A program made the translations under genes and the position numbers. Below the pieces are notes generated by a model. The model saw nothing but the letters and a program-made list of their open reading frames with translations, was not told the DNA's origin and made no database searches. A DNA stretch of 64,000 nucleotides from Candidatus Nomurabacteria bacterium (GTDB lineage: Bacteria; Patescibacteriota; Minisyncoccia; Phycocordibacterales; UBA918). Positions within the stretch are counted from its first letter, which is position 1. Each line of letters starts with the position of its first letter. The stretch covers positions 36,534-100,533 of the forward strand of contig JACKGG010000003.1 of the NCBI GenBank assembly GCA_020632035.1, written 5' to 3'. Below, in pieces: positions 1 through 64,000 of this stretch.

Positions 1-534
1 TACTCTAGCCAAACCCTCCGTCACCACCCCTACTCTTTGTTCAAGTTGGATCCGGTGTTCTTCAAACCTCATCTCATCGGGTAAGGCGGCGTTTTTGTTC
101 CCGGGAGTGAAAAGATTAGTAATACCTTTAGTTAGGTTAATTTTTGATGGAGTATAAGGCACAACCACAAAAAAGTTTTTACTCATAACATCTACATTGG
201 TGGTGAAAGTCCTAATGAACTCCATATACTCTCTAAGTTGTACCTGCATTAATTCGTTGTCTTGTTTATTCTGTAACCCAGACAATAATTCAAGATATGG
301 CTCAATGTTAAGTTTGCGCGATTGAACATATACCTGGAGTGAAAAATCTAATGTGTTTAAAAAACTTTGGAACTGTCCAAGCACGGCCCTTTGTTCGTCG
401 AGCGACTTTAGCGCAAAGTTTATAGAAGAAGCCAACAACAACATTAACATCTGGCCATTTTTTTCAATGACGACGTTTTCTTTTATGTCTCGAACTGAGA
501 CAAAGTCTTGGGTAGCAGCTTTAGAATTAGACAT
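1..534 (-). CDS. partial CDS (N-terminal part, runs off window edge): putative T4SS ATPase, VirB4/PrgJ-like
   Basis: Minus-strand frame from ATG at 534..532 (MSNSKAATQDFVSVRDIKENVV...) is open to position 1. It lies directly downstream of the PrgI-like gene, in VirB6-VirB3-VirB4 order. Function assigned by synteny only. Confidence 0.4.
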   Translation of the reverse strand, partial: MSNSKAATQDFVSVRDIKENVVIEKNGQMLMLLLASSINFALKSLDEQRAVLGQFQSFLNTLDFSLQVYVQSRKLNIEPYLELLSGLQNKQDNELMQVQLREYMEFIRTFTTNVDVMSKNFFVVVPYTPSKINLTKGITNLFTPGNKNAALPDEMRFEEHRIQLEQRVGVVTEGLARV

Positions 535-536
535 AA

Positions 537-968
537 TTACTCAGGTTTTTGTAAGGCTTGTAATTCTAATTTGCGGGCCAGAGAAGAAATGTCCTTTTTG
601 GGTTTTGATGTTGCGGCCAGCTGAGACATGTAAATTTGTGAAGAGTAATTATTGGCTGGTCCAGTCGGTCTTTGTTTATGTACAACATCTTGGTTTTGTC
701 GCCATAAATAAAGCCTTTGTTTCTTTATGTAATTAAGAATAGCTTCTAAGAAAAAAGAAAAGGGCCGGTTGTTAACTGGATAAAACGCCAAAGCTCCCGA
801 CAAGAGCGCTAGTGGTATTCCTAAAATAACAAAAACAAAAAACGGCATAGTAAAAAACATTACTACCGCCATACCAACTCCTCCACCAATATACAGAAAC
901 TGGCGCCAAGTAAGGGGACCAAAAATTTTGTCTTCAACTTCAATAAACTGAGGAACTTCAAAACGCAT
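537..968 (-). CDS. PrgI/VirB3-like small membrane protein of T4SS-like cluster
   Basis: 143 aa. N-terminus 'PQFIEVEDKIFGPLTWRQFLYIGGG' followed by two TM helices, typical of the PrgI family. Confidence 0.6.
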   Translation of the reverse strand: MRFEVPQFIEVEDKIFGPLTWRQFLYIGGGVGMAVVMFFTMPFFVFVILGIPLALLSGALAFYPVNNRPFSFFLEAILNYIKKQRLYLWRQNQDVVHKQRPTGPANNYSSQIYMSQLAATSKPKKDISSLARKLELQALQKPE

Positions 969-1038
969 ACTCCAACATTATACACGTTACACAAAAGAAA
1001 TAGAGGACATTTGCCCTCTATCCCAATATCCACAAGAT

Positions 1039-3627
1039 CTATTCCTTAAATGTATCACTAACCTCTTTTTCAAAGTTTTTAATGAGGTCATCTTGAGAAG
1101 ACTTGTAAGTTTTTTCCTCATCTTTTTCTTTACCAGAATTAGATTGGGCCCCCTTAGATTTAGTAGTTGATTTTTTTATATTATCGACACTCTCACCAAA
1201 GAAAATCTTATGTCCTTGTTCGTTTTGTAGGTATTCAATATTTGCCTTTGCGCGAGCGATAGCTTTTTGGCTATAATTCCCATCTTCGACTTTTTCCTCA
1301 GCAATAATTTTCCATTTTTCAAGTAATTCATTTCTACTTGACTTGGACATTTTAGTCATTGCTCTATCTTCCGCAGCAAAAGTTGTGATCCAATCGGTAT
1401 CAAGATATTGTGCAAGTTTGTAGTCTTCAGCCTTAATCGCATCAGGATGAAGTTGCGTAGCGATATTTTTCCCACTCTTAAATGAGCCCTTAGTAACATA
1501 TTTTTTGCTTACATCGTCGTATTCATTAACAATCTTGTATAGCATTCGAGCGGAATCATTGAGATTTATAACTCCTTCTTCATCAAGTTTTTCTGGAAGT
1601 TCTTTATCTTTAGGTATTTTCTTAACATTTTCATTAAGTGCTCGCTTGTGTGTATCAAGAAAACTTTCGTAGAAAGTGTCACTCATCATACCTATACGTT
1701 TAATCTCAGTCATTTGTTGGTTGACAAGTAGGCCCGCATTTTTAACAGCCCAGTCAACACCAAGAACGTCGATTTGCTTGGCAGTGAGTTTTTTCAGTTG
1801 GTCATTAAGTATGATTTGTATTTTATTACCCGCTGCATCAATCTTGTCTGTTACTCGCGTAAAGCTTGATTTGATACTCTCTTGCATAAGCGTCTCCATC
1901 TTGTCACGAACAACCTTATCGATATCTTCATCCTTTTGTAACGCTTCGTATTTACTCATTTCCATAAACGGAACCATAGCATACTTGATTTGGTCAGGCA
2001 TGTTCTTGATTTCAGATGTATTAGTGTCCTTCACCGCCTTCATTGCTAGGGTTACTTCCGTTGCAAGTTGGTCAGTTAAAGCAACTTTCTCTACATCTGT
2101 CATGTTTTCAAATTGTCCTTCTATAATGTTGCCTTCTTCATCCATATATTTGTTATTTGCGTAGGCTTCCTGACGCTTGAGGGCAACAGCTCCTGCAGCA
2201 ATCTGGTTTCTTCGTTCGGCCCGAAGTAAGGTGTGTTGTTTTTGGTAAAGATCACCCTCCTCATCACGCTCGAAGCCCATCTTGTTGCCTTCTAGGGCTG
2301 GTGTCAAACGACCAAGTACCTGGTCTTGAACTACATTAGTACGGGCAATTCTTCCAATCATGTTACTAAATGAGTCTGGTGGTGCATTAGGGTCAATTTT
2401 TTGTTGTGCTTTCAGGGTGGCGTATTTAATATTCTGACCAACCGAAGACACAGCTGATCGGGCACCTAAACGTAGAGGATACGATACCCCAAGAGCCGCC
2501 TGCTTCGCTCCCCCCACTGCCCACCGCCTACCTGTGGCAGTCGCCTTCTTACCAACAGACATGACCATCGAGGCCCCATTGGCACCCATTTTATTTGCAA
2601 TGATAATGGAGGCAATTAGGAAAATAGAACCAAGAATAAATGGGGTAAAAGATCCGACAAAAGTATGGTTCACCCCGGAACCACCGTTTAAAAAAGCGTT
2701 GCCAATTGCAGCTGGTCCAGCTGTACTTCCGAGTACATTGGTGTAGTTTTGTACTATGCTGGCCGACAGGTACAACATAAGGATATAAACTGGCGCAAAG
2801 AAAGCCCGACCAAGAAAGCCCGACCAGTAGTCATCAGTATATTTTTGTAATTTTGGGAAAACCCAACCGATAAACATAAGGGGAGAAAGAACCAAATAGA
2901 TACAAAGCACAGCCGCTCTGATAATAAGCAGGAAACCACCAGCCGCGAACACAAATGTAGCAATCACTAGCATAATCATGGTGCCAAAGATGTACCCCCA
3001 CAATGGACCTTTTTTCTCTGCAAGCACAGTAATCTGTGACTCTCCGGTATCAGTCCCTCCACCCAGAATCGAGGTGAAACCAATCGCGTTGGCAAAAGTG
3101 TCTGAAACCAAAACGTACCCGACCGGCTGTTTCATCAATCCCACCTCCGGTTTTTCGTGGACAAAACCAGCCAAAGCTACCTCGCTAGCAATGATGTTGG
3201 TAAAATCTACTACAAACTTAGTGAAGTATAGACTAAAGTTCACCAAGATTGCTGCCATGATGAGGTGCACCAACCAACGCTTAGTGTTGGAGTCATCACT
3301 ATTGAGGATCATTTTGAAACCAATGTACACTAAACCGAATATAAAAGTGATGTTGAAGATATCTCTCACGCTGACCCAAGCTAGGTCGACTGCTGCCCCT
3401 AAACCACCAGAAGTATAAAGATCACCAAAACCAATCACGAAATCATTAATCCCTACATTGAGGAGTTTTCCAGCTAGTCCAGCAAAGAAGCCAAACACTC
3501 CCGTTACGATGTACCATACTACTCCCTCTATTCCATCTATATCAGCAAAAGTTAAAGAGGGTATTAGCGCTAACACCGCTGCCAGGACCAATATAATTTT
3601 TGTTGAATTATGGGAGGAAGTTCTCAT
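1039..3627 (-). CDS. large polytopic membrane protein, VirB6/TrbL/PrgH-like, with long charged coiled-coil C-terminal domain
   Basis: 862 aa. About 8 hydrophobic segments in the first ~330 aa, then a K/E-rich coiled-coil tail. Immediately upstream of the PrgI-like gene. Confidence 0.5.
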   Translation of the reverse strand: MRTSSHNSTKIILVLAAVLALIPSLTFADIDGIEGVVWYIVTGVFGFFAGLAGKLLNVGINDFVIGFGDLYTSGGLGAAVDLAWVSVRDIFNITFIFGLVYIGFKMILNSDDSNTKRWLVHLIMAAILVNFSLYFTKFVVDFTNIIASEVALAGFVHEKPEVGLMKQPVGYVLVSDTFANAIGFTSILGGGTDTGESQITVLAEKKGPLWGYIFGTMIMLVIATFVFAAGGFLLIIRAAVLCIYLVLSPLMFIGWVFPKLQKYTDDYWSGFLGRAFFAPVYILMLYLSASIVQNYTNVLGSTAGPAAIGNAFLNGGSGVNHTFVGSFTPFILGSIFLIASIIIANKMGANGASMVMSVGKKATATGRRWAVGGAKQAALGVSYPLRLGARSAVSSVGQNIKYATLKAQQKIDPNAPPDSFSNMIGRIARTNVVQDQVLGRLTPALEGNKMGFERDEEGDLYQKQHTLLRAERRNQIAAGAVALKRQEAYANNKYMDEEGNIIEGQFENMTDVEKVALTDQLATEVTLAMKAVKDTNTSEIKNMPDQIKYAMVPFMEMSKYEALQKDEDIDKVVRDKMETLMQESIKSSFTRVTDKIDAAGNKIQIILNDQLKKLTAKQIDVLGVDWAVKNAGLLVNQQMTEIKRIGMMSDTFYESFLDTHKRALNENVKKIPKDKELPEKLDEEGVINLNDSARMLYKIVNEYDDVSKKYVTKGSFKSGKNIATQLHPDAIKAEDYKLAQYLDTDWITTFAAEDRAMTKMSKSSRNELLEKWKIIAEEKVEDGNYSQKAIARAKANIEYLQNEQGHKIFFGESVDNIKKSTTKSKGAQSNSGKEKDEEKTYKSSQDDLIKNFEKEVSDTFKE

Positions 3628-3644
3628 GATATTTCAATTCATAA

Positions 3645-4592
3645 TTATTGCAGTAGACCCTTACCTTCAGAGAATATCTTAGTAACTAGAGCTCCAAACA
3701 ACGCACCTAACACCTCATTGACAGTATCGGCAGCGATTAAGGAATCTTCTACACCATTTATAGTGAAGGTTAATTTTTCCTGGATTGTTTTACCTGGCGT
3801 AAAAATAGTGCAAATATCTTTTTCAACACCGTTTTCGGTTACTTCCTCACAATTTTTCATAGATAAGAAGTTACTACTACCTCTTAGTAGCTCCAGTTCT
3901 TCACCCCGGGCGTTTACCAGCCTGGTGTCTAGACCTTGTTTAGATTTTATTAGCTGACCCAGTGGGGTGTATAACTGTGGATTGGAAGTCACATCAAACC
4001 AATCATCCCAACCTCCCTGCGAGAAGCTGCCTTGAGTGCCGCTCAAGAAACCCTCTAGATTATCTATAACTCCAGTTAAAGTACAGGCTGGTTCTGAATC
4101 ATCTCGTGTATATTGATAGATTGAGGAAAGAGCAATAGATATATCTAGCTTGAACGGGTCACAAATAAATGAGCCTATTGAGCTCAGTTCCTTGATGTAG
4201 GTTCCAACCGCCACATCGCCGACCTCTAACATGTAACTACCAATGTCTTCCACAAAACCTGGTCGACCATCAAAACCATTATTAATCCAATCTAGCATAT
4301 CCTTTACAATAAGTTGCAGAGCGACTTTAGCGGCCATCCAAGCGAGGCCATTGAGTCCACCAGGTAATTCTCGTGCTTCCCTGGCTCCCTCTGCGGCTAC
4401 AATACTTTCGATTCCAGCTAAGGCTGCACCAGGAATTACTTCACTGAAACAGTTAATACACTCTGTGGCTAACTGTGCCTCAGCTGTTGAAATGTTGGTA
4501 TAGGGTACTGGCACATAAGTCACTACAAACCCAAAGACTACAAATACTGTTGCCACCAAACCCCTTCTTAAAAATGTGAAGAATGTATCCAT
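3645..4592 (-). CDS. hypothetical membrane-anchored/secreted protein (T4SS-like operon member)
   Basis: 315 aa with an N-terminal TM/signal segment. Same strand and tight spacing with neighbours. Confidence 0.65.
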   Translation of the reverse strand: MDTFFTFLRRGLVATVFVVFGFVVTYVPVPYTNISTAEAQLATECINCFSEVIPGAALAGIESIVAAEGAREARELPGGLNGLAWMAAKVALQLIVKDMLDWINNGFDGRPGFVEDIGSYMLEVGDVAVGTYIKELSSIGSFICDPFKLDISIALSSIYQYTRDDSEPACTLTGVIDNLEGFLSGTQGSFSQGGWDDWFDVTSNPQLYTPLGQLIKSKQGLDTRLVNARGEELELLRGSSNFLSMKNCEEVTENGVEKDICTIFTPGKTIQEKLTFTINGVEDSLIAADTVNEVLGALFGALVTKIFSEGKGLLQ

Positions 4593-4595
4593 AGG

Positions 4596-5492
4596 CTAGT
4601 TGTTAGGTTGGTTATCTGGGCTAAAAATATTGAATAATAAAGCTGGGTCGTCCGCCCCAAATAGGTCCGCATATTTTTCTAACGCGGCGTACATATTGCC
4701 TAAAGCAAGTGTCATACCCTCGATATTATTCGGGTAGCGCTTTAGATACACTAAAGACAGTAAAGGATCATCAATGATTTTAGACATAGCGTCGATGTCC
4801 TCATGTACTGCTTGATAGGTATTTAAAAGATCTAGGTGTTCTTTAACAAATATTTTTGGAACGGGGATCTCTAACGTATCTGCAAATATATTTTGATAAA
4901 CTAGGGCCTTTTTTTCTAGATCTACCGTTCGCTCCTGTTTGTCATTGCGCAAAATATCATCCAAAATAACCAATTCATTTTCAGTACTATCTTTACCATG
5001 GCGGTAGATAGTAGCAGCTACTGTATTGGCATAGTTGACAATATCTTGGTCGTCCGACTCTTCCATAATCACTAAATCTTCTGTACCCACCAACTTAACC
5101 AGGGCTCCCTGTTCTATTGACTCGACAACTCCGTTTACCACTTCGTCATCACTTGGAGTAAAAGGAGCATAGATCCTTGACTCGATCATCCCTTCCAAAA
5201 GTTTTACACCTACTTTACCAGTCAGTGTATCTGGTGGAACATAGGGTGCACCTGGTTCAAATTTGTTGACAATTTCTGCGTCGACGAAAGCGTCACGCCA
5301 GTCTTCGATACCATTTTTATCGTTGTCGGTAACTACGATCGAGACGCGCTCCAATGGCTCAGAAGCAAGGGCTGTAGCAGGCTGTTGCGGAAAATTAGAT
5401 TCACCAAAATTGCTGATGGTGTAAGCACCAGCCACCAACGCCAAACCAATAACGGTTGCGCCAATGATCTTGGGATTTAATTTACCTCCCAT
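4596..5492 (-). CDS. hypothetical secreted protein (first gene of T4SS-like operon)
   Basis: 298 aa. N-terminal signal/TM 'IIGATVIGLALVAGAYTISNFG'. Acidic extracytoplasmic domain. Confidence 0.65.
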   Translation of the reverse strand: MGGKLNPKIIGATVIGLALVAGAYTISNFGESNFPQQPATALASEPLERVSIVVTDNDKNGIEDWRDAFVDAEIVNKFEPGAPYVPPDTLTGKVGVKLLEGMIESRIYAPFTPSDDEVVNGVVESIEQGALVKLVGTEDLVIMEESDDQDIVNYANTVAATIYRHGKDSTENELVILDDILRNDKQERTVDLEKKALVYQNIFADTLEIPVPKIFVKEHLDLLNTYQAVHEDIDAMSKIIDDPLLSLVYLKRYPNNIEGMTLALGNMYAALEKYADLFGADDPALLFNIFSPDNQPNN

Positions 5493-5605
5493 ATAAACCT
5501 AGTATAACAGTCTGGCAACGACTTAATCGCCTCATTTACACACAACTGTGTATGGTGTGTATAAAGTGTGGACTAGTTGTGATTTGAGTATTCAAAACTA
5601 TAAAT

Positions 5606-6400
5606 TTACTCAGGATAGAGATTTTTAGTTAATTCAAGCCATTTTTCAAGAGGAATATCCTCGGCCCGGATATTGGGCGGTAAATTAAGTGAAGAAAACA
5701 CCGTCTCAAGGTCTGGTCGAGGAAACTCACTACTTAAGTTCCCCAACAATTGTTTTCTTTTTTGGGCAAAACCAAGGTGAATAATGGTGAAAAACTGTTC
5801 ACTGGAGATTTTGGTTAGTTTCTTTCGACCAATATTATTCACCGCTACAATCGCAGAGTCTATTTTGGGTGGTGGGGTGAAGTGTCCTCTCTTGATTGTA
5901 CATATATATGTAGGGTCACCGAACACTTTTATTGAAAGAGAAAGTAACGATTCCTTTTTGTCGCGAGCAATTCGCTCAGCTACTTCTTTTTGAATAAGAA
6001 AAACTAACGTACTTGGCTGGCACTCAGTGTCTAAAAGACTGCGAAAGAGTAAGCCAGACAGATAATAAGGAATATTAGAAACAACTTTGTAGTCAAGCTT
6101 TGCAAGATTAAAATCAGCTGGGTTTAGTTTACGCGCATCGTGGTGGTGGAGGGTGAGTTGCTCGCGGGCGATTGCCCCAGGGAAAGAATCTCTAAGCGAA
6201 GCAATTGCCCGCCCATCGGCTTCTACAGCCACCACTTCTGCCCCCCGCTCCAACAGCTCCTGGGTGAGAATCCCTGTTCCTGGTCCAATCTCTAGTACCC
6301 TGTCCCCTTTTTGAATATCTCCAGCGTCACACATTTTCTTCGGCACGTAGTCGCTGTTGAGAAAATGCTGACCGAGGCTCTTTTTATGGATGAAATTCAT
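5606..6400 (-). CDS. rsmA: 16S rRNA (adenine1518/1519-N6)-dimethyltransferase
   Basis: 'SLGQHFL', 'VLEIGPGTGILT' SAM motif. 264 aa. Confidence 0.9.
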   Translation of the reverse strand: MNFIHKKSLGQHFLNSDYVPKKMCDAGDIQKGDRVLEIGPGTGILTQELLERGAEVVAVEADGRAIASLRDSFPGAIAREQLTLHHHDARKLNPADFNLAKLDYKVVSNIPYYLSGLLFRSLLDTECQPSTLVFLIQKEVAERIARDKKESLLSLSIKVFGDPTYICTIKRGHFTPPPKIDSAIVAVNNIGRKKLTKISSEQFFTIIHLGFAQKRKQLLGNLSSEFPRPDLETVFSSLNLPPNIRAEDIPLEKWLELTKNLYPE

Positions 6401-6617
6401 AGGCGAGTAGTGATTGGAAGTACTTTATTAAGAATATTGGAGTGTTCCAGGAATCGGCGACAGGCTATTGCCGCCGATTCGAAACTAAATTCACAATAAT
6501 CGCTTCCGCTTATTCGTTCATTCATTATATTCAAACCTTTCAACCATTTGCATATAAAGTAGTTTATTTATCACAAAAGTGCAAACTGGCCCACAACAAA
6601 ATGTTAAAATAATACCA

Positions 6618-6639
6618 ATACCGCAGTTAACTGCGGTAT
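6618..6639. promoter_or_regulatory. 22-bp perfect palindrome ataccgcagTTAActgcggtat, 12 bp upstream of the TrpR-like gene start
   Basis: Seen in sequence. The same core GCAGTTAACTGC recurs inside the 50-bp palindrome at 7163-7212. Confidence 0.5.
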
Positions 6640-6651
6640 ACAATATATGAT

Positions 6652-7062
6652 ATGACTAATGTTTCTAAAAAAGAACTTGCGCCGGAAGTTAAGAAAAAAT
6701 TGTTTCAGCAATTTTCCTCTCTCTTTGTAATGGCTGGAGAACGTAAAATGGGCTCACTGTTTATTGAGTTTTTTACAGAATCTGAACAAATGATGTTTGT
6801 TAAACGGGTTGGAATCATAATTATGCTATCTGAAGAACACACTAATTATTCGATCGCCAAGACCCTAGAGGTTAGTGAGGCTACGGTACGTTCTATTAAA
6901 GGCAAACTTATCGCTGGTGGGTATCAAAACATTTTAAAAATAACAAAGAAGAATACTTTTGATAGTGAAAAATTCTGGTCAGTAATGGGGCTGGTTTTAC
7001 GTGGTGGGTTGCCCCCGATGGTGGGAAGAGGACGATGGAAATCAGTTTTAAGCCAGAAATAA
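6652..7062 (+). CDS. TrpR-like (YerC/YecD family) DNA-binding protein
   Basis: 136 aa. 'SEEHTNYSIAKTLEVSEATVRSIKGKL' HTH resembling the YerC/YecD Trp-repressor-like family. Confidence 0.55.
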   Translation: MTNVSKKELAPEVKKKLFQQFSSLFVMAGERKMGSLFIEFFTESEQMMFVKRVGIIIMLSEEHTNYSIAKTLEVSEATVRSIKGKLIAGGYQNILKITKKNTFDSEKFWSVMGLVLRGGLPPMVGRGRWKSVLSQK

Positions 7063-7162
7063 TAGTGCACTCAACATTGAACTTTTACCTTTAAACAGCC
7101 ATCTCTTCTAAACAGCTAGCTCTTTAACCAATTTCCCTAATTTTGTAAAAACTATCCCCTTC

Positions 7163-7212
7163 AAACACCACCCTCTACCCCGCAGTTAACTGCGGGGTAG
7201 AGGGTGGTGTTT
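7163..7212. terminator. 50-bp perfect palindrome between convergent TrpR-like and pcrA genes (bidirectional terminator)
   Basis: aaacaccaccctctaccccgcag-ttaa-ctgcggggtagagggtggtgttt. 23-bp arms. Confidence 0.6.
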
Positions 7213-9171
7213 CTAGTCTAGATAAATAGTTGTTTCGTAGCCTCCTTTTCCTCCCCCTTCTTCTGGTTCATGCATCTCCACATGCTCTTTACTGATGTCA
7301 TTGAGAAATGATGATGGCATGTTGACTCTCTGGCTACCAAAGATGGTTCGCAGGTGGGCGTAAGTAAGGAAGATTTTTTCCTCGGCTCTGGTAAGTGCCA
7401 CGTAAAAAAGTCTGCGCTCTTCTTCTTGGTCGGTGCGGCCATCGTCTAGCCTTTCGTGAGGGAACAATCCTTCTTCCAGTCCAGTAATAAATACGTAAGA
7501 AAATTCCAGGCCCTTAGCCGCGTGAATGGTCATTAATCGAACAGCATTTTGCTCTTCTTTTTCTTTTAGTTCGTCCTGGTCGCTCTGGAGAGCAGCAGTT
7601 TCTAAAAGTTGCTCCACTGCTTCACTCGGCTCAACATCATTAAAACGACTAGCCAGAGTAACTAGCTCGCGTAAGTTTTCGATCCTTTCCAAAGCGTCTT
7701 CAGTCCCCTCTTCTTTTAGGCCCGCTTCTATTCCACTCCGAGACATGATGAATTTAATGGTGTCAGAAAGAGGTTTCTCGATTGCTATCTTGGCAATGTC
7801 ACTCATTATGTCGTCGAATACTTTTACTTTGGCGGCCGCTCCGGCATTCAATTCGCTTCGTTTTCCCTCTATTACCTTAAGCATAGTTACTTTACCAATC
7901 CCTCTTGTTGGTTCATTGATGATTCTGGTTAAGTCGGCATTACTGCCTGGATTGAGGGCCAAACGAAGATAAGATAAAACATCTTTCACTTCTTTTCGTT
8001 CAAAGAATTTTGTCCCAAGAAGTTGATACGGCACTTCAAAGTTTAAAAAAGCTTCTTCTAAAGAGCGTGATTGGAAGTTGGTACGGTACAAGATTGCGAT
8101 CGAAGCTGGCTCGGCTCCGTCTGCTATTAAAGACTGAGCTTTCATGGCCACATACTCAGCTTCATCGTAGCCGGTCATCCCAGCATAGAGGGTAATTTTC
8201 TCCCCCTCGTGATTGTTAGTAAAGACATTTTTATCAACTCGGTTTTGATTCTTTTTAATGATGTCGTTACTAGCCGCAATGATAGTTTGAGTTGAGCGGT
8301 AATTTTCTTCAAGTAAAATAGTTGTAGCGCGTGGAAAATGTTTTTCAAATTGTAAAACATTTTTTATGTCGGCTCCCCGCCAAGAGTAAATATTTTGGTC
8401 GATATCTCCCACCACACAAATATTTTGTGACTCGCCGACTAGCAGTTCAACTATTTCAAACTGCACACGGTTGGTATCTTGGAACTCATCGACATGGATA
8501 AACTTAAAACGATTTTGTAGTGTTTCACGCACTGGGCCGTAGGTCTTAAGTAGAAATAAAGTTTTGGCCAAGAGATCATCGAAGTCTAAGGCATGCTCCT
8601 TTTTCAAAGTCCCTTCGTACTTTTCCCATACTTCAGCCGCTACTTGCTCGGGGAAAGAACTGGCGGCGTCTTTGTACTCAAGGAAAGTCATAGCGTCGCC
8701 CTTGGCTCGTGAAATCATCCCCAATATTTTTCTAGGTTCAAATTCTTTTGGGTTGTAGCCAGCGTCTTCAATCGCTTTCTTGACTGCCTTCTGGCTGTCA
8801 CTTCTGTCATAAATAGTGAAGTGTCTGCGTAAACCTAAAGTGTCGTGAAACTCTCTTAGTAAACGTACTCCCAAAGAGTGGAACGTGGTAACTAAAGGAA
8901 AGCTATCGATGACCGCACGATCAGAAGGGAAATATTTTTTAGTTAGGTCGCTCACTCGCTCACGCATTTCTTTGGCCGCTTTGTTGGTGAAAGTCACTGC
9001 CAGAATATTATGGGGAGCGGTTCCCTCATGAATAAGATGAACTATTCTGTGGGTGATGACTCTTGTTTTGCCAGAGCCGGCTCCGGCCAAGATCATCAAG
9101 GGTCCCTCAGTATGGAGAACAGCTTGTTTTTGCGGATCATTTAAACCAGCTAGATAGGGAGCCTCAGACAT
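7213..9171 (-). CDS. pcrA: ATP-dependent DNA helicase UvrD/PcrA family
   Basis: Walker A 'GAGSGKTRV'. 'VDEFQDTN'. 652 aa, typical UvrD motifs. Confidence 0.9.
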   Translation of the reverse strand: MSEAPYLAGLNDPQKQAVLHTEGPLMILAGAGSGKTRVITHRIVHLIHEGTAPHNILAVTFTNKAAKEMRERVSDLTKKYFPSDRAVIDSFPLVTTFHSLGVRLLREFHDTLGLRRHFTIYDRSDSQKAVKKAIEDAGYNPKEFEPRKILGMISRAKGDAMTFLEYKDAASSFPEQVAAEVWEKYEGTLKKEHALDFDDLLAKTLFLLKTYGPVRETLQNRFKFIHVDEFQDTNRVQFEIVELLVGESQNICVVGDIDQNIYSWRGADIKNVLQFEKHFPRATTILLEENYRSTQTIIAASNDIIKKNQNRVDKNVFTNNHEGEKITLYAGMTGYDEAEYVAMKAQSLIADGAEPASIAILYRTNFQSRSLEEAFLNFEVPYQLLGTKFFERKEVKDVLSYLRLALNPGSNADLTRIINEPTRGIGKVTMLKVIEGKRSELNAGAAAKVKVFDDIMSDIAKIAIEKPLSDTIKFIMSRSGIEAGLKEEGTEDALERIENLRELVTLASRFNDVEPSEAVEQLLETAALQSDQDELKEKEEQNAVRLMTIHAAKGLEFSYVFITGLEEGLFPHERLDDGRTDQEEERRLFYVALTRAEEKIFLTYAHLRTIFGSQRVNMPSSFLNDISKEHVEMHEPEEGGGKGGYETTIYLD

Positions 9172-9427
9172 GTGGAAGACACTATAACATATTGGATTTT
9201 TAAATAATCCTGCTCAAAAAATAAAATCTCTAAACTCAGACCAAAGACACCAAATCTTCGTTAGTAAAATTTAACCACTTAATTTTTAAGAGTCAATAGA
9301 GATATCAGGGCCTAGTTCAAAGCCCATTTGGCAGGTGTGTTAGTCTGCGAGAAAAGGGGATTTCGTCAATTGCTATGTGAAAGAGCTTTAGTAAAATAGT
9401 GGGCGTACCAAGTTGTTGGTGCGAAGG

Positions 9428-9449
9428 GAGCAGTAACCATGCTCTTTTT
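9428..9449 (+). terminator. intrinsic-terminator-like hairpin inside long 5' leader of LysM/M23 gene (attenuator/riboswitch expression platform candidate)
   Basis: gagca-gtaacca-tgctc followed by TTTTT, about 150 nt upstream of the start codon. Confidence 0.35.
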
Positions 9450-9596
9450 CATTTCTAAGTACGGAAGTAGCGACAGAACGGCGGCGAGTCCTAACAACAG
9501 CCTATAAAACCCAACTCAAAAGACACTGATGATAATTCTGGTATATCCGGTCATCAGTCTACATACCCGAAGACACATACAAACACTAGTACTCGA

Positions 9597-10592
9597 GTGT
9601 TTGGAGAAATTTTGTTCCTAAGCCTCGTGATTGTGGTGCCTATTTCTGTTCATGCTGGCTTTTTCTCAAAGCTTTTTAATAATACTGAAGTAATAGCTTC
9701 TACCTTGGCTCCAGAAGCCACCCAGAGCGGAATAGATGTTCCCCTTCTTACTGCCCAGCAAAACCCCAACCCAATGGCCGCTAGAGGAGGAGCCGAGATT
9801 ATCGTTGAAGATAATGTGCTAGTTTCTACTGGACCGGTTGGAGACGATGTAATAGCAGAACAAAAAAGTAGTCTGGGAGAAATTCGCGTATACACCGTGC
9901 GTGAAGGAGACTCCCTTTCACAAGTTGCGGATATGTTTGGGGTCACTACCAATACTATTATGTGGGCAAATGATTTGACCAAAGCCACCGCTATCCAGCC
10001 AGGAGATTCTTTGGTCATTCTCCCAATTGCGGGAGTACGCCACGTGGTAAAGAAAGGAGACACCATGAGCACAATTGCCAAGAAATACGATGGCGATCAA
10101 GAAGAAATCCTTTCTTATAATCAGTTAAGTTCAGCCGATGATCTTAAAGTTGGTGACACTATAATCATTCCTGGGGGAGCGGTTCAGACACCTGCCCGCT
10201 CAGTTGCCTATGCTCAACCAGTTAGTTCATCTGGATCTAGTGCTTCATCTGCAGGTTTTGTGCACCCAGCTCCAGGTTCAGTCAAGACCCAGGGTATTCA
10301 TGGTTATAACGGCGTTGACCTAGCTGGAGCCTATGGCTCATCTATTCGAGCCACCGCCGCAGGAGAAGTAATTGTATCTAAAAGTTCAGGATGGAATGGC
10401 GGTTACGGTCAATATATAGTGATAAGACACCCAAATGGAACCCAAACCCTATACGCCCACCTTTCAGGTAATTCAGTTGGTGTTGGAGCTTATGTTTCAG
10501 CCGGCCAAGTGATAGGTACTATGGGAAGTACTGGTAAGTCTACTGGGACTCACCTGCACTTCGAGGTCCGCGGTGCACGCAACCCATTCTAG
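9597..10592 (+). CDS. LysM-repeat M23-family metallopeptidase (cell-wall hydrolase)
   Basis: Two LysM modules ('YTVREGDSLSQVA', 'HVVKKGDTMSTIA'). M23 'HLHFEV'. N-terminal signal peptide. Confidence 0.85.
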   Translation: MFGEILFLSLVIVVPISVHAGFFSKLFNNTEVIASTLAPEATQSGIDVPLLTAQQNPNPMAARGGAEIIVEDNVLVSTGPVGDDVIAEQKSSLGEIRVYTVREGDSLSQVADMFGVTTNTIMWANDLTKATAIQPGDSLVILPIAGVRHVVKKGDTMSTIAKKYDGDQEEILSYNQLSSADDLKVGDTIIIPGGAVQTPARSVAYAQPVSSSGSSASSAGFVHPAPGSVKTQGIHGYNGVDLAGAYGSSIRATAAGEVIVSKSSGWNGGYGQYIVIRHPNGTQTLYAHLSGNSVGVGAYVSAGQVIGTMGSTGKSTGTHLHFEVRGARNPF

Positions 10593-10906
10593 GCGAATTA
10601 CTTCGTTGCACTACGAAAAAAGACCCTCTCTGGACACGTGCCCCACTCGGGTCTTTTTTCTTGTTCGCCTCCTTCTTCATACTAGAATAGGTTTCGTTGG
10701 TAAAAAACATTTTATACACTACACTTTGTTGCCTCGTGTGGAATTCTAAAATGGATTCCTGGAAACACGAATCATACTAAAGTGATCTTTTTATTCAATT
10801 TATTAGAATAATTTAATGTACCAGTGTACGCCTCAAAATATTTTCTTCATTTACCTCGTACTTCATCCCAGAATGGATTCCTCACATTTGATATTTTTTA
10901 ATATAC

Positions 10907-12421
10907 TTACAAACTCACGCGATATTGTAAGGCTTCAAGGAGGTGGCTGGTCTCGATCTCTTCACTTCCGTCCAAATCTGCTATGGTGCGTGCCACTTTA
11001 ACTAAACGGTGGTAACTACGGGGTGAAAGATTTAACTTAGCACTCGAAATTTTGAGTAAATCTTTTACCTCTTCTTTTAGACTAATGAGTTCTTCTATAT
11101 CTCTAGCCGACATACCAGAGTTAGTGTTTGTATCTGTTTTCAAAAAGCGATTAGACTGAAGGGCGCGGGCTGAAAGTATTTGTTCGCGAGCATTTTTTGT
11201 TTCTTCGACTTTACTCGGTAGCGAAGTTAGAGTGTCATACGGTACATGTGGAACTTCAAGCCATAAATCGATACGGTCGAGGATTGGCCCCGACACCTTG
11301 TTCTTATAAGTTTCATGCATTGCTCGAGCTAGGTCGGTGGTACCGTCTTCGCTTCCTCGATAGGGATTTAGAGCTGCGACAAGAATAAAATCTGCTGGAA
11401 ACTCGGCTGTACTTTGTACTCGAGAAATTGAAACTGTTCGTTCTTCAAGTGGCTGGCGTAGTGCGTCGAGGGAACGCCGGTCAAACTCCGGAAATTCGTC
11501 CATAAAAAGTACGCCGTGATGAGCCAGGGTAACTTCACCTGGTTTGGGATGAGCACCACCGCCAACTAATGAGGTATGAGAAGCGGTGTGATGAGGGCTC
11601 CTGAACGGAGGTTTGGTACTAATAGAAAAATCACTGTTTGCTACTGAATGAATGGCTGTGACCTCTAAAGATTCTTTTCGAGTCAAAGGTGGCAAAAGTG
11701 CTCTAAGAGCCCTAGCTAACATGGTTTTGCCGGTCCCTGGAGGTCCGACCAGCATTACGTTGTGTCTGCCAGCGGCAGCAATAATGAGTCCGCGCTTAGC
11801 ACTTTCTTGTCCCTTTATATCCTCTAAATTGACTGTGCTTTCGTGCCAGTGACCATCTACCTTAGTTAGAGGTTGGGCATTTAGTTTTAAGTCCAAGTCT
11901 TCTCCTGGCTTTATGTGCCCTATTACCTCATTAAGATTGTTGGCTGGATATATTGAAATTCCTTCAATCAGAGCTGACTCCTCTGCATTTTCTTTGGGCA
12001 CAATAATTTCTTGGTAACCAGCCTCCTTGGCGGCTCGAGTGGCATTGAGAGAACCTCTGACAGGCCTAAGTGTACCATCAAGGCTAAGTTCACCGATGAA
12101 AATCCTTTTTACTTCATCTATCTCAATCTCTCCCGAAGCTACCAAGTACGCAATAGCGATTGGTAGATCAAACAACGGCCCTTCCTTTTTTAGATCAGCC
12201 GGAGAAAGTGAAATAACCACCTTTTGGTTTTTAGCTTTAGGTGAAGTGTAGCCAGAATGCTTGATGGCGCTCCCGACCCGATCTTTAGATTCGTCAACCG
12301 CTTTACTGGCTAAACCAACTACAGAGAAAGAGTGTAACCCTCGTGAAATATCTGCTTCAATATTTATTACCGTACCTCGAAGAATGTCTGGTTGAACGGT
12401 GTGGACTCTTGCAATCGCCAT
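10907..12421 (-). CDS. comM: Mg-chelatase-like AAA+ protein YifB/ComM
   Basis: 504 aa. 'MLVGPPGTGKTMLA'. ChlI-like N-terminal Lon-type domain. Confidence 0.9.
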   Translation of the reverse strand: MAIARVHTVQPDILRGTVINIEADISRGLHSFSVVGLASKAVDESKDRVGSAIKHSGYTSPKAKNQKVVISLSPADLKKEGPLFDLPIAIAYLVASGEIEIDEVKRIFIGELSLDGTLRPVRGSLNATRAAKEAGYQEIIVPKENAEESALIEGISIYPANNLNEVIGHIKPGEDLDLKLNAQPLTKVDGHWHESTVNLEDIKGQESAKRGLIIAAAGRHNVMLVGPPGTGKTMLARALRALLPPLTRKESLEVTAIHSVANSDFSISTKPPFRSPHHTASHTSLVGGGAHPKPGEVTLAHHGVLFMDEFPEFDRRSLDALRQPLEERTVSISRVQSTAEFPADFILVAALNPYRGSEDGTTDLARAMHETYKNKVSGPILDRIDLWLEVPHVPYDTLTSLPSKVEETKNAREQILSARALQSNRFLKTDTNTNSGMSARDIEELISLKEEVKDLLKISSAKLNLSPRSYHRLVKVARTIADLDGSEEIETSHLLEALQYRVSL

Positions 12422-12426
12422 AGAAC

Positions 12427-12801
12427 CTACATCACTAATTCCCTCTCACGATCTATATTTGCTAAATTTGTTCGAGCGGCCGGGTTAGTATTTAGTCGCT
12501 CAATCTCGATTGGTTCGCCACTTATTTCACAAATACCGAAAGTTCCATTGGCAATTTTCTCTAAGGCTCGTTTAATATTTCGATAGCGGATTTCAAGTTG
12601 TGCCAGTGAGGCGCGTCTCTCGTTCCATTCCTCAACTGCATCTGCTTCAACGTTATCATCGGCGGTTTTTAGATCTTCTGCCACTGGTACTGCCACCCAG
12701 TCATCTGAGTTAGGACTTCTTTTTGCTATGGTTTTAAGTTCAGTGGTTAGTGACGCTAGTTCTGTTTCAAGTATTGTTTTAAATTTAGCGTTTTTTGTCA
12801 T
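12427..12801 (-). CDS. DksA/TraR-like small protein (no complete C4 zinc finger)
   Basis: 124 aa. Coiled-coil N-terminus plus C-terminal 'GTFGICEISGEPIEIERL' resembling the DksA/TraR tail. Only one Cys. Confidence 0.45.
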   Translation of the reverse strand: MTKNAKFKTILETELASLTTELKTIAKRSPNSDDWVAVPVAEDLKTADDNVEADAVEEWNERRASLAQLEIRYRNIKRALEKIANGTFGICEISGEPIEIERLNTNPAARTNLANIDRERELVM

Positions 12802-12812
12802 AGGTAATATTG

Positions 12813-14651
12813 TTATTTAGAAAATTTTGACACAATCATTTTTTCGAGATCACCTTTGCTGGCTGCTACTAAAGCAGTATTGTCATCTATTATGCAGTAA
12901 ACCAGAACAGTTTCTCCGTTTTGGATTAGAGCTCGAACATCCAAACCTTGCACATCACCATCAACGAAGCTCGCGTTAGAGCTTGGCTCATAACCATAAA
13001 AAGATGCAAAATCAGTACCCATAGTAGTTTCCCAGCTTAAGAATCCACCCCTAACAGTAATGTCGTCTATAAATTTAAGTAATAGTACCTCTTCACTATT
13101 AGAGGAAATCAAGAAACGTGCATTGGTCAATGATTGTTTTAGTGTTGGCGCGGCTTGAAATTCTAACAATTCAAATACGTATGATGGACCGACTTCTTCC
13201 CCAGCCGGTGATACAAAAGCGATTTCAGTAATGCTCACATCAGACGGCCTTGTTTCAGAATTGACCTGCTGAGGAAGAGAATTGATATTTTCTGCACTAA
13301 GGGCAATAGTGGTAAGGTTGGAGTCCTGAAGCAATACCTTGACTGGAGCAACAGTTGGAGTAGAAGAGTCCAGACCATTACTCATATATAAGATAAACAG
13401 TCTAGAAATGACAATTATAATAACGATACCAATAATGGTTAGCAGGGTTATGACAGTAAGAGTATTGGTATCAACCCTTTCAATGAACGACAGCTGATTT
13501 GTTCGCTCTCTTACTTTTGTATAACTTTGAATCGGTTCGAGCTCTGGCTCAGGTTCCACAGTTGGTGTAGGAACATAAACTTCATTTTCGGGTTGCTCTG
13601 GCTCAATCGGTGGGATTACATCCTCTACCTCAGGAACAACCACACTAGTTTCAACCTCTGGTATTTTAGTCTCATGTATTTCTGGTATTGGCTCGACAAC
13701 CGGAGCTTCTGGAACTTTGACTGGTTCTGGCTGTACCCATGGAGCAGGCGCATCCCAACGGTGGTCATCTTCTGACGGTGGCGGAGGAATAGAGGGTCTT
13801 GGCCTGACTATGTTTTGCTTGAGAGGAAGCGTTGGGGTCGGTGGTGCTAAAGGAGCAGCTGGACGTTTTTTATATTCAAATTTTACATTCTGAACAGCCG
13901 CCGGAGGAGTCTCGTCAGGAGCCTCTAGTAGATTATATCCAGGATCAGTGTATGGCGACCACAATGTTTCAGCCTCATCTTCTTTTTGAGCCAGTGCAGC
14001 TTGCTGTTGTCGATGACGTATTTGTGCCTTTAAGGTTTCGCTATCGGCAGTAAAGATGGAACCAGTTTTAGTGGTAGCTTTTTGAATTACTCCTTTGCGA
14101 CGACTAGCTTCCGGTACGGTGTATTTTGGAGTTTTCTTTTTTCTTGGTTTAGTGACTTCTTTGTACCACTCTCGCAATGATTTAGAAACAGATGAAAATA
14201 GGTCCATCTTATTGTTCTTGGTGTCGGTAATTATTGTAGCGTCTAGACCGATGTTTCTCTTTATCGGCTCTGGCTCTGTTTTAGGGTCGGTTTTTTTCTT
14301 CTTTGGTTTAGATTTCTTGGCTGGCTGAGCCTCTAGGTTAGAAACCTGCTTGTGTACCTCATGATAAGCCGGAAAGTGTTTTGGTTCAGGTTTGGTAGAG
14401 CTTGTTTTTGTTGGCTCCTCAGCAACAAAGTGCTCCATCTTCACAGGCTTTGTCTCCGGCTTTGGGGCCGGTGTTTTTGTGGGCGCATCTTCTTTAATAA
14501 CTTGGTTTATTTCTGTTTCTAAAGATACTGTGGGTTTGGGGACAGTGTGAGACACTGGAGGTACCGTATTATCACGGTTTTTTCGATGTTCATCCAAATC
14601 CCCAGCAAACGTACGGATCCTAGGAGAGACCTTTTTGGATATATCAGACAT
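12813..14651 (-). CDS. proline/lysine-rich single-pass membrane protein, function unknown
   Basis: 612 aa. PEPEPE/PxP low-complexity N-terminal region. One TM ('LTVITLLTIIGIVIIIVISRLFILY'). Globular C-terminal domain. Confidence 0.7.
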   Translation of the reverse strand: MSDISKKVSPRIRTFAGDLDEHRKNRDNTVPPVSHTVPKPTVSLETEINQVIKEDAPTKTPAPKPETKPVKMEHFVAEEPTKTSSTKPEPKHFPAYHEVHKQVSNLEAQPAKKSKPKKKKTDPKTEPEPIKRNIGLDATIITDTKNNKMDLFSSVSKSLREWYKEVTKPRKKKTPKYTVPEASRRKGVIQKATTKTGSIFTADSETLKAQIRHRQQQAALAQKEDEAETLWSPYTDPGYNLLEAPDETPPAAVQNVKFEYKKRPAAPLAPPTPTLPLKQNIVRPRPSIPPPPSEDDHRWDAPAPWVQPEPVKVPEAPVVEPIPEIHETKIPEVETSVVVPEVEDVIPPIEPEQPENEVYVPTPTVEPEPELEPIQSYTKVRERTNQLSFIERVDTNTLTVITLLTIIGIVIIIVISRLFILYMSNGLDSSTPTVAPVKVLLQDSNLTTIALSAENINSLPQQVNSETRPSDVSITEIAFVSPAGEEVGPSYVFELLEFQAAPTLKQSLTNARFLISSNSEEVLLLKFIDDITVRGGFLSWETTMGTDFASFYGYEPSSNASFVDGDVQGLDVRALIQNGETVLVYCIIDDNTALVAASKGDLEKMIVSKFSK

Positions 14652-14717
14652 TACATCTAGTATCGCATGATTTGAGTCATTTGTGAGACCTTTTTTTCTC
14701 TGACTGTGGGCTTCTGG

Positions 14718-16838
14718 TTACTTATTTGGAGTCTCAAAACCGCGTTTCTTTGCAAAATCAGGGTCAATTTGCTTGATAGACAAGCCAATTTTTCCGTCTT
14801 CCACCTTAGATACCACAACAGTCACCACCTCCCCCTCTTTTAATAGGCCCTCCAAAGATTCAATCCTAAAGGGAGCTATCTCAGAAATATGAATTAGCCC
14901 TTCGTTGTATGCATCAAGTTTTGCAAAAGCGCCAAAAGTCGCAATTTTAACGATAGTTACTTCTAGTTTTTCACCTACTACGTAGACTTTTGTCAAAGCT
15001 CGGATTTTGTCAGCAGCAAGCTCAGCTGTACCATTTTTGCCAGAAATAAAGATGGTTCCATCTTCTTCTATGGTTATTTCTTCAACTCCCGTTGAGTCTT
15101 TGATTCCATTAATGGTTTTACCACCACCACCGATCACTAGCCCGATTTGATCAGGCAAGATTTTGAGTGTGACTATTTGTGGAGCACGCGGAGAAATTTC
15201 TTTTCTTGGTTCAGCAATTTCAGCGGTCATGGTTTTTAAAATATGCAGTCTGGCTAAACGTGCTTTTTCTAGCGCCTCTACTAAAATGTGTAGTGGTACC
15301 CCATCTACTTTTACATCCATCTGGATAGCAGTTACTCCTTCAGTAGTTCCAGCTACTTTAAAGTCCATGTCTCCAAATTCGTCTTCTGGCCCTTGGATAT
15401 CAGTCAAGACAGCATACTGGTTGCCGGAGATCATTACCCCGGAAGCGATTCCAGCTACTGGTCTAGTGATAGGAACCCCACCATCCATTAGCGCCAAAAT
15501 AGATCCACAAACAGAACCCATGGAGCTTGAACCATTACTAGATAAAGTTTCCGAAACTAAGCGAATGGTGTACGGGAAATCTTCCTGCGACGGGATAACT
15601 GGCAGGATAGCTTTTTCAGCTAAGGCACCATGACCAATCATGCGTCTATTAAAACCTCCAACTCGGCCAGTTTCTCCGACCGAAAATGGCGGGAAGTTGT
15701 AGTGGTGAATAAAGCGCTTTTTGTAGTCTTGAGATTCGATGGTGTCTATCATCTGAGCTGCGTCTGGTCCGCCTAGAGTCAGAGCAGAGAAAATATGTGT
15801 GCCTCCTCGATAGAAAATTCCTGATCCATGTAGTACCGGAGACACTCCCCCAGCCTTGGCGTAGAGCTCTCGAACCTCATCCATCGCTCGTCCGTCTGCT
15901 CGCTTACTTTCTTCTAATGCTCCACGATGAAGCTCTAAATCAACCATGTTTTCAAAGAAATCACTAGACACTTTCTCATCTAAATCTAATGCCTTTATCT
16001 CTTGCAAAAATTCGTCCTTAACTTCGTAGATATGAGACTTGCCAGCTTTGCTACTGAAGATTGCCTTAGACAGTTTTTCCTTAAAATTATTTTCAAACAA
16101 TGAAGAAATTTCTAAAGATATTTCCTTGGTTGGTTCTGGTTGCTTTTCTTTACCAATTGAAACAACAATTTCTTTTTGCCAATTTTCTAGTTTTTTGTGT
16201 AGGGCAATCGAGGTTTCAAAAACATCTGCTATGTCTGATTCGGATACTTCGTGCGAGGCAGTCTCGATCATGTTGATGGTGCCTTCTTTTCCACAAGATA
16301 GCACCTCAAAGTCCAATAGGTTTTCCGCTCGTTCTAAGTAGGTCGGATTAATTACCACTTCTTGTGTTTTTTTATTTCGGCCGATCCGAACAGCTCCTAC
16401 CGGGCCACGCCAAGGAATGTCAGAAACAGAAAGTGCCAAGGAGGCTCCGATCACCCCAAGTACATCGGGGTCATCTTCACCCATGGCAAGTACTGACACT
16501 ACAACCTGGATGTCTTTCCGCATATGATGATTGAAAAGTGGACGAATGGTTCGGTCAACAATTCGCGCCGATAAAATTGCTTCGTCGCTTGGCCGACCTT
16601 CTCGTCGCATAAACCGACTACCAAGTATTTGCCCAGCAGCATAAAACTTTTCTTCAAATTCTACCGACAAAGGAAAATAGTTCATGTTACTTTCTCGGTC
16701 ACTCATTACGGCTGTTACCAAGATGGCGGTTTCACCGTATTTAAGTAGTACTGAACCATTGGCCTGTTCGGTTAGGTTAGTAAATTCTGCTACTAATGTT
16801 TTACCAGCCAGTACCAAAGAAAAAGATTGTGATTTCAT
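14718..16838 (-). CDS. pnp: polyribonucleotide nucleotidyltransferase (PNPase)
   Basis: 706 aa. Two RNase PH domains, KH and S1 ('GEKLEVTIVKIATFGAFAKL'). Confidence 0.95.
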   Translation of the reverse strand: MKSQSFSLVLAGKTLVAEFTNLTEQANGSVLLKYGETAILVTAVMSDRESNMNYFPLSVEFEEKFYAAGQILGSRFMRREGRPSDEAILSARIVDRTIRPLFNHHMRKDIQVVVSVLAMGEDDPDVLGVIGASLALSVSDIPWRGPVGAVRIGRNKKTQEVVINPTYLERAENLLDFEVLSCGKEGTINMIETASHEVSESDIADVFETSIALHKKLENWQKEIVVSIGKEKQPEPTKEISLEISSLFENNFKEKLSKAIFSSKAGKSHIYEVKDEFLQEIKALDLDEKVSSDFFENMVDLELHRGALEESKRADGRAMDEVRELYAKAGGVSPVLHGSGIFYRGGTHIFSALTLGGPDAAQMIDTIESQDYKKRFIHHYNFPPFSVGETGRVGGFNRRMIGHGALAEKAILPVIPSQEDFPYTIRLVSETLSSNGSSSMGSVCGSILALMDGGVPITRPVAGIASGVMISGNQYAVLTDIQGPEDEFGDMDFKVAGTTEGVTAIQMDVKVDGVPLHILVEALEKARLARLHILKTMTAEIAEPRKEISPRAPQIVTLKILPDQIGLVIGGGGKTINGIKDSTGVEEITIEEDGTIFISGKNGTAELAADKIRALTKVYVVGEKLEVTIVKIATFGAFAKLDAYNEGLIHISEIAPFRIESLEGLLKEGEVVTVVVSKVEDGKIGLSIKQIDPDFAKKRGFETPNK

Positions 16839-16960
16839 AAATTTTATTTATGAGCTGGTCACGATGAGACATTTGAATTTTCTCAAATATCCTCTCGTGT
16901 ACAGCTCATTTGTAATCAACTGAGAATATCAAAATATCAGGAAAAGCTCCACTCTGGGAA

Positions 16961-17000
16961 AAGAAGACAGCCGGCCCCAATGGGGGCCGGCTGTCTTCTT
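16961..17000. terminator. GC-rich hairpin terminator (bidirectional)
   Basis: gaagacagccggcccc-aatg-ggggccggctgtcttc. Confidence 0.6.
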
Positions 17001-17006
17001 CATACA

Positions 17007-17615
17007 CTAATCTAACAATCCATCAGTGTCTGTGCCCACCACATTGTTGGTGGTTGTTCTTTTACGAGTTTGGCCTCTGCTATTACGAGCGGTACTTTTT
17101 TTTGCCTGTCTGTACCCAATGAGAAACTTCTTTGGATTTTCTCCTAGGTCGATGAAATCATCAACTTCTGCTTTTAGTCCAGACGAAGCTGAACGGCCAA
17201 AAGTAATCGCCTCAACCTGACAGCCAAGACTTTTTACATATTCTACACACGGAATGAAGTCGCCATCTCCAGTCGCTAGAACTATAGCGTCAACTTTGTG
17301 CGCCATTTTAATAGCGTCAACCGCCATTCCTACGTCCCAGTCAGCCTTCTTTGCCCCACCGTAAAATATTTGTAGATCTTTAGTTTTGATTTCAATTCCA
17401 ACCTTCTCCATTGCTTCGAAGAAAGCAGATTCCTCCCCACCCTCAGTATTAACTACGTAAGAGATTGCCCGAATTAGTTTGCGTCCTTGCACGGCTTCGT
17501 TTACTACCGCTGCGAAGTTTACTTTAGATTTGTATAAATTTTTTGCACTGTGATACAAGTTTTGTGTATCAATGATTACCGCGACTCTTTGGTCGGGGTG
17601 TCGGATTACTCCCAT
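17007..17615 (-). CDS. NYN/LabA-like domain protein
   Basis: 202 aa. 'VAVIIDTQNLY', 'VDAIVLATGDGDFIPCVEYVK' (PIN-like NYN signature). Confidence 0.75.
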   Translation of the reverse strand: MGVIRHPDQRVAVIIDTQNLYHSAKNLYKSKVNFAAVVNEAVQGRKLIRAISYVVNTEGGEESAFFEAMEKVGIEIKTKDLQIFYGGAKKADWDVGMAVDAIKMAHKVDAIVLATGDGDFIPCVEYVKSLGCQVEAITFGRSASSGLKAEVDDFIDLGENPKKFLIGYRQAKKSTARNSRGQTRKRTTTNNVVGTDTDGLLD

Positions 17616-17876
17616 ATATTATGTATATTAATTATTTAAAATTTGTTCTGGTCTTGTGTAAAACATCTCATGTAGTCATTCTAGCCAAACCCACCTAGTC
17701 AGTACTCGATTCGCACGCTCCTTGCACGCCCCAGCCAAACCCACCCGTGCATAGTCGCTACTCACTGAGTACCAACTAGGCAGGTCTGCCTATATTGTTG
17801 CTTCAAAAATCTGATTACTGTAGTTACACTATACCGTGAAACGAACATTCGCTCCAGAGTGGAGCGAATGTGTAAC

Positions 17877-18143
17877 TTATCTTTTTAGACCAAGTTTCTT
17901 GATGAGAGCGTCGTAAGACTTCTCATCTTTCTTTTGAAGATACTTTAGGTGCTTGCGACGATCCGCAACCATCTGTAGAAGTCCTCGACGTGAGTGGAAG
18001 TCTTTCTTGTGCTTCCGAAGATGCGTAGATAGTTCCTCAATCTGACGGGTCAAAAGGGCAACTTGTGCCTCTGGTGAACCAGTGTCAGTGTCGTGACGAC
18101 GAGTGTTCTTTAAAGTATTTTCTTTTATTCGCTTTGATAGCAT
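17877..18143 (-). CDS. rpsO: 30S ribosomal protein S15
   Basis: 88 aa. '[25 protein letters not shown]'. Classic rpsO-pnp neighbourhood. Confidence 0.9.
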
Positions 18144-18481
18144 AGTGTAATTTGTTTACGTAGCCAGCAGTGTATGTGTCCGCTCATAGTGTGAAACACT
18201 CGTCGGCACCGCTCGGTACGGAATAATAACAACCTGCGCGCCCCTTCGGCGTAAGCCGTTGGAAGTACTCCTGGGGTGAAGGTTCCGACTATAATAGCAT
18301 ATTTTTATGTAAAGTCAACAAATTAAAGCCCGCAATGTATAATTTTCTCGTAGTAATTTGTACTGCTTGCTACAGCCAGATTCAGACCTAGGAAAGGGTC
18401 TGAATCGTAGCTACGCTACTCGTTGCCTCATTCAAAAAATCAAGCCTCAAAGTAAGGGCTGGTAGTTGTTGTGCTTGACCC

Positions 18482-18575
18482 ATTACTCCCAACATATTTT
18501 TCACGTGCTTCGATGAAAATCAATTTTGGTTTACAATTATATCCCCGCAGATGTTCAAAATATGTTGGGAGTAAT
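18482..18575. repeat. 19-bp perfect inverted repeat pair (attactcccaacatatttt / aaaatatgttgggagtaat) separated by 56 bp, upstream of xerC/D-like gene
   Basis: Seen in sequence. Confidence 0.6.
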
Positions 18576-18666
18576 AGGCCCTCATTTAGGTGCATGTATG
18601 ATTTGCTTAGTTGCCTGTTTCCCAACGTCGCAAAACATCGACTGCAGTTGGTATACTTAAATCACT

Positions 18667-19578
18667 ATGAACCTAGTGGAACTGAAACGGCAATTTCTTG
18701 AGTACTTAGAAATCGAGCGGGGAAGAAGTGTGAAGACAGTTGAAAACTACGATCGTTACCTAGAACGCTTCTTCGAATTCGCTAAAGTTAAAGCGCCAAA
18801 AGATTTGACTGAGGAACAAATTAGAGAATTTCGTTTGTATCTCAATCGACAACCCGGTACAAAAGTTGGCGGTCGGATGGAGCCCATGAAACGTCGGACA
18901 CAGAATTATTACCTGATTGCCTTGAGGGTGTTTCTTAAGTTTCTCCGTAAGCGAGGGATTGAATCTCTAAATCCTGAAAGAATAGAATTGGCCAAAGTTC
19001 CTGGGCGTTCACTCGACCTCATCTCCCCCACCGAGCTAAAACGTCTTATGTCTGCGCCAAACACAAAAACTCTTGAAGGCAAAAGAGACAAGGCAATTCT
19101 GGAACTTTTCTTTTCAACCGGTTTGCGTATTTCTGAACTATGCGGACTTTCGATTGACGATGTAGATTTAACTCGTGATGAATTTTCAGTTCGAGGAAAA
19201 GGTGACAAAGTGCGAGTAGTATTTATTTCGGATGAAGCGCGCTCTTCCCTTCAGGATTATTTGAAACATCGTAAAGACATGGATGATGCACTTTTTGTTC
19301 GCTACGGACGAAAGGTAAATGACGGAGGAGATCTACGAATTTCACCAAGAGCCGTTCAAAGAATTCTTAAAAAATATGCGACGCAAGCTGGTATCACTCG
19401 TAAGGTTACTCCGCACGTTATTCGGCACAGCTTCGCAACTGACTTACTTAGTAATGGTGCTGACTTGAGAAGTGTGCAAGCGCTACTCGGTCACGCTAAC
19501 ATTGGAACGACTCAAGTTTATACTCACGTCACCGGCAAGCACTTAAGAGAAGTACATAAAAAATTTCACGGTAAGTAA
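18667..19578 (+). CDS. tyrosine site-specific recombinase XerC/XerD family
   Basis: 303 aa. 'RHSFATDLLSNGADLRSVQALLGHANIGTTQVYTHV' (R-H-R-Y catalytic C-terminus). Confidence 0.85.
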   Translation: MNLVELKRQFLEYLEIERGRSVKTVENYDRYLERFFEFAKVKAPKDLTEEQIREFRLYLNRQPGTKVGGRMEPMKRRTQNYYLIALRVFLKFLRKRGIESLNPERIELAKVPGRSLDLISPTELKRLMSAPNTKTLEGKRDKAILELFFSTGLRISELCGLSIDDVDLTRDEFSVRGKGDKVRVVFISDEARSSLQDYLKHRKDMDDALFVRYGRKVNDGGDLRISPRAVQRILKKYATQAGITRKVTPHVIRHSFATDLLSNGADLRSVQALLGHANIGTTQVYTHVTGKHLREVHKKFHGK

Positions 19579-19606
19579 AAAGACCACAAGCTTTACTCAC
19601 AGTCTC

Positions 19607-19640
19607 AAAAAACCCCGAGGTTCGACCTCGGGGTTTTTTT
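19607..19640. terminator. rho-independent terminator
   Basis: aaaaccccgaggttcgacctcggggttttttt. Confidence 0.7.
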
Positions 19641-19659
19641 GGTTTTCTTTAATTCAGCT

Positions 19660-20673
19660 CTACTTGTTCCATAATAACTTTATAAGTTTCCACAGACCTC
19701 GGGCAAGTAGCAATAACACAATTCCGTAAATTGCTAGACGAAGTGTCCAAAGAATAAAGATTCCGAAGAAAGCAGACAGACCGATTAGCGTGTCGGTGTA
19801 TGCATCACGCAATTCATCCCAAGCCCGTTCCCACTTTTGAGAATCTTTATTTAGGAAGATCGGATTCGAACGACTTACATTGACTGAAAACTCCACCACC
19901 CCCAATCTTTCATCAAGGTCGGCTGATTGTTGATAGAGATTGTTTAGTTGACTAGTGAGACTAATCTTTCTTTGCGTCAGTTGGTCGATTAGTGCCAAAC
20001 TCTCGTTTACTCTTTTTGAAAGGGTGGCTACGTCATCGCTGGTTAGGTAGAAGTCTGTCAGGTTATTGAGTTGAGTTTCGGCAGTTGTTAAAGAACGCTC
20101 AACACTGGCCAGCTGTTGTTGCAATATACTGGTCTGACTTTGTAGTTGTTGTTTGTGCTTGGTTACTGAGGAAGTGTTACGAGTGTATTCTACTCCCTGA
20201 TAGCCTGCCAAAGTACCCAGTACATTTTCTGATTTATTTTCAACTACATAAAAAATAGAGTTACAGTTGTTGGTCGATTCGTTTAGACTTTTGAAATGAA
20301 TTTCTGTATCAGCTTTTAGATTTTTTATTGTGTTACAAAACTCATTAAATTGTTTAGTTTTACCGCTAACTAAATATGAAGTAGTTTCGTATGTTTCGAG
20401 TTCAGAAGTATATCCGTTTGGAGCAGGAACTGGTGGGTAGTACATCGCATCTCGATCACTAAGACCCATTTCTTCAGTCACGGCCATTTTACCAGCGTAT
20501 GACGGAGCGGTTGGCGAGACCGCGTTGTAGTCGTATGAGTCAAAAGAACCATCGTTTAGTCCAGTACTTGAAGAAAAGAGATTTACTATTCCCCAGAAAA
20601 TTACTAGTCCGATTAAAAGAAGAATTCCAATTCCTGCAAAACGAACATATTTATTTTGTAAAAGTGATGGCAT
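19660..20673 (-). CDS. membrane protein with central coiled coil (DUF4349-like architecture)
   Basis: 337 aa. N-terminal TM, Q/L-rich coiled coil, C-terminal TM pair. Confidence 0.6.
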   Translation of the reverse strand: MPSLLQNKYVRFAGIGILLLIGLVIFWGIVNLFSSSTGLNDGSFDSYDYNAVSPTAPSYAGKMAVTEEMGLSDRDAMYYPPVPAPNGYTSELETYETTSYLVSGKTKQFNEFCNTIKNLKADTEIHFKSLNESTNNCNSIFYVVENKSENVLGTLAGYQGVEYTRNTSSVTKHKQQLQSQTSILQQQLASVERSLTTAETQLNNLTDFYLTSDDVATLSKRVNESLALIDQLTQRKISLTSQLNNLYQQSADLDERLGVVEFSVNVSRSNPIFLNKDSQKWERAWDELRDAYTDTLIGLSAFFGIFILWTLRLAIYGIVLLLLARGLWKLIKLLWNK

Positions 20674-20712
20674 AAAATATTTTTAGCTTATTACAAATAT
20701 TGTAACACAAAT

Positions 20713-20745
20713 AAAACCGGCGCGCCCGAAGGGCGCGCCTGTTTT
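20713..20745. terminator. GC-rich hairpin (aaaaccGGCGCGCCcgaaGGGCGCGCCtgtttt)
   Basis: Seen in sequence. Related in sequence to the hairpin at 23824-23858 on the other side of the RM gene. Confidence 0.6.
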
Positions 20746-20768
20746 AAAAGTATAAATAGATTTACACC

Positions 20769-23700
20769 TTATAATGCACTGTCAATATTTTTCATAATTC
20801 GGTCGGTTTCGGTCAGGGCGACAATTATCTTTTGATAGTGTTCAATATCTTCGTTGGTGAGCTGTCTGCCTTTTCGGTCTTTGAGCCATTTTTGGGCTGG
20901 CTGATAACCACCGATGTAGAAATTCCAAGCGACTTCTGGCACATCGCCAAAATACTGTTCTTTATTGATGTGTACTCTACCATCAGCAAAAGATACCTTG
21001 TCGACAGTGTCGTCACCCTCTTCTGGGAAGGAAGTAATATATTGACTGACTTTTGGTGATTTTAGTAAATGAATTTCACGCAGTTCTTTTCCGTACTTCA
21101 CTAATTTCCAAAAGGCGTCCTTGGTTTCTGGATATGGTACTCGAGGAAAATCAATTTTAAGAAATTCTTTATACTTTTCTCGGTAGCTTGGTGAATGTAG
21201 AACAGCATAAATATAATCAAGAATATCCTCGGGTGTCGTCGTTCCGACGACACCCTCAATCTCCCCAACAATCTTCTCGTCAAAGTTAGAAGTCTTTGTG
21301 CCGTCTTCGTTGAATATATATAAAGGATAGATCTGCTCTGCTCCCAACATTCCTGGCCTAGACCACGAACGTCTATCTATAATAGAATCAGAAACATAAC
21401 ATGGTGATGATTTTTCTTCTGACATTCCTCTTTTGGCTATAAAACCTATATTGTTAGTTAACATCTCCTTCATTACACTATAACGAGGTCTCCACCAAAG
21501 TCCTTGGCTATTTGGAGAATATAAAGTATGTCTTTTATCAAACGGTCGATAGAGTATCTCTACGCTATCTTGCATGGCATTATCAATATCTCTTTTCACT
21601 TGTTCAGATTTGTCCAGTTTTAAACCGTATACAGATGCAATTTCTTTCACTTCATTATTTTCAATAAACTGCTTTAAATCCGTAATATTTTTTGCCTCAA
21701 AGGCGACAATAAAATCATCTTTTCCAGATTCAATTCCAGATGTAGCTTTTTCAAAAACATTATTAACAGAGAAGCCTTTTTCGTATTCTCCTTGAGCGCC
21801 AAAATCCTTTGGAACAAAAAAATGATATGGTTCGACATTTTCTAATTTAGTCCATTTAACTTTTTCAAACGGGACAGAGTTCAATTGTTCAAATTTATCT
21901 TTTCGGAGTCCAAATAATTCTGAGTGGTGTATGGTTCCTAGGCCTTTTTTATCTTCATTTTTACGAACGAAAATATTGATTGACACACCCTGTTGAATAT
22001 TGAAAACATTTTCGTCTTTACTACCGTCTGGTGCAGTTTCTTTTTTCTTTGAGTTGCCATGCAGGTCGTAAATATAAATATCATCAAAAGTCTCGAGCAA
22101 GTGCTTGCGCATTTGTCGGTGAGTAATGCCGTCTATAAAAGAGTTGTTGGTAATCATCGCTACTACTCCAGACTTATTTTTTTCTACAAAGTGTTCAGCA
22201 AAACGAATAAATTTTATGTAGTCATCGTCAAGATTAATTTTCTTTTCGTTTAAATCTTTTTTGTAGACTTTTATTTGCTCTTGTATCCACTCGCCTTTAT
22301 TGGAGGAGCTGACACTATATGGAGGGTTGCCCACCACTACCATCACTTGCGTATCATTTTTTATTACTCCCGCTTCTTTGGATTCATTGGCTATGCTTTG
22401 AGCGAGGCCAAAAGCAATCGAGGCTTGATTGTCTTCTGATTTCTCTAGTGCATTTGTAAGGTAAATACCAAGACGTTCTAAAAAGTAGTGAAAACCAGTT
22501 TCTTTGAAGGCCAAACTAAGCTTGAGGTGAGCAATCGTGTATGGCGCCATCATCAACTCAAAGCCATGAAGTCGAGGTAAAAGTTCTCGGTGCACGTAGG
22601 TAGTCCAGCGACCTTTTTGCTTTTGCTTTAAGATTCGTTCGTAGATAACATAAATAACTCGACTGATAAAAGTACCAGTACCAACAGCTGGGTCGAGGAT
22701 TTGAACTTTGTGTGTGCCGTCTGGTAGCTTGGTTGTGTCGGCCAAGCCCTGCCCTAATCCAAAGTCTTTTTCCAAGATTTTATCAACCGCCCGAACGATG
22801 AAATTTACCACTGGTAGTGGAGTGTAGTAGGCGCCCATTTTCTTTCTTAGGTCTGGGTCGTACTCTTTGAGGAAGTCTTCGTAGAAGTGAATAATTGGAT
22901 CAGCTTCACCCATGTATTCCTCAACTAATTTTTTGGTATCGGCGTGCAAAAAAACTTCACATAGTTCATCTACAATATAGCGAAGTCGTTTATCAAACGT
23001 CGGCCCTGCTATGTGGTCGAAAAAATGTCTAAGGAACGGATTGGAGGCCGGCACCAAATCGCGTGCTTCTTGTCGAGAGAAATTTTGCAATGAGTCATCA
23101 TGATAACGAGCGACAAAAAGGCCGTAGACTAATGTCTGAGCATACATATCGGCAAAAGTTTCATCGGTAAGGTCGTGAACAAGCATTTGCTTTAAGGTAT
23201 CGTAGACATGCAACAGCTCACTGTTTTTGCTAGATTCAACTGAGATAAATTGTTTTAGGTTGTCACGAATACGCCTTCCTTTACCGCCCATAATCTTGGC
23301 CAAGTGAGAACCTCTTTTGATGGGTTCTTTTTGTTCAACCACAAAGTCGCGGACAGTACGTTCAAGGGTTTCATTTTGACCGAGGCAAGGGATTATAGTT
23401 TTCCCTTTCGAGTCTAGAGATGCTAGCGAAATTGGCTCATTGTATTTTTGTCCGTTTCGGAAAAAACGAAACTCAACATAGTCACTTATTATGAGATTTG
23501 TATAACCAAAATAACGCTCTGCTTGTTCTGATGCTTCGATCTTATCCAAATTTTCACCAACTTTTTTTACTTCTATATATAAAAGAGGAACTTGGTTTTT
23601 TAAGATAATAAAATCTGGTTTGTTCCCGTCGATAGTGCGTTGGTCGTGTTGGATATGGTAATTTTGTTCGGCTGGGAAAATAGTCGCCAGATAATTTTGA

Positions 23701-23786
23701 AAAGCTGTGCGGTAGGACATCTCGGAGCTGTTTTCATCGGAAAGATATTTTGAGATTTCGTGCAGATATTCGGTGGCTGGATTCAT
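20769..23786 (-). CDS. Type IIG/IIL restriction-modification fusion enzyme (MmeI-like: N-terminal PD-(D/E)xK nuclease + N6-adenine MTase + TRD)
   Basis: 1005 aa. N-terminal 'NKPDFIIL...LYIEVKK' (D...ExK). 'VVVGNPPYSVSS' (NPPY motif IV). SAM-binding 'DPAVGTGTF'. Confidence 0.75.
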   Translation of the reverse strand: MNPATEYLHEISKYLSDENSSEMSYRTAFQNYLATIFPAEQNYHIQHDQRTIDGNKPDFIILKNQVPLLYIEVKKVGENLDKIEASEQAERYFGYTNLIISDYVEFRFFRNGQKYNEPISLASLDSKGKTIIPCLGQNETLERTVRDFVVEQKEPIKRGSHLAKIMGGKGRRIRDNLKQFISVESSKNSELLHVYDTLKQMLVHDLTDETFADMYAQTLVYGLFVARYHDDSLQNFSRQEARDLVPASNPFLRHFFDHIAGPTFDKRLRYIVDELCEVFLHADTKKLVEEYMGEADPIIHFYEDFLKEYDPDLRKKMGAYYTPLPVVNFIVRAVDKILEKDFGLGQGLADTTKLPDGTHKVQILDPAVGTGTFISRVIYVIYERILKQKQKGRWTTYVHRELLPRLHGFELMMAPYTIAHLKLSLAFKETGFHYFLERLGIYLTNALEKSEDNQASIAFGLAQSIANESKEAGVIKNDTQVMVVVGNPPYSVSSSNKGEWIQEQIKVYKKDLNEKKINLDDDYIKFIRFAEHFVEKNKSGVVAMITNNSFIDGITHRQMRKHLLETFDDIYIYDLHGNSKKKETAPDGSKDENVFNIQQGVSINIFVRKNEDKKGLGTIHHSELFGLRKDKFEQLNSVPFEKVKWTKLENVEPYHFFVPKDFGAQGEYEKGFSVNNVFEKATSGIESGKDDFIVAFEAKNITDLKQFIENNEVKEIASVYGLKLDKSEQVKRDIDNAMQDSVEILYRPFDKRHTLYSPNSQGLWWRPRYSVMKEMLTNNIGFIAKRGMSEEKSSPCYVSDSIIDRRSWSRPGMLGAEQIYPLYIFNEDGTKTSNFDEKIVGEIEGVVGTTTPEDILDYIYAVLHSPSYREKYKEFLKIDFPRVPYPETKDAFWKLVKYGKELREIHLLKSPKVSQYITSFPEEGDDTVDKVSFADGRVHINKEQYFGDVPEVAWNFYIGGYQPAQKWLKDRKGRQLTNEDIEHYQKIIVALTETDRIMKNIDSAL

Positions 23787-23823
23787 AACAAAAAGAGTAC
23801 CACTTTGTATGGGTTTTTACTAC

Positions 23824-23858
23824 AAAACCGGCGCGTCCCAAAGGGACGCGCCGGTTTA
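23824..23858. terminator. GC-rich hairpin (aaaaCCGGCGCGTCCCaaaGGGACGCGCCGGttt)
   Basis: Seen in sequence. Confidence 0.6.
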
Positions 23859-23872
23859 TCATAATATTAATT

Positions 23873-24766
23873 TTATTTTCCGTACTGATTCAATACAGCA
23901 TTCACTCCGGCCAAGTTCCTTGTCCACTCAATACTGGTTCTCCCCTCTAGTTCGACTGTCACCGCTGGAATACCAATTGAGGCCAACCAACCTTCAGCGT
24001 CGCCAGTGATTGGGTAAGCGTCGAAAACTGGAACGGCTCCGTAATTACCGGCGACAGAATATGCGTTCATCAGAGTGAGAGTTTCAGGTAAAACGCCATT
24101 TTCGCATTCAGAAGCATAGACGTTGTTGGCTTGGCTGTGCCAGAAGACAACTGCCTCTGGAGAAATAGTGGCGACATAATCACGCAGAGCTTGTGCCTCT
24201 GGTTCTGAGAAAGCCGAAGTCCCTGCGCTAACAGTTGCTCCCCTCCAACTACTCGTTGGTGCCCACTTACAATCAAAGTTTCGGTTGAGATCAACATCGT
24301 TGGCGTTAAACCTCCCAGCGCCCGAAGTGTGCATGGCGTTAGAGGAAATATCTGTTGCTTCAAACCTCCTTTCAAGACCGGTAGCCAAGAATAGCCCATC
24401 TGGATTTAAGTTGGGAATAATATGTACCTTCACATTGTCTGGAATTACGCTTAGATTATTCTCAAAATAATCAATCATTTCGTAAGCGAGCAGAATACTA
24501 TTCCATTCGTATCCACCATGCATCCCGCCGACAAAGAGTAAGTCGGTATCACCGGTGCCTATAGTATAGGTTTCGATTTCTCTACCTTGCACAGATTTGC
24601 CAATGACAGAATGTGTCGTCGTAGGTATTTCTGGAACGACTTCTGGCTCGACAATTGTTTCTGGAACTATTTCAATCACCGGCTCTTTGTTTGTCAGTAG
24701 AACGTAAAGTGTCCCTACCACCAGTAGAGACACTACGCCAACTATTATTTTAGTTGTATGCTTCAT
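23873..24766 (-). CDS. membrane-anchored M14-family zinc carboxypeptidase (gamma-D-Glu-DAP peptidase-like)
   Basis: 297 aa. 'MHGGYEWNS' (HxxE), 'NLNPDG', 'DLNRNFDC', 'FWHSQ'. N-terminal TM. Confidence 0.8.
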   Translation of the reverse strand: MKHTTKIIVGVVSLLVVGTLYVLLTNKEPVIEIVPETIVEPEVVPEIPTTTHSVIGKSVQGREIETYTIGTGDTDLLFVGGMHGGYEWNSILLAYEMIDYFENNLSVIPDNVKVHIIPNLNPDGLFLATGLERRFEATDISSNAMHTSGAGRFNANDVDLNRNFDCKWAPTSSWRGATVSAGTSAFSEPEAQALRDYVATISPEAVVFWHSQANNVYASECENGVLPETLTLMNAYSVAGNYGAVPVFDAYPITGDAEGWLASIGIPAVTVELEGRTSIEWTRNLAGVNAVLNQYGK

Positions 24767-24768
24767 TG

Positions 24769-25737
24769 TTATTCAGCGTAAGCTTTTAGAACCGCTTCGA
24801 TACCAGCTTTGTTCTTAGTCCATTCGGTATTTTTGTAGTCAGTAAGTAGAACTGAGATTGCTGGGATACCTTGCTTGGCCATCCAGTTCACCATATCTCC
24901 AGTTATCGGATAAGCATCGAAGGTAGCTTCAGCTGGGTATCCAGCCGCAGTCGCATATGTAGCTGCCATTTCCACTGATGCGTTGTTTGGAACTTTTTCA
25001 CAAGCAGATGGATAAACTTTTCCTTCAGCACTGAATAGCACAATTGCTGCATTTGGATCATAGGTCTCTACGTAGTTTCTAAGTGCTTGAGCTTCTGGCT
25101 CAGAAAATACTGAGCTTCCCCCACTAACTTTTTGGTCTCTCCAGACACCTTCGGCAGACCACTCACAATCAAAGTTTCGGTTTAGGTCAACATTGTTTAC
25201 ATTAAACCTTCCTTGTGTCCCGGTCATAGCTAGTCCATCAGGATTTAGATTTGGAATAATTGTTAGCATGACACCTTCAGGTATTGTATCGGGGTTTGCT
25301 TGGAAGTACTCAACTGCTTCGTTTGCAAGAGCTGAAGTATTTGGTGAATAACTTCCATGTGTTCCACCCACCAGCAATACTTCAGTATCACCAGTTCCAA
25401 AGTGGTAAGCAGTGATGTCATCTCCATTTACTGAAGTACCAATATTTGTTTCGTCTTCTCTTTCCATCATTTCAACTTCTTCAATTGGGGTTGCGCCGTC
25501 ACCAATTCCTTCGTCTGGTTCTACTGGAAGTATTTCGTCACTTGTTGGTTTTTCAACCACCACTGTAGTATCTCCACCGTTATTAAGTAATAAATATGAT
25601 ATAGCACCAATTAGCACTAATACCAGGATCCCAATTACAATATTTTTTGAATTCATATACCTATATTGTATGACAGTATGGTCATACTGGCTAATATGGC
25701 TTAAAGTATACTTATAATACTGCAGTAAAGTCACCAA
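24769..25737 (-). CDS. membrane-anchored M14-family zinc carboxypeptidase, tandem paralog
   Basis: 322 aa. 'NLNPDG', 'DLNRNFDCEW'. N-terminal TM. Paralog of the 23873-24766 product. Confidence 0.8.
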   Translation of the reverse strand: MVTLLQYYKYTLSHISQYDHTVIQYRYMNSKNIVIGILVLVLIGAISYLLLNNGGDTTVVVEKPTSDEILPVEPDEGIGDGATPIEEVEMMEREDETNIGTSVNGDDITAYHFGTGDTEVLLVGGTHGSYSPNTSALANEAVEYFQANPDTIPEGVMLTIIPNLNPDGLAMTGTQGRFNVNNVDLNRNFDCEWSAEGVWRDQKVSGGSSVFSEPEAQALRNYVETYDPNAAIVLFSAEGKVYPSACEKVPNNASVEMAATYATAAGYPAEATFDAYPITGDMVNWMAKQGIPAISVLLTDYKNTEWTKNKAGIEAVLKAYAE

Positions 25738-25760
25738 GCGACTTTACCAAAACTTTAAGT

Positions 25761-28196
25761 TCAAGACACATTTAACTCCTCCTCGGTAAAATCTGCCCTA
25801 GTAAGGGGTATTGGAGTTCCTTTTTTAGCCACCCCCGAAATAATTTTTTGAGCAACTTTTTCTTCTATAACATCTTGCAATACTCTTTGCATTGGTCTTG
25901 CGCCAAACTCAGGGTGATAACCCTTTTCTACCAAGACTGCTAGCAAATCTTCACTAACATTAATTTCATAACCTTTATCCCTCACTCTCTGATATAAGCC
26001 ACCAAGCATAAGACTGGCCACTTCTGTTTGTTGTGACACAGACAATGGTTCAAAAATAATCGTGCTATCAAATCGGTTGATTAGTTCAGGTCGGTAAATT
26101 CCTTTTTTTACAATATGATTAATAATTTCTTGGTCTAAGTGAGACAACTCTTTTCGTTGTTGGACAGTTTTAAGAATTAACTGACTGCCCGCGTTTGAAG
26201 TAGCAACAATGATAGTGTTGCGAGCATTTATTTTCATTCCTCTGGCGTCTGTAAAAATTCCTTCATCAAGCACCTGCAGAAAAAGGTCATGCACAGACTG
26301 GGTGGCTTTTTCAAATTCATCTAGTAGAAGTACTGAGTATGGATGTTCGCGAAGTATATTTGGTAGGGCTCCCGCTTCTTCTGAGTTTCCAATTAGTTTT
26401 TCCAAAGCGTCTGCCCCACTGTATTCAGACATATCTAGTCTTTGCATCTTGCCTTCTCCACCGAAGAATATTTTAGCCAGCGCTTTAGCTGTCTCCGTTT
26501 TTCCTACCCCAGTTGGACCTAAAAATAAGAATGAACCAATTGGTTTCTCTGAAGATTGAATCCCTGCCCGAGCTCTGCGCATAGCGCGAGCAATGGCACT
26601 AAGGGCCACATTCTGTCCTATCACTTGTTGGTGCAGGCGGTCTTCTAAATGTAGAAGTAGATCTCGTTCGGAGTCTTGAATTGGTCCGGCCGGAACACCG
26701 GTCTTATCGCTAATAACTTTGTGTACAAAATCTTCAGTGATTATAAAAGTTTTTGTTTCACTAGCTTTAGCAGCCACGTCGACTAGTAGTTCAATGGCTT
26801 TGTCTGGCATAACTCCCTCCACGATGTATCTTTCTGCTGAAGTGGTGATGGCGTGTAAGCCTGCGTAGGTAAAAAGTATTCCGTATCTAGCTTCATTTTG
26901 TAAAGCAATATTTTGTAAAACCCGAGTAGTAGCGGAAAGGTCGGGACTTTCTACTAAAACTTCGGCAAAACGCCGGACAAACGAGCCCAGGGTTTCTAGG
27001 TATGTATGGTATGAACTGGGAGTATCTGTAGCTATGACCTGTATTTGTGGCAGGGCCAGGTATTGATCGAGAAGTTCAGGGATAAATACACCAAGGGTTT
27101 TTGCTTCGCGAATAAAAGTGCTTATACTTTCAATCACAACAATGGTATTGCCAGCCAGCGTTGCTTCGTCAAACATTTTTATAAAAGTCATTTCGAATGA
27201 CTGCTTGTCACGGTGTGAAGCAAATAAACGCTTGGTATCGAGAACAATTATTCTCTTGCCGGCAATTGCTGCTAGTGACTTTCCGAGTTGCATCCGACGA
27301 GAAATCTCCATGACCAAGTCCATTTTTCCGACCCCAGCCTCACCAATAAGTAGTACGTTAGCGGCTTGTGATCTGGCTAAGGATGATTCAATCTCAGTAA
27401 TTTTCTCAGTCCCAAAACTACTGTCTGTATGAATAGCGGAAAAAACTGAAGTGGTGCGTATGTCTCGGGAGAATCGCTCTAGAGTAAAAGCTGTACCGTA
27501 CGTCCATTCCCTACCAACGCCAGTAGTGTGAGACAGATTGTCTTTACTCCACCATCTAGCCAATCTTTTTTCCTGATGGTAAGTACCGACCACCCAACGC
27601 AACGAACCCAGAAAGATATCCTCACTTACTCCAGCTGACTTCAGCATATTTTGGAATTCTTGGTCATGAGTGAGAATGTATTTTCCAAGACCAATTAGGC
27701 TAAAAATCTCATTTTCCGGAAGTGTAACTACCGAAGCCGGTATGACTTGTCTAGGTGAGCGCAAGAATTCTGCCACCCTTTCTGGATCTAAGCCACTTCT
27801 AATTATTGCTGAAGAGCCAAATTGCGAGTTACAAAAAGCCAAGGTCACATCACTTTGATTCTTTAAAACCGCTTCAGCCACATCATAGGTCGCTCCTGCA
27901 ATGGATTCCTCCTCTATTCCAATAACTGAATTGAGTCCTCTAAAAAAGTAACTATTATGAAAAGAAAAAATAAGCATTTGCTCAAACCAAAAAGCACCGA
28001 GTATAAATGTTCCACCTAAGAACCTCCCAGTATAATCTCCATCAAAAAAGAAAAAAGTGATAAAGGTACCCAGCCCACAGATCACCATTCCAGCAAAAGA
28101 AATTTTTCTCAGTATTGATAAAGTCTTACGACTAACTAAAGAATTCAGCTTTAGAGCGGGTTGGTATGTCTGGATACTGTCTAGGAGATTGTTCAT
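25761..28196 (-). CDS. membrane-anchored ClpA/ClpB-like AAA+ ATPase with degenerate NBD1 and intact NBD2
   Basis: 811 aa. N-terminal TM helices. NBD1 'GEAGVGKMD' with no DE Walker B. NBD2 'GPTGVGKTETAKALA', 'LLLDEFEKA', sensor-2 'GARPMQR'. Confidence 0.75.
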   Translation of the reverse strand: MNNLLDSIQTYQPALKLNSLVSRKTLSILRKISFAGMVICGLGTFITFFFFDGDYTGRFLGGTFILGAFWFEQMLIFSFHNSYFFRGLNSVIGIEEESIAGATYDVAEAVLKNQSDVTLAFCNSQFGSSAIIRSGLDPERVAEFLRSPRQVIPASVVTLPENEIFSLIGLGKYILTHDQEFQNMLKSAGVSEDIFLGSLRWVVGTYHQEKRLARWWSKDNLSHTTGVGREWTYGTAFTLERFSRDIRTTSVFSAIHTDSSFGTEKITEIESSLARSQAANVLLIGEAGVGKMDLVMEISRRMQLGKSLAAIAGKRIIVLDTKRLFASHRDKQSFEMTFIKMFDEATLAGNTIVVIESISTFIREAKTLGVFIPELLDQYLALPQIQVIATDTPSSYHTYLETLGSFVRRFAEVLVESPDLSATTRVLQNIALQNEARYGILFTYAGLHAITTSAERYIVEGVMPDKAIELLVDVAAKASETKTFIITEDFVHKVISDKTGVPAGPIQDSERDLLLHLEDRLHQQVIGQNVALSAIARAMRRARAGIQSSEKPIGSFLFLGPTGVGKTETAKALAKIFFGGEGKMQRLDMSEYSGADALEKLIGNSEEAGALPNILREHPYSVLLLDEFEKATQSVHDLFLQVLDEGIFTDARGMKINARNTIIVATSNAGSQLILKTVQQRKELSHLDQEIINHIVKKGIYRPELINRFDSTIIFEPLSVSQQTEVASLMLGGLYQRVRDKGYEINVSEDLLAVLVEKGYHPEFGARPMQRVLQDVIEEKVAQKIISGVAKKGTPIPLTRADFTEEELNVS

Positions 28197-28199
28197 AAT

Positions 28200-28589
28200 T
28201 TAAGCAATTAAAAGAGTTAGACCAAAAACAAACATAGCCACAATAATAAGTGGCAGGGCTACCCAAAGAGTATAAAGCGCAAAACCAGCAACCACCAATA
28301 AAAGTAAGCAAAAAAGACCAAGCGAAATAATAGAAGACCTGAGAATAAAACCAACTATTCTAGACAAGAGGCCAATTATTACGTAGCCAGCCAGGTCTTC
28401 TAAGTTAAAGCCTCGCCCCCGACTCTCGGTGATTCTTTTCCAAGGCTCAAACCATGAGCGTATAAGCTGTGGCATTGAAAAGAAGTGAACTATAAACCAA
28501 ATAAAATTAAACCAAACATGGAAAATTTCCGAGAAGGCACGCGTGTAGTGCCAAAGCAAATAGTTTTGCACGATCGAAAGAAAGAGCAT
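28200..28589 (-). CDS. small polytopic membrane protein
   Basis: 129 aa, three hydrophobic segments. 4-bp gap to the downstream AAA+ gene. Confidence 0.55.
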   Translation of the reverse strand: MLFLSIVQNYLLWHYTRAFSEIFHVWFNFIWFIVHFFSMPQLIRSWFEPWKRITESRGRGFNLEDLAGYVIIGLLSRIVGFILRSSIISLGLFCLLLLVVAGFALYTLWVALPLIIVAMFVFGLTLLIA

Positions 28590-28640
28590 AGTTGGTTTAT
28601 TATATCAGAGGAATTTAAAGACTTAGTTTATTTTTAAAAC

Positions 28641-28676
28641 AAAAGTGGCGTGCCCGAAGGCACGCCACTTTTGTTT
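28641..28676. terminator. GC-rich hairpin terminator
   Basis: aaaagtggcgtgcccgaaggcacgccacttttgttt. Confidence 0.65.
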
Positions 28677-28692
28677 AATCAAAGTAAATTAA

Positions 28693-28956
28693 TTACGCAG
28701 CCATTTCGTCTGAAGTGTCATCAGAAGCATCGTCAGCTACTGGAGCTGAAGCGTCGTCTGAAGCTCGTTGAACATTTCCTGCAGCAGGACCCTTTGGACC
28801 TTCTTCAATGTCAAAAGTAACCATGTCACCTTCGTTTAGAGAATCAAAATCGATGTCTACTAGTGCAGAAGCGTGGAAGAATACATCCTTATCTCCGCTT
28901 TCTGGCTTGATAAATCCGTAACCTTCGTCTCGCTTTCGTACAATTGAACCTTTCAT
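28693..28956 (-). CDS. cold-shock protein CspA family with acidic C-terminal tail
   Basis: 'GFIKPESGDKDVFFHASAL' RNP motifs. 87 aa. Confidence 0.9.
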   Translation of the reverse strand: MKGSIVRKRDEGYGFIKPESGDKDVFFHASALVDIDFDSLNEGDMVTFDIEEGPKGPAAGNVQRASDDASAPVADDASDDTSDEMAA

Positions 28957-29125
28957 ATATTTTTGTTTGCTTTATTTTTAACTACAAAACTTCACTGCGC
29001 TTTCTCGTCTTCTCAAACTTCAAGAGGAGCTTCGTTTCGTACCAGCATTAAAGCATATCTCTAACTAAATACAAGTAGTTTGTTAAAAATGTATGACTTA
29101 AGGCACCTCGGCGCCTTTCCATGTT

Positions 29126-37976: not shown

Positions 37977-38732
37977 CTACTTGCTAAGTAAAATATTTAA
38001 GTCTTTTAAGCCCACTTCCCCATCTAAATTAAAATCGTACCTAGGATCATAGCCCGCCATGTTTAACATGAAAATACTTATATCAACCAGGTTCTGCTCA
38101 CCATCCCCATTTAAATCTGTGTTAGGTACTTCTTTCGCTACTCTGTAGCTAGTTATTTGGTTACGCTGTGTGCCTGCTGGAACATTTGCTTGAGTATTAG
38201 TAATGGTAAAGATTGCGTCGTTAGTAGCCGCTAGTTCAACATCGGTACCCAAGCCGTCGTGGAGCAGTATACGGGGATTATTGATCGAGATAACTCCCTT
38301 TCCGGTGTTAATGGTTTCAAAAGTGACTCTTATTAAAGTATCAATGCCTTTAAATCCGCCTGTTTTTGTAGTACCGCCACCAAAGGTCAAAGTTCCTTCA
38401 CCATTGCTATACCACGGCAACTCAGCCCATAAGTCTGCGATTGAGGTGTTGTAGTCAATCAATTTAATTCTTAAAACAGTTGGATCAAAACGGAGCTCAC
38501 CAGCAAAAACATTAACTGGAGTTTTGGAGTCAACGACAATTTCAATATCAAAACTTTTATTTATTTCTACCACAGCATCAAGTGGCTCGATACGCATTTC
38601 AGAGACGGTAATCCTGTTAAGAGGTATCGTAGAAACCCCAAAAATAGCAATCAAAGCAATAAAAGCGCTTGCCAGCAACTGAACTGGAGCCACTGTTCCC
38701 TTCAGAAACTTTTTATTAGTATTTTTAAACAC
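37977..38732 (-). CDS. membrane-anchored cohesin-like domain protein with C-terminal dockerin-type repeats
   Basis: 251 aa. N-terminal TM. C-terminal duplicated Ca-binding 'DLNGDGEQN...DFNLDGEVG' dockerin repeats. Confidence 0.6.
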   Translation of the reverse strand: MFKNTNKKFLKGTVAPVQLLASAFIALIAIFGVSTIPLNRITVSEMRIEPLDAVVEINKSFDIEIVVDSKTPVNVFAGELRFDPTVLRIKLIDYNTSIADLWAELPWYSNGEGTLTFGGGTTKTGGFKGIDTLIRVTFETINTGKGVISINNPRILLHDGLGTDVELAATNDAIFTITNTQANVPAGTQRNQITSYRVAKEVPNTDLNGDGEQNLVDISIFMLNMAGYDPRYDFNLDGEVGLKDLNILLSK

Positions 38733-38826
38733 TTAAGTATTATACCGTGATACATGACTCGTTTACGACAAATGTATAACTTCTGTATAAACTAAGAACA
38801 AGAACACAACAACCAACATGAGTAAC

Positions 38827-38878
38827 TGTGGATAACCAGGTGGATAGGTGGATAAAGGACAATCCACAGGGATAAAGT
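38827..38878. promoter_or_regulatory. cluster of DnaA-box-like 9-mers (TGTGGATAA perfect; GGTGGATAG; GGTGGATAA; AATCCACAG) followed by an AT-rich stretch - candidate oriC/DnaA-regulated region
   Basis: Seen in sequence, in the divergent intergenic region 38733-39007. Confidence 0.4.
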
Positions 38879-38930
38879 AAATGTGTCCTTTATAAAATAG
38901 TGCTATAATTAAGCCTGCTTTCACCTACGC

Positions 38931-38961
38931 TTGACAATAAGTTTCACGTGAAACATATAAT
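38931..38961 (+). promoter_or_regulatory. promoter (TTGACA ... TATAAT) whose spacer is a 14-bp perfect palindrome GTTTCACGTGAAAC (operator-like)
   Basis: ttgacaataaGTTTCACGTGAAACatataat. CACGTGAAAC-like half-sites recur at 39205, 39345 and 39447. Confidence 0.45.
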
Positions 38962-39007
38962 GACGTTACACATGAAACAGACAGAGAAAAAAGGTAAAAA
39001 GAATCAA

Positions 39008-39397
39008 ATGGGAGCTTATGGTGAAGAAATTGCTGTAAAGTACTTAAAAAGGAAAGGTTTTGCGATTTTAGGAGTAAATTACTTCAAAAAATGGGGAGAA
39101 ATAGACATCGTTGCACGTGAAACTGTTAAAAATAAGCAAAAGATAAGGTTTGTAGAGGTTAAGACTGTTTCATATGAAACAAAACGCCATTTGGAGCAAC
39201 CTATTTCACGTGGAACTTGGCGTCCAGAGGAAAATGTTCACTACGCCAAGATCCAAAGACTTAATCGAGCTATAGAGAGTTGGATTATGGAAAATAATTA
39301 CGACGGAGAGTGGGAAATTGACGTTATTGCCGTTAGAATAGTTCCACGTGAAAAATATGCGACAGTTAAGTATTTGCAAAATGTTATATTTGATTAA
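39008..39397 (+). CDS. YraN/UPF0102-family putative endonuclease
   Basis: 'GEEIAVKYLKRKGFAILGVNY...GEIDIVARE'. The listed ORF starts at 38948, but that ATG lies inside the promoter/operator, so start 39008 (129 aa) is preferred. Confidence 0.6.
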   Translation: MGAYGEEIAVKYLKRKGFAILGVNYFKKWGEIDIVARETVKNKQKIRFVEVKTVSYETKRHLEQPISRGTWRPEENVHYAKIQRLNRAIESWIMENNYDGEWEIDVIAVRIVPREKYATVKYLQNVIFD

Positions 39398-39622
39398 ATA
39401 AGAGTATTTCCGAAGTTTCATGTGTAACAGTAGGGAAGTGTGCCACGTGAAACATTATAATTAATCTTGTGTGGTGTTTAAATAAAACAAAAGCTTCTCG
39501 ATAGCATCGAGAAGCTTTTGTTTTTGACAGAGGCTAAGAATTAGCTAGTATCACATCTTTTCTAAGTGCCAACAAACTTTTGGCTTGTTGATAAATTCTT
39601 TCAATTTCCATTTCGAGCTACG

Positions 39623-39693
39623 TCGGGGAGCCGGGAATCGAACCCGGACCACTCGGTCCCAAACCGAACACACTACCACTATGCTACACCCCG
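39623..39693 (-). tRNA. tRNA-Pro (anticodon TGG)
   Basis: Hand-folded. Anticodon stem TTCGG/CCGAG, loop TTTGGGA. T-arm CCGGG-TTCGATT-CCCGG. D-stem with two G-U pairs. One U-U mismatch in the acceptor stem. Confidence 0.65.
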
Positions 39694-39904
39694 ACGTAAC
39701 CAAAAATATGAAAATTGAAAGAACAGACCCCAAACCCAACTCGCTATCATTGTGACTGAATGATCAGAGTTGTACTGAAGGCACAACTATGTCGCTCGCT
39801 AATGCACACAAAAAATCTATTTGAGTCCGCAAAATATAACATCTCCTGTAAAAAATTGCGAGCAAATATTCTGTGATGTTATACTTGCACTGTAATTGTA
39901 TTAC

Positions 39905-40828
39905 ATGATCACCTACTACTTTCGGACAGTTAAAGATAGTGAACTAAAACAGATTTCGGAGATTCGAAATGGGGTATGGATTCATGTTGAGTCACCAACC
40001 AAGGAAGAGTTGGAAACCCTTACTACTAGGCTTCTACTTGATAAGAACATACTGGAAGACGCGGAAGACTTTTTTGAAGTGCCAAGAATGGAGCGGTCGG
40101 GAAGTGCTACGTACTTTTTCACTAGGTATCCATTTAATGAACAACAAGAAGATATTGATACTGCACCATTACTCATTGTGATGGAAGAAGCTTTTGTGAT
40201 GACTATTGCTCAGCGGCCGGTGCCACAATTTGAATCTTTCATTAGTGGTAAAGATATTATATACACTACCCAAAAGACCAAGTTATTTATTCAGATGATG
40301 GAAAGGGTCACTGAATCATTTGAGAAACAACTTATTTCTCTTAGGCGCGCAGTGCACAGAGATCGAGTAAAGTTGCGCAAAATTAGTAATCAGGAAATCG
40401 TTCGTTTTGTAAATCACGAACACAAATTAAATGATATGGTGGCGGCGGTTTTGCCAACCAACATTGCTTTGCAACAAATTAAGAACGGGCACCACATTCA
40501 AGTTTTTGATGATGATAAAGAGTTGTTGGAAGACTTAAGAATCGATAACGACCAGGTGGTTGATTCGGCTCGGTTACTCTTAAAGACTATTCAGAATGTC
40601 CGCAATGCTTCGGAGGCCATATTGACCAACAATCTAAACAGTCGTATTAAAACACTGACTGTATTAACCATTTTGCTCACCATACCAACTGTGATTTCTT
40701 CACTTTACGGGATGAATGTACCTTTGCCATTTGCAGATGCGCCGTACGCTTTTGAATTTGTAGTGGGGGTGGTGGTTTTGGCGGTTGGCCTTATGGTCTG
40801 GTACTTTAAGCGTAATGAGTGGTTTTAG
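39905..40828 (+). CDS. corA: CorA-family Mg2+/Co2+ transporter
   Basis: 'YGMNVPLPF' (GMN motif) plus two C-terminal TM helices. The listed ORF starts at TTG 39896. The first ATG is 39905. Confidence 0.8.
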   Translation: MITYYFRTVKDSELKQISEIRNGVWIHVESPTKEELETLTTRLLLDKNILEDAEDFFEVPRMERSGSATYFFTRYPFNEQQEDIDTAPLLIVMEEAFVMTIAQRPVPQFESFISGKDIIYTTQKTKLFIQMMERVTESFEKQLISLRRAVHRDRVKLRKISNQEIVRFVNHEHKLNDMVAAVLPTNIALQQIKNGHHIQVFDDDKELLEDLRIDNDQVVDSARLLLKTIQNVRNASEAILTNNLNSRIKTLTVLTILLTIPTVISSLYGMNVPLPFADAPYAFEFVVGVVVLAVGLMVWYFKRNEWF

Positions 40829-41454
40829 TTAAACCTATTATGAAACAACAAGTTTTTTACATTCATGGGGGTAACGCTTTTTCAGATTATCAGGATTATA
40901 TAAGTTATTTGAAAACTCGAGAAATTAGAGATCTTCCTAGTTCCGAACGAACAAAGAAATGGAGCAGTACTTTGGCTGAAGATCTGGGTGAGAATTTCGA
41001 AGTGTTTACTCCAGCGATGCCTAATAAGCAAAGTGCTAAATATCAAGAATGGAAAATCTGGTTTGAAAGACACTTTGAATATTTAAGTGATAATTTGATT
41101 TTGATTGGTGGGTCACTTGGTGGTTATTTTTTGGCAAAATATTTAGTTGAAAATGATTTGCCTTTTAAACTAAAAACTTTAATTTTTTTGGCGGCTCCGT
41201 TTAGGAATGAAGATTTTGGAGGTGAAGATGGCGGGGATTTCGCTTTTGATACGAATATGATTGGAGAATTAGCAAAGAAGGCAGAAAATATATCATTTTT
41301 TCACTCAAAAGATGATCCTGTGGTGCCCTATGAACATGCGTTGATGTATAAAAAAGCATTACCAGAAGCTGGATTAGTGACTTTTGAGGACAAAAACCAC
41401 TTTTTAATCGAGGAATTTCCGGAGTTGTTAAATAGTATTAGAAAATTATCATAA
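40819..41454 (+). CDS. alpha/beta-hydrolase (YdeN/RBBP9-like serine hydrolase)
   Basis: 211 aa. 'LIGGSLGG' nucleophile elbow. Confidence 0.65.
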   Translation: MVLVKPIMKQQVFYIHGGNAFSDYQDYISYLKTREIRDLPSSERTKKWSSTLAEDLGENFEVFTPAMPNKQSAKYQEWKIWFERHFEYLSDNLILIGGSLGGYFLAKYLVENDLPFKLKTLIFLAAPFRNEDFGGEDGGDFAFDTNMIGELAKKAENISFFHSKDDPVVPYEHALMYKKALPEAGLVTFEDKNHFLIEEFPELLNSIRKLS

Positions 41455-41773
41455 AACCCAAACCATGATGTGGTTCGGGTCTTTGCTAGGTAAGGTAATC
41501 AAGCCTTATTTTCAAATGGTTTTCCAATGTAGTTGGGGGGGACTTCTCCCTTTCTACACTCAAAAATTACATGAGTGTCTATTACCATTACTTTTACACC
41601 TTGGTTAAAGCCATAAGAAATGCATCCAAGACAGACAAAAACAAAAAGAAGTAATTTTAGAATTGGTTTTAAGATTTTCACTAGAAATCTCCAAGGAACA
41701 TGAATTTATCAAACTATCACATACTATATTCAATTTGTAAAGGATTGGGTAGTGAGTTCATAATATATGTACT

Positions 41774-42418
41774 GTGAAAGAATGTGCTGTTTCGTCCGTC
41801 TACGTATATAATGGTTCTTACATGGCGGGAAAGGAAACTACTGACAACGTAAGTGACCACGAAACGCGTTTTTTGAAAGCTTTCGAGGAGTATAACGATG
41901 CCTTATTTAGGCATGCGTTAATTCGAGTGAGTAATCGCGAAAAAGCCATTGATATAGTACACGACACTTTTACCAAAGTATGGTCATACCTTAGAGATGG
42001 TTATGAGATAGACTCTTTTCGTCCATTTTTATACAAAGTTCTCAATAATTTAATTATTGATGAATACCGTAAACGAAAAGAAGCGTCCTTGGACGCCCTC
42101 ATGGAAATGGAAGGAGTTGATGAGGGTTCGTTTGACGAACTTTCGGAAAGCACAGTTGAGGTCCTGGCGGCTACAATTGATGGTAAAAAAGCCTTTGATT
42201 TGCTTGAGGAGCTACCAGATCAATACCGCGAAGTAATTATTCTTAGGTTTGTCGATCAACTCGGACCCAAGGAAATCAGTGAGCTGGTGGAGGAAACGGA
42301 GAATATAGTCTCGGTTAGGATCCATCGGGGATTAAAGATACTCAGACAGAAGATAGAAGCTAAGGACGAATACGCCGAAGAAAGAAGAAAAGCAAAACAA
42401 AAACATGAAAAGATTTAG
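41774..42418 (+). CDS. ECF-type sigma-70 family RNA polymerase sigma factor
   Basis: Region 2 'IDIVHDTFTKVWSYL'. Region 4 'YREVIILRFVDQLGPKEISELVEETENIVSVRIHRGLKIL'. Confidence 0.8.
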   Translation: MKECAVSSVYVYNGSYMAGKETTDNVSDHETRFLKAFEEYNDALFRHALIRVSNREKAIDIVHDTFTKVWSYLRDGYEIDSFRPFLYKVLNNLIIDEYRKRKEASLDALMEMEGVDEGSFDELSESTVEVLAATIDGKKAFDLLEELPDQYREVIILRFVDQLGPKEISELVEETENIVSVRIHRGLKILRQKIEAKDEYAEERRKAKQKHEKI

Positions 42419-43826
42419 CGAACAACTTAAGATTAAGGCCGAATCCGTAAAACTACGGGCGGCTGAAAAGCGGGAGCTGCGAGAGCGGGTTGTTTCGTAT
42501 ATGGAGTATCATCCATTACCTGCTGAAATGAAGGCCATTAAAACACCAGCTAAAATTGTTACTAACAAACAATTGGCTGAACCTTTTACTTCTTTTCAGA
42601 TTCCTTTTATTTCAATATTTAAATACTCAGCTTTTACAGCAGTTTTGCTACTACTAGTGGTTCCTTTTGTGGCGGAAAAAGCTGTCCCGGGAGATGCTCT
42701 CTATGCTGTGAAGGTTCAGTTCAACGAAGAGCTACGAAGTACTCTTACTTTTGATACTTACCAAAAAGTCGAATGGGAAACCGAACGACTAAACCGTCGT
42801 ATTGCTGAAGCTCGTTTATTAGCCAGTGAAGGCCGCCTAACCGAAGCAGCTGGAGCAGACGTGGCAGAAGCGGTGCGAGTACACTCAGCCAACGCCCAGC
42901 GCGAAATCGCTGAACTCAGGATTGAGGATGAAGATGCTGCTACCATTGCTTCAATTACGCTTGATTCTACTCTTGAATTACAATCAGACTCACTGAGGGG
43001 GGAAGATGAGCTGGCTCTTGTTGACGGTAAGACACTTTTGACCGACAGGCCAACCAACCTTATTGCTAGTGCAATCGATGAAGCCAGAACACCAAAAGAA
43101 GATGAGGCTTTGTCTACTTCTACACCACCTGCCTACGGCAAACTTATTGCTAGGGTAGAGCAGAACACCACCAGAATTTATGAACTTTTGTCTGCCTTAG
43201 AAGGAGTGGCCCCGGCCAAAGATTTGGTTGAAGTCACTAGACGAGCGGAGGATATCAACCGAGCTATTGAAGAGGCTGTAAATCTGTATACCACTGATGA
43301 AGCTGAAGCTAGAGTTCGACTAGTAACAGTCTTACAGCGCACCCAACGCCTGATTACCTACATGACTGAGTTGGAGGTAATAAAAACTATCGACATCGAA
43401 ACACTTATTCCTGTTGTTTTAACTGAAAGCGAACAAGATGCTCAAAAATCGTTGCTTACTGAAGAATTGACTCAAAAACTAAATTTGATTGAAGGTCTGG
43501 AAAATCGAGTTAGTGATCCAGAGGTGAGGGCTAAGGTAAGGTTTGGTATAGCAGAGATAGATAATATTTTGATTGCCATGAGCCAGTCCACCACTAGCTT
43601 AGAAGTCTTCAAAGAAGTTGCTCAAAGTGGCATGGACTTGGCCGATGATTCACTCCTGTTGCTTGAGCAGTTTGTAGATCTGTCGCAAGTAACTAAGGAT
43701 GATAAGGGGACGTCGACTACTCCAGTTGATGAAACGGAAGAAGTTTTAATAGAAGATCTTGTCAGCACTTCATCAGACGAAACGGTTTTACCCCTTACCC
43801 CTACTGATGTCGTTGACAGTCTCTAA
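42405..43826 (+). CDS. putative anti-sigma factor (single TM, DUF5667-like), translationally coupled to the sigma gene
   Basis: 473 aa. 14-bp overlap with the sigma gene. TM 'FTAVLLLLVVPFVA'. Long helical, acidic extracytoplasmic domain. Confidence 0.5.
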   Translation: MKRFSEQLKIKAESVKLRAAEKRELRERVVSYMEYHPLPAEMKAIKTPAKIVTNKQLAEPFTSFQIPFISIFKYSAFTAVLLLLVVPFVAEKAVPGDALYAVKVQFNEELRSTLTFDTYQKVEWETERLNRRIAEARLLASEGRLTEAAGADVAEAVRVHSANAQREIAELRIEDEDAATIASITLDSTLELQSDSLRGEDELALVDGKTLLTDRPTNLIASAIDEARTPKEDEALSTSTPPAYGKLIARVEQNTTRIYELLSALEGVAPAKDLVEVTRRAEDINRAIEEAVNLYTTDEAEARVRLVTVLQRTQRLITYMTELEVIKTIDIETLIPVVLTESEQDAQKSLLTEELTQKLNLIEGLENRVSDPEVRAKVRFGIAEIDNILIAMSQSTTSLEVFKEVAQSGMDLADDSLLLLEQFVDLSQVTKDDKGTSTTPVDETEEVLIEDLVSTSSDETVLPLTPTDVVDSL

Positions 43827-43968
43827 TATTCGCTTATACTGAATTTATGCAAGTTGCAAAAACCATAGCCGTACAAATAAACAATTCAAACTATATCTGG
43901 TTTGTTTGGTTTACTTTTGTGTTTTTCGCTTTCAGCGGATTGGTTGGGGTATAAGCATAAAATATATC

Positions 43969-43998
43969 TAAACCGGCCCGCGAAAGCGGGCCGGTTTT
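43969..43998 (+). terminator. GC-rich hairpin terminator
   Basis: aaaccggcccgcgaaagcgggccggttttgtttt. Confidence 0.65.
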
Positions 43999-44006
43999 GT
44001 TTTGTC

Positions 44007-44062
44007 TGCTTGGGTAGCCGGCCGGAAAATGAAAGTTTTCATTTTCCGGCCGGCTACCCAAG
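44007..44062. repeat. 56-bp near-perfect palindrome (27-bp arms)
   Basis: gcttgggtagccggccggaaaatgaaa-gt-tttcattttccggccggctacccaagc. It generates the mirror pseudo-ORFs 43891-44109 (-) and 43902-44093 (+). Confidence 0.8.
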
Positions 44063-44129
44063 CCGAAGCAGGGCCCAGTTTGGGATAGCCTGAAATGTTC
44101 GTTAAACAAATTAAATTAGGAGTGAAAAG

Positions 44130-44831
44130 ATGGAAATAATTACCGGTGAAGCAGCTTACCAGGCCTGTCTAAATGGGCTGTCTGGTATTAGGAACGGCAG
44201 TGTTGGCTTTTCTAAAAGGCTACAAGAAACCCTTTCAATGAATCTGATTAACAGCATGGCGCGGTCTAATAGTGGTATCTTGCCACCAGCAATAATAATT
44301 AATAATCGTTCAGATCAGGCCGGCCCGACCATGTCGCCAGAGTATGTTTGGGGGGCCTTTGGTTATCAGCCAGGAAGACTGAAGACAACTGAAGCGCGCG
44401 CTAGTAAATCAAGGTACCAGGATCTTGCAGGACTTAGGAAGCTCATGTTTTCTGATTTCTGGAGGAAACAAAAAGAGTATGTCGTTGAAAAGGAAGTTGG
44501 AACTGTCGATGTCTGTATGAATTACTATACAGATGGCAAAAACTCATACTTTCTTTTTGTTTCTGAGAGAGATAAAAATAGAGGTGTCAATTTTCAGGTC
44601 TGTCACGACATATATTGTCAAGATTTAACTGATAATTTTGCTAAAATAATACCAGTATTCAATGAATCAGGTTTCTTTGAATACTGGTTAAGGTGCGACC
44701 CGGCAAATAGGGAAGCCTGGATTATCGGTTGTAAACCCATCGTGACGACATTTGTTTATCAATGGTGTGCAAATATTGAAAATCTTTCGAGTGATGACGT
44801 TCCGTCAGGCCACCTGCAGCTAACAGGCTGA
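44130..44831 (+). CDS. hypothetical protein
   Basis: 233 aa. No recognisable motif. Confidence 0.55.
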   Translation: MEIITGEAAYQACLNGLSGIRNGSVGFSKRLQETLSMNLINSMARSNSGILPPAIIINNRSDQAGPTMSPEYVWGAFGYQPGRLKTTEARASKSRYQDLAGLRKLMFSDFWRKQKEYVVEKEVGTVDVCMNYYTDGKNSYFLFVSERDKNRGVNFQVCHDIYCQDLTDNFAKIIPVFNESGFFEYWLRCDPANREAWIIGCKPIVTTFVYQWCANIENLSSDDVPSGHLQLTG

Positions 44832-44975
44832 GGATGTTCATCCCTATCACTGTAATCCTAAGGCAGACCTAGGTCTGCCCCATTTCTCAGTTCAGAAGCG
44901 ATTGTTTCTTATTTGAGATTTGGGCCAAGCGGTTTAATTTGTTAGGATAACTTTATATTAGGTTAATTTACCGAC

Positions 44976-46085
44976 ATGTTTGATCAATTTTCTGCCAGTG
45001 CCATATCTGCTCTGTTACCAAATGTTATCTACACCGTGCCTTATTTCGGTATAGTAGATTTTCAGCGACCACTCTCAGCTGGTTTGGTTTTTGTATTACT
45101 TACTTTTGTATTTTGGTTTTTACGTAAAGTTATTCTCCATAGAGCCAGAGCGTTGGCTAGTAGGACTAAGGGTACCTTTGATGACTTGCTGGTTGACATA
45201 ATAGAGGGTGTGAGGGCTTGGGTATACACATTGATCGCCTTGTATGCCTCTTTGCAGTTTTTTACTTTTCCACCATCGGTAGAGAGCGTCAGTAAACTGG
45301 TGTTCTTGTTTGTGGTGGTTTGGCAAATCATTGAAGCTCTGACAAGTTTGGTAGATTACTTTGCTACTAGATTTTTAGAAAAAGATGAGGACGGAGACGG
45401 GAAGATAGACCCAAATACAGCCAATGCGTCGCACCTGGTGGCTTTGATTGCTAGAATTACGCTTTGGGTACTAGGAACTCTTTTTGTACTTTCAAACCTG
45501 GGTATCGAAGTAACCTCTCTTTTAGCTGGACTTGGTATCGGTGGCTTGGCGGTTGCTTTTGCTTTGCAGGGTGTTTTAAGCGATTTATTTGCCTCGTTTT
45601 CTATCTACTTCGATAAACCTTTTCGGATCGGAGACTTTATTGTGATCGGGACCGACTCCGGAACAGTGGAAAAAATTGGTATTAAATCTACCCGCATTCG
45701 GACATTACAGGGGGAGGAATTGGTTATCTCCAATGCAGAACTCACCACCGCCCGAGTGCAAAACTTCAAAAAAATGAAAGAACGAAGAGTGGTAACTAAA
45801 TTCGGTATTACTTATGAAACTTTCCAAGAGTTAGTTAAAGAGGTTCCAGCTATTGTTTCACGTATTTTTACTGCTCTTGAAGGTGGGCGGTTAGACAGAG
45901 TTCATTTCACCAGTTTTGGTGACTCCGCGCTTATATTTGAGGTAGTGTATTACGTAGAGTCTTCGGACTACACTCAGTATTTAAATATCCAACAAGGATT
46001 TAATTTTGATCTGATGAAGCAATTCTCTGAACTTGGTATTGAGTTTGCTTATCCTACTCAGACTATTTATACGAAGACTGTTTAG
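44976..46085 (+). CDS. small-conductance mechanosensitive channel MscS family
   Basis: 'FRIGDFIVIGTDSGTVEKIGIKSTRIRTLQGEELVISN'. Three or more TM helices. Confidence 0.85.
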   Translation: MFDQFSASAISALLPNVIYTVPYFGIVDFQRPLSAGLVFVLLTFVFWFLRKVILHRARALASRTKGTFDDLLVDIIEGVRAWVYTLIALYASLQFFTFPPSVESVSKLVFLFVVVWQIIEALTSLVDYFATRFLEKDEDGDGKIDPNTANASHLVALIARITLWVLGTLFVLSNLGIEVTSLLAGLGIGGLAVAFALQGVLSDLFASFSIYFDKPFRIGDFIVIGTDSGTVEKIGIKSTRIRTLQGEELVISNAELTTARVQNFKKMKERRVVTKFGITYETFQELVKEVPAIVSRIFTALEGGRLDRVHFTSFGDSALIFEVVYYVESSDYTQYLNIQQGFNFDLMKQFSELGIEFAYPTQTIYTKTV

Positions 46086-46144
46086 ATAGTCTCCAAGAAG
46101 AATTTTAGTGTTTGGGCCAGCCCAAACCGACTATCCCAAGAGAC

Positions 46145-47236
46145 TCAGTTGGACTGTTGCAAAATTGTTAGAAGAAAAGGGGCCATCGTGTCAGTAAATA
46201 TTTGCGAACGGAAGGCCAGATTACCACTGAGATTTCTTTCTAAATTAAAACCAGTTTCCTCTAAGATGGTTTGTTCAATATGTGAAAGCGTTATAGCGCG
46301 TAGACTACCTGTACCATCTATACTGTCATCGCCTCGAGTGACTATTATTCCGATTACATCACCTTGGTCGTTTAAGACGGGGCCACCAGAAGATCCTTCG
46401 GCGCCAACCTCACTACCTCTGATAGAAAATACATCAGCGTGGTTTGAGCCAAAGGTGTATAGCTCAGAGACAGTGGTGGTAGCCTTGTGGGGAATAAGGT
46501 CGGCGCTTGGTCCGTTGTCAAAGAGTGGTTGGGCCGGGTAGCCTGCAGCCAAGACGTAGTCGTTGCGGGTGGACAAGGGAAGCAGGTCTGTATCGTAGCC
46601 TAAAGCCGGAAACACTGCCGGCAGCGGGCTACCATCAACCCGTTCACTCACATACAACAGAGCGTAGTCTCGCTCACCCGTACCCATCGGTACATCTGCA
46701 CTTATTACCTTGGCGTTTTCTTGAATCCAAGCCGGAGGCAAGTACAGTAGTTCAGCTTGATATTCAGGCGCAGCCGGGTTACCAGCCCTGACGATGCACT
46801 TGGCGTCACCCAGCTCGTTGGCTTCTTCAAGTAGTAGGAACTGGGCTACATGAGCGTTAGTCATGATGACTCCATCCGGGTCAATAAAGAATCCTGAGCC
46901 AGTGGTTGTCCTTATGTATTCATCGGTAGTCAAGGTACAAAAGACATTCACTATGGCGTCGAAAGGATCTTTAGTAGTTGCTCCAAGGAGACCGGCACTT
47001 CCAACCACAGTGGCAGATTGGTATTTGGTGCTTCGGAGTAGAATGTCTGGTATGGCATGCTTGGCTAGGCCAGGTAGGGCTGATATAGACACATCAGGCT
47101 CGACAAACTCTGTTGTTTCTTCTGTAGGATAGACACTCTCAATATTTAAAAGGTCACTAATACCAGTCGCTAGGAAATTGGTAAAAGCCAGGTAACTACT
47201 TAAAATAGCGATCAGAATATCAGTCAAGACATGCAT
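46145..47236 (-). CDS. membrane-anchored trypsin-like serine protease (S1C-like, no PDZ)
   Basis: 'IMTNAHV' (His), 'GSSGGPVLNDQGDVIGI' (Ser). N-terminal TM. Confidence 0.8.
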   Translation of the reverse strand: MHVLTDILIAILSSYLAFTNFLATGISDLLNIESVYPTEETTEFVEPDVSISALPGLAKHAIPDILLRSTKYQSATVVGSAGLLGATTKDPFDAIVNVFCTLTTDEYIRTTTGSGFFIDPDGVIMTNAHVAQFLLLEEANELGDAKCIVRAGNPAAPEYQAELLYLPPAWIQENAKVISADVPMGTGERDYALLYVSERVDGSPLPAVFPALGYDTDLLPLSTRNDYVLAAGYPAQPLFDNGPSADLIPHKATTTVSELYTFGSNHADVFSIRGSEVGAEGSSGGPVLNDQGDVIGIIVTRGDDSIDGTGSLRAITLSHIEQTILEETGFNLERNLSGNLAFRSQIFTDTMAPFLLTILQQSN

Positions 47237-47263
47237 ATTGTATTGGAAAGTATACCATTGCGC

Positions 47264-48451
47264 TTATACAGGTTGATGCTTTTTTATTATGTAAAAGTAT
47301 ATCGGTAAGGAAGTGATTAAAAGGAATACTGCTAGGCCAAGATAGGCTAGCTGATAGGAAGTAAGATCAATGTAGTAACCCATAACTGCTGCCATCAGTG
47401 CGAAAGAAATATTATTTATTTGTGATTGAGTGGAGAGTAAAGTGGCTTTAAATTTACTATCTTTTATGACGTCAACCATGAAGCCAAGATTTATTTGTCC
47501 CAATCCCCACTGGAAAGCATTGATTACAATGTAAACTAATGCAACCAAAATCGGACTTTTTGTTGCACCGAGCATTAAAAAAAGTGTAAAGTATAAAAAA
47601 ATTTCAAATGCAAAGAATGAAACTGTGGTATTAAAATATTTTTTAATACCATCACTCCAAAACAGAAGTAAAGAAGCAAATGCTCTACCAATACCAAACA
47701 AAACTCCAAACCAAATGACTGGAATCCCTAAAATAAGTTGATAGGGAGCTCGATAATAACTGGCACAAAGCACGATTGCCGAGATCAGGGCCACAAATAA
47801 AGCATACTTAAAAAAGCCCAACCTGTATCCTTCCTTGATCACGGCTTTAAAATTAGTTATTCCAATTTCATCAATGTGTTCCTGGGTCACTTTAGGTTTA
47901 ATTAATGACAAGGTAACAATCAGGCCGATAATGTCTAAAATTAAACTTATTACAAAAGGGGCCTTGAAACTGAACTCGATTAAGAAGGGGATTAAGACTG
48001 TAAGGACAATGGGGACAGCAAAACCAATTGAACTCGCTTTGCCTGAGATTTTTGTAAATTCATTTTCCTTTCCTAAAGCGCGAAGTGTTTCATGAAGGAA
48101 AGCGGTTCCTGTTCCACTGAGGAAAGCAAGGCCTATGCTGAAAAAAACCGCACCTAGTATTAAAAAAGGGATACTATTAGCAAATAAGAAAAACAACGTT
48201 GATAAAACCAAGGACATTTTTGCAACAACCAGAGCTTCTTTATGTCCTAGTTTGTCTGAAAGATAACCACTCGGTATTTCAAGTGCAAATCCTGCTATAT
48301 TACCCACCATCAATATTAAACCGAGTATTTTGGCAGTGACATCTGGGATTGTTAAATAATAAGCACTCAAAATAGCTGCATGAATACGTTTGTTTGTAAT
48401 CAGGAGGACGGTATATTTCCAAATATTGCTTTCCAGATTGGCGGGTTGCAT
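47264..48451 (-). CDS. MFS transporter
   Basis: 395 aa, about 12 TM helices. 'GYLSDKLGHK'-type MFS loop. Confidence 0.8.
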   Translation of the reverse strand: MQPANLESNIWKYTVLLITNKRIHAAILSAYYLTIPDVTAKILGLILMVGNIAGFALEIPSGYLSDKLGHKEALVVAKMSLVLSTLFFLFANSIPFLILGAVFFSIGLAFLSGTGTAFLHETLRALGKENEFTKISGKASSIGFAVPIVLTVLIPFLIEFSFKAPFVISLILDIIGLIVTLSLIKPKVTQEHIDEIGITNFKAVIKEGYRLGFFKYALFVALISAIVLCASYYRAPYQLILGIPVIWFGVLFGIGRAFASLLLFWSDGIKKYFNTTVSFFAFEIFLYFTLFLMLGATKSPILVALVYIVINAFQWGLGQINLGFMVDVIKDSKFKATLLSTQSQINNISFALMAAVMGYYIDLTSYQLAYLGLAVFLLITSLPIYFYIIKKHQPV

Positions 48452-48551
48452 GGGTTAGTTATAGCACGAAGATTTATATAAAAAAAAGCCCAGCGATGTT
48501 GCTGCTGGGTCTTTTGCGCGGTGGGTGTCCGGCACTGAAGGGCTTGGGAGG

Positions 48552-48743
48552 TTATCGTACCGCCAGGCCACCTCTCATTTTCCCCATGCGTAGGTAGCGA
48601 TCATGGGCGCCTTCGTTAGGTGGTGCCTTACCGGCGCCACTGGGATATTGAGGAGTCCCCGACACGCTACCGGGTTTTCTGCACGCCATAGCCAGATCAT
48701 GCCGACGGGTGTGCCAGTTTTCTTGCCCATTTATGTTGCTCAT
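48552..48743 (-). CDS. GC-rich small basic protein (63 aa), function unknown
   Basis: Start ATG 48743 with an 'aagga' RBS. The listed ORF extends to 48806. Terminator 48481-48515 follows. Local GC is much higher than the surroundings. Confidence 0.4.
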   Translation of the reverse strand: MSNINGQENWHTRRHDLAMACRKPGSVSGTPQYPSGAGKAPPNEGAHDRYLRMGKMRGGLAVR

Positions 48744-48794
48744 AATTTTTCCTTTTTGTTGATTGGATTGTTTTATGAACTGTAACCACCCCGT

Positions 48795-48845
48795 GATCAC
48801 AGCCAAGACCCAATAAAAAATTAAAGAGTCTTGGCTGTGATCAAG
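48795..48845. promoter_or_regulatory. 16-bp perfect inverted repeat (gatcacagccaagac ... gtcttggctgtgatc) in the divergent promoter region between two GC-rich small ORFs
   Basis: Seen in sequence. Confidence 0.45.
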
Positions 48846-48966
48846 GAGAAGAAAATCTGTTTTTATTATAGCTTATAATCCTGATTTGTAAAGGCCCATT
48901 TAAACACCTTGTGGATTGCAGAAAATTATTGTAGTCTAAATATGCCATCAACAGAGGAGAATTGGC

Positions 48967-49116
48967 ATGGATAAACAGTTCCAGGTAAGAGTAGAGTACA
49001 GCGTCGCCGATAGCCGAGTCAAAGTCTGGCGTCGAGACGGTGGTGGTCCTTTTGAGCCGGTCGCCGACCGGGACCGGTTCCGCGAAGATTGCGGGCCCTA
49101 CGTCCCACGACCCTGA
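48967..49116 (+). CDS. GC-rich small ORF (49 aa; MDKQFQVRVEYSVADSRVKVWRRDGGGPFEPVADRDRFREDCGPYVPRP)
   Basis: RBS 'gaggag' 7 nt upstream. Terminator 49171-49204 downstream. Not in the ORF track because it is under 60 aa. Confidence 0.35.
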   Translation: MDKQFQVRVEYSVADSRVKVWRRDGGGPFEPVADRDRFREDCGPYVPRP

Positions 49117-49201
49117 GACGACGCCGAGCCCAGTGCTCTACATTTCAGCCTAGTTAAATTGGGCTGAACAAGCCCCGCAGAATGTTTGCGGGGCTTTGTT
49201 T

Positions 49202-49777
49202 TTAAATAAACGGATTTTCCATTTCAAAAGTGATCAAAGGAGTCTGATCATTGATTACCTCAGTTGGCACACCATATTTCCCTGAATACAAGACATCGAC
49301 TGCCGCAAAGATAGCTTTGCTCCAATCCATCCCCAATTTCACTGATACGGCTTTGACCGCTTCTTCTGAAGTTCCTTCCACCTCGATGAATGGCTCTAGG
49401 AAAGGCCAGGTGTCGATGGTCACTTCAACTTCATCTAGTAGCCACAGTTCTCGGAGGGTTTCCTGGTAGGCTTTTCGCTTACAGCCGATGGTTTGCAGGA
49501 ATGTCTCTGCTTCTTCATAACTATCTACTGTTAAGCAAGATTCTTTCTGATTTTGTATTTCTTTACCATCTATTGTTTTTACACTCATAGTAATTTTGTC
49601 ACCCTCGTCTCTTACTCTCATCCAGCCACCAGCAATATGGTTGCCTTCAGGTAAGTGATACACCGAACGACGTTGCATAAACTCTGCTTTTTCTAGTTTT
49701 GCCCCAGCTTCTTTTAGTTTGTTTCTAATAGCGTCTTTATCAATGTTGGCGAAAGTAGCCTCATATTCTATTTGCAT
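49202..49777 (-). CDS. CYTH-domain protein (CyaB/thiamine-triphosphatase-like)
   Basis: Starts 'MQIEYEATF' (EIE/EYE..K CYTH N-motif). The listed ORF extends to 49831. Confidence 0.55.
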   Translation of the reverse strand: MQIEYEATFANIDKDAIRNKLKEAGAKLEKAEFMQRRSVYHLPEGNHIAGGWMRVRDEGDKITMSVKTIDGKEIQNQKESCLTVDSYEEAETFLQTIGCKRKAYQETLRELWLLDEVEVTIDTWPFLEPFIEVEGTSEEAVKAVSVKLGMDWSKAIFAAVDVLYSGKYGVPTEVINDQTPLITFEMENPFI

Positions 49778-49829
49778 TTTGGTAGTATAGCAAAAGTCTA
49801 TAGTTGAAGCATTTGATACAATAAAAAAC

Positions 49830-50087
49830 ATGTTTACGCCGATTATAGATTGGTTTATAAGTGATTGGACTGGCGTATCGGTGCAACTATTTTTTGCTTA
49901 CACCATAATCTTAATGATTCTTGATAAACAAAAACCGCCAGTTCAAGCCAGTGTTCTTACTGGACTGGCCTTGATAGTTTTGGGTGTTGGTGGTTCATTT
50001 CTCTCTTCTGCTACTGCATTTGTAAGTGTCGCAAATGGCCTCTTGTGGCTAATGGTTGGTTATCAGAGATGGAATCAAGGGAAGTAA
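49830..50087 (+). CDS. small membrane protein
   Basis: 85 aa, three hydrophobic helices. Confidence 0.45.
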   Translation: MFTPIIDWFISDWTGVSVQLFFAYTIILMILDKQKPPVQASVLTGLALIVLGVGGSFLSSATAFVSVANGLLWLMVGYQRWNQGK

Positions 50088-50159
50088 CGTTTATCTTGAC
50101 ATCTATTCGCACTGCCGTATTCTTTTCTTGGAAAAGAAAATTATTTGGGAGTATTATTT

Positions 50160-50447
50160 GTGTCAAAAAAACGCGATAGACAAGTTACCTGCAAATGTTC
50201 TGCTTACAAATTTCCTCATCGGATAGGTGGTGGAAGATGTGACGGAAGTGACTGGGCATACAGCTACATGACTTTGGTTGGTACAGATTGTATAAGTTGT
50301 AACTGTTTGAGGGCTCCGGGAGAATGTGATGTTGTTAATGGAACAGAATCAATCAAATATTGTGATGGTGCTGAAAGTCACTTGCATAGACAAGAAAAAT
50401 ATCGCTTGCCTATGTCAGAAGAAGAGTTTTTTATACTAAAAAACTAA
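50160..50447 (+). CDS. cysteine-rich small protein (8 Cys)
   Basis: GTG start with a 'gggag' RBS. The listed ORF starts at TTG 50145. 'CKCSAY...CDGSDW...CISCNC...CDVVNG...YCDG'. Confidence 0.45.
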   Translation: MSKKRDRQVTCKCSAYKFPHRIGGGRCDGSDWAYSYMTLVGTDCISCNCLRAPGECDVVNGTESIKYCDGAESHLHRQEKYRLPMSEEEFFILKN

Positions 50448-50512
50448 CTCTAAACCCTCCGTAACGGAGGGTTTAGCTATTTCTGGGTATTCAGTATGAT
50501 GTTTTGACCGAA

Positions 50513-50932
50513 TTATCCTAAATGCATTTCAGGATTAAACATCTCTGCTAATTTTTGAATAGTAGGGAAGACTTCCATGCTTTGGACGTCTTCTTTATTT
50601 ACGAATCTGATATTCACACATTCATCTGATGGCGTGAAGTTTAAATGTTCAACTTTGGTCTCGTACAAGACATTGACTGCCCAATCCCCTTTACTCATTT
50701 GTCCAGTTAGGAAATAAGCTGGATGCTCAGCAACTTCCAGTACTTTCAAACCCATCTCTTCTGATATTTCTCTAGGTATACCTTGTTGCGGAATTTCACC
50801 CCAGTCAAGACCTCCGCCAGGGAGCTCCCATTTGCCACTGTCTTCTTCACAGATTAAAAATTTATCCTTAGCTTCGTTAAGTATTAAAGCTTTTACACTG
50901 ACACGATAAAAACATTCTGGTATTTCGTTCAT
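50513..50932 (-). CDS. NUDIX hydrolase
   Basis: Nudix box 'GGGLDWGEIPQQGIPREISEEMGL'. Confidence 0.85.
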   Translation of the reverse strand: MNEIPECFYRVSVKALILNEAKDKFLICEEDSGKWELPGGGLDWGEIPQQGIPREISEEMGLKVLEVAEHPAYFLTGQMSKGDWAVNVLYETKVEHLNFTPSDECVNIRFVNKEDVQSMEVFPTIQKLAEMFNPEMHLG

Positions 50933-51251
50933 ACTATAAAATTACGTTTTTAAAGGTGCCAAGACGCGTTGTCTCCGGCTCTGTATAAAATAAAAATACT
51001 TGAAAAGGTGTTTTGTTGCAAGTTTGTTCGGAATCGGTCACCTTCACATCAATATTTTCTTCAGCTAAAGCTTCAAAAATATTGTGTTACGCGACCCCGT
51101 CGCTTCTGTGCGGACGAAAGGGTTTTCGTCCGGCTTCGCCAGAAGCTCTTTTCGATTCTTCTCACCCGCTACCAACAGCAACGGCCGGTAACACTTTCGT
51201 GTTGCCGGCCGGCTGATTGGTGCGGACTATTCAACGATGTTCGAACTTTTC

Positions 51252-51686
51252 TTAATACCCAAACTCCGAATAGCTAATTCCATCTCTATAGTTTTCAATG
51301 GCAATTTTTACGTAATTGACAATATTGTCAGGAAGTTCATTTAGTTCAAACCAACTCAAATCATCGCATTTATTGGGTTCAACATTTTCAATTTCACCAG
51401 AATAAGATTTGGTTGTCATGAAAAAATCAATTCGTTCGTCTTCTTCAGCTTTTCTATGCATTATGTGCACCATCTCTAAATCCTCTGGCTTTATATCGAT
51501 ACCAATTTCTTCTTTTATTTCTCTAGCACAACCCTCTCGAGCCGTCTCTTTTCCGTCTAGGTGGCCGGCTGGTACACCGTAAAAACCGTCCATGAATCCC
51601 GTTTGGAAACGACGTTGCAAGAGGATTTTATTATCTTTAATTAGGAATAAATATGATGAGCCAATGTAAGTAAATCTTTTTGTCAT
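51252..51686 (-). CDS. NUDIX hydrolase
   Basis: Nudix box 'GHLDGKETAREGCAREIKEEIGI'. Confidence 0.85.
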   Translation of the reverse strand: MTKRFTYIGSSYLFLIKDNKILLQRRFQTGFMDGFYGVPAGHLDGKETAREGCAREIKEEIGIDIKPEDLEMVHIMHRKAEEDERIDFFMTTKSYSGEIENVEPNKCDDLSWFELNELPDNIVNYVKIAIENYRDGISYSEFGY

Positions 51687-51774
51687 GGTGGAATTATACC
51701 AAAGTTCGAGAATGGCAATTATTTCAATTACCCTACCAACAATAAAACCCCTAGATAGGGGCTTATTGCATGTG

Positions 51775-51845
51775 TGCGGGTGAGAAGAATCGAACTCCCG
51801 ACTACTGCTTGGAAGGCAGTCGTTTTACCACTAAACTACACCCGC
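51775..51845 (-). tRNA. tRNA-Gly (anticodon TCC)
   Basis: Hand-folded. Acceptor GCGGGTG/CACCCGC. D-stem GTTT/AAAC. Anticodon stem ACTGC/GCAGT, loop CTTCCAA. T-arm GGGAG-TTCGATT-CTTCT (two G-U pairs). Terminator hairpin cccctagatagggg follows on the minus strand. Confidence 0.8.
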
Positions 51846-52267
51846 GATTTGAGCATGTGAGGCGACGACGTGCAGTAAGTTGAAAAGAAGGAAAGGAGAG
51901 CAAGGGAGCTTGCTCACTAGCTCTCCTTTCCTTCTTTTCGATGCACGCTTTGCGTGCATCTGCACGGAGTCATCTCAGGCGAATGAGAGGTTGTATCCGC
52001 AGATACACCCATCATCCGCTCAACTCCAGAAATCTGAAGTCACAACATCCTATCATAAACAAACGATATTTCAATCAGATAAACGAAAGTCCCCAGGCTA
52101 GGGGACTTCCGAGTGTGGTGGGAGATATAAGAATCTCTTCTTATATTCCGCGTAACGATTATTACCTCCGTTACCTGAATATTATATCATATCAATTTTA
52201 AGTCGGAATAAAGAAAGAGCAGGAACGACTGGTGTCGTTCCTGCTCTTTCAAAGAGTGTATCGGCAA

Positions 52268-52540
52268 TTATTTTACTGCATCCTTCAGAGCCTTAGCTGC
52301 TCGGAACTTTGGTACTCGCATTGCTGGTACTTGTACAGTTTCACCAGTTCGTGGGTTACGTGCTTCTCGAGCTGCTCGCATTTTAGCTTCGAAGATTCCG
52401 AAACCTGCTACTGATACTTGTGTACCATCTTTCATTGCTGATTCGATGCTACCAAATACTGCGTCAACTGCTCGTTCTGCGTCAGCTTTTGTAGTGTCTA
52501 GTACTTCATGCACTTTGCTGATGATGTCTGCTTTATTCAT
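52268..52540 (-). CDS. hup: DNA-binding protein HU
   Basis: 'GFGIFEAKMRAAREARNPRTGETVQVPA' HU arm. 90 aa. Confidence 0.9.
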   Translation of the reverse strand: MNKADIISKVHEVLDTTKADAERAVDAVFGSIESAMKDGTQVSVAGFGIFEAKMRAAREARNPRTGETVQVPAMRVPKFRAAKALKDAVK

Positions 52541-52751
52541 AGATCTGAGATTAATATTCTAAGAGCGATTAAAAAATTGTGGTGAGCGATAACTCAAGCA
52601 CGATGCCGTTATGGCTTACAAAACATTATATAGCAACGTATATGTACTGCAACGACTACACAAGAGCTTTTTGTATGGTGTAATGTTTTTTGGTCAAATT
52701 TTAAAAGGCGAGGGTCACACAGTGGCCCTCGCCTTTTTTGTGGTTTTTTAT

Positions 52752-54281
52752 CTATCTAGCGTAACTAATTACTCTCGTTTCACGAATTACATGTACCTTA
52801 ATTTCCCCTGGGTATCGAAGCTGAGCCTCAATATTTGTAGCAATAATTCTAGCAAGATTATTAGATTCTAAGTCGTTGAGTGCAGCAGGATTTACAATCA
52901 CTCGTATTTCTCTTCCGGCCGCGATAGCAAAGGCTTTTTCAACACCTGAAATCTTTGTGGCGATATTTTCAAGGTCTGACAGACGTTTAATATAATTCTC
53001 CATCGAATCACGCCGTGCTCCTGGACGACCTCCTGAAATGGAGTCGGCCACTTGCACGATTATGGACTCGGGTGTTTCGTATGGATATTCTTCATGGTGA
53101 GCACGCATGGCCAAAATAACGTCTTGGCTTACACCATATTTTTCAAGAATCCTAATTCCGATTTCAACGTGAGTACCGGCCACTTCATGGCTTACTGTCT
53201 TACCAATATCGTGTAGTAGGGCACCAGCTCTAGCTACTGAAACATTAGCTCCCACTTCTTCTGCAATGATTCCGGCTATGTTTGCCATTTCAACTGAGTG
53301 CCACAAAACGTTTTGGCCATAGCTTGTTCGGAAGTGTAGGCGACCGAGAATAGTTAGAAGGTCAGGGTGCAAGTTAGGTACGTTTGCGTCATAAGCGGCC
53401 TTCTCTCCCATCTTACGAACAATCTTTGCAACTTCTCCTCGTGCTTTTTCAACTTCTTCTTCAATCTTTGCTGGTTGGATTCTCCCGTCTTTCAATAGTG
53501 ATTCTAATGCCACACGTGCAATTTCTCGTCGAATAGGATCGAATGAAGATAGTACGATGTATCCAGGGGATTCATCTATAAGTACATCAACACCAGTGGC
53601 ACGTTCGAAAGCTCTTACGTTTCTTCCTTCCTTACCAATCACTTTTCCTTTCAGGTCATCACTTGGTATTTCAACATGAGCAGTCATAAGACTCGGTGCA
53701 AGGGTATTGCCGACACGATGAATAGCAGCCAGAAGTAGATTCTGAGCTTTCTCTTCATATTGTTCTTCCCCCGCTCTCTCTATTTTTTGTAACCTAGAGT
53801 AGATGTCTTCTGATCTTTCTGATTCTACTTTGGCAATGATTTTTTCAAAAGCCTCTTCCTTAGACAGACCCGCTACTTCAGCTAGTTTTTGGTCAGCCTC
53901 TTCCTTCCTGCTATCCAACTGAGCTTTTATAGACTTAATTTGTTCTACTTTTCCTCGTAAGTCCTCTTTTTGTGACTCGATATCGATTTGTCTTTCGTCT
54001 AGAATTTCTTCTTTTTTTCCAAGCCTCTCTTCCTTTTGTTCCAGTTTTTCCTCTAAGTGTTTTTGTGCAGCTTTTGCCTCTTTCTCGATACGTTCAGCTT
54101 TCGCTTCTGCCTCTTCAATAATAGTTAACGCTTTCTTTTCTGCTTTTATTTCACGCTCCTTCAGTAACAACTCAATTGAGTTTTTCTTTGATTGCGCGTG
54201 TAGATAGCGTACAAAATATCCTGCTCCAATACCGAGAAATAGAGCCAAGCCTAACGCAACCGTAAATGCTAATGGTGGCAT
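52752..54281 (-). CDS. rny: ribonuclease Y
   Basis: N-terminal TM, coiled coil, KH, HD domain 'LLHDIGK'. 509 aa. Confidence 0.9.
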   Translation of the reverse strand: MPPLAFTVALGLALFLGIGAGYFVRYLHAQSKKNSIELLLKEREIKAEKKALTIIEEAEAKAERIEKEAKAAQKHLEEKLEQKEERLGKKEEILDERQIDIESQKEDLRGKVEQIKSIKAQLDSRKEEADQKLAEVAGLSKEEAFEKIIAKVESERSEDIYSRLQKIERAGEEQYEEKAQNLLLAAIHRVGNTLAPSLMTAHVEIPSDDLKGKVIGKEGRNVRAFERATGVDVLIDESPGYIVLSSFDPIRREIARVALESLLKDGRIQPAKIEEEVEKARGEVAKIVRKMGEKAAYDANVPNLHPDLLTILGRLHFRTSYGQNVLWHSVEMANIAGIIAEEVGANVSVARAGALLHDIGKTVSHEVAGTHVEIGIRILEKYGVSQDVILAMRAHHEEYPYETPESIIVQVADSISGGRPGARRDSMENYIKRLSDLENIATKISGVEKAFAIAAGREIRVIVNPAALNDLESNNLARIIATNIEAQLRYPGEIKVHVIRETRVISYAR

Positions 54282-54483
54282 GACAATACTTCTTTATTAA
54301 ATAATCCTCCGTAACTGTGTATCAGCACTGTACTAGAGAAATGGTGGTTTGTAAACGAGTGATAGAAATCACAAAACCCCTACTTTGATAAGACACGAAT
54401 CAAGTTCTCTGCTCAACAGTTTAGGAGACTGTTTCCGCAAGGCCTTATCAAAGTTGGGATTTTGCTTATTAAAGTTATTTTAT

Positions 54484-54630
54484 TTATAAATCTTATCTAC
54501 AATGCCATATTTCTTTGACTCTTCAGCATCCATAAAGAAGTCTCGGTCTACGTCTTGGTTGATTTTTTCAATTTTTTGTCCAGCTGCAGCAGCCAGCATT
54601 TTGTTTAGTCTCTCGCGAGTCTTGAATTTG
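54484..54630 (-). pseudogene. clpP 3'-terminal fragment (encodes ...[49 protein letters not shown]), direct repeat of the intact clpP 3' end at 57519-57665
   Basis: 44 of 48 residues identical to the ClpP C-terminus. 50-bp core identical at DNA level, flanks about 80%. No upstream coding continuation. Confidence 0.65.
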
Positions 54631-54779
54631 CTTTTTTGCGAACATATGGTATTATTTATGTATGGTTCTTTTCATCGTTTCGCCACAGCTTACTTTGTGG
54701 AAACAGCTTATTTAAAGCAAGCTGTGGCGAAATCCAATTCTGGGCTAGTTGTACAGCTAAAATGAAAGGGAGACTTATC

Positions 54780-55466
54780 ATGACTACCGTCACCGATAAG
54801 AAAAGTATTTCTGATGAGAACTATGCAAGAGTTATGCGAGTGTTACATGACGCCGAGACTCGTTTGTTGAAAGGCTCGCTTGATCCCGATGCTGTCGTTT
54901 TGGTGTTGTCGCATCTAAATGGAAAGGGAAGTAGAGCCGAAAATCTCATCGAGTATGCGAAGGAGAATTGCCCCAAGATCGACTGGAAGGACAAAGCCAA
55001 GCCGAAAGCGCGTCGAAGCCGAAAATCGACCACGCTCTTCAATGAGGCAGAGTTTTTCCAGACGAACGATGATTTATGGGTTGATACCGACCTCGAGAAG
55101 TATGTCGGATTCGAAACCCGCCCGTCTCGACATGCTTCAGCCTTGAAGTGTCGTCCGTTGACACAGAACGAAAACGAAGCACAGCTGTTTGGTCTTCCAG
55201 GGTCTCCAGAGCACATCAAGACTATCACTGAGAGAGCAGTTGACCTTGGTCAGATTGCTGGCAAGATAAAGGCACAAGCAAAAGGTACAGAAGGTGAACT
55301 TTTGAACAACGGTTATGCTAATCTTTTCCCAGTTTGTGGGAAAGATGGTTCGCTCCGTGTGGTGGACGTCCACTGGGCTGCCGTGGACGGTCGGTGGTTC
55401 GTGTACTGCAATCCGTTCACTCCCGACTTCGTCTGGTCTGCTGGCCGCCGGATGCTCAGCAACTAG
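54780..55466 (+). CDS. DGR target (variable) protein with C-terminal C-type-lectin/FGE-like variable region
   Basis: ATG 54780 with a 'gggaga' RBS. The listed ORF extends upstream to 54636. The C-terminal 40 codons form the VR ('GSLRVVDVHWAAVDGRWFVYCNPFTPDFVWSAGRRMLSN'). Confidence 0.8.
   Translation: MTTVTDKKSISDENYARVMRVLHDAETRLLKGSLDPDAVVLVLSHLNGKGSRAENLIEYAKENCPKIDWKDKAKPKARRSRKSTTLFNEAEFFQTNDDLWVDTDLEKYVGFETRPSRHASALKCRPLTQNENEAQLFGLPGSPEHIKTITERAVDLGQIAGKIKAQAKGTEGELLNNGYANLFPVCGKDGSLRVVDVHWAAVDGRWFVYCNPFTPDFVWSAGRRMLSN
55346..55464 (+). repeat. DGR variable repeat (VR)
   Basis: 119 bp aligning gaplessly with TR. 18 mismatches, all opposite TR adenines. Confidence 0.85.
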
Positions 55467-55490
55467 TCTTTAGGACGTTTGTCCTAAAGA
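55467..55490 (+). promoter_or_regulatory. hairpin immediately 3' of VR (10-bp stem, 4-nt loop GTTT)
   Basis: tctttaggac-gttt-gtcctaaaga, starting 1 nt after the stop codon. Analogous in position to the VR-flanking hairpin known to stimulate DGR homing. Confidence 0.5.
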
Positions 55491-55804
55491 GATCCTTTGC
55501 TCTCTACCCTTAGTACTTTGTCCTTGCTTACGGACGAGTGCTTGGGGTAGAGGGTTTTTCTATATATACTGGGTAAGCGTTTGTACAGAGAGCACGATTA
55601 AGGTTGTGCTCCCAAGCGTAAGCGACTGCGCTGACGAGAGTGGCCTCGATTACGGTTTAGGCCAGAGTGTTACGTATCGTTTTCACAATAAGATTAGTTG
55701 GTGAGATAGACTCTGCAATATATGATTGCGCATAAAATACAGTCTTGAGAGTACGTAAAAGTTTCAAAGGACAGTGGTCTGGACGGTCTATCTTTCTATT
55801 CGTC

Positions 55805-55923
55805 TGGTTCGCTCCGTGTGGTGAACGTCAACTGGAATGCCGAAAACGGTCAGTGGAACGTGTACTGCAATCCGTTCAATCCCGACAACGTCTGGAATGC
55901 TGGCAACCAGATGCTCAGCAACT
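55805..55923 (+). repeat. DGR template repeat (TR)
   Basis: 30 adenines, 18 of which correspond to non-A bases in VR. Rich in AAC/AAT triplets. Confidence 0.85.
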
Positions 55924-55932
55924 CATTTATTG

Positions 55933-56358
55933 TCATTGCTCTCCTGCTTTTGTGGGAGAGTTTTGTTTTTCTACTTGTCCTAGCCATCCGCCTAGCATTT
56001 TACCGATTTCATATAGCGGAACGGATAGGCGTTCGTATTTGCCTGTATCTAGTGAACGAGTATCCCAGAGAATGTTAAGCAATAGCTTGATCGTATCAAG
56101 CTTGCGAATGGCAGTTCGCAGGTAGATGACTTTGTCGTTTTTCCTTACAAAGCTGGCACTTGCCACCATTTCCAAAAGTTCAATTAAGAGTTCATCAATT
56201 CTTCTAGCTAGTGTATATCTATGTGGCTTAGGAATTAGGTGATAGATGCTGTGCCAAAAGATGTATACAGAACGTGCCTTTTGCAACACTGGGACTAAAC
56301 TTGCTATGAATGTCTCGGGGGGGGGTAGACTTGTTGTTATGCATAGAAAAAATGACAA
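55933..56358 (-). CDS. avd: Avd-like accessory variability determinant (four-helix-bundle / 'S23 IVS' family)
   Basis: 'IFWHSIYHL...KPHRYTLARRIDELLIELLEMVASA...LYEIGKMLGGWL' matches the four-helix-bundle protein pattern. The listed start is TTG 56358, so the start is uncertain. Opposite strand to the RT. Confidence 0.6.
   Translation of the reverse strand: MSFFLCITTSLPPPETFIASLVPVLQKARSVYIFWHSIYHLIPKPHRYTLARRIDELLIELLEMVASASFVRKNDKVIYLRTAIRKLDTIKLLLNILWDTRSLDTGKYERLSVPLYEIGKMLGGWLGQVEKQNSPTKAGEQ

Positions 56359-64000: not shown

Follow-up and report, generated by a model that had tools for sequence, protein, structure and literature searches.

Published work on the T4SS of Patescibacteria (CPR) places their VirB4 proteins in a clade nested within MPF-FATA, with TrsD as the commonest partner, and reports PrgI, VirB6 and VirB2-like pilins together with an absence of relaxases (PMC12102498). 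In the class Paceibacteria the locus is found near dnaA, ksgA, rnpA and rpmH (PMC12102498), and in Southlakia, the sole species tested, epibiotic growth requires the T4SS genes, among which no coupling protein or relaxase is recognisable (PMC10633639). A review agrees with this picture and treats the 'extended VirB6' as a recognised class (PMC12857230). These systems are nearly universal in a group that possibly makes up a quarter of bacterial diversity, and the system type, the MPF-FATA ancestry, the TrsD partner, the lack of relaxases and the origin-proximal position were already known from the literature of 2023–2025 (PMC12102498; PMC10633639).

Here we analysed a 64-kb stretch of DNA (the window), the first part of which had been predicted to carry a T4SS-like operon of the Prg type in a small-genome bacterium. 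We are confident (probability about 0.85) that positions 1–5492 are the upstream half of a chromosomal, vertically inherited T4SS locus of Paceibacteria-class Patescibacteria; the contigs on which the locus occurs are labelled Candidatus Kaiserbacteria or Nomurabacteria. Exactly as the original prediction stated, the segment holds five co-directional ORFs on the minus strand, separated by 3, 17, 70 and 2 nt (Table 1). Most of the 80 species-level genomes compared, a set from which the window's own genome is absent and in which the closest match is 86% identical, carry orthologues of all five, arranged in the same order, and the ORFs are therefore real genes rather than chance reading frames.

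Table 1. Features of the T4SS locus within positions 1–5492 of the window.
Feature	Position	Strand	Remark
298-aa leader gene	4596..5492	-	First gene of the cluster
315-aa gene	3645..4592	-	Second gene of the cluster
VirB6/TrbL-like gene, 862 aa	1039..3627	-	Polytopic membrane protein
Terminator-like hairpin	997..1024	-	Between the virB6-like stop and the prgI start (70-nt gap)
prgI/virB3-like gene, 143 aa	537..968	-	Pfam PF12666 PrgI
trsD-like gene	1..534	-	First 178 of 213 codons within the window; open at the edge

The order of the complete locus, which comprises about 12 genes, was read from a contig nearly identical to the window (L001; 3 mismatches in 7206 nt, taken as the same organism) and from relatives, including one closed 952-kb genome: uvrD-ksgA-[298 aa]-[315 aa]-virB6-like-prgI/virB3-trsD-like-virB4-four membrane or secreted proteins-yidC-rnpA-rpmH-dnaA. 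The ksgA and uvrD genes adjoin the locus inside the window, seven further genes of the locus lie past the window edge, and yidC-rnpA-rpmH-dnaA follow it in relatives. This gene order, with its uvrD/ksgA and yidC/dnaA flanks, is kept in roughly 45–55 species-level genomes. Downstream of virB4, relatives encode proteins of 304, 324 and 396 aa and then a 477-aa pilin-domain protein; in one relative (L006, 86–90% identical), residues 51–114 of this last protein match T4SS_pilin with 29.6 bits against a cut-off of 26.6, and the same pilin-like domain also matches the Mbov_0395 pilin-like family. No VirB1-like cell-wall hydrolase (PrgK/TrsG) was found inside the operon; a protein with LysM and Peptidase_M23 domains is conserved about 4 kb upstream of the locus, beyond uvrD. 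Close relatives carry a small gene of 110–168 aa between virB6 and prgI that is missing from this genome, and a candidate origin of the 862-aa protein as a fusion of VirB6 with this small gene was rejected because similarity was undetected. Elsewhere in the window, at 54.6–57.3 kb, lies a classic diversity-generating retroelement.

The 143-aa protein passes the Pfam PrgI model with 44.5 bits (cut-off 27), as predicted, and has a hydrophobic hairpin at residues 24–66 by hydropathy. In 75 of the 82 loci compared, its gene is followed directly by the trsD-like gene. The RNA hairpin in front of prgI consists of a 12-bp stem followed by a T run (RNAfold −20.7 kcal/mol for the intergenic piece) and may, judging from its sequence, act as an internal terminator or attenuator that divides the locus into two transcription units. 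Of 73 relatives, 15 have a similar hairpin upstream of prgI, compared with 6–15% in intragenic controls, and because this enrichment is weak, a conserved internal terminator at this position was rejected.

The original prediction held that the window ends inside an ATPase gene of the VirB4 family. Contig L001 revealed a different arrangement, in which the gene cut at the window edge is complete at 213 aa and encodes a soluble protein that lacks a P-loop, and the ATPase is encoded by an ORF of its own, which begins 2 nt past the trsD-like stop, about 110 nt beyond the window edge and thus wholly outside. Taken literally, the expectation of a VirB4-family ATPase fails for the fifth gene, and it holds for the locus in that a genuine VirB4 directly follows. 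In NCBIfam the TrsD-like protein aligns with positions 99–250 of VirB4_plasma (E = 6.7e-10) and with TrsD (E = 6e-4); both models are matched by all 29 of the family members, and the CD1110-type VirB4 model by 25. The VirB4 ATPase covers VirB4_plasma positions 274–893, coordinates that abut those of the TrsD-like protein. The Pfam copy searched returned nothing for the TrsD-like protein, for which precomputed tables list PF26593 TraC-like, and PDB sequence searches with the protein and its family gave no matches. As judged from the profile alignments, the TrsD-like protein is a homologue of the N-terminal segment of long VirB4 proteins, detached and standing alone. A programmed frameshift between trsD and virB4 was ruled out, since the relative reading frames of the two ORFs differ between genomes, and the pair is thus a true split.

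The VirB4 ATPase itself has about 598 aa with Walker A and B motifs. On L001 the first 433 residues of the window organism's own protein are present, including a GAGKS Walker A and P-loop_TraG/DUF87 matches above cut-off, and we infer the remainder from relatives at most 90% identical. A full-length orthologue with 90% identity (P0002) passes NF045971, the CD1110-family VirB4 model, with 351 bits (cut-off 325); its Walker B is VIDEAW, and in the PDB it matches the VirB4 chain 4ag5 at 2e-42. The best curated model for this VirB4 is of the Firmicutes MPF-FATA type. The best 120 matches to the protein are 81–90% identical, and all of those with a source name are labelled Patescibacteria; thousands of Patescibacteria proteins are more than 80% identical to it. 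Across most syntenic relatives its identity is 78–91%, similar to that of DnaA and above that of KsgA.

The 862-aa protein has a signal-like N-terminus, about seven hydrophobic segments, the last ending at residue ~349, and then a hydrophilic tail of about 510 aa (hydropathy). It was predicted to be VirB6/TrbL-like, and TrbL is indeed the sole recurrent family, though the match of the protein to Pfam TrbL (PF04610; E = 1e-3, 19.4 bits) and that of its L006 orthologue (22.5 bits) are both under the gathering cut-off of 25.9. TrbL was matched by 12 of 38 family members at E <= 0.01 (best 2.5e-6), no other family recurred, and precomputed tables give a TrbL_3 match for orthologues. In addition, the gene has the features expected of virB6, namely at least five TM segments in its product and adjacency to prgI-trsD-virB4. 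A profile search of the PDB with the family returned chance matches only. The assignment is therefore one of remote homology from sequence profiles, at the family level only. Taken together, the PrgI match, the recurrent TrbL signal and the VirB4 next door bear out the predicted Prg-type operon.

The tail of this protein was described in the original prediction as a very long K/E-rich coiled coil that is unusual for VirB6. Its length is as described, and its K/E richness proved moderate (K 11.8%, E 8.5% and D 7.5%). A coiled coil was not detected: in a crude heptad test the tail scored 0.148, compared with 0.131 +/- 0.021 in shuffled sequences, with no high-scoring window, and no Pfam coiled-coil family matched at E <= 1. 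Internal repeats were sought in the tail and none were found. Nor is a long tail unusual, given that extended VirB6 proteins are recognised (PMC12857230). The protein matches 11,713 representative clusters, mostly over residues ~10–380 alone; the best 150 representatives range from 429 to 915 aa, with 149 of them within 477–915 aa, and nearly all homologues have a C-terminal tail of about 270–560 aa. In 80 of the 82 loci compared, no homologue of the tail sequence itself could be detected, and the tail is unrecognisably diverged even between genomes with 90% identical VirB4. Across homologues, the 38 residues past the last TM segment contain 6.3 K+R and 1.2 D+E, which by the positive-inside rule suggests that the tail is probably cytoplasmic. 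These features raise the possibility, which we consider quite unlikely, that the tail is a T4SS specificity module and that, together with the detached TrsD and the two leader proteins, it marks a mechanistically distinct subtype rather than a stripped-down conjugation system. A cytoplasmic module of this kind could serve as a built-in substrate-recruiting platform in place of the missing coupling protein, and an exposed one could be a host-range determinant under arms-race selection.

The two proteins that head the operon were expected to be secreted or membrane proteins, and each has a single N-terminal hydrophobic anchor by hydropathy. The 298-aa protein is bitopic, with its anchor at residues 8–27 followed by an extracytoplasmic all-helical domain, and contains the invariant loop D56/G61/E63-D64-W65/D67. 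The 315-aa protein likewise combines its anchor with an extracytoplasmic domain, in which C144, C170, C248 and C261 and the motif DWINxGFxGxPxFV are conserved; many of its orthologues are longer at the C-terminus by 150–270 aa. A VirB8-like subunit with an NTF2 fold (PrgL/TraM type) was not found among the structure models of the two proteins. The model of the 315-aa protein is mostly helical and of such low confidence that it is unreliable. The model of the 298-aa protein is a generic all-helical bundle, and on this model the 298-aa leader is a membrane-anchored helix bundle rather than a VirB8-like fold.

The original prediction also favoured a non-conjugative role, and the search for relaxases and T4CPs agreed with it. 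Neither family was matched among the 40 ORFs scanned in the 64-kb window or found among the called genes at the loci of three annotated relatives (L006, L009 and L010); in many Patescibacteria, T4CP homologues lie far from virB4 (PMC12102498). The nearest named families of the locus are nevertheless all conjugation proteins (PrgI, TrsD/TraD, the CD1110-family VirB4 and the mycoplasma ICE VirB4), and a low-GC patch 13–18 kb off contains a tyrosine recombinase and a Type ISP R-M gene, as might be expected if the cluster were part of an ICE or other mobile element that mediates DNA conjugation like its MPF-FATA relatives pCF10, pGO1 and the C. difficile conjugative transposons. We regard this as very improbable. 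The locus occupies the same slot between ksgA and yidC-rnpA-rpmH-dnaA in roughly 45–55 species-level genomes, and so stable a housekeeping neighbourhood, shared by more than 45 species, speaks against a mobile element. In the scanned window ORFs and the three relatives, relaxase, T4CP and integrase genes are lacking within or beside the locus, and VirB4 is conserved as strongly as DnaA. Moreover, the VirB4 phylogeny tracks class taxonomy, with 99.3% of nearest neighbours from the same class, and just 103 of 3035 genomes have a relaxase (PMC12102498). The locus is thus probably not conjugative.

By homology to MPF-FATA systems, we propose that VirB4 and TrsD would dock on PrgI/VirB3 and VirB6 in the single membrane, and that the resulting ATP-driven translocon would assemble the pilin-like subunit and move macromolecules through the monoderm envelope where a host cell is contacted. 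Its likely role would be in host interaction or epibiotic growth rather than in plasmid or ICE conjugation, because a relaxase and a T4CP are lacking from the scanned window and the three relatives' loci and because the chromosomal position is fixed. This role is borrowed from Southlakia genetics, and Southlakia belongs to the class Saccharimonadia and has a locus of other composition.

The missing relaxase and T4CP would also suit a T4SS-derived uptake system, comparable to H. pylori ComB and archaeal Ced, that takes in DNA, RNA or other macromolecules of the host and so feeds an organism without nucleotide synthesis. The window is rich in enzymes of nucleic-acid turnover (PNPase, RNase Y, an NYN domain, NUDIX proteins and an Exo_endo_phos nuclease), comF, recG and radA are co-located in the ABY1 class (PMC12102498), and a 2026 preprint describes host-RNA feeding and tubular structures, possibly T4SS pili, at the Minisyncoccota-host interface. 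VirB4 also matches the DNA-import ATPases CedB and CedD, but weakly and far under the cut-offs (36 bits versus 700 and 13.5 versus 600, respectively). In Southlakia, competence needs comEC and type IV pili, yet deletion of comEC is viable whereas the T4SS is essential, which indicates that ComEC-coupled DNA uptake does not account for the essentiality of the T4SS in that species. The direction of transport is not readable from sequence, and we regard uptake as a minor though realistic possibility.

The pilin-domain protein (T4SS_pilin and Mbov_0395 pilin-like family) that ends the locus in relatives suggests another function, that of an apparatus mainly for adhesion or pilus biogenesis in which VirB4 powers a VirB2-like pilus or surface fibre for host attachment and no substrate is translocated. 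Pilus biogenesis driven by VirB4 is established (restated in PMC12102498), and several membrane-anchored extracytoplasmic proteins are conserved along with the locus. However, the pilin domain in relatives sits in a 477-aa fusion protein instead of forming a small VirB2, type IV pili already serve adhesion in Patescibacteria, and the VirB6 channel subunit is kept and conserved. An apparatus mainly for adhesion or pilus biogenesis is therefore unlikely, and we continue to favour a translocon that acts in host interaction.

In sum, the present locus is one more ordinary copy of a known system and introduces no new principle. What our analysis adds is the stand-alone N-terminal piece of VirB4 encoded beside prgI in this lineage, the predicted helix bundle of the 298-aa leader, and a VirB6 tail that is universal, hypervariable and probably cytoplasmic, additions that could guide the choice of targets should a Paceibacteria-class organism become cultivable.

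Comparison with the Paceibacteria-type T4SS (PMC12102498) and with Southlakia epibionticum SEML1_0006-0019 (PMC10633639) shows that PrgI/VirB3, a VirB6-like protein and VirB4 with its separate TrsD are shared, as is, judging from relative L006, the VirB2-like pilin domain. Like these Patescibacteria T4SS loci, the present one is chromosomal and origin-proximal by ksgA, rnpA, rpmH and dnaA, and contains no relaxase or T4CP, so that it is of the same kind, with no difference at that level. In contrast to the Saccharimonadia locus, it contains neither an array of small-pilin genes nor a peptidase or lysozyme gene straight after virB4, and its first two genes encode unannotated extracytoplasmic proteins of 298 and 315 aa.

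The locus resembles conjugative MPF-FATA systems of the pCF10/pGO1 type in having PrgI, a TrsD-like gene just upstream of virB4 (compare TrsD/TrsE) and a VirB4 that passes the CD1110-family model, in a monoderm setting without VirB7, VirB9 and VirB10. In contrast to these systems, no relaxase, T4CP (PcfC/TrsK), PrgK/TrsG-type hydrolase, PrgL/VirB8-like protein or PrgB adhesin was found in it; it has, in relatives, a pilin-domain gene, and it occupies a fixed chromosomal position rather than residing on a plasmid or ICE. In the mycoplasma ICE, the VirB4 protein Mbov_0397 provides the top NCBIfam alignment of the TrsD-like protein (99–250); our VirB4 (274–893) matches the same model, second after the CD1110 family, and the pilin domain of relatives matches Mbov_0395. 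There, a single protein of 894 positions comprises both the TrsD-like segment and the ATPase, which are two ORFs here, and because the scores are far under the equivalog cut-offs, the mycoplasma ICE proteins are not orthologues. Finally, the extended VirB6 proteins of the Rickettsiales Rvh system and the F plasmid (TraG) resemble the 862-aa protein in joining a polytopic N-terminal VirB6-like domain to a large and hydrophilic C-terminal one. The tails are not similar in sequence; the tail here is hypervariable and predicted to be cytoplasmic, and the C-terminal domain of F TraG is periplasmic.

An exact-protein look-up placed the same genes on contigs of five independent assemblies. L001, a near-identical contig that reaches past the left edge of the window (GCA_020428885.1, labelled Candidatus Kaiserbacteria), showed 3 mismatches to the window over 7206 nt, so the two derive from one organism. 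The gene that the window truncates is intact on L001: it encodes 213 aa, stops 35 codons outside the window and lacks a P-loop, and a separate ATPase ORF starts 2 nt past it. In this second ORF, Walker A reads GAGKS, and both P-loop_TraG and DUF87 match above cut-off. Its full-length orthologues are ~598 aa, and one of them, P0002 (90% identical), carries the Walker B motif VIDEAW, clears NCBIfam NF045971, 'VirB4-like conjugal transfer ATPase, CD1110 family' (351 vs 325 bits), and aligns with 4ag5, a VirB4 chain of known crystal structure, at 2e-42. The locus therefore contains a true VirB4, distinct from the gene cut by the window.

Within the 894-position mycoplasma-ICE VirB4 model, the 213-aa protein aligned with positions 99-250 (E = 6.7e-10) and the ATPase with positions 274-893; the 213-aa protein also matched TrsD/TraD. 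All 29 sampled members of the TrsD-like family matched both of these models, and 25 of the 29 also matched the CD1110 VirB4 model. TrsD has been described as remotely homologous to the VirB4 N-terminus and as 'the most abundant T4SS component' beside patescibacterial virB4 (PMC12102498). The fifth gene, taken for the VirB4 ATPase in the original prediction, thus encodes a TrsD-like protein. Splitting of one gene by a frameshift or sequencing error was ruled out: the trsD-like and virB4 ORFs are offset by 644 nt in L001 and by 645 nt in L006, an annotated locus of a relative, and because the relative frames differ between genomes, these are truly two genes.

The five co-directional ORFs were recovered with the coordinates and sizes first proposed (table), and since the gaps between them are only 3, 17, 70 and 2 nt, the group looks like an operon. 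The 143-aa protein scored above the Pfam PrgI cut-off (44.5 bits, cut-off 27), which bears out its description as PrgI/VirB3-like. Pfam and NCBIfam searches gave no significant or relevant family for the 298-aa and 315-aa proteins, each of which has a single N-terminal hydrophobic anchor by hydropathy and homologues solely in Patescibacteria metagenomes. The 315-aa protein has four conserved cysteines, and these suggest that it lies outside the cytoplasm. Residues 53-67 of the 298-aa leader protein form an invariant D..G.EDW.D loop (VTDNDKNGIEDWRD), which may resemble thrombospondin-type-3 or EF-hand-like calcium-binding loops. Between virB6 and prgI, inside the operon, lies a strong terminator-like hairpin with a 12-bp stem and a T run; similar hairpins occurred in 15/73 relatives vs 6-15% in intragenic controls, a recurrence that weakly exceeds the control rate.

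Features of the window, with approximate identities of the T4SS genes in syntenic relatives
Feature	Position in window	Strand	Identity
298-aa protein gene (ORF)	5492..4596	minus	27-56%
315-aa protein gene (ORF)	4592..3645	minus	29-48%
862-aa VirB6-like protein gene (ORF)	3627..1039	minus	31-66% (TM domain)
Hairpin between virB6 and prgI	997-1024	minus	
143-aa PrgI protein gene (ORF)	968..537	minus	42-73%
TrsD-like gene, 178 codons, open at window edge (ORF)	534..1	minus	59-86%
VirB4 (outside window)			78-91%
LysM + Peptidase_M23 protein	9597-10592	plus	
612-aa ORF	12813-14651	minus	
Gene group in a low-GC patch	18667-23786		
Tyrosine recombinase	18667-19578		
Type ISP restriction-modification enzyme, 1005 aa	20769-23786		
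83-nt direct repeat, left copy	54479-54561		
Diversity-generating retroelement (DGR)	54636-57349		
DGR target ORF, 276 aa, no Pfam family	54636-55466		
DGR variable repeat (VR), 119 nt, at end of target ORF	55346-55464		
DGR template repeat (TR), 459 nt downstream of VR	55805-55923		
DGR reverse transcriptase (RVT_1)	56246-57349		
83-nt direct repeat, right copy	57518-57600		
clpP	57519-58124	minus	

Hydropathy of the 862-aa protein shows a signal-like segment and, up to about residue 349, ~7 hydrophobic segments; the remaining ~510 aa form a hydrophilic tail (K 11.8%, E 8.5%, D 7.5%). The protein scored below the Pfam TrbL/VirB6 threshold (19.4 vs 25.9 bits); TrbL was the sole recurring family among its homologues (12/38, best E 2.5e-6), and its orthologues carry precomputed TrbL_3 matches. 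Remote homology, topology and position agree with the proposed VirB6/TrbL-like polytopic protein, and we accept it as VirB6-like on these grounds rather than as a threshold-passing family member. A search of 1.84 billion representatives returned 11,713 related clusters, and among the best 150, 149 are 477-915 aa and one is 429 aa; therefore, the long tail is the rule in this family. Large hydrophilic domains of unknown function are also found in a recognised class, the 'extended VirB6' proteins (PMC12857230), so the tail cannot be called unusual for VirB6, as it had been. Among the matches listed, most alignments end near query residue 380, some at ~660, and a single one (45% identity) covers the tail. 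Of the 82 loci compared, 80 gave no tblastn match to the tail, even at 90% VirB4 identity; the tail is therefore universal yet hypervariable. Its supposed coiled coil found no support in a crude heptad test (0.148 vs 0.131 +/- 0.021 for shuffles), in a search for internal repeats or among Pfam coiled-coil families at E <= 1. The 38 residues past the last TM segment average 6.3 K+R vs 1.2 D+E across 38 homologues. Taken with seven TM segments and a signal-like N-terminus, this excess makes a tail on the cytoplasmic side the more likely, the alternative from hydropathy alone being an eight-TM parsing.

A constant order emerged both from the annotated genes of relatives, one of them the closed 952-kb genome CP060228, and from a tblastn comparison of 80 species-representative genomes: uvrD, ksgA, the 298-aa and 315-aa genes, virB6-like, a small 110-168-aa gene missing from the window genome, prgI, trsD-like and virB4. 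Four membrane or secreted proteins (~304, 324, 396 and 240-477 aa) follow, and beyond these are yidC, rnpA and rpmH on the opposite strand, then dnaA and dnaN. The last cluster gene of L006 has a T4SS_pilin domain above cut-off (29.6 vs 26.6 bits) and also matches the mycoplasma Mbov_0395 pilin-like family. Conservation drops with distance outward from the ATPase, and that of VirB4 equals DnaA's and exceeds KsgA's. In L077 and L078, loci of GC-richer Kaiserbacteria RIFCSP genomes, prgI-trsD is upstream of the 298-aa, 315-aa and virB6-like genes (about 9500-16900) and tblastn gave no VirB4 beside trsD, which may reflect rearrangement or decay of the locus. Just past uvrD, in the window as in L006, is a protein with two LysM domains and Peptidase_M23, a candidate VirB1 analogue that could act as the cell-wall hydrolase of the adjacent T4SS locus.

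Neither a relaxase nor a T4CP was found among 40 ORFs spread across the 64-kb window, and no relaxase, T4CP or integrase was called in the relatives' annotated loci L006, L009 and L010. A classical conjugation system is very improbable. Derivation of the present copy from an ICE or plasmid is strongly opposed by the constant housekeeping flanks. The original prediction of a T4SS-like operon was right in essence; its errors concern which protein the fifth gene encodes, the coiled coil and how rare the tail is.

Set beside the observed homologies, gene order, conservation and lack of conjugation-specific genes in the scanned regions, established T4SS biology suggests a complex at the cytoplasmic membrane in which VirB4 would dock onto PrgI/VirB3 and the channel subunit (VirB6-like), with the TrsD-like protein either completing VirB4 or acting as its partner; VirB4 would power assembly of the pilin-domain protein and passage of a substrate across the monoderm envelope. 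T4SS genes of Southlakia epibionticum, with no recognisable coupling protein or relaxase, were essential for epibiotic growth in a 2023 Tn-seq study (PMC10633639), and by analogy the role here would be host interaction needed for epibiotic life. Under this proposal, the machine might export effectors, import host macromolecules or mainly build an attachment fibre.

Elsewhere in the window is a DGR of textbook type, unrelated to the T4SS cluster, with VR and TR 85% identical over 119 nt and 18/18 differences at adenines in TR. The cassette lies between two copies of an 83-nt direct repeat (89% identical), the right one of which coincides with the 3' end of clpP, so the DGR seems to have inserted beside clpP, duplicating the clpP end. 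A tyrosine recombinase, a 337-aa coiled-coil protein with a weak crescentin-rod match and a Type ISP enzyme are clustered where GC is low (0.37 at 20-22 kb) and may form a small defence island. The 612-aa ORF between the DksA/TraR-type zinc-finger and PNPase genes had no Pfam family at E <= 1e-3. Since the cumulative GC skew minimum over the whole window is near 34-36 kb and dnaA should lie ~10-12 kb left of the window start by synteny, either these positions differ or the skew signal is too weak to be interpreted.

A 2025 survey found VirB4, as a clade nested in MPF-FATA, in 2417 of 3035 Patescibacteria genomes, with TrsD, PrgI/VirB3, VirB6 and VirB2-like pilins near virB4, VirB8 and VirB1 seldom detectable, relaxases nearly absent, T4CP genes mostly far from virB4, and the Paceibacteria locus near dnaA, dnaN, rnpA, ksgA and rpmH (PMC12102498). 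A 2025 review lists the patescibacterial T4SS as a new subgroup (PMC12857230), and a 2026 preprint describes tubular structures at the host interface that are maybe T4SS pili. The locus studied here is an ordinary member of this already described kind, sharing the two-gene TrsD-virB4 arrangement reported as typical of patescibacterial T4SS (PMC12102498).

Follow-up and report, generated by a model that had tools for sequence, protein, structure and literature searches.

A conserved DnaA-box cluster upstream of yraN in Paceibacteria: a candidate DnaA operator at the border of a parS array, distinct from oriC

Does a cluster of DnaA boxes at a switch of gene orientation mark the replication origin of a Patescibacterium, or does it control the gene next to it? 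Within a 64,000-nt stretch of DNA from Candidatus Nomurabacteria (the window), an earlier note had proposed such a cluster near 38.8 kb as a candidate oriC and had mentioned, as the alternative, a DnaA-regulated promoter of the YraN-like gene. We found that this alternative is the explanation with the best support. With a probability of roughly 0.55, this conserved cluster acts on the yraN promoter as an operator for DnaA, at the border of a parS centromere in the origin domain. It is not oriC.

The Paceibacteria (Patescibacteria/CPR) are uncultured, have genomes of ~1 Mb, and their chromosome biology is essentially unstudied. Our data provide a concrete map of their origin domain, in which a Firmicute-like bipartite oriC with a BUS-like core surrounds dnaA and a single, ultra-compact parS centromere lies in yraN, about 48 kb from oriC. 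The map further contains a small set of modules resembling a DnaA regulon, at dnaA, at an unclassified structured ncRNA and at yraN, as well as the co-factor motif ATAAAGGACA. DnaA boxes and parS sites are each of known kinds. Their combination appears to be undescribed: parS sites occupy the reading frame of a conserved gene and are bordered by a DnaA triad with a partner motif. Literature searches found nothing on it.

The box cluster upstream of yraN

The cluster is located in the intergenic region 38733-38971. Box 1 (38827-38835, minus strand; TGTGGATAA on the plus strand, TTATCCACA on the minus strand) has no mismatch, box 2 (38839-38847, minus strand; GGTGGATAG on the plus strand) has two, and box 3 (38847-38855, minus strand; GGTGGATAA on the plus strand), which overlaps box 2 by 1 bp, has one. 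Box 4 (38860-38868, plus strand; CAATCCACA) is inverted, carries two mismatches and is found only in the closest relatives. All four are packed into 42 bp (38827-38868), and the only three plus-strand GTGGATA 7-mers of the 64-kb window (38828, 38840 and 38848) belong to them. In first-order Markov simulations of the window, four or more boxes with at most two mismatches occurred within 45 bp in 12 of 1000 runs, and none of the 1000 gave such a cluster with a perfect box and a second box of at most one mismatch. The four DnaA-box-like 9-mers described in the earlier note, one perfect and one inverted, are real and non-random.

A second conserved motif forms a perfect 10-bp inverted repeat composed of ATAAAGGACA at 38852-38861 and TGTCCTTTAT at 38884-38893. 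It is followed on the plus strand by a putative extended -10 element, TGcTATAAT (38901-38909), which is kept in near relatives. This element lies in what had been described as an AT-rich stretch following the boxes; the segment (38880-38915) is just ~65-70% AT. A second promoter-like pair, TTGACA/TATAAT (38931-38961, plus strand), may be read further downstream, where it encloses the first parS site; a promoter scan with spacers of 16-18 nt did not report this pair, whose spacer measures 19 nt.

Using a YraN protein search with one genome per species, we obtained 60 Patescibacteria loci with 35-79% identity, labelled as Paceibacteria, Nomurabacteria or Kaiserbacteria. In nearly all yraN loci, two or three 9-mers resembling a DnaA box point the same way, with a distance of exactly 20 bp from box 1 to box 3 and of 110-390 bp, mostly 120-180 bp, from the cluster to yraN. 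Of the 61 Paceibacteria loci, 50 have a strict three-box core, TGKGGAWAA-N3-aGTGNAYAk-GTGKATAA (read on the plus strand, boxes 1 to 3), upstream of yraN; this core is directly fused, at box 3, to an invariant AAGGACA. The cluster is conserved across about 50 related species. In box 2, the N position is fully degenerate, holding 0.28 bits in the 50 loci as compared with 1.5-2 bits at the flanking positions; at the level of base conservation, this degeneracy is the signature of the DnaA consensus TTATNCACA.

On its 3' side, the core is followed in the relatives by a variable loop of 14-28 nt, the inverted arm TGTCCTTTA and an extended -10 TGnTATAAT. In all loci, a TGnTATAAT or TATAAT-like element and then yraN come after the module, which stays with yraN and its promoter whether the upstream neighbour is a tRNA, a terminator or another gene. 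No conserved sequence was found upstream of box 1 across the relatives, where box 1 is preceded, within 5-40 nt, by the hairpin of an intrinsic terminator or by the 3' end of a tRNA. We also considered an RNA pseudoknot or hairpin and rejected it: the CTGTGGA/TCCACAG pairing is missing in many relatives without compensating changes, and the arms AAAGGACA/TGTCCTTT are invariant or have direct repeats in their place. An Rfam search of the whole window at gathering thresholds returned four tRNAs and nothing else, and permissive searches of 38600-39100 and 32800-34000 gave no credible match, so that the conserved block is not a known RNA.

The left flank is less stable. A lineage-specific minus-strand gene of 251 aa (37977-38732), which is present in just three of the yraN loci compared, lies between a tRNA-Gly (37528-37599, plus strand) and the boxes. 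Beside it, two stretches of 50 nt (37768-37817 and 37916-37965, plus strand) repeat the tRNA-Gly 3' end and its flank with 100% identity and resemble att scars, so that the gene is an insertion. The divergent transcription that had been taken as a sign of oriC is therefore specific to this lineage, and the arrangement is not conserved. The same-species assemblies break in the tRNA-Gly/repeat region (37528-37965).

A gene for a conserved 222-aa HTH protein, at 36855-37523 in the window, is located immediately upstream in 51 of the 60 loci. This protein, or a response regulator, might bind the repeats in place of DnaA, which would agree with the abutting boxes 2 and 3 at 8-bp spacing, the frequent replacement of the first T of the consensus and the constant company of the AAGGACA motif. 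We consider this improbable, since the motif is TGTGNATAA-like and degenerate exactly at N, and both the dnaA promoter and the dnaA-dnaN spacer of the clade carry these 9-mers as well, often in perfect form. Moreover, these genomes encode a DnaA with a Bac_DnaA_C domain.

Position of oriC and strand skew around yraN

Neither dnaA nor dnaN is present in the window, as had been noted earlier and as we found again with Pfam on all ORFs of at least 120 aa and a motif scan. Both genes were also absent within +/-10 kb of yraN in the 60 relatives; a KDHSTV motif in one locus (L043), considered as a DnaA candidate, was a chance match. According to a study of Patescibacteria T4SS, the genes dnaA, dnaN, rnpA, rpmH and ksgA are in most cases no more than 20 genes away from virB4 in Paceibacteria (PMC12102498). 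The start of the window falls in a T4SS cluster (prgI 537-968, a trbL-like gene 1039-3627, ksgA 5606-6400), and a same-species contig extends this cluster into virB4.

VirB4 homologues were used to reach loci on contigs that also bear yraN. In these relatives, uvrD, ksgA, the T4SS genes, virB4 and four ORFs lie on one strand and are followed on the opposite strand by yidC, rnpA and rpmH; dnaA comes next, after a spacer of 230-520 bp, and a further spacer of about 330 bp separates it from dnaN. In JACKGF010000001.1, dnaA is near 779 kb and yraN at 826.6 kb, and the two genes are 47.5 kb apart; the distance is 46 kb in JACKGC010000001.1. In the complete chromosome CP060229.1, with yraN near 302.8 kb and dnaA near 346.6 kb, it is about 44 kb. 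The gene order from uvrD to the T4SS genes is common to the window and these relatives. Since the same-species contigs reach no further than 10 kb, dnaA was placed in the source genome by synteny, which would put the dnaA-dnaN spacer ~9.0 kb to the left of window position 1 and ~47.8 kb from box 1.

For the analysis of the dnaA region, we used 80 further metagenomic dnaA loci together with three virB4-anchored loci containing dnaA. These loci hold on average 2.25 DnaA boxes in the 250 bp before dnaA (the rpmH-dnaA spacer) and 4.5 in the dnaA-dnaN spacer, as compared with a background of 0.31 per 250 bp. Box density, which the earlier note had proposed as a guide to the origin, is thus high only in the spacers flanking dnaA. 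The dnaA promoter carries tandem boxes, TTATCCACA-G-TTTGTTCACA, upstream of TTTACA-17-TATAAT. Directly before dnaN, we found a conserved TTTTGCACA-CTTCCACA-CCC(C)-CTA ATA ATA, followed by AT-rich sequence. In the published BUS pattern, a GC spacer of ~4 bp separates tandem boxes from three or more trios, which have their central A on the complementary strand and of which the proximal one reads 3'-GAT-5' (PMC8287927), and in C. difficile a trio 5'-CACCTACTACTATTACTACTATGA-3' has been described (PMC7561715). The dnaN-proximal core fits the published BUS, with the polarity of the C. difficile trio.

Strand composition points to the same place. The skew at 4-fold degenerate sites is -0.28 and -0.16 in two 1-kb bins over dnaA and +0.15 in dnaN. 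When corrected for orientation, it is negative on the left side of the dnaA-dnaN spacer (-0.05 to -0.17) and positive beyond it (+0.12 to +0.27), and the minimum of the pooled raw cumulative skew is found at dnaA-dnaN as well. The canonical oriC of the clade flanks dnaA, and the yraN cluster is not the origin. In the relatives that share the gene order, the skew switch and the dnaA-linked boxes are away from yraN, which is the finding that the earlier note had named as refuting its oriC proposal. In favour of a single chromosomal origin at yraN, the boxes cluster where the raw GC skew has a local minimum and where gene orientation switches, and parS sites are usually found close to the origin. 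Nevertheless, this reading is very improbable, because a BUS-bearing, box-dense dnaA-dnaN spacer with a true skew switch lies 44-48 kb away in the relatives, and because every point raised below against auxiliary initiation at yraN applies to it too.

The yraN cluster shares with the bipartite Firmicute-type oriC (PMC8287927, PMC7561715) the DnaA-box consensus and, formally, a run of NAN triplets beside box 1. It differs in that the real BUS-like element of the clade is at dnaA-dnaN, and in having no conserved trios, GC spacer or clear DUE, no skew sign switch and no dnaA linkage. In the window, 12 NAN triplets start 1 bp from box 1 on the side predicted by the box polarity. This run, in which only two triplets fit [G/A]A[T/A], has no GC spacer and is part of lineage-specific sequence. 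The relatives have NAN runs of 1-6 triplets, and terminator hairpins or tRNA ends abut box 1. A conserved BUS (GC spacer and at least three trios) was not found at the yraN boxes of the window and the relatives, and the relatives have no conserved unwinding element on the side set by the box orientation. The average AT content is 61% in the 80 nt upstream of the boxes and 71% in the 80 nt downstream, in genomes of about 59% AT, and the AT-richer downstream tract is the promoter.

To the left of the cluster, 87% of coding sequence is on the minus strand (27.8 kb as compared with 4.1 kb), and to the right 39.9-46.1 kb is entirely plus, with mixed orientation beyond; both agree with the earlier note. 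However, the minus run at 10.9-31.7 kb, described there as uninterrupted, is broken by a plus-strand Xer recombinase gene (18667-19578). In a per-gene regression of total GC skew in the window, the orientation effect was 0.086 +/- 0.012 and that of the side of the cluster 0.007 +/- 0.011. The raw cumulative minimum near 35-38 kb is accounted for by gene orientation. Origin finders based on raw GC skew and box clusters can mislead here, since gene orientation puts the raw minimum at yraN.

The 4-fold sites give a more differentiated picture. Pooled over the relatives and read on the plus strand, the 4-fold GC skew to the left is -0.111 for plus genes and +0.110 for minus genes, and to the right +0.071 and +0.282, respectively. 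Separated into two components, these values give an orientation effect that is -0.108 on either side, and a strand term that is 0.00 to the left and +0.18 to the right; in the window alone, the strand term is -0.01 to the left and +0.11 to the right. In 1-kb bins of the relatives, the step from -0.07 to +0.16 falls exactly at the element, and a sharp skew step at the boxes is seen in about 40 species. A reversal of sign is absent at the yraN cluster (0.00 as compared with +0.18), and a bidirectional origin is therefore not supported.

In the middle of the dnaA-yraN interval, the strand term is about +0.17 in window orientation, a sign that fits forks from dnaA-dnaN. It is 0.00 over the final 10 kb before yraN, with -0.07 in the final 2 kb, and immediately to the right of yraN it amounts to +0.16 to +0.21. 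The zero skew over the last 10 kb is seen in conserved gene families and, independently, in unrelated 'other' genes, and all eight 4-fold codon families shift together. Nearly every gene of the 48-kb interval points to dnaA-dnaN, so that forks leaving oriC meet these genes head-on and hypothetical forks leaving yraN run in their direction of transcription.

We considered three further readings. A variable or horizontally acquired island as the cause of the zero skew in the left flank was rejected, since synteny is conserved on both sides and unrelated genes are also at zero. Expression-driven codon bias as the cause of the skew on the right is unlikely, given that all eight 4-fold codon families shift alike and that an MFS transporter gene on the right, presumably of low expression, shifts, whereas the genes for PNPase and a ClpB-like protein on the left do not. 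Recurrent inversion between the two box modules of the region was also rejected, because strand and order are identical in 38-51 loci.

One further reading is that the centromere holds an auxiliary DnaA-dependent initiation site. Such a site, active in some of the cycles, would supplement the dnaA-dnaN oriC, and its leftward forks would meet the rightward forks from oriC within about 10-20 kb. What gives this reading a small probability is the sawtooth (+0.17, then 0 to -0.07, then about +0.18 with a range of +0.16 to +0.21). The zero value in conserved and unrelated genes alike, the same pattern in the window, the gene orientation in the 48-kb interval and the 12-triplet NAN run 1 bp from box 1 on the polarity-predicted side are in line with it. 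Against it, the skew shows no sign reversal, the cluster has only 3-4 boxes, and a strongly AT-rich element is not conserved nearby (61% upstream, 71% downstream). The NAN run is lineage-specific, with 2/12 fitting [G/A]A[T/A], and is absent in relatives, where GC-rich terminators abut box 1. To our knowledge, natural dual origins are essentially undocumented in bacteria, which we also counted against this reading. Overall, we regard auxiliary initiation as unlikely, and we are equally doubtful that the triad is a second initiation site used in roughly half of the cycles, near in time to oriC 48 kb away. Such a second site would explain the sawtooth, the sharp step at the boxes in about 40 species and the conserved head-on orientation of the interval with respect to oriC. 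If the zero-skew zone did reflect initiation, it would be a rare natural case of two initiation sites on one bacterial chromosome. The dual origins predicted in Halomonadaceae (bioRxiv 10.1101/2025.08.05.668638) likewise comprise two DnaA-box regions, one of them dnaA-linked, with compositional hints. Here, in contrast, the second site has few boxes and no clear DUE, lies 48 kb from the first, and is accompanied by a skew sawtooth instead of a sign switch.

The parS array in yraN

The gene downstream of the boxes, yraN (38972-39397, plus strand), encodes a YraN-family nuclease-like protein of 141 aa (UPF0102). The palindrome GTTTCACGTGAAAC between the promoter elements matches the parS consensus TGTTNCACGTGAAACA (PMC7022226), and so do sequences within and after yraN. 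Together they form an array of eight sites spanning 515 bp (38940-39454), each with 1-3 mismatches to the consensus. The sites lie at 38940-55, 38964-79 (overlapping the ATG of yraN), 39109-24, 39166-81, 39202-17, 39340-55, 39414-29 and 39439-54, and four of them are within the coding sequence. The earlier note had not recognised a parS array in these palindromes, which are visible as CACGTG motifs in and around yraN.

In the window, we counted 17 parS matches over both strands, as compared with 2.4 expected, and none of 100 shuffles reached this number. In the relatives, parS occurs at 7.5 per kb from -250 to +550 of the yraN start and at 0.12 per kb elsewhere, a difference of ~60-fold, and four sites are at fixed offsets inside yraN. 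The codons within parS (GTT, TCA, CGT, GAA) are 91-100% fixed, as compared with 36-60% for equally conserved residues outside; these frozen synonymous codons argue for selection on the DNA itself. By sequence, yraN and its surroundings hold canonical parS sites, which are under selection at the DNA level.

No parS site was found in 1.08 Mb of dnaA-anchored loci, nor in the virB4 and pnp loci. ParB box-II and ParA Walker motifs were not found in the window or in any locus examined, and there is no parAB nearby. With 44-48 kb between it and dnaA in chromosomes of ~1 Mb, the array belongs to the origin-proximal domain. Chromosomal parS-ParB centromeres (PMC7022226) share with this array the 16-bp palindromes with 13-15 of 15 specified positions, the multiple copies and a location within about 5% of the chromosome from oriC. 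The array described here differs by its extreme compactness (6-9 sites in about 0.5-0.8 kb), by four sites at fixed codons of a conserved protein-coding gene, by the lack of an adjacent parAB and by the DnaA-box triad at its border. Literature searches gave nothing on YraN with DnaA, nor on parS in Patescibacteria/CPR.

A candidate DnaA operator and related promoter modules

A second DnaA-box module, ATAAAGGACA-TTATCCCCA-TGTCCTTTAC with a -35-like TTTACC inside, is located at 33142-33175 (plus strand). The motif pair that makes up the inverted repeat at 38852-38893 also brackets the DnaA boxes of this module, which is predicted to drive a conserved structured ncRNA (33206-33586, plus strand). 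The module is found 3-9 kb to the left of yraN in at least 35 relatives, where it opens with a TGTCCTTTATAAAGGACA palindrome, followed by the tandem boxes TTATNCACA-G-TTATNCACA, TGTCC-TTTACA (-35), TAAAGGACA and a -10 element. The ncRNA has a length of 300-440 nt, compensatory changes at 25 of 32 predicted base pairs and no Rfam family. With the dnaA promoter, the ncRNA and yraN, the clade thus has three promoter-type DnaA-box modules, two of which (yraN and ncRNA) share the partner motif ATAAAGGACA. That boxes recur close to promoters in this way is what speaks most strongly for reading the yraN triad as a DnaA operator. The same reading is favoured by the non-random cluster, its conservation upstream of yraN with variation concentrated at the degenerate N, the tandem boxes at dnaA's own promoter and at the ncRNA with its TAAAGGACA repeats, and the mapping of the oriC features (box density, BUS-like core and sign switch of both 4-fold and raw skew) to dnaA-dnaN.

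As we picture the operator, DnaA would bind the three tandem boxes, joined in close relatives by the inverted fourth, and a further partner would bind the AAGGACA/TGTCCTT repeat to which they are fused. The boxes lie ~50-85 bp upstream of the putative extended -10, from which the transcript would cross two parS sites into yraN. Cooperative oligomerisation of DnaA on the close-set boxes may then modulate the promoter up or down, so that yraN expression and transcription into the ParB-parS complex would be coupled to the replication-initiation state of the cell. The DnaA complex may also mark the left edge of the parS array. Both DnaA binding at the boxes and its regulation of the promoter are deduced here from sequence. 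Some observations do not sit easily with an operator. The 1-bp overlap of boxes 2 and 3, which start 8 bp apart, is unusual for simultaneous DnaA occupancy, the yraN boxes are oriented opposite to those of the dnaA and ncRNA promoters, and relatives differ by 14-28 nt in the spacing between the boxes and the -10. Moreover, a purely transcriptional role leaves the skew step from 0 to +0.18 at the site unexplained.

The variable distance to the -10 would be easier to understand if the boxes acted on DnaA or on the centromere, with promoter control secondary or absent. They might hold or process DnaA beside the ParB-parS complex, as a titration or cell-cycle control locus comparable to the DnaA-box clusters of B. 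subtilis or to datA/DARS of E. coli, or they might block leftward sliding of ParB as a boundary element. The triad always lies at the left border of the parS array, even in loci with extra parS in the leader (L039, L041, L042, L049), and it belongs to the ori domain, 44-48 kb from oriC. Cross-talk between ParA/ParB and DnaA is known in B. subtilis (PMC7022226). Yet the boxes number only 3-4, a promoter is always alongside, and the present data are equally compatible with regulation. We consider such a role possible and clearly less likely than an operator. In E. coli, datA and DARS1/2 are small non-origin DnaA-box clusters of defined geometry that act on DnaA and not on a gene. The yraN cluster is likewise small and outside the origin, but it is promoter-linked and found in another phylum, and neither IHF-like or Fis sites nor the DARS box I-III geometry was recognised in it.

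Closer parallels to an operator at yraN are found among DnaA-box clusters near promoters. The DnaA boxes of the P. aeruginosa 'oriCII' are reported to regulate gidAB-parAB (PMC13438810), and this is a published precedent. This region, the B. subtilis clusters (sda, ywlC, yydA) and dnaA autoregulation have in common with the yraN cluster a few tandem boxes just upstream of a promoter in an origin-proximal position. A further resemblance is that the yraN site could be taken for an origin and adjoins partition functions. Compared with these systems, the cluster described here has a new putative target, yraN; its boxes are fused to the ATAAAGGACA/TGTCCTTTAT repeat, boxes 2 and 3 overlap, and the predicted transcript crosses parS.

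The yraN gene and its upstream flank

Four parS sites lie within yraN, and their codon positions are fixed both in the window (parS array at 38940-39454) and in the yraN loci of relatives (L006-L065). At these sites the synonymous positions are frozen between species, even though the YraN proteins share only 50-79% identity. yraN is thus a plain example of a gene that encodes a protein and also serves as a centromere.

The direct upstream neighbour of the DnaA-box module in 51 of 60 species is a gene on the plus strand (36855-37523). Its 222-aa product combines an HTH domain at the N terminus with an unassigned C-terminal domain. Because of this position, the protein is a candidate for binding the ATAAAGGACA motif. 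The adjoining region (37528-37965) holds duplicates of a tRNA-Gly 3' end in the form of two 50-mers with 100% identity (37768-37817 and 37916-37965). These copies look like attachment-site scars left by small integrated elements. The same-species contigs of four assemblies stop at 37.62-37.94 kb in window coordinates.

Skew and gene orientation between dnaA and yraN

The replication-associated 4-fold GC skew is zero over about 10 kb (window positions ~29000-38800; in relatives, from -10 kb to 0 relative to the boxes). This zone ends exactly at the DnaA-box/parS site, and beyond it, in both directions, skew values are normal. The 44-48 kb between dnaA and yraN are as a whole transcribed in the direction of the dnaA-dnaN origin (window positions 1-38800; loci L072, L074, L076, L158 and L159) and are therefore head-on to forks coming from dnaA-dnaN. 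The interval contains T4SS genes, ksgA, uvrD, comM, pnp, the S15 gene, a clpB-like gene and cca, and its head-on arrangement is kept across species. dnaA was reached via the T4SS cluster at the left end of the window (1-6400, and locus L066), a chromosomal Patescibacteria cluster of prgI, trbL/virB6-like, traC-like and virB4 genes. It adjoins ksgA, an arrangement that has been described previously (PMC12102498).

Genes absent from relatives

A type ISP restriction-modification enzyme of 1005 aa (20769-23786, minus strand) was found in none of 60 relatives. Its gene adjoins a conserved Xer recombinase gene (18667-19578) and probably represents a defence island specific to the strain. Likewise not found in relatives was a 367-aa reverse transcriptase (56246-57349, plus strand). 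Its top match, a group-II-intron RT/maturase, scored well under the cutoff (135 bits vs 300), and its Drt and retron matches were weak.

A conserved ncRNA left of yraN

A conserved structured ncRNA is encoded at 33206-33586 on the plus strand, and matches no Rfam family. It measures about 380 nt in the window and 300-440 nt among relatives, starts with AGGCCCAGAAAGGGCGAGC and has a long, covarying terminal hairpin; compensatory changes were seen in 25 of the 32 predicted pairs. Conserved loops of the RNA read CCCCUUAAAGAGAUC and AUUACCUCCAA; the second of these looks like an anti-Shine-Dalgarno sequence. In the promoter (33142-33205), a tandem pair of DnaA boxes occurs together with TAAAGGACA repeats. 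A second small RNA gene (33590-33890, plus strand) may also lie in this 1-kb non-coding gap; it has a consensus promoter (TTGACA at 33599, TATAAT at ~33622) and, at 33860-33887, a terminator hairpin.
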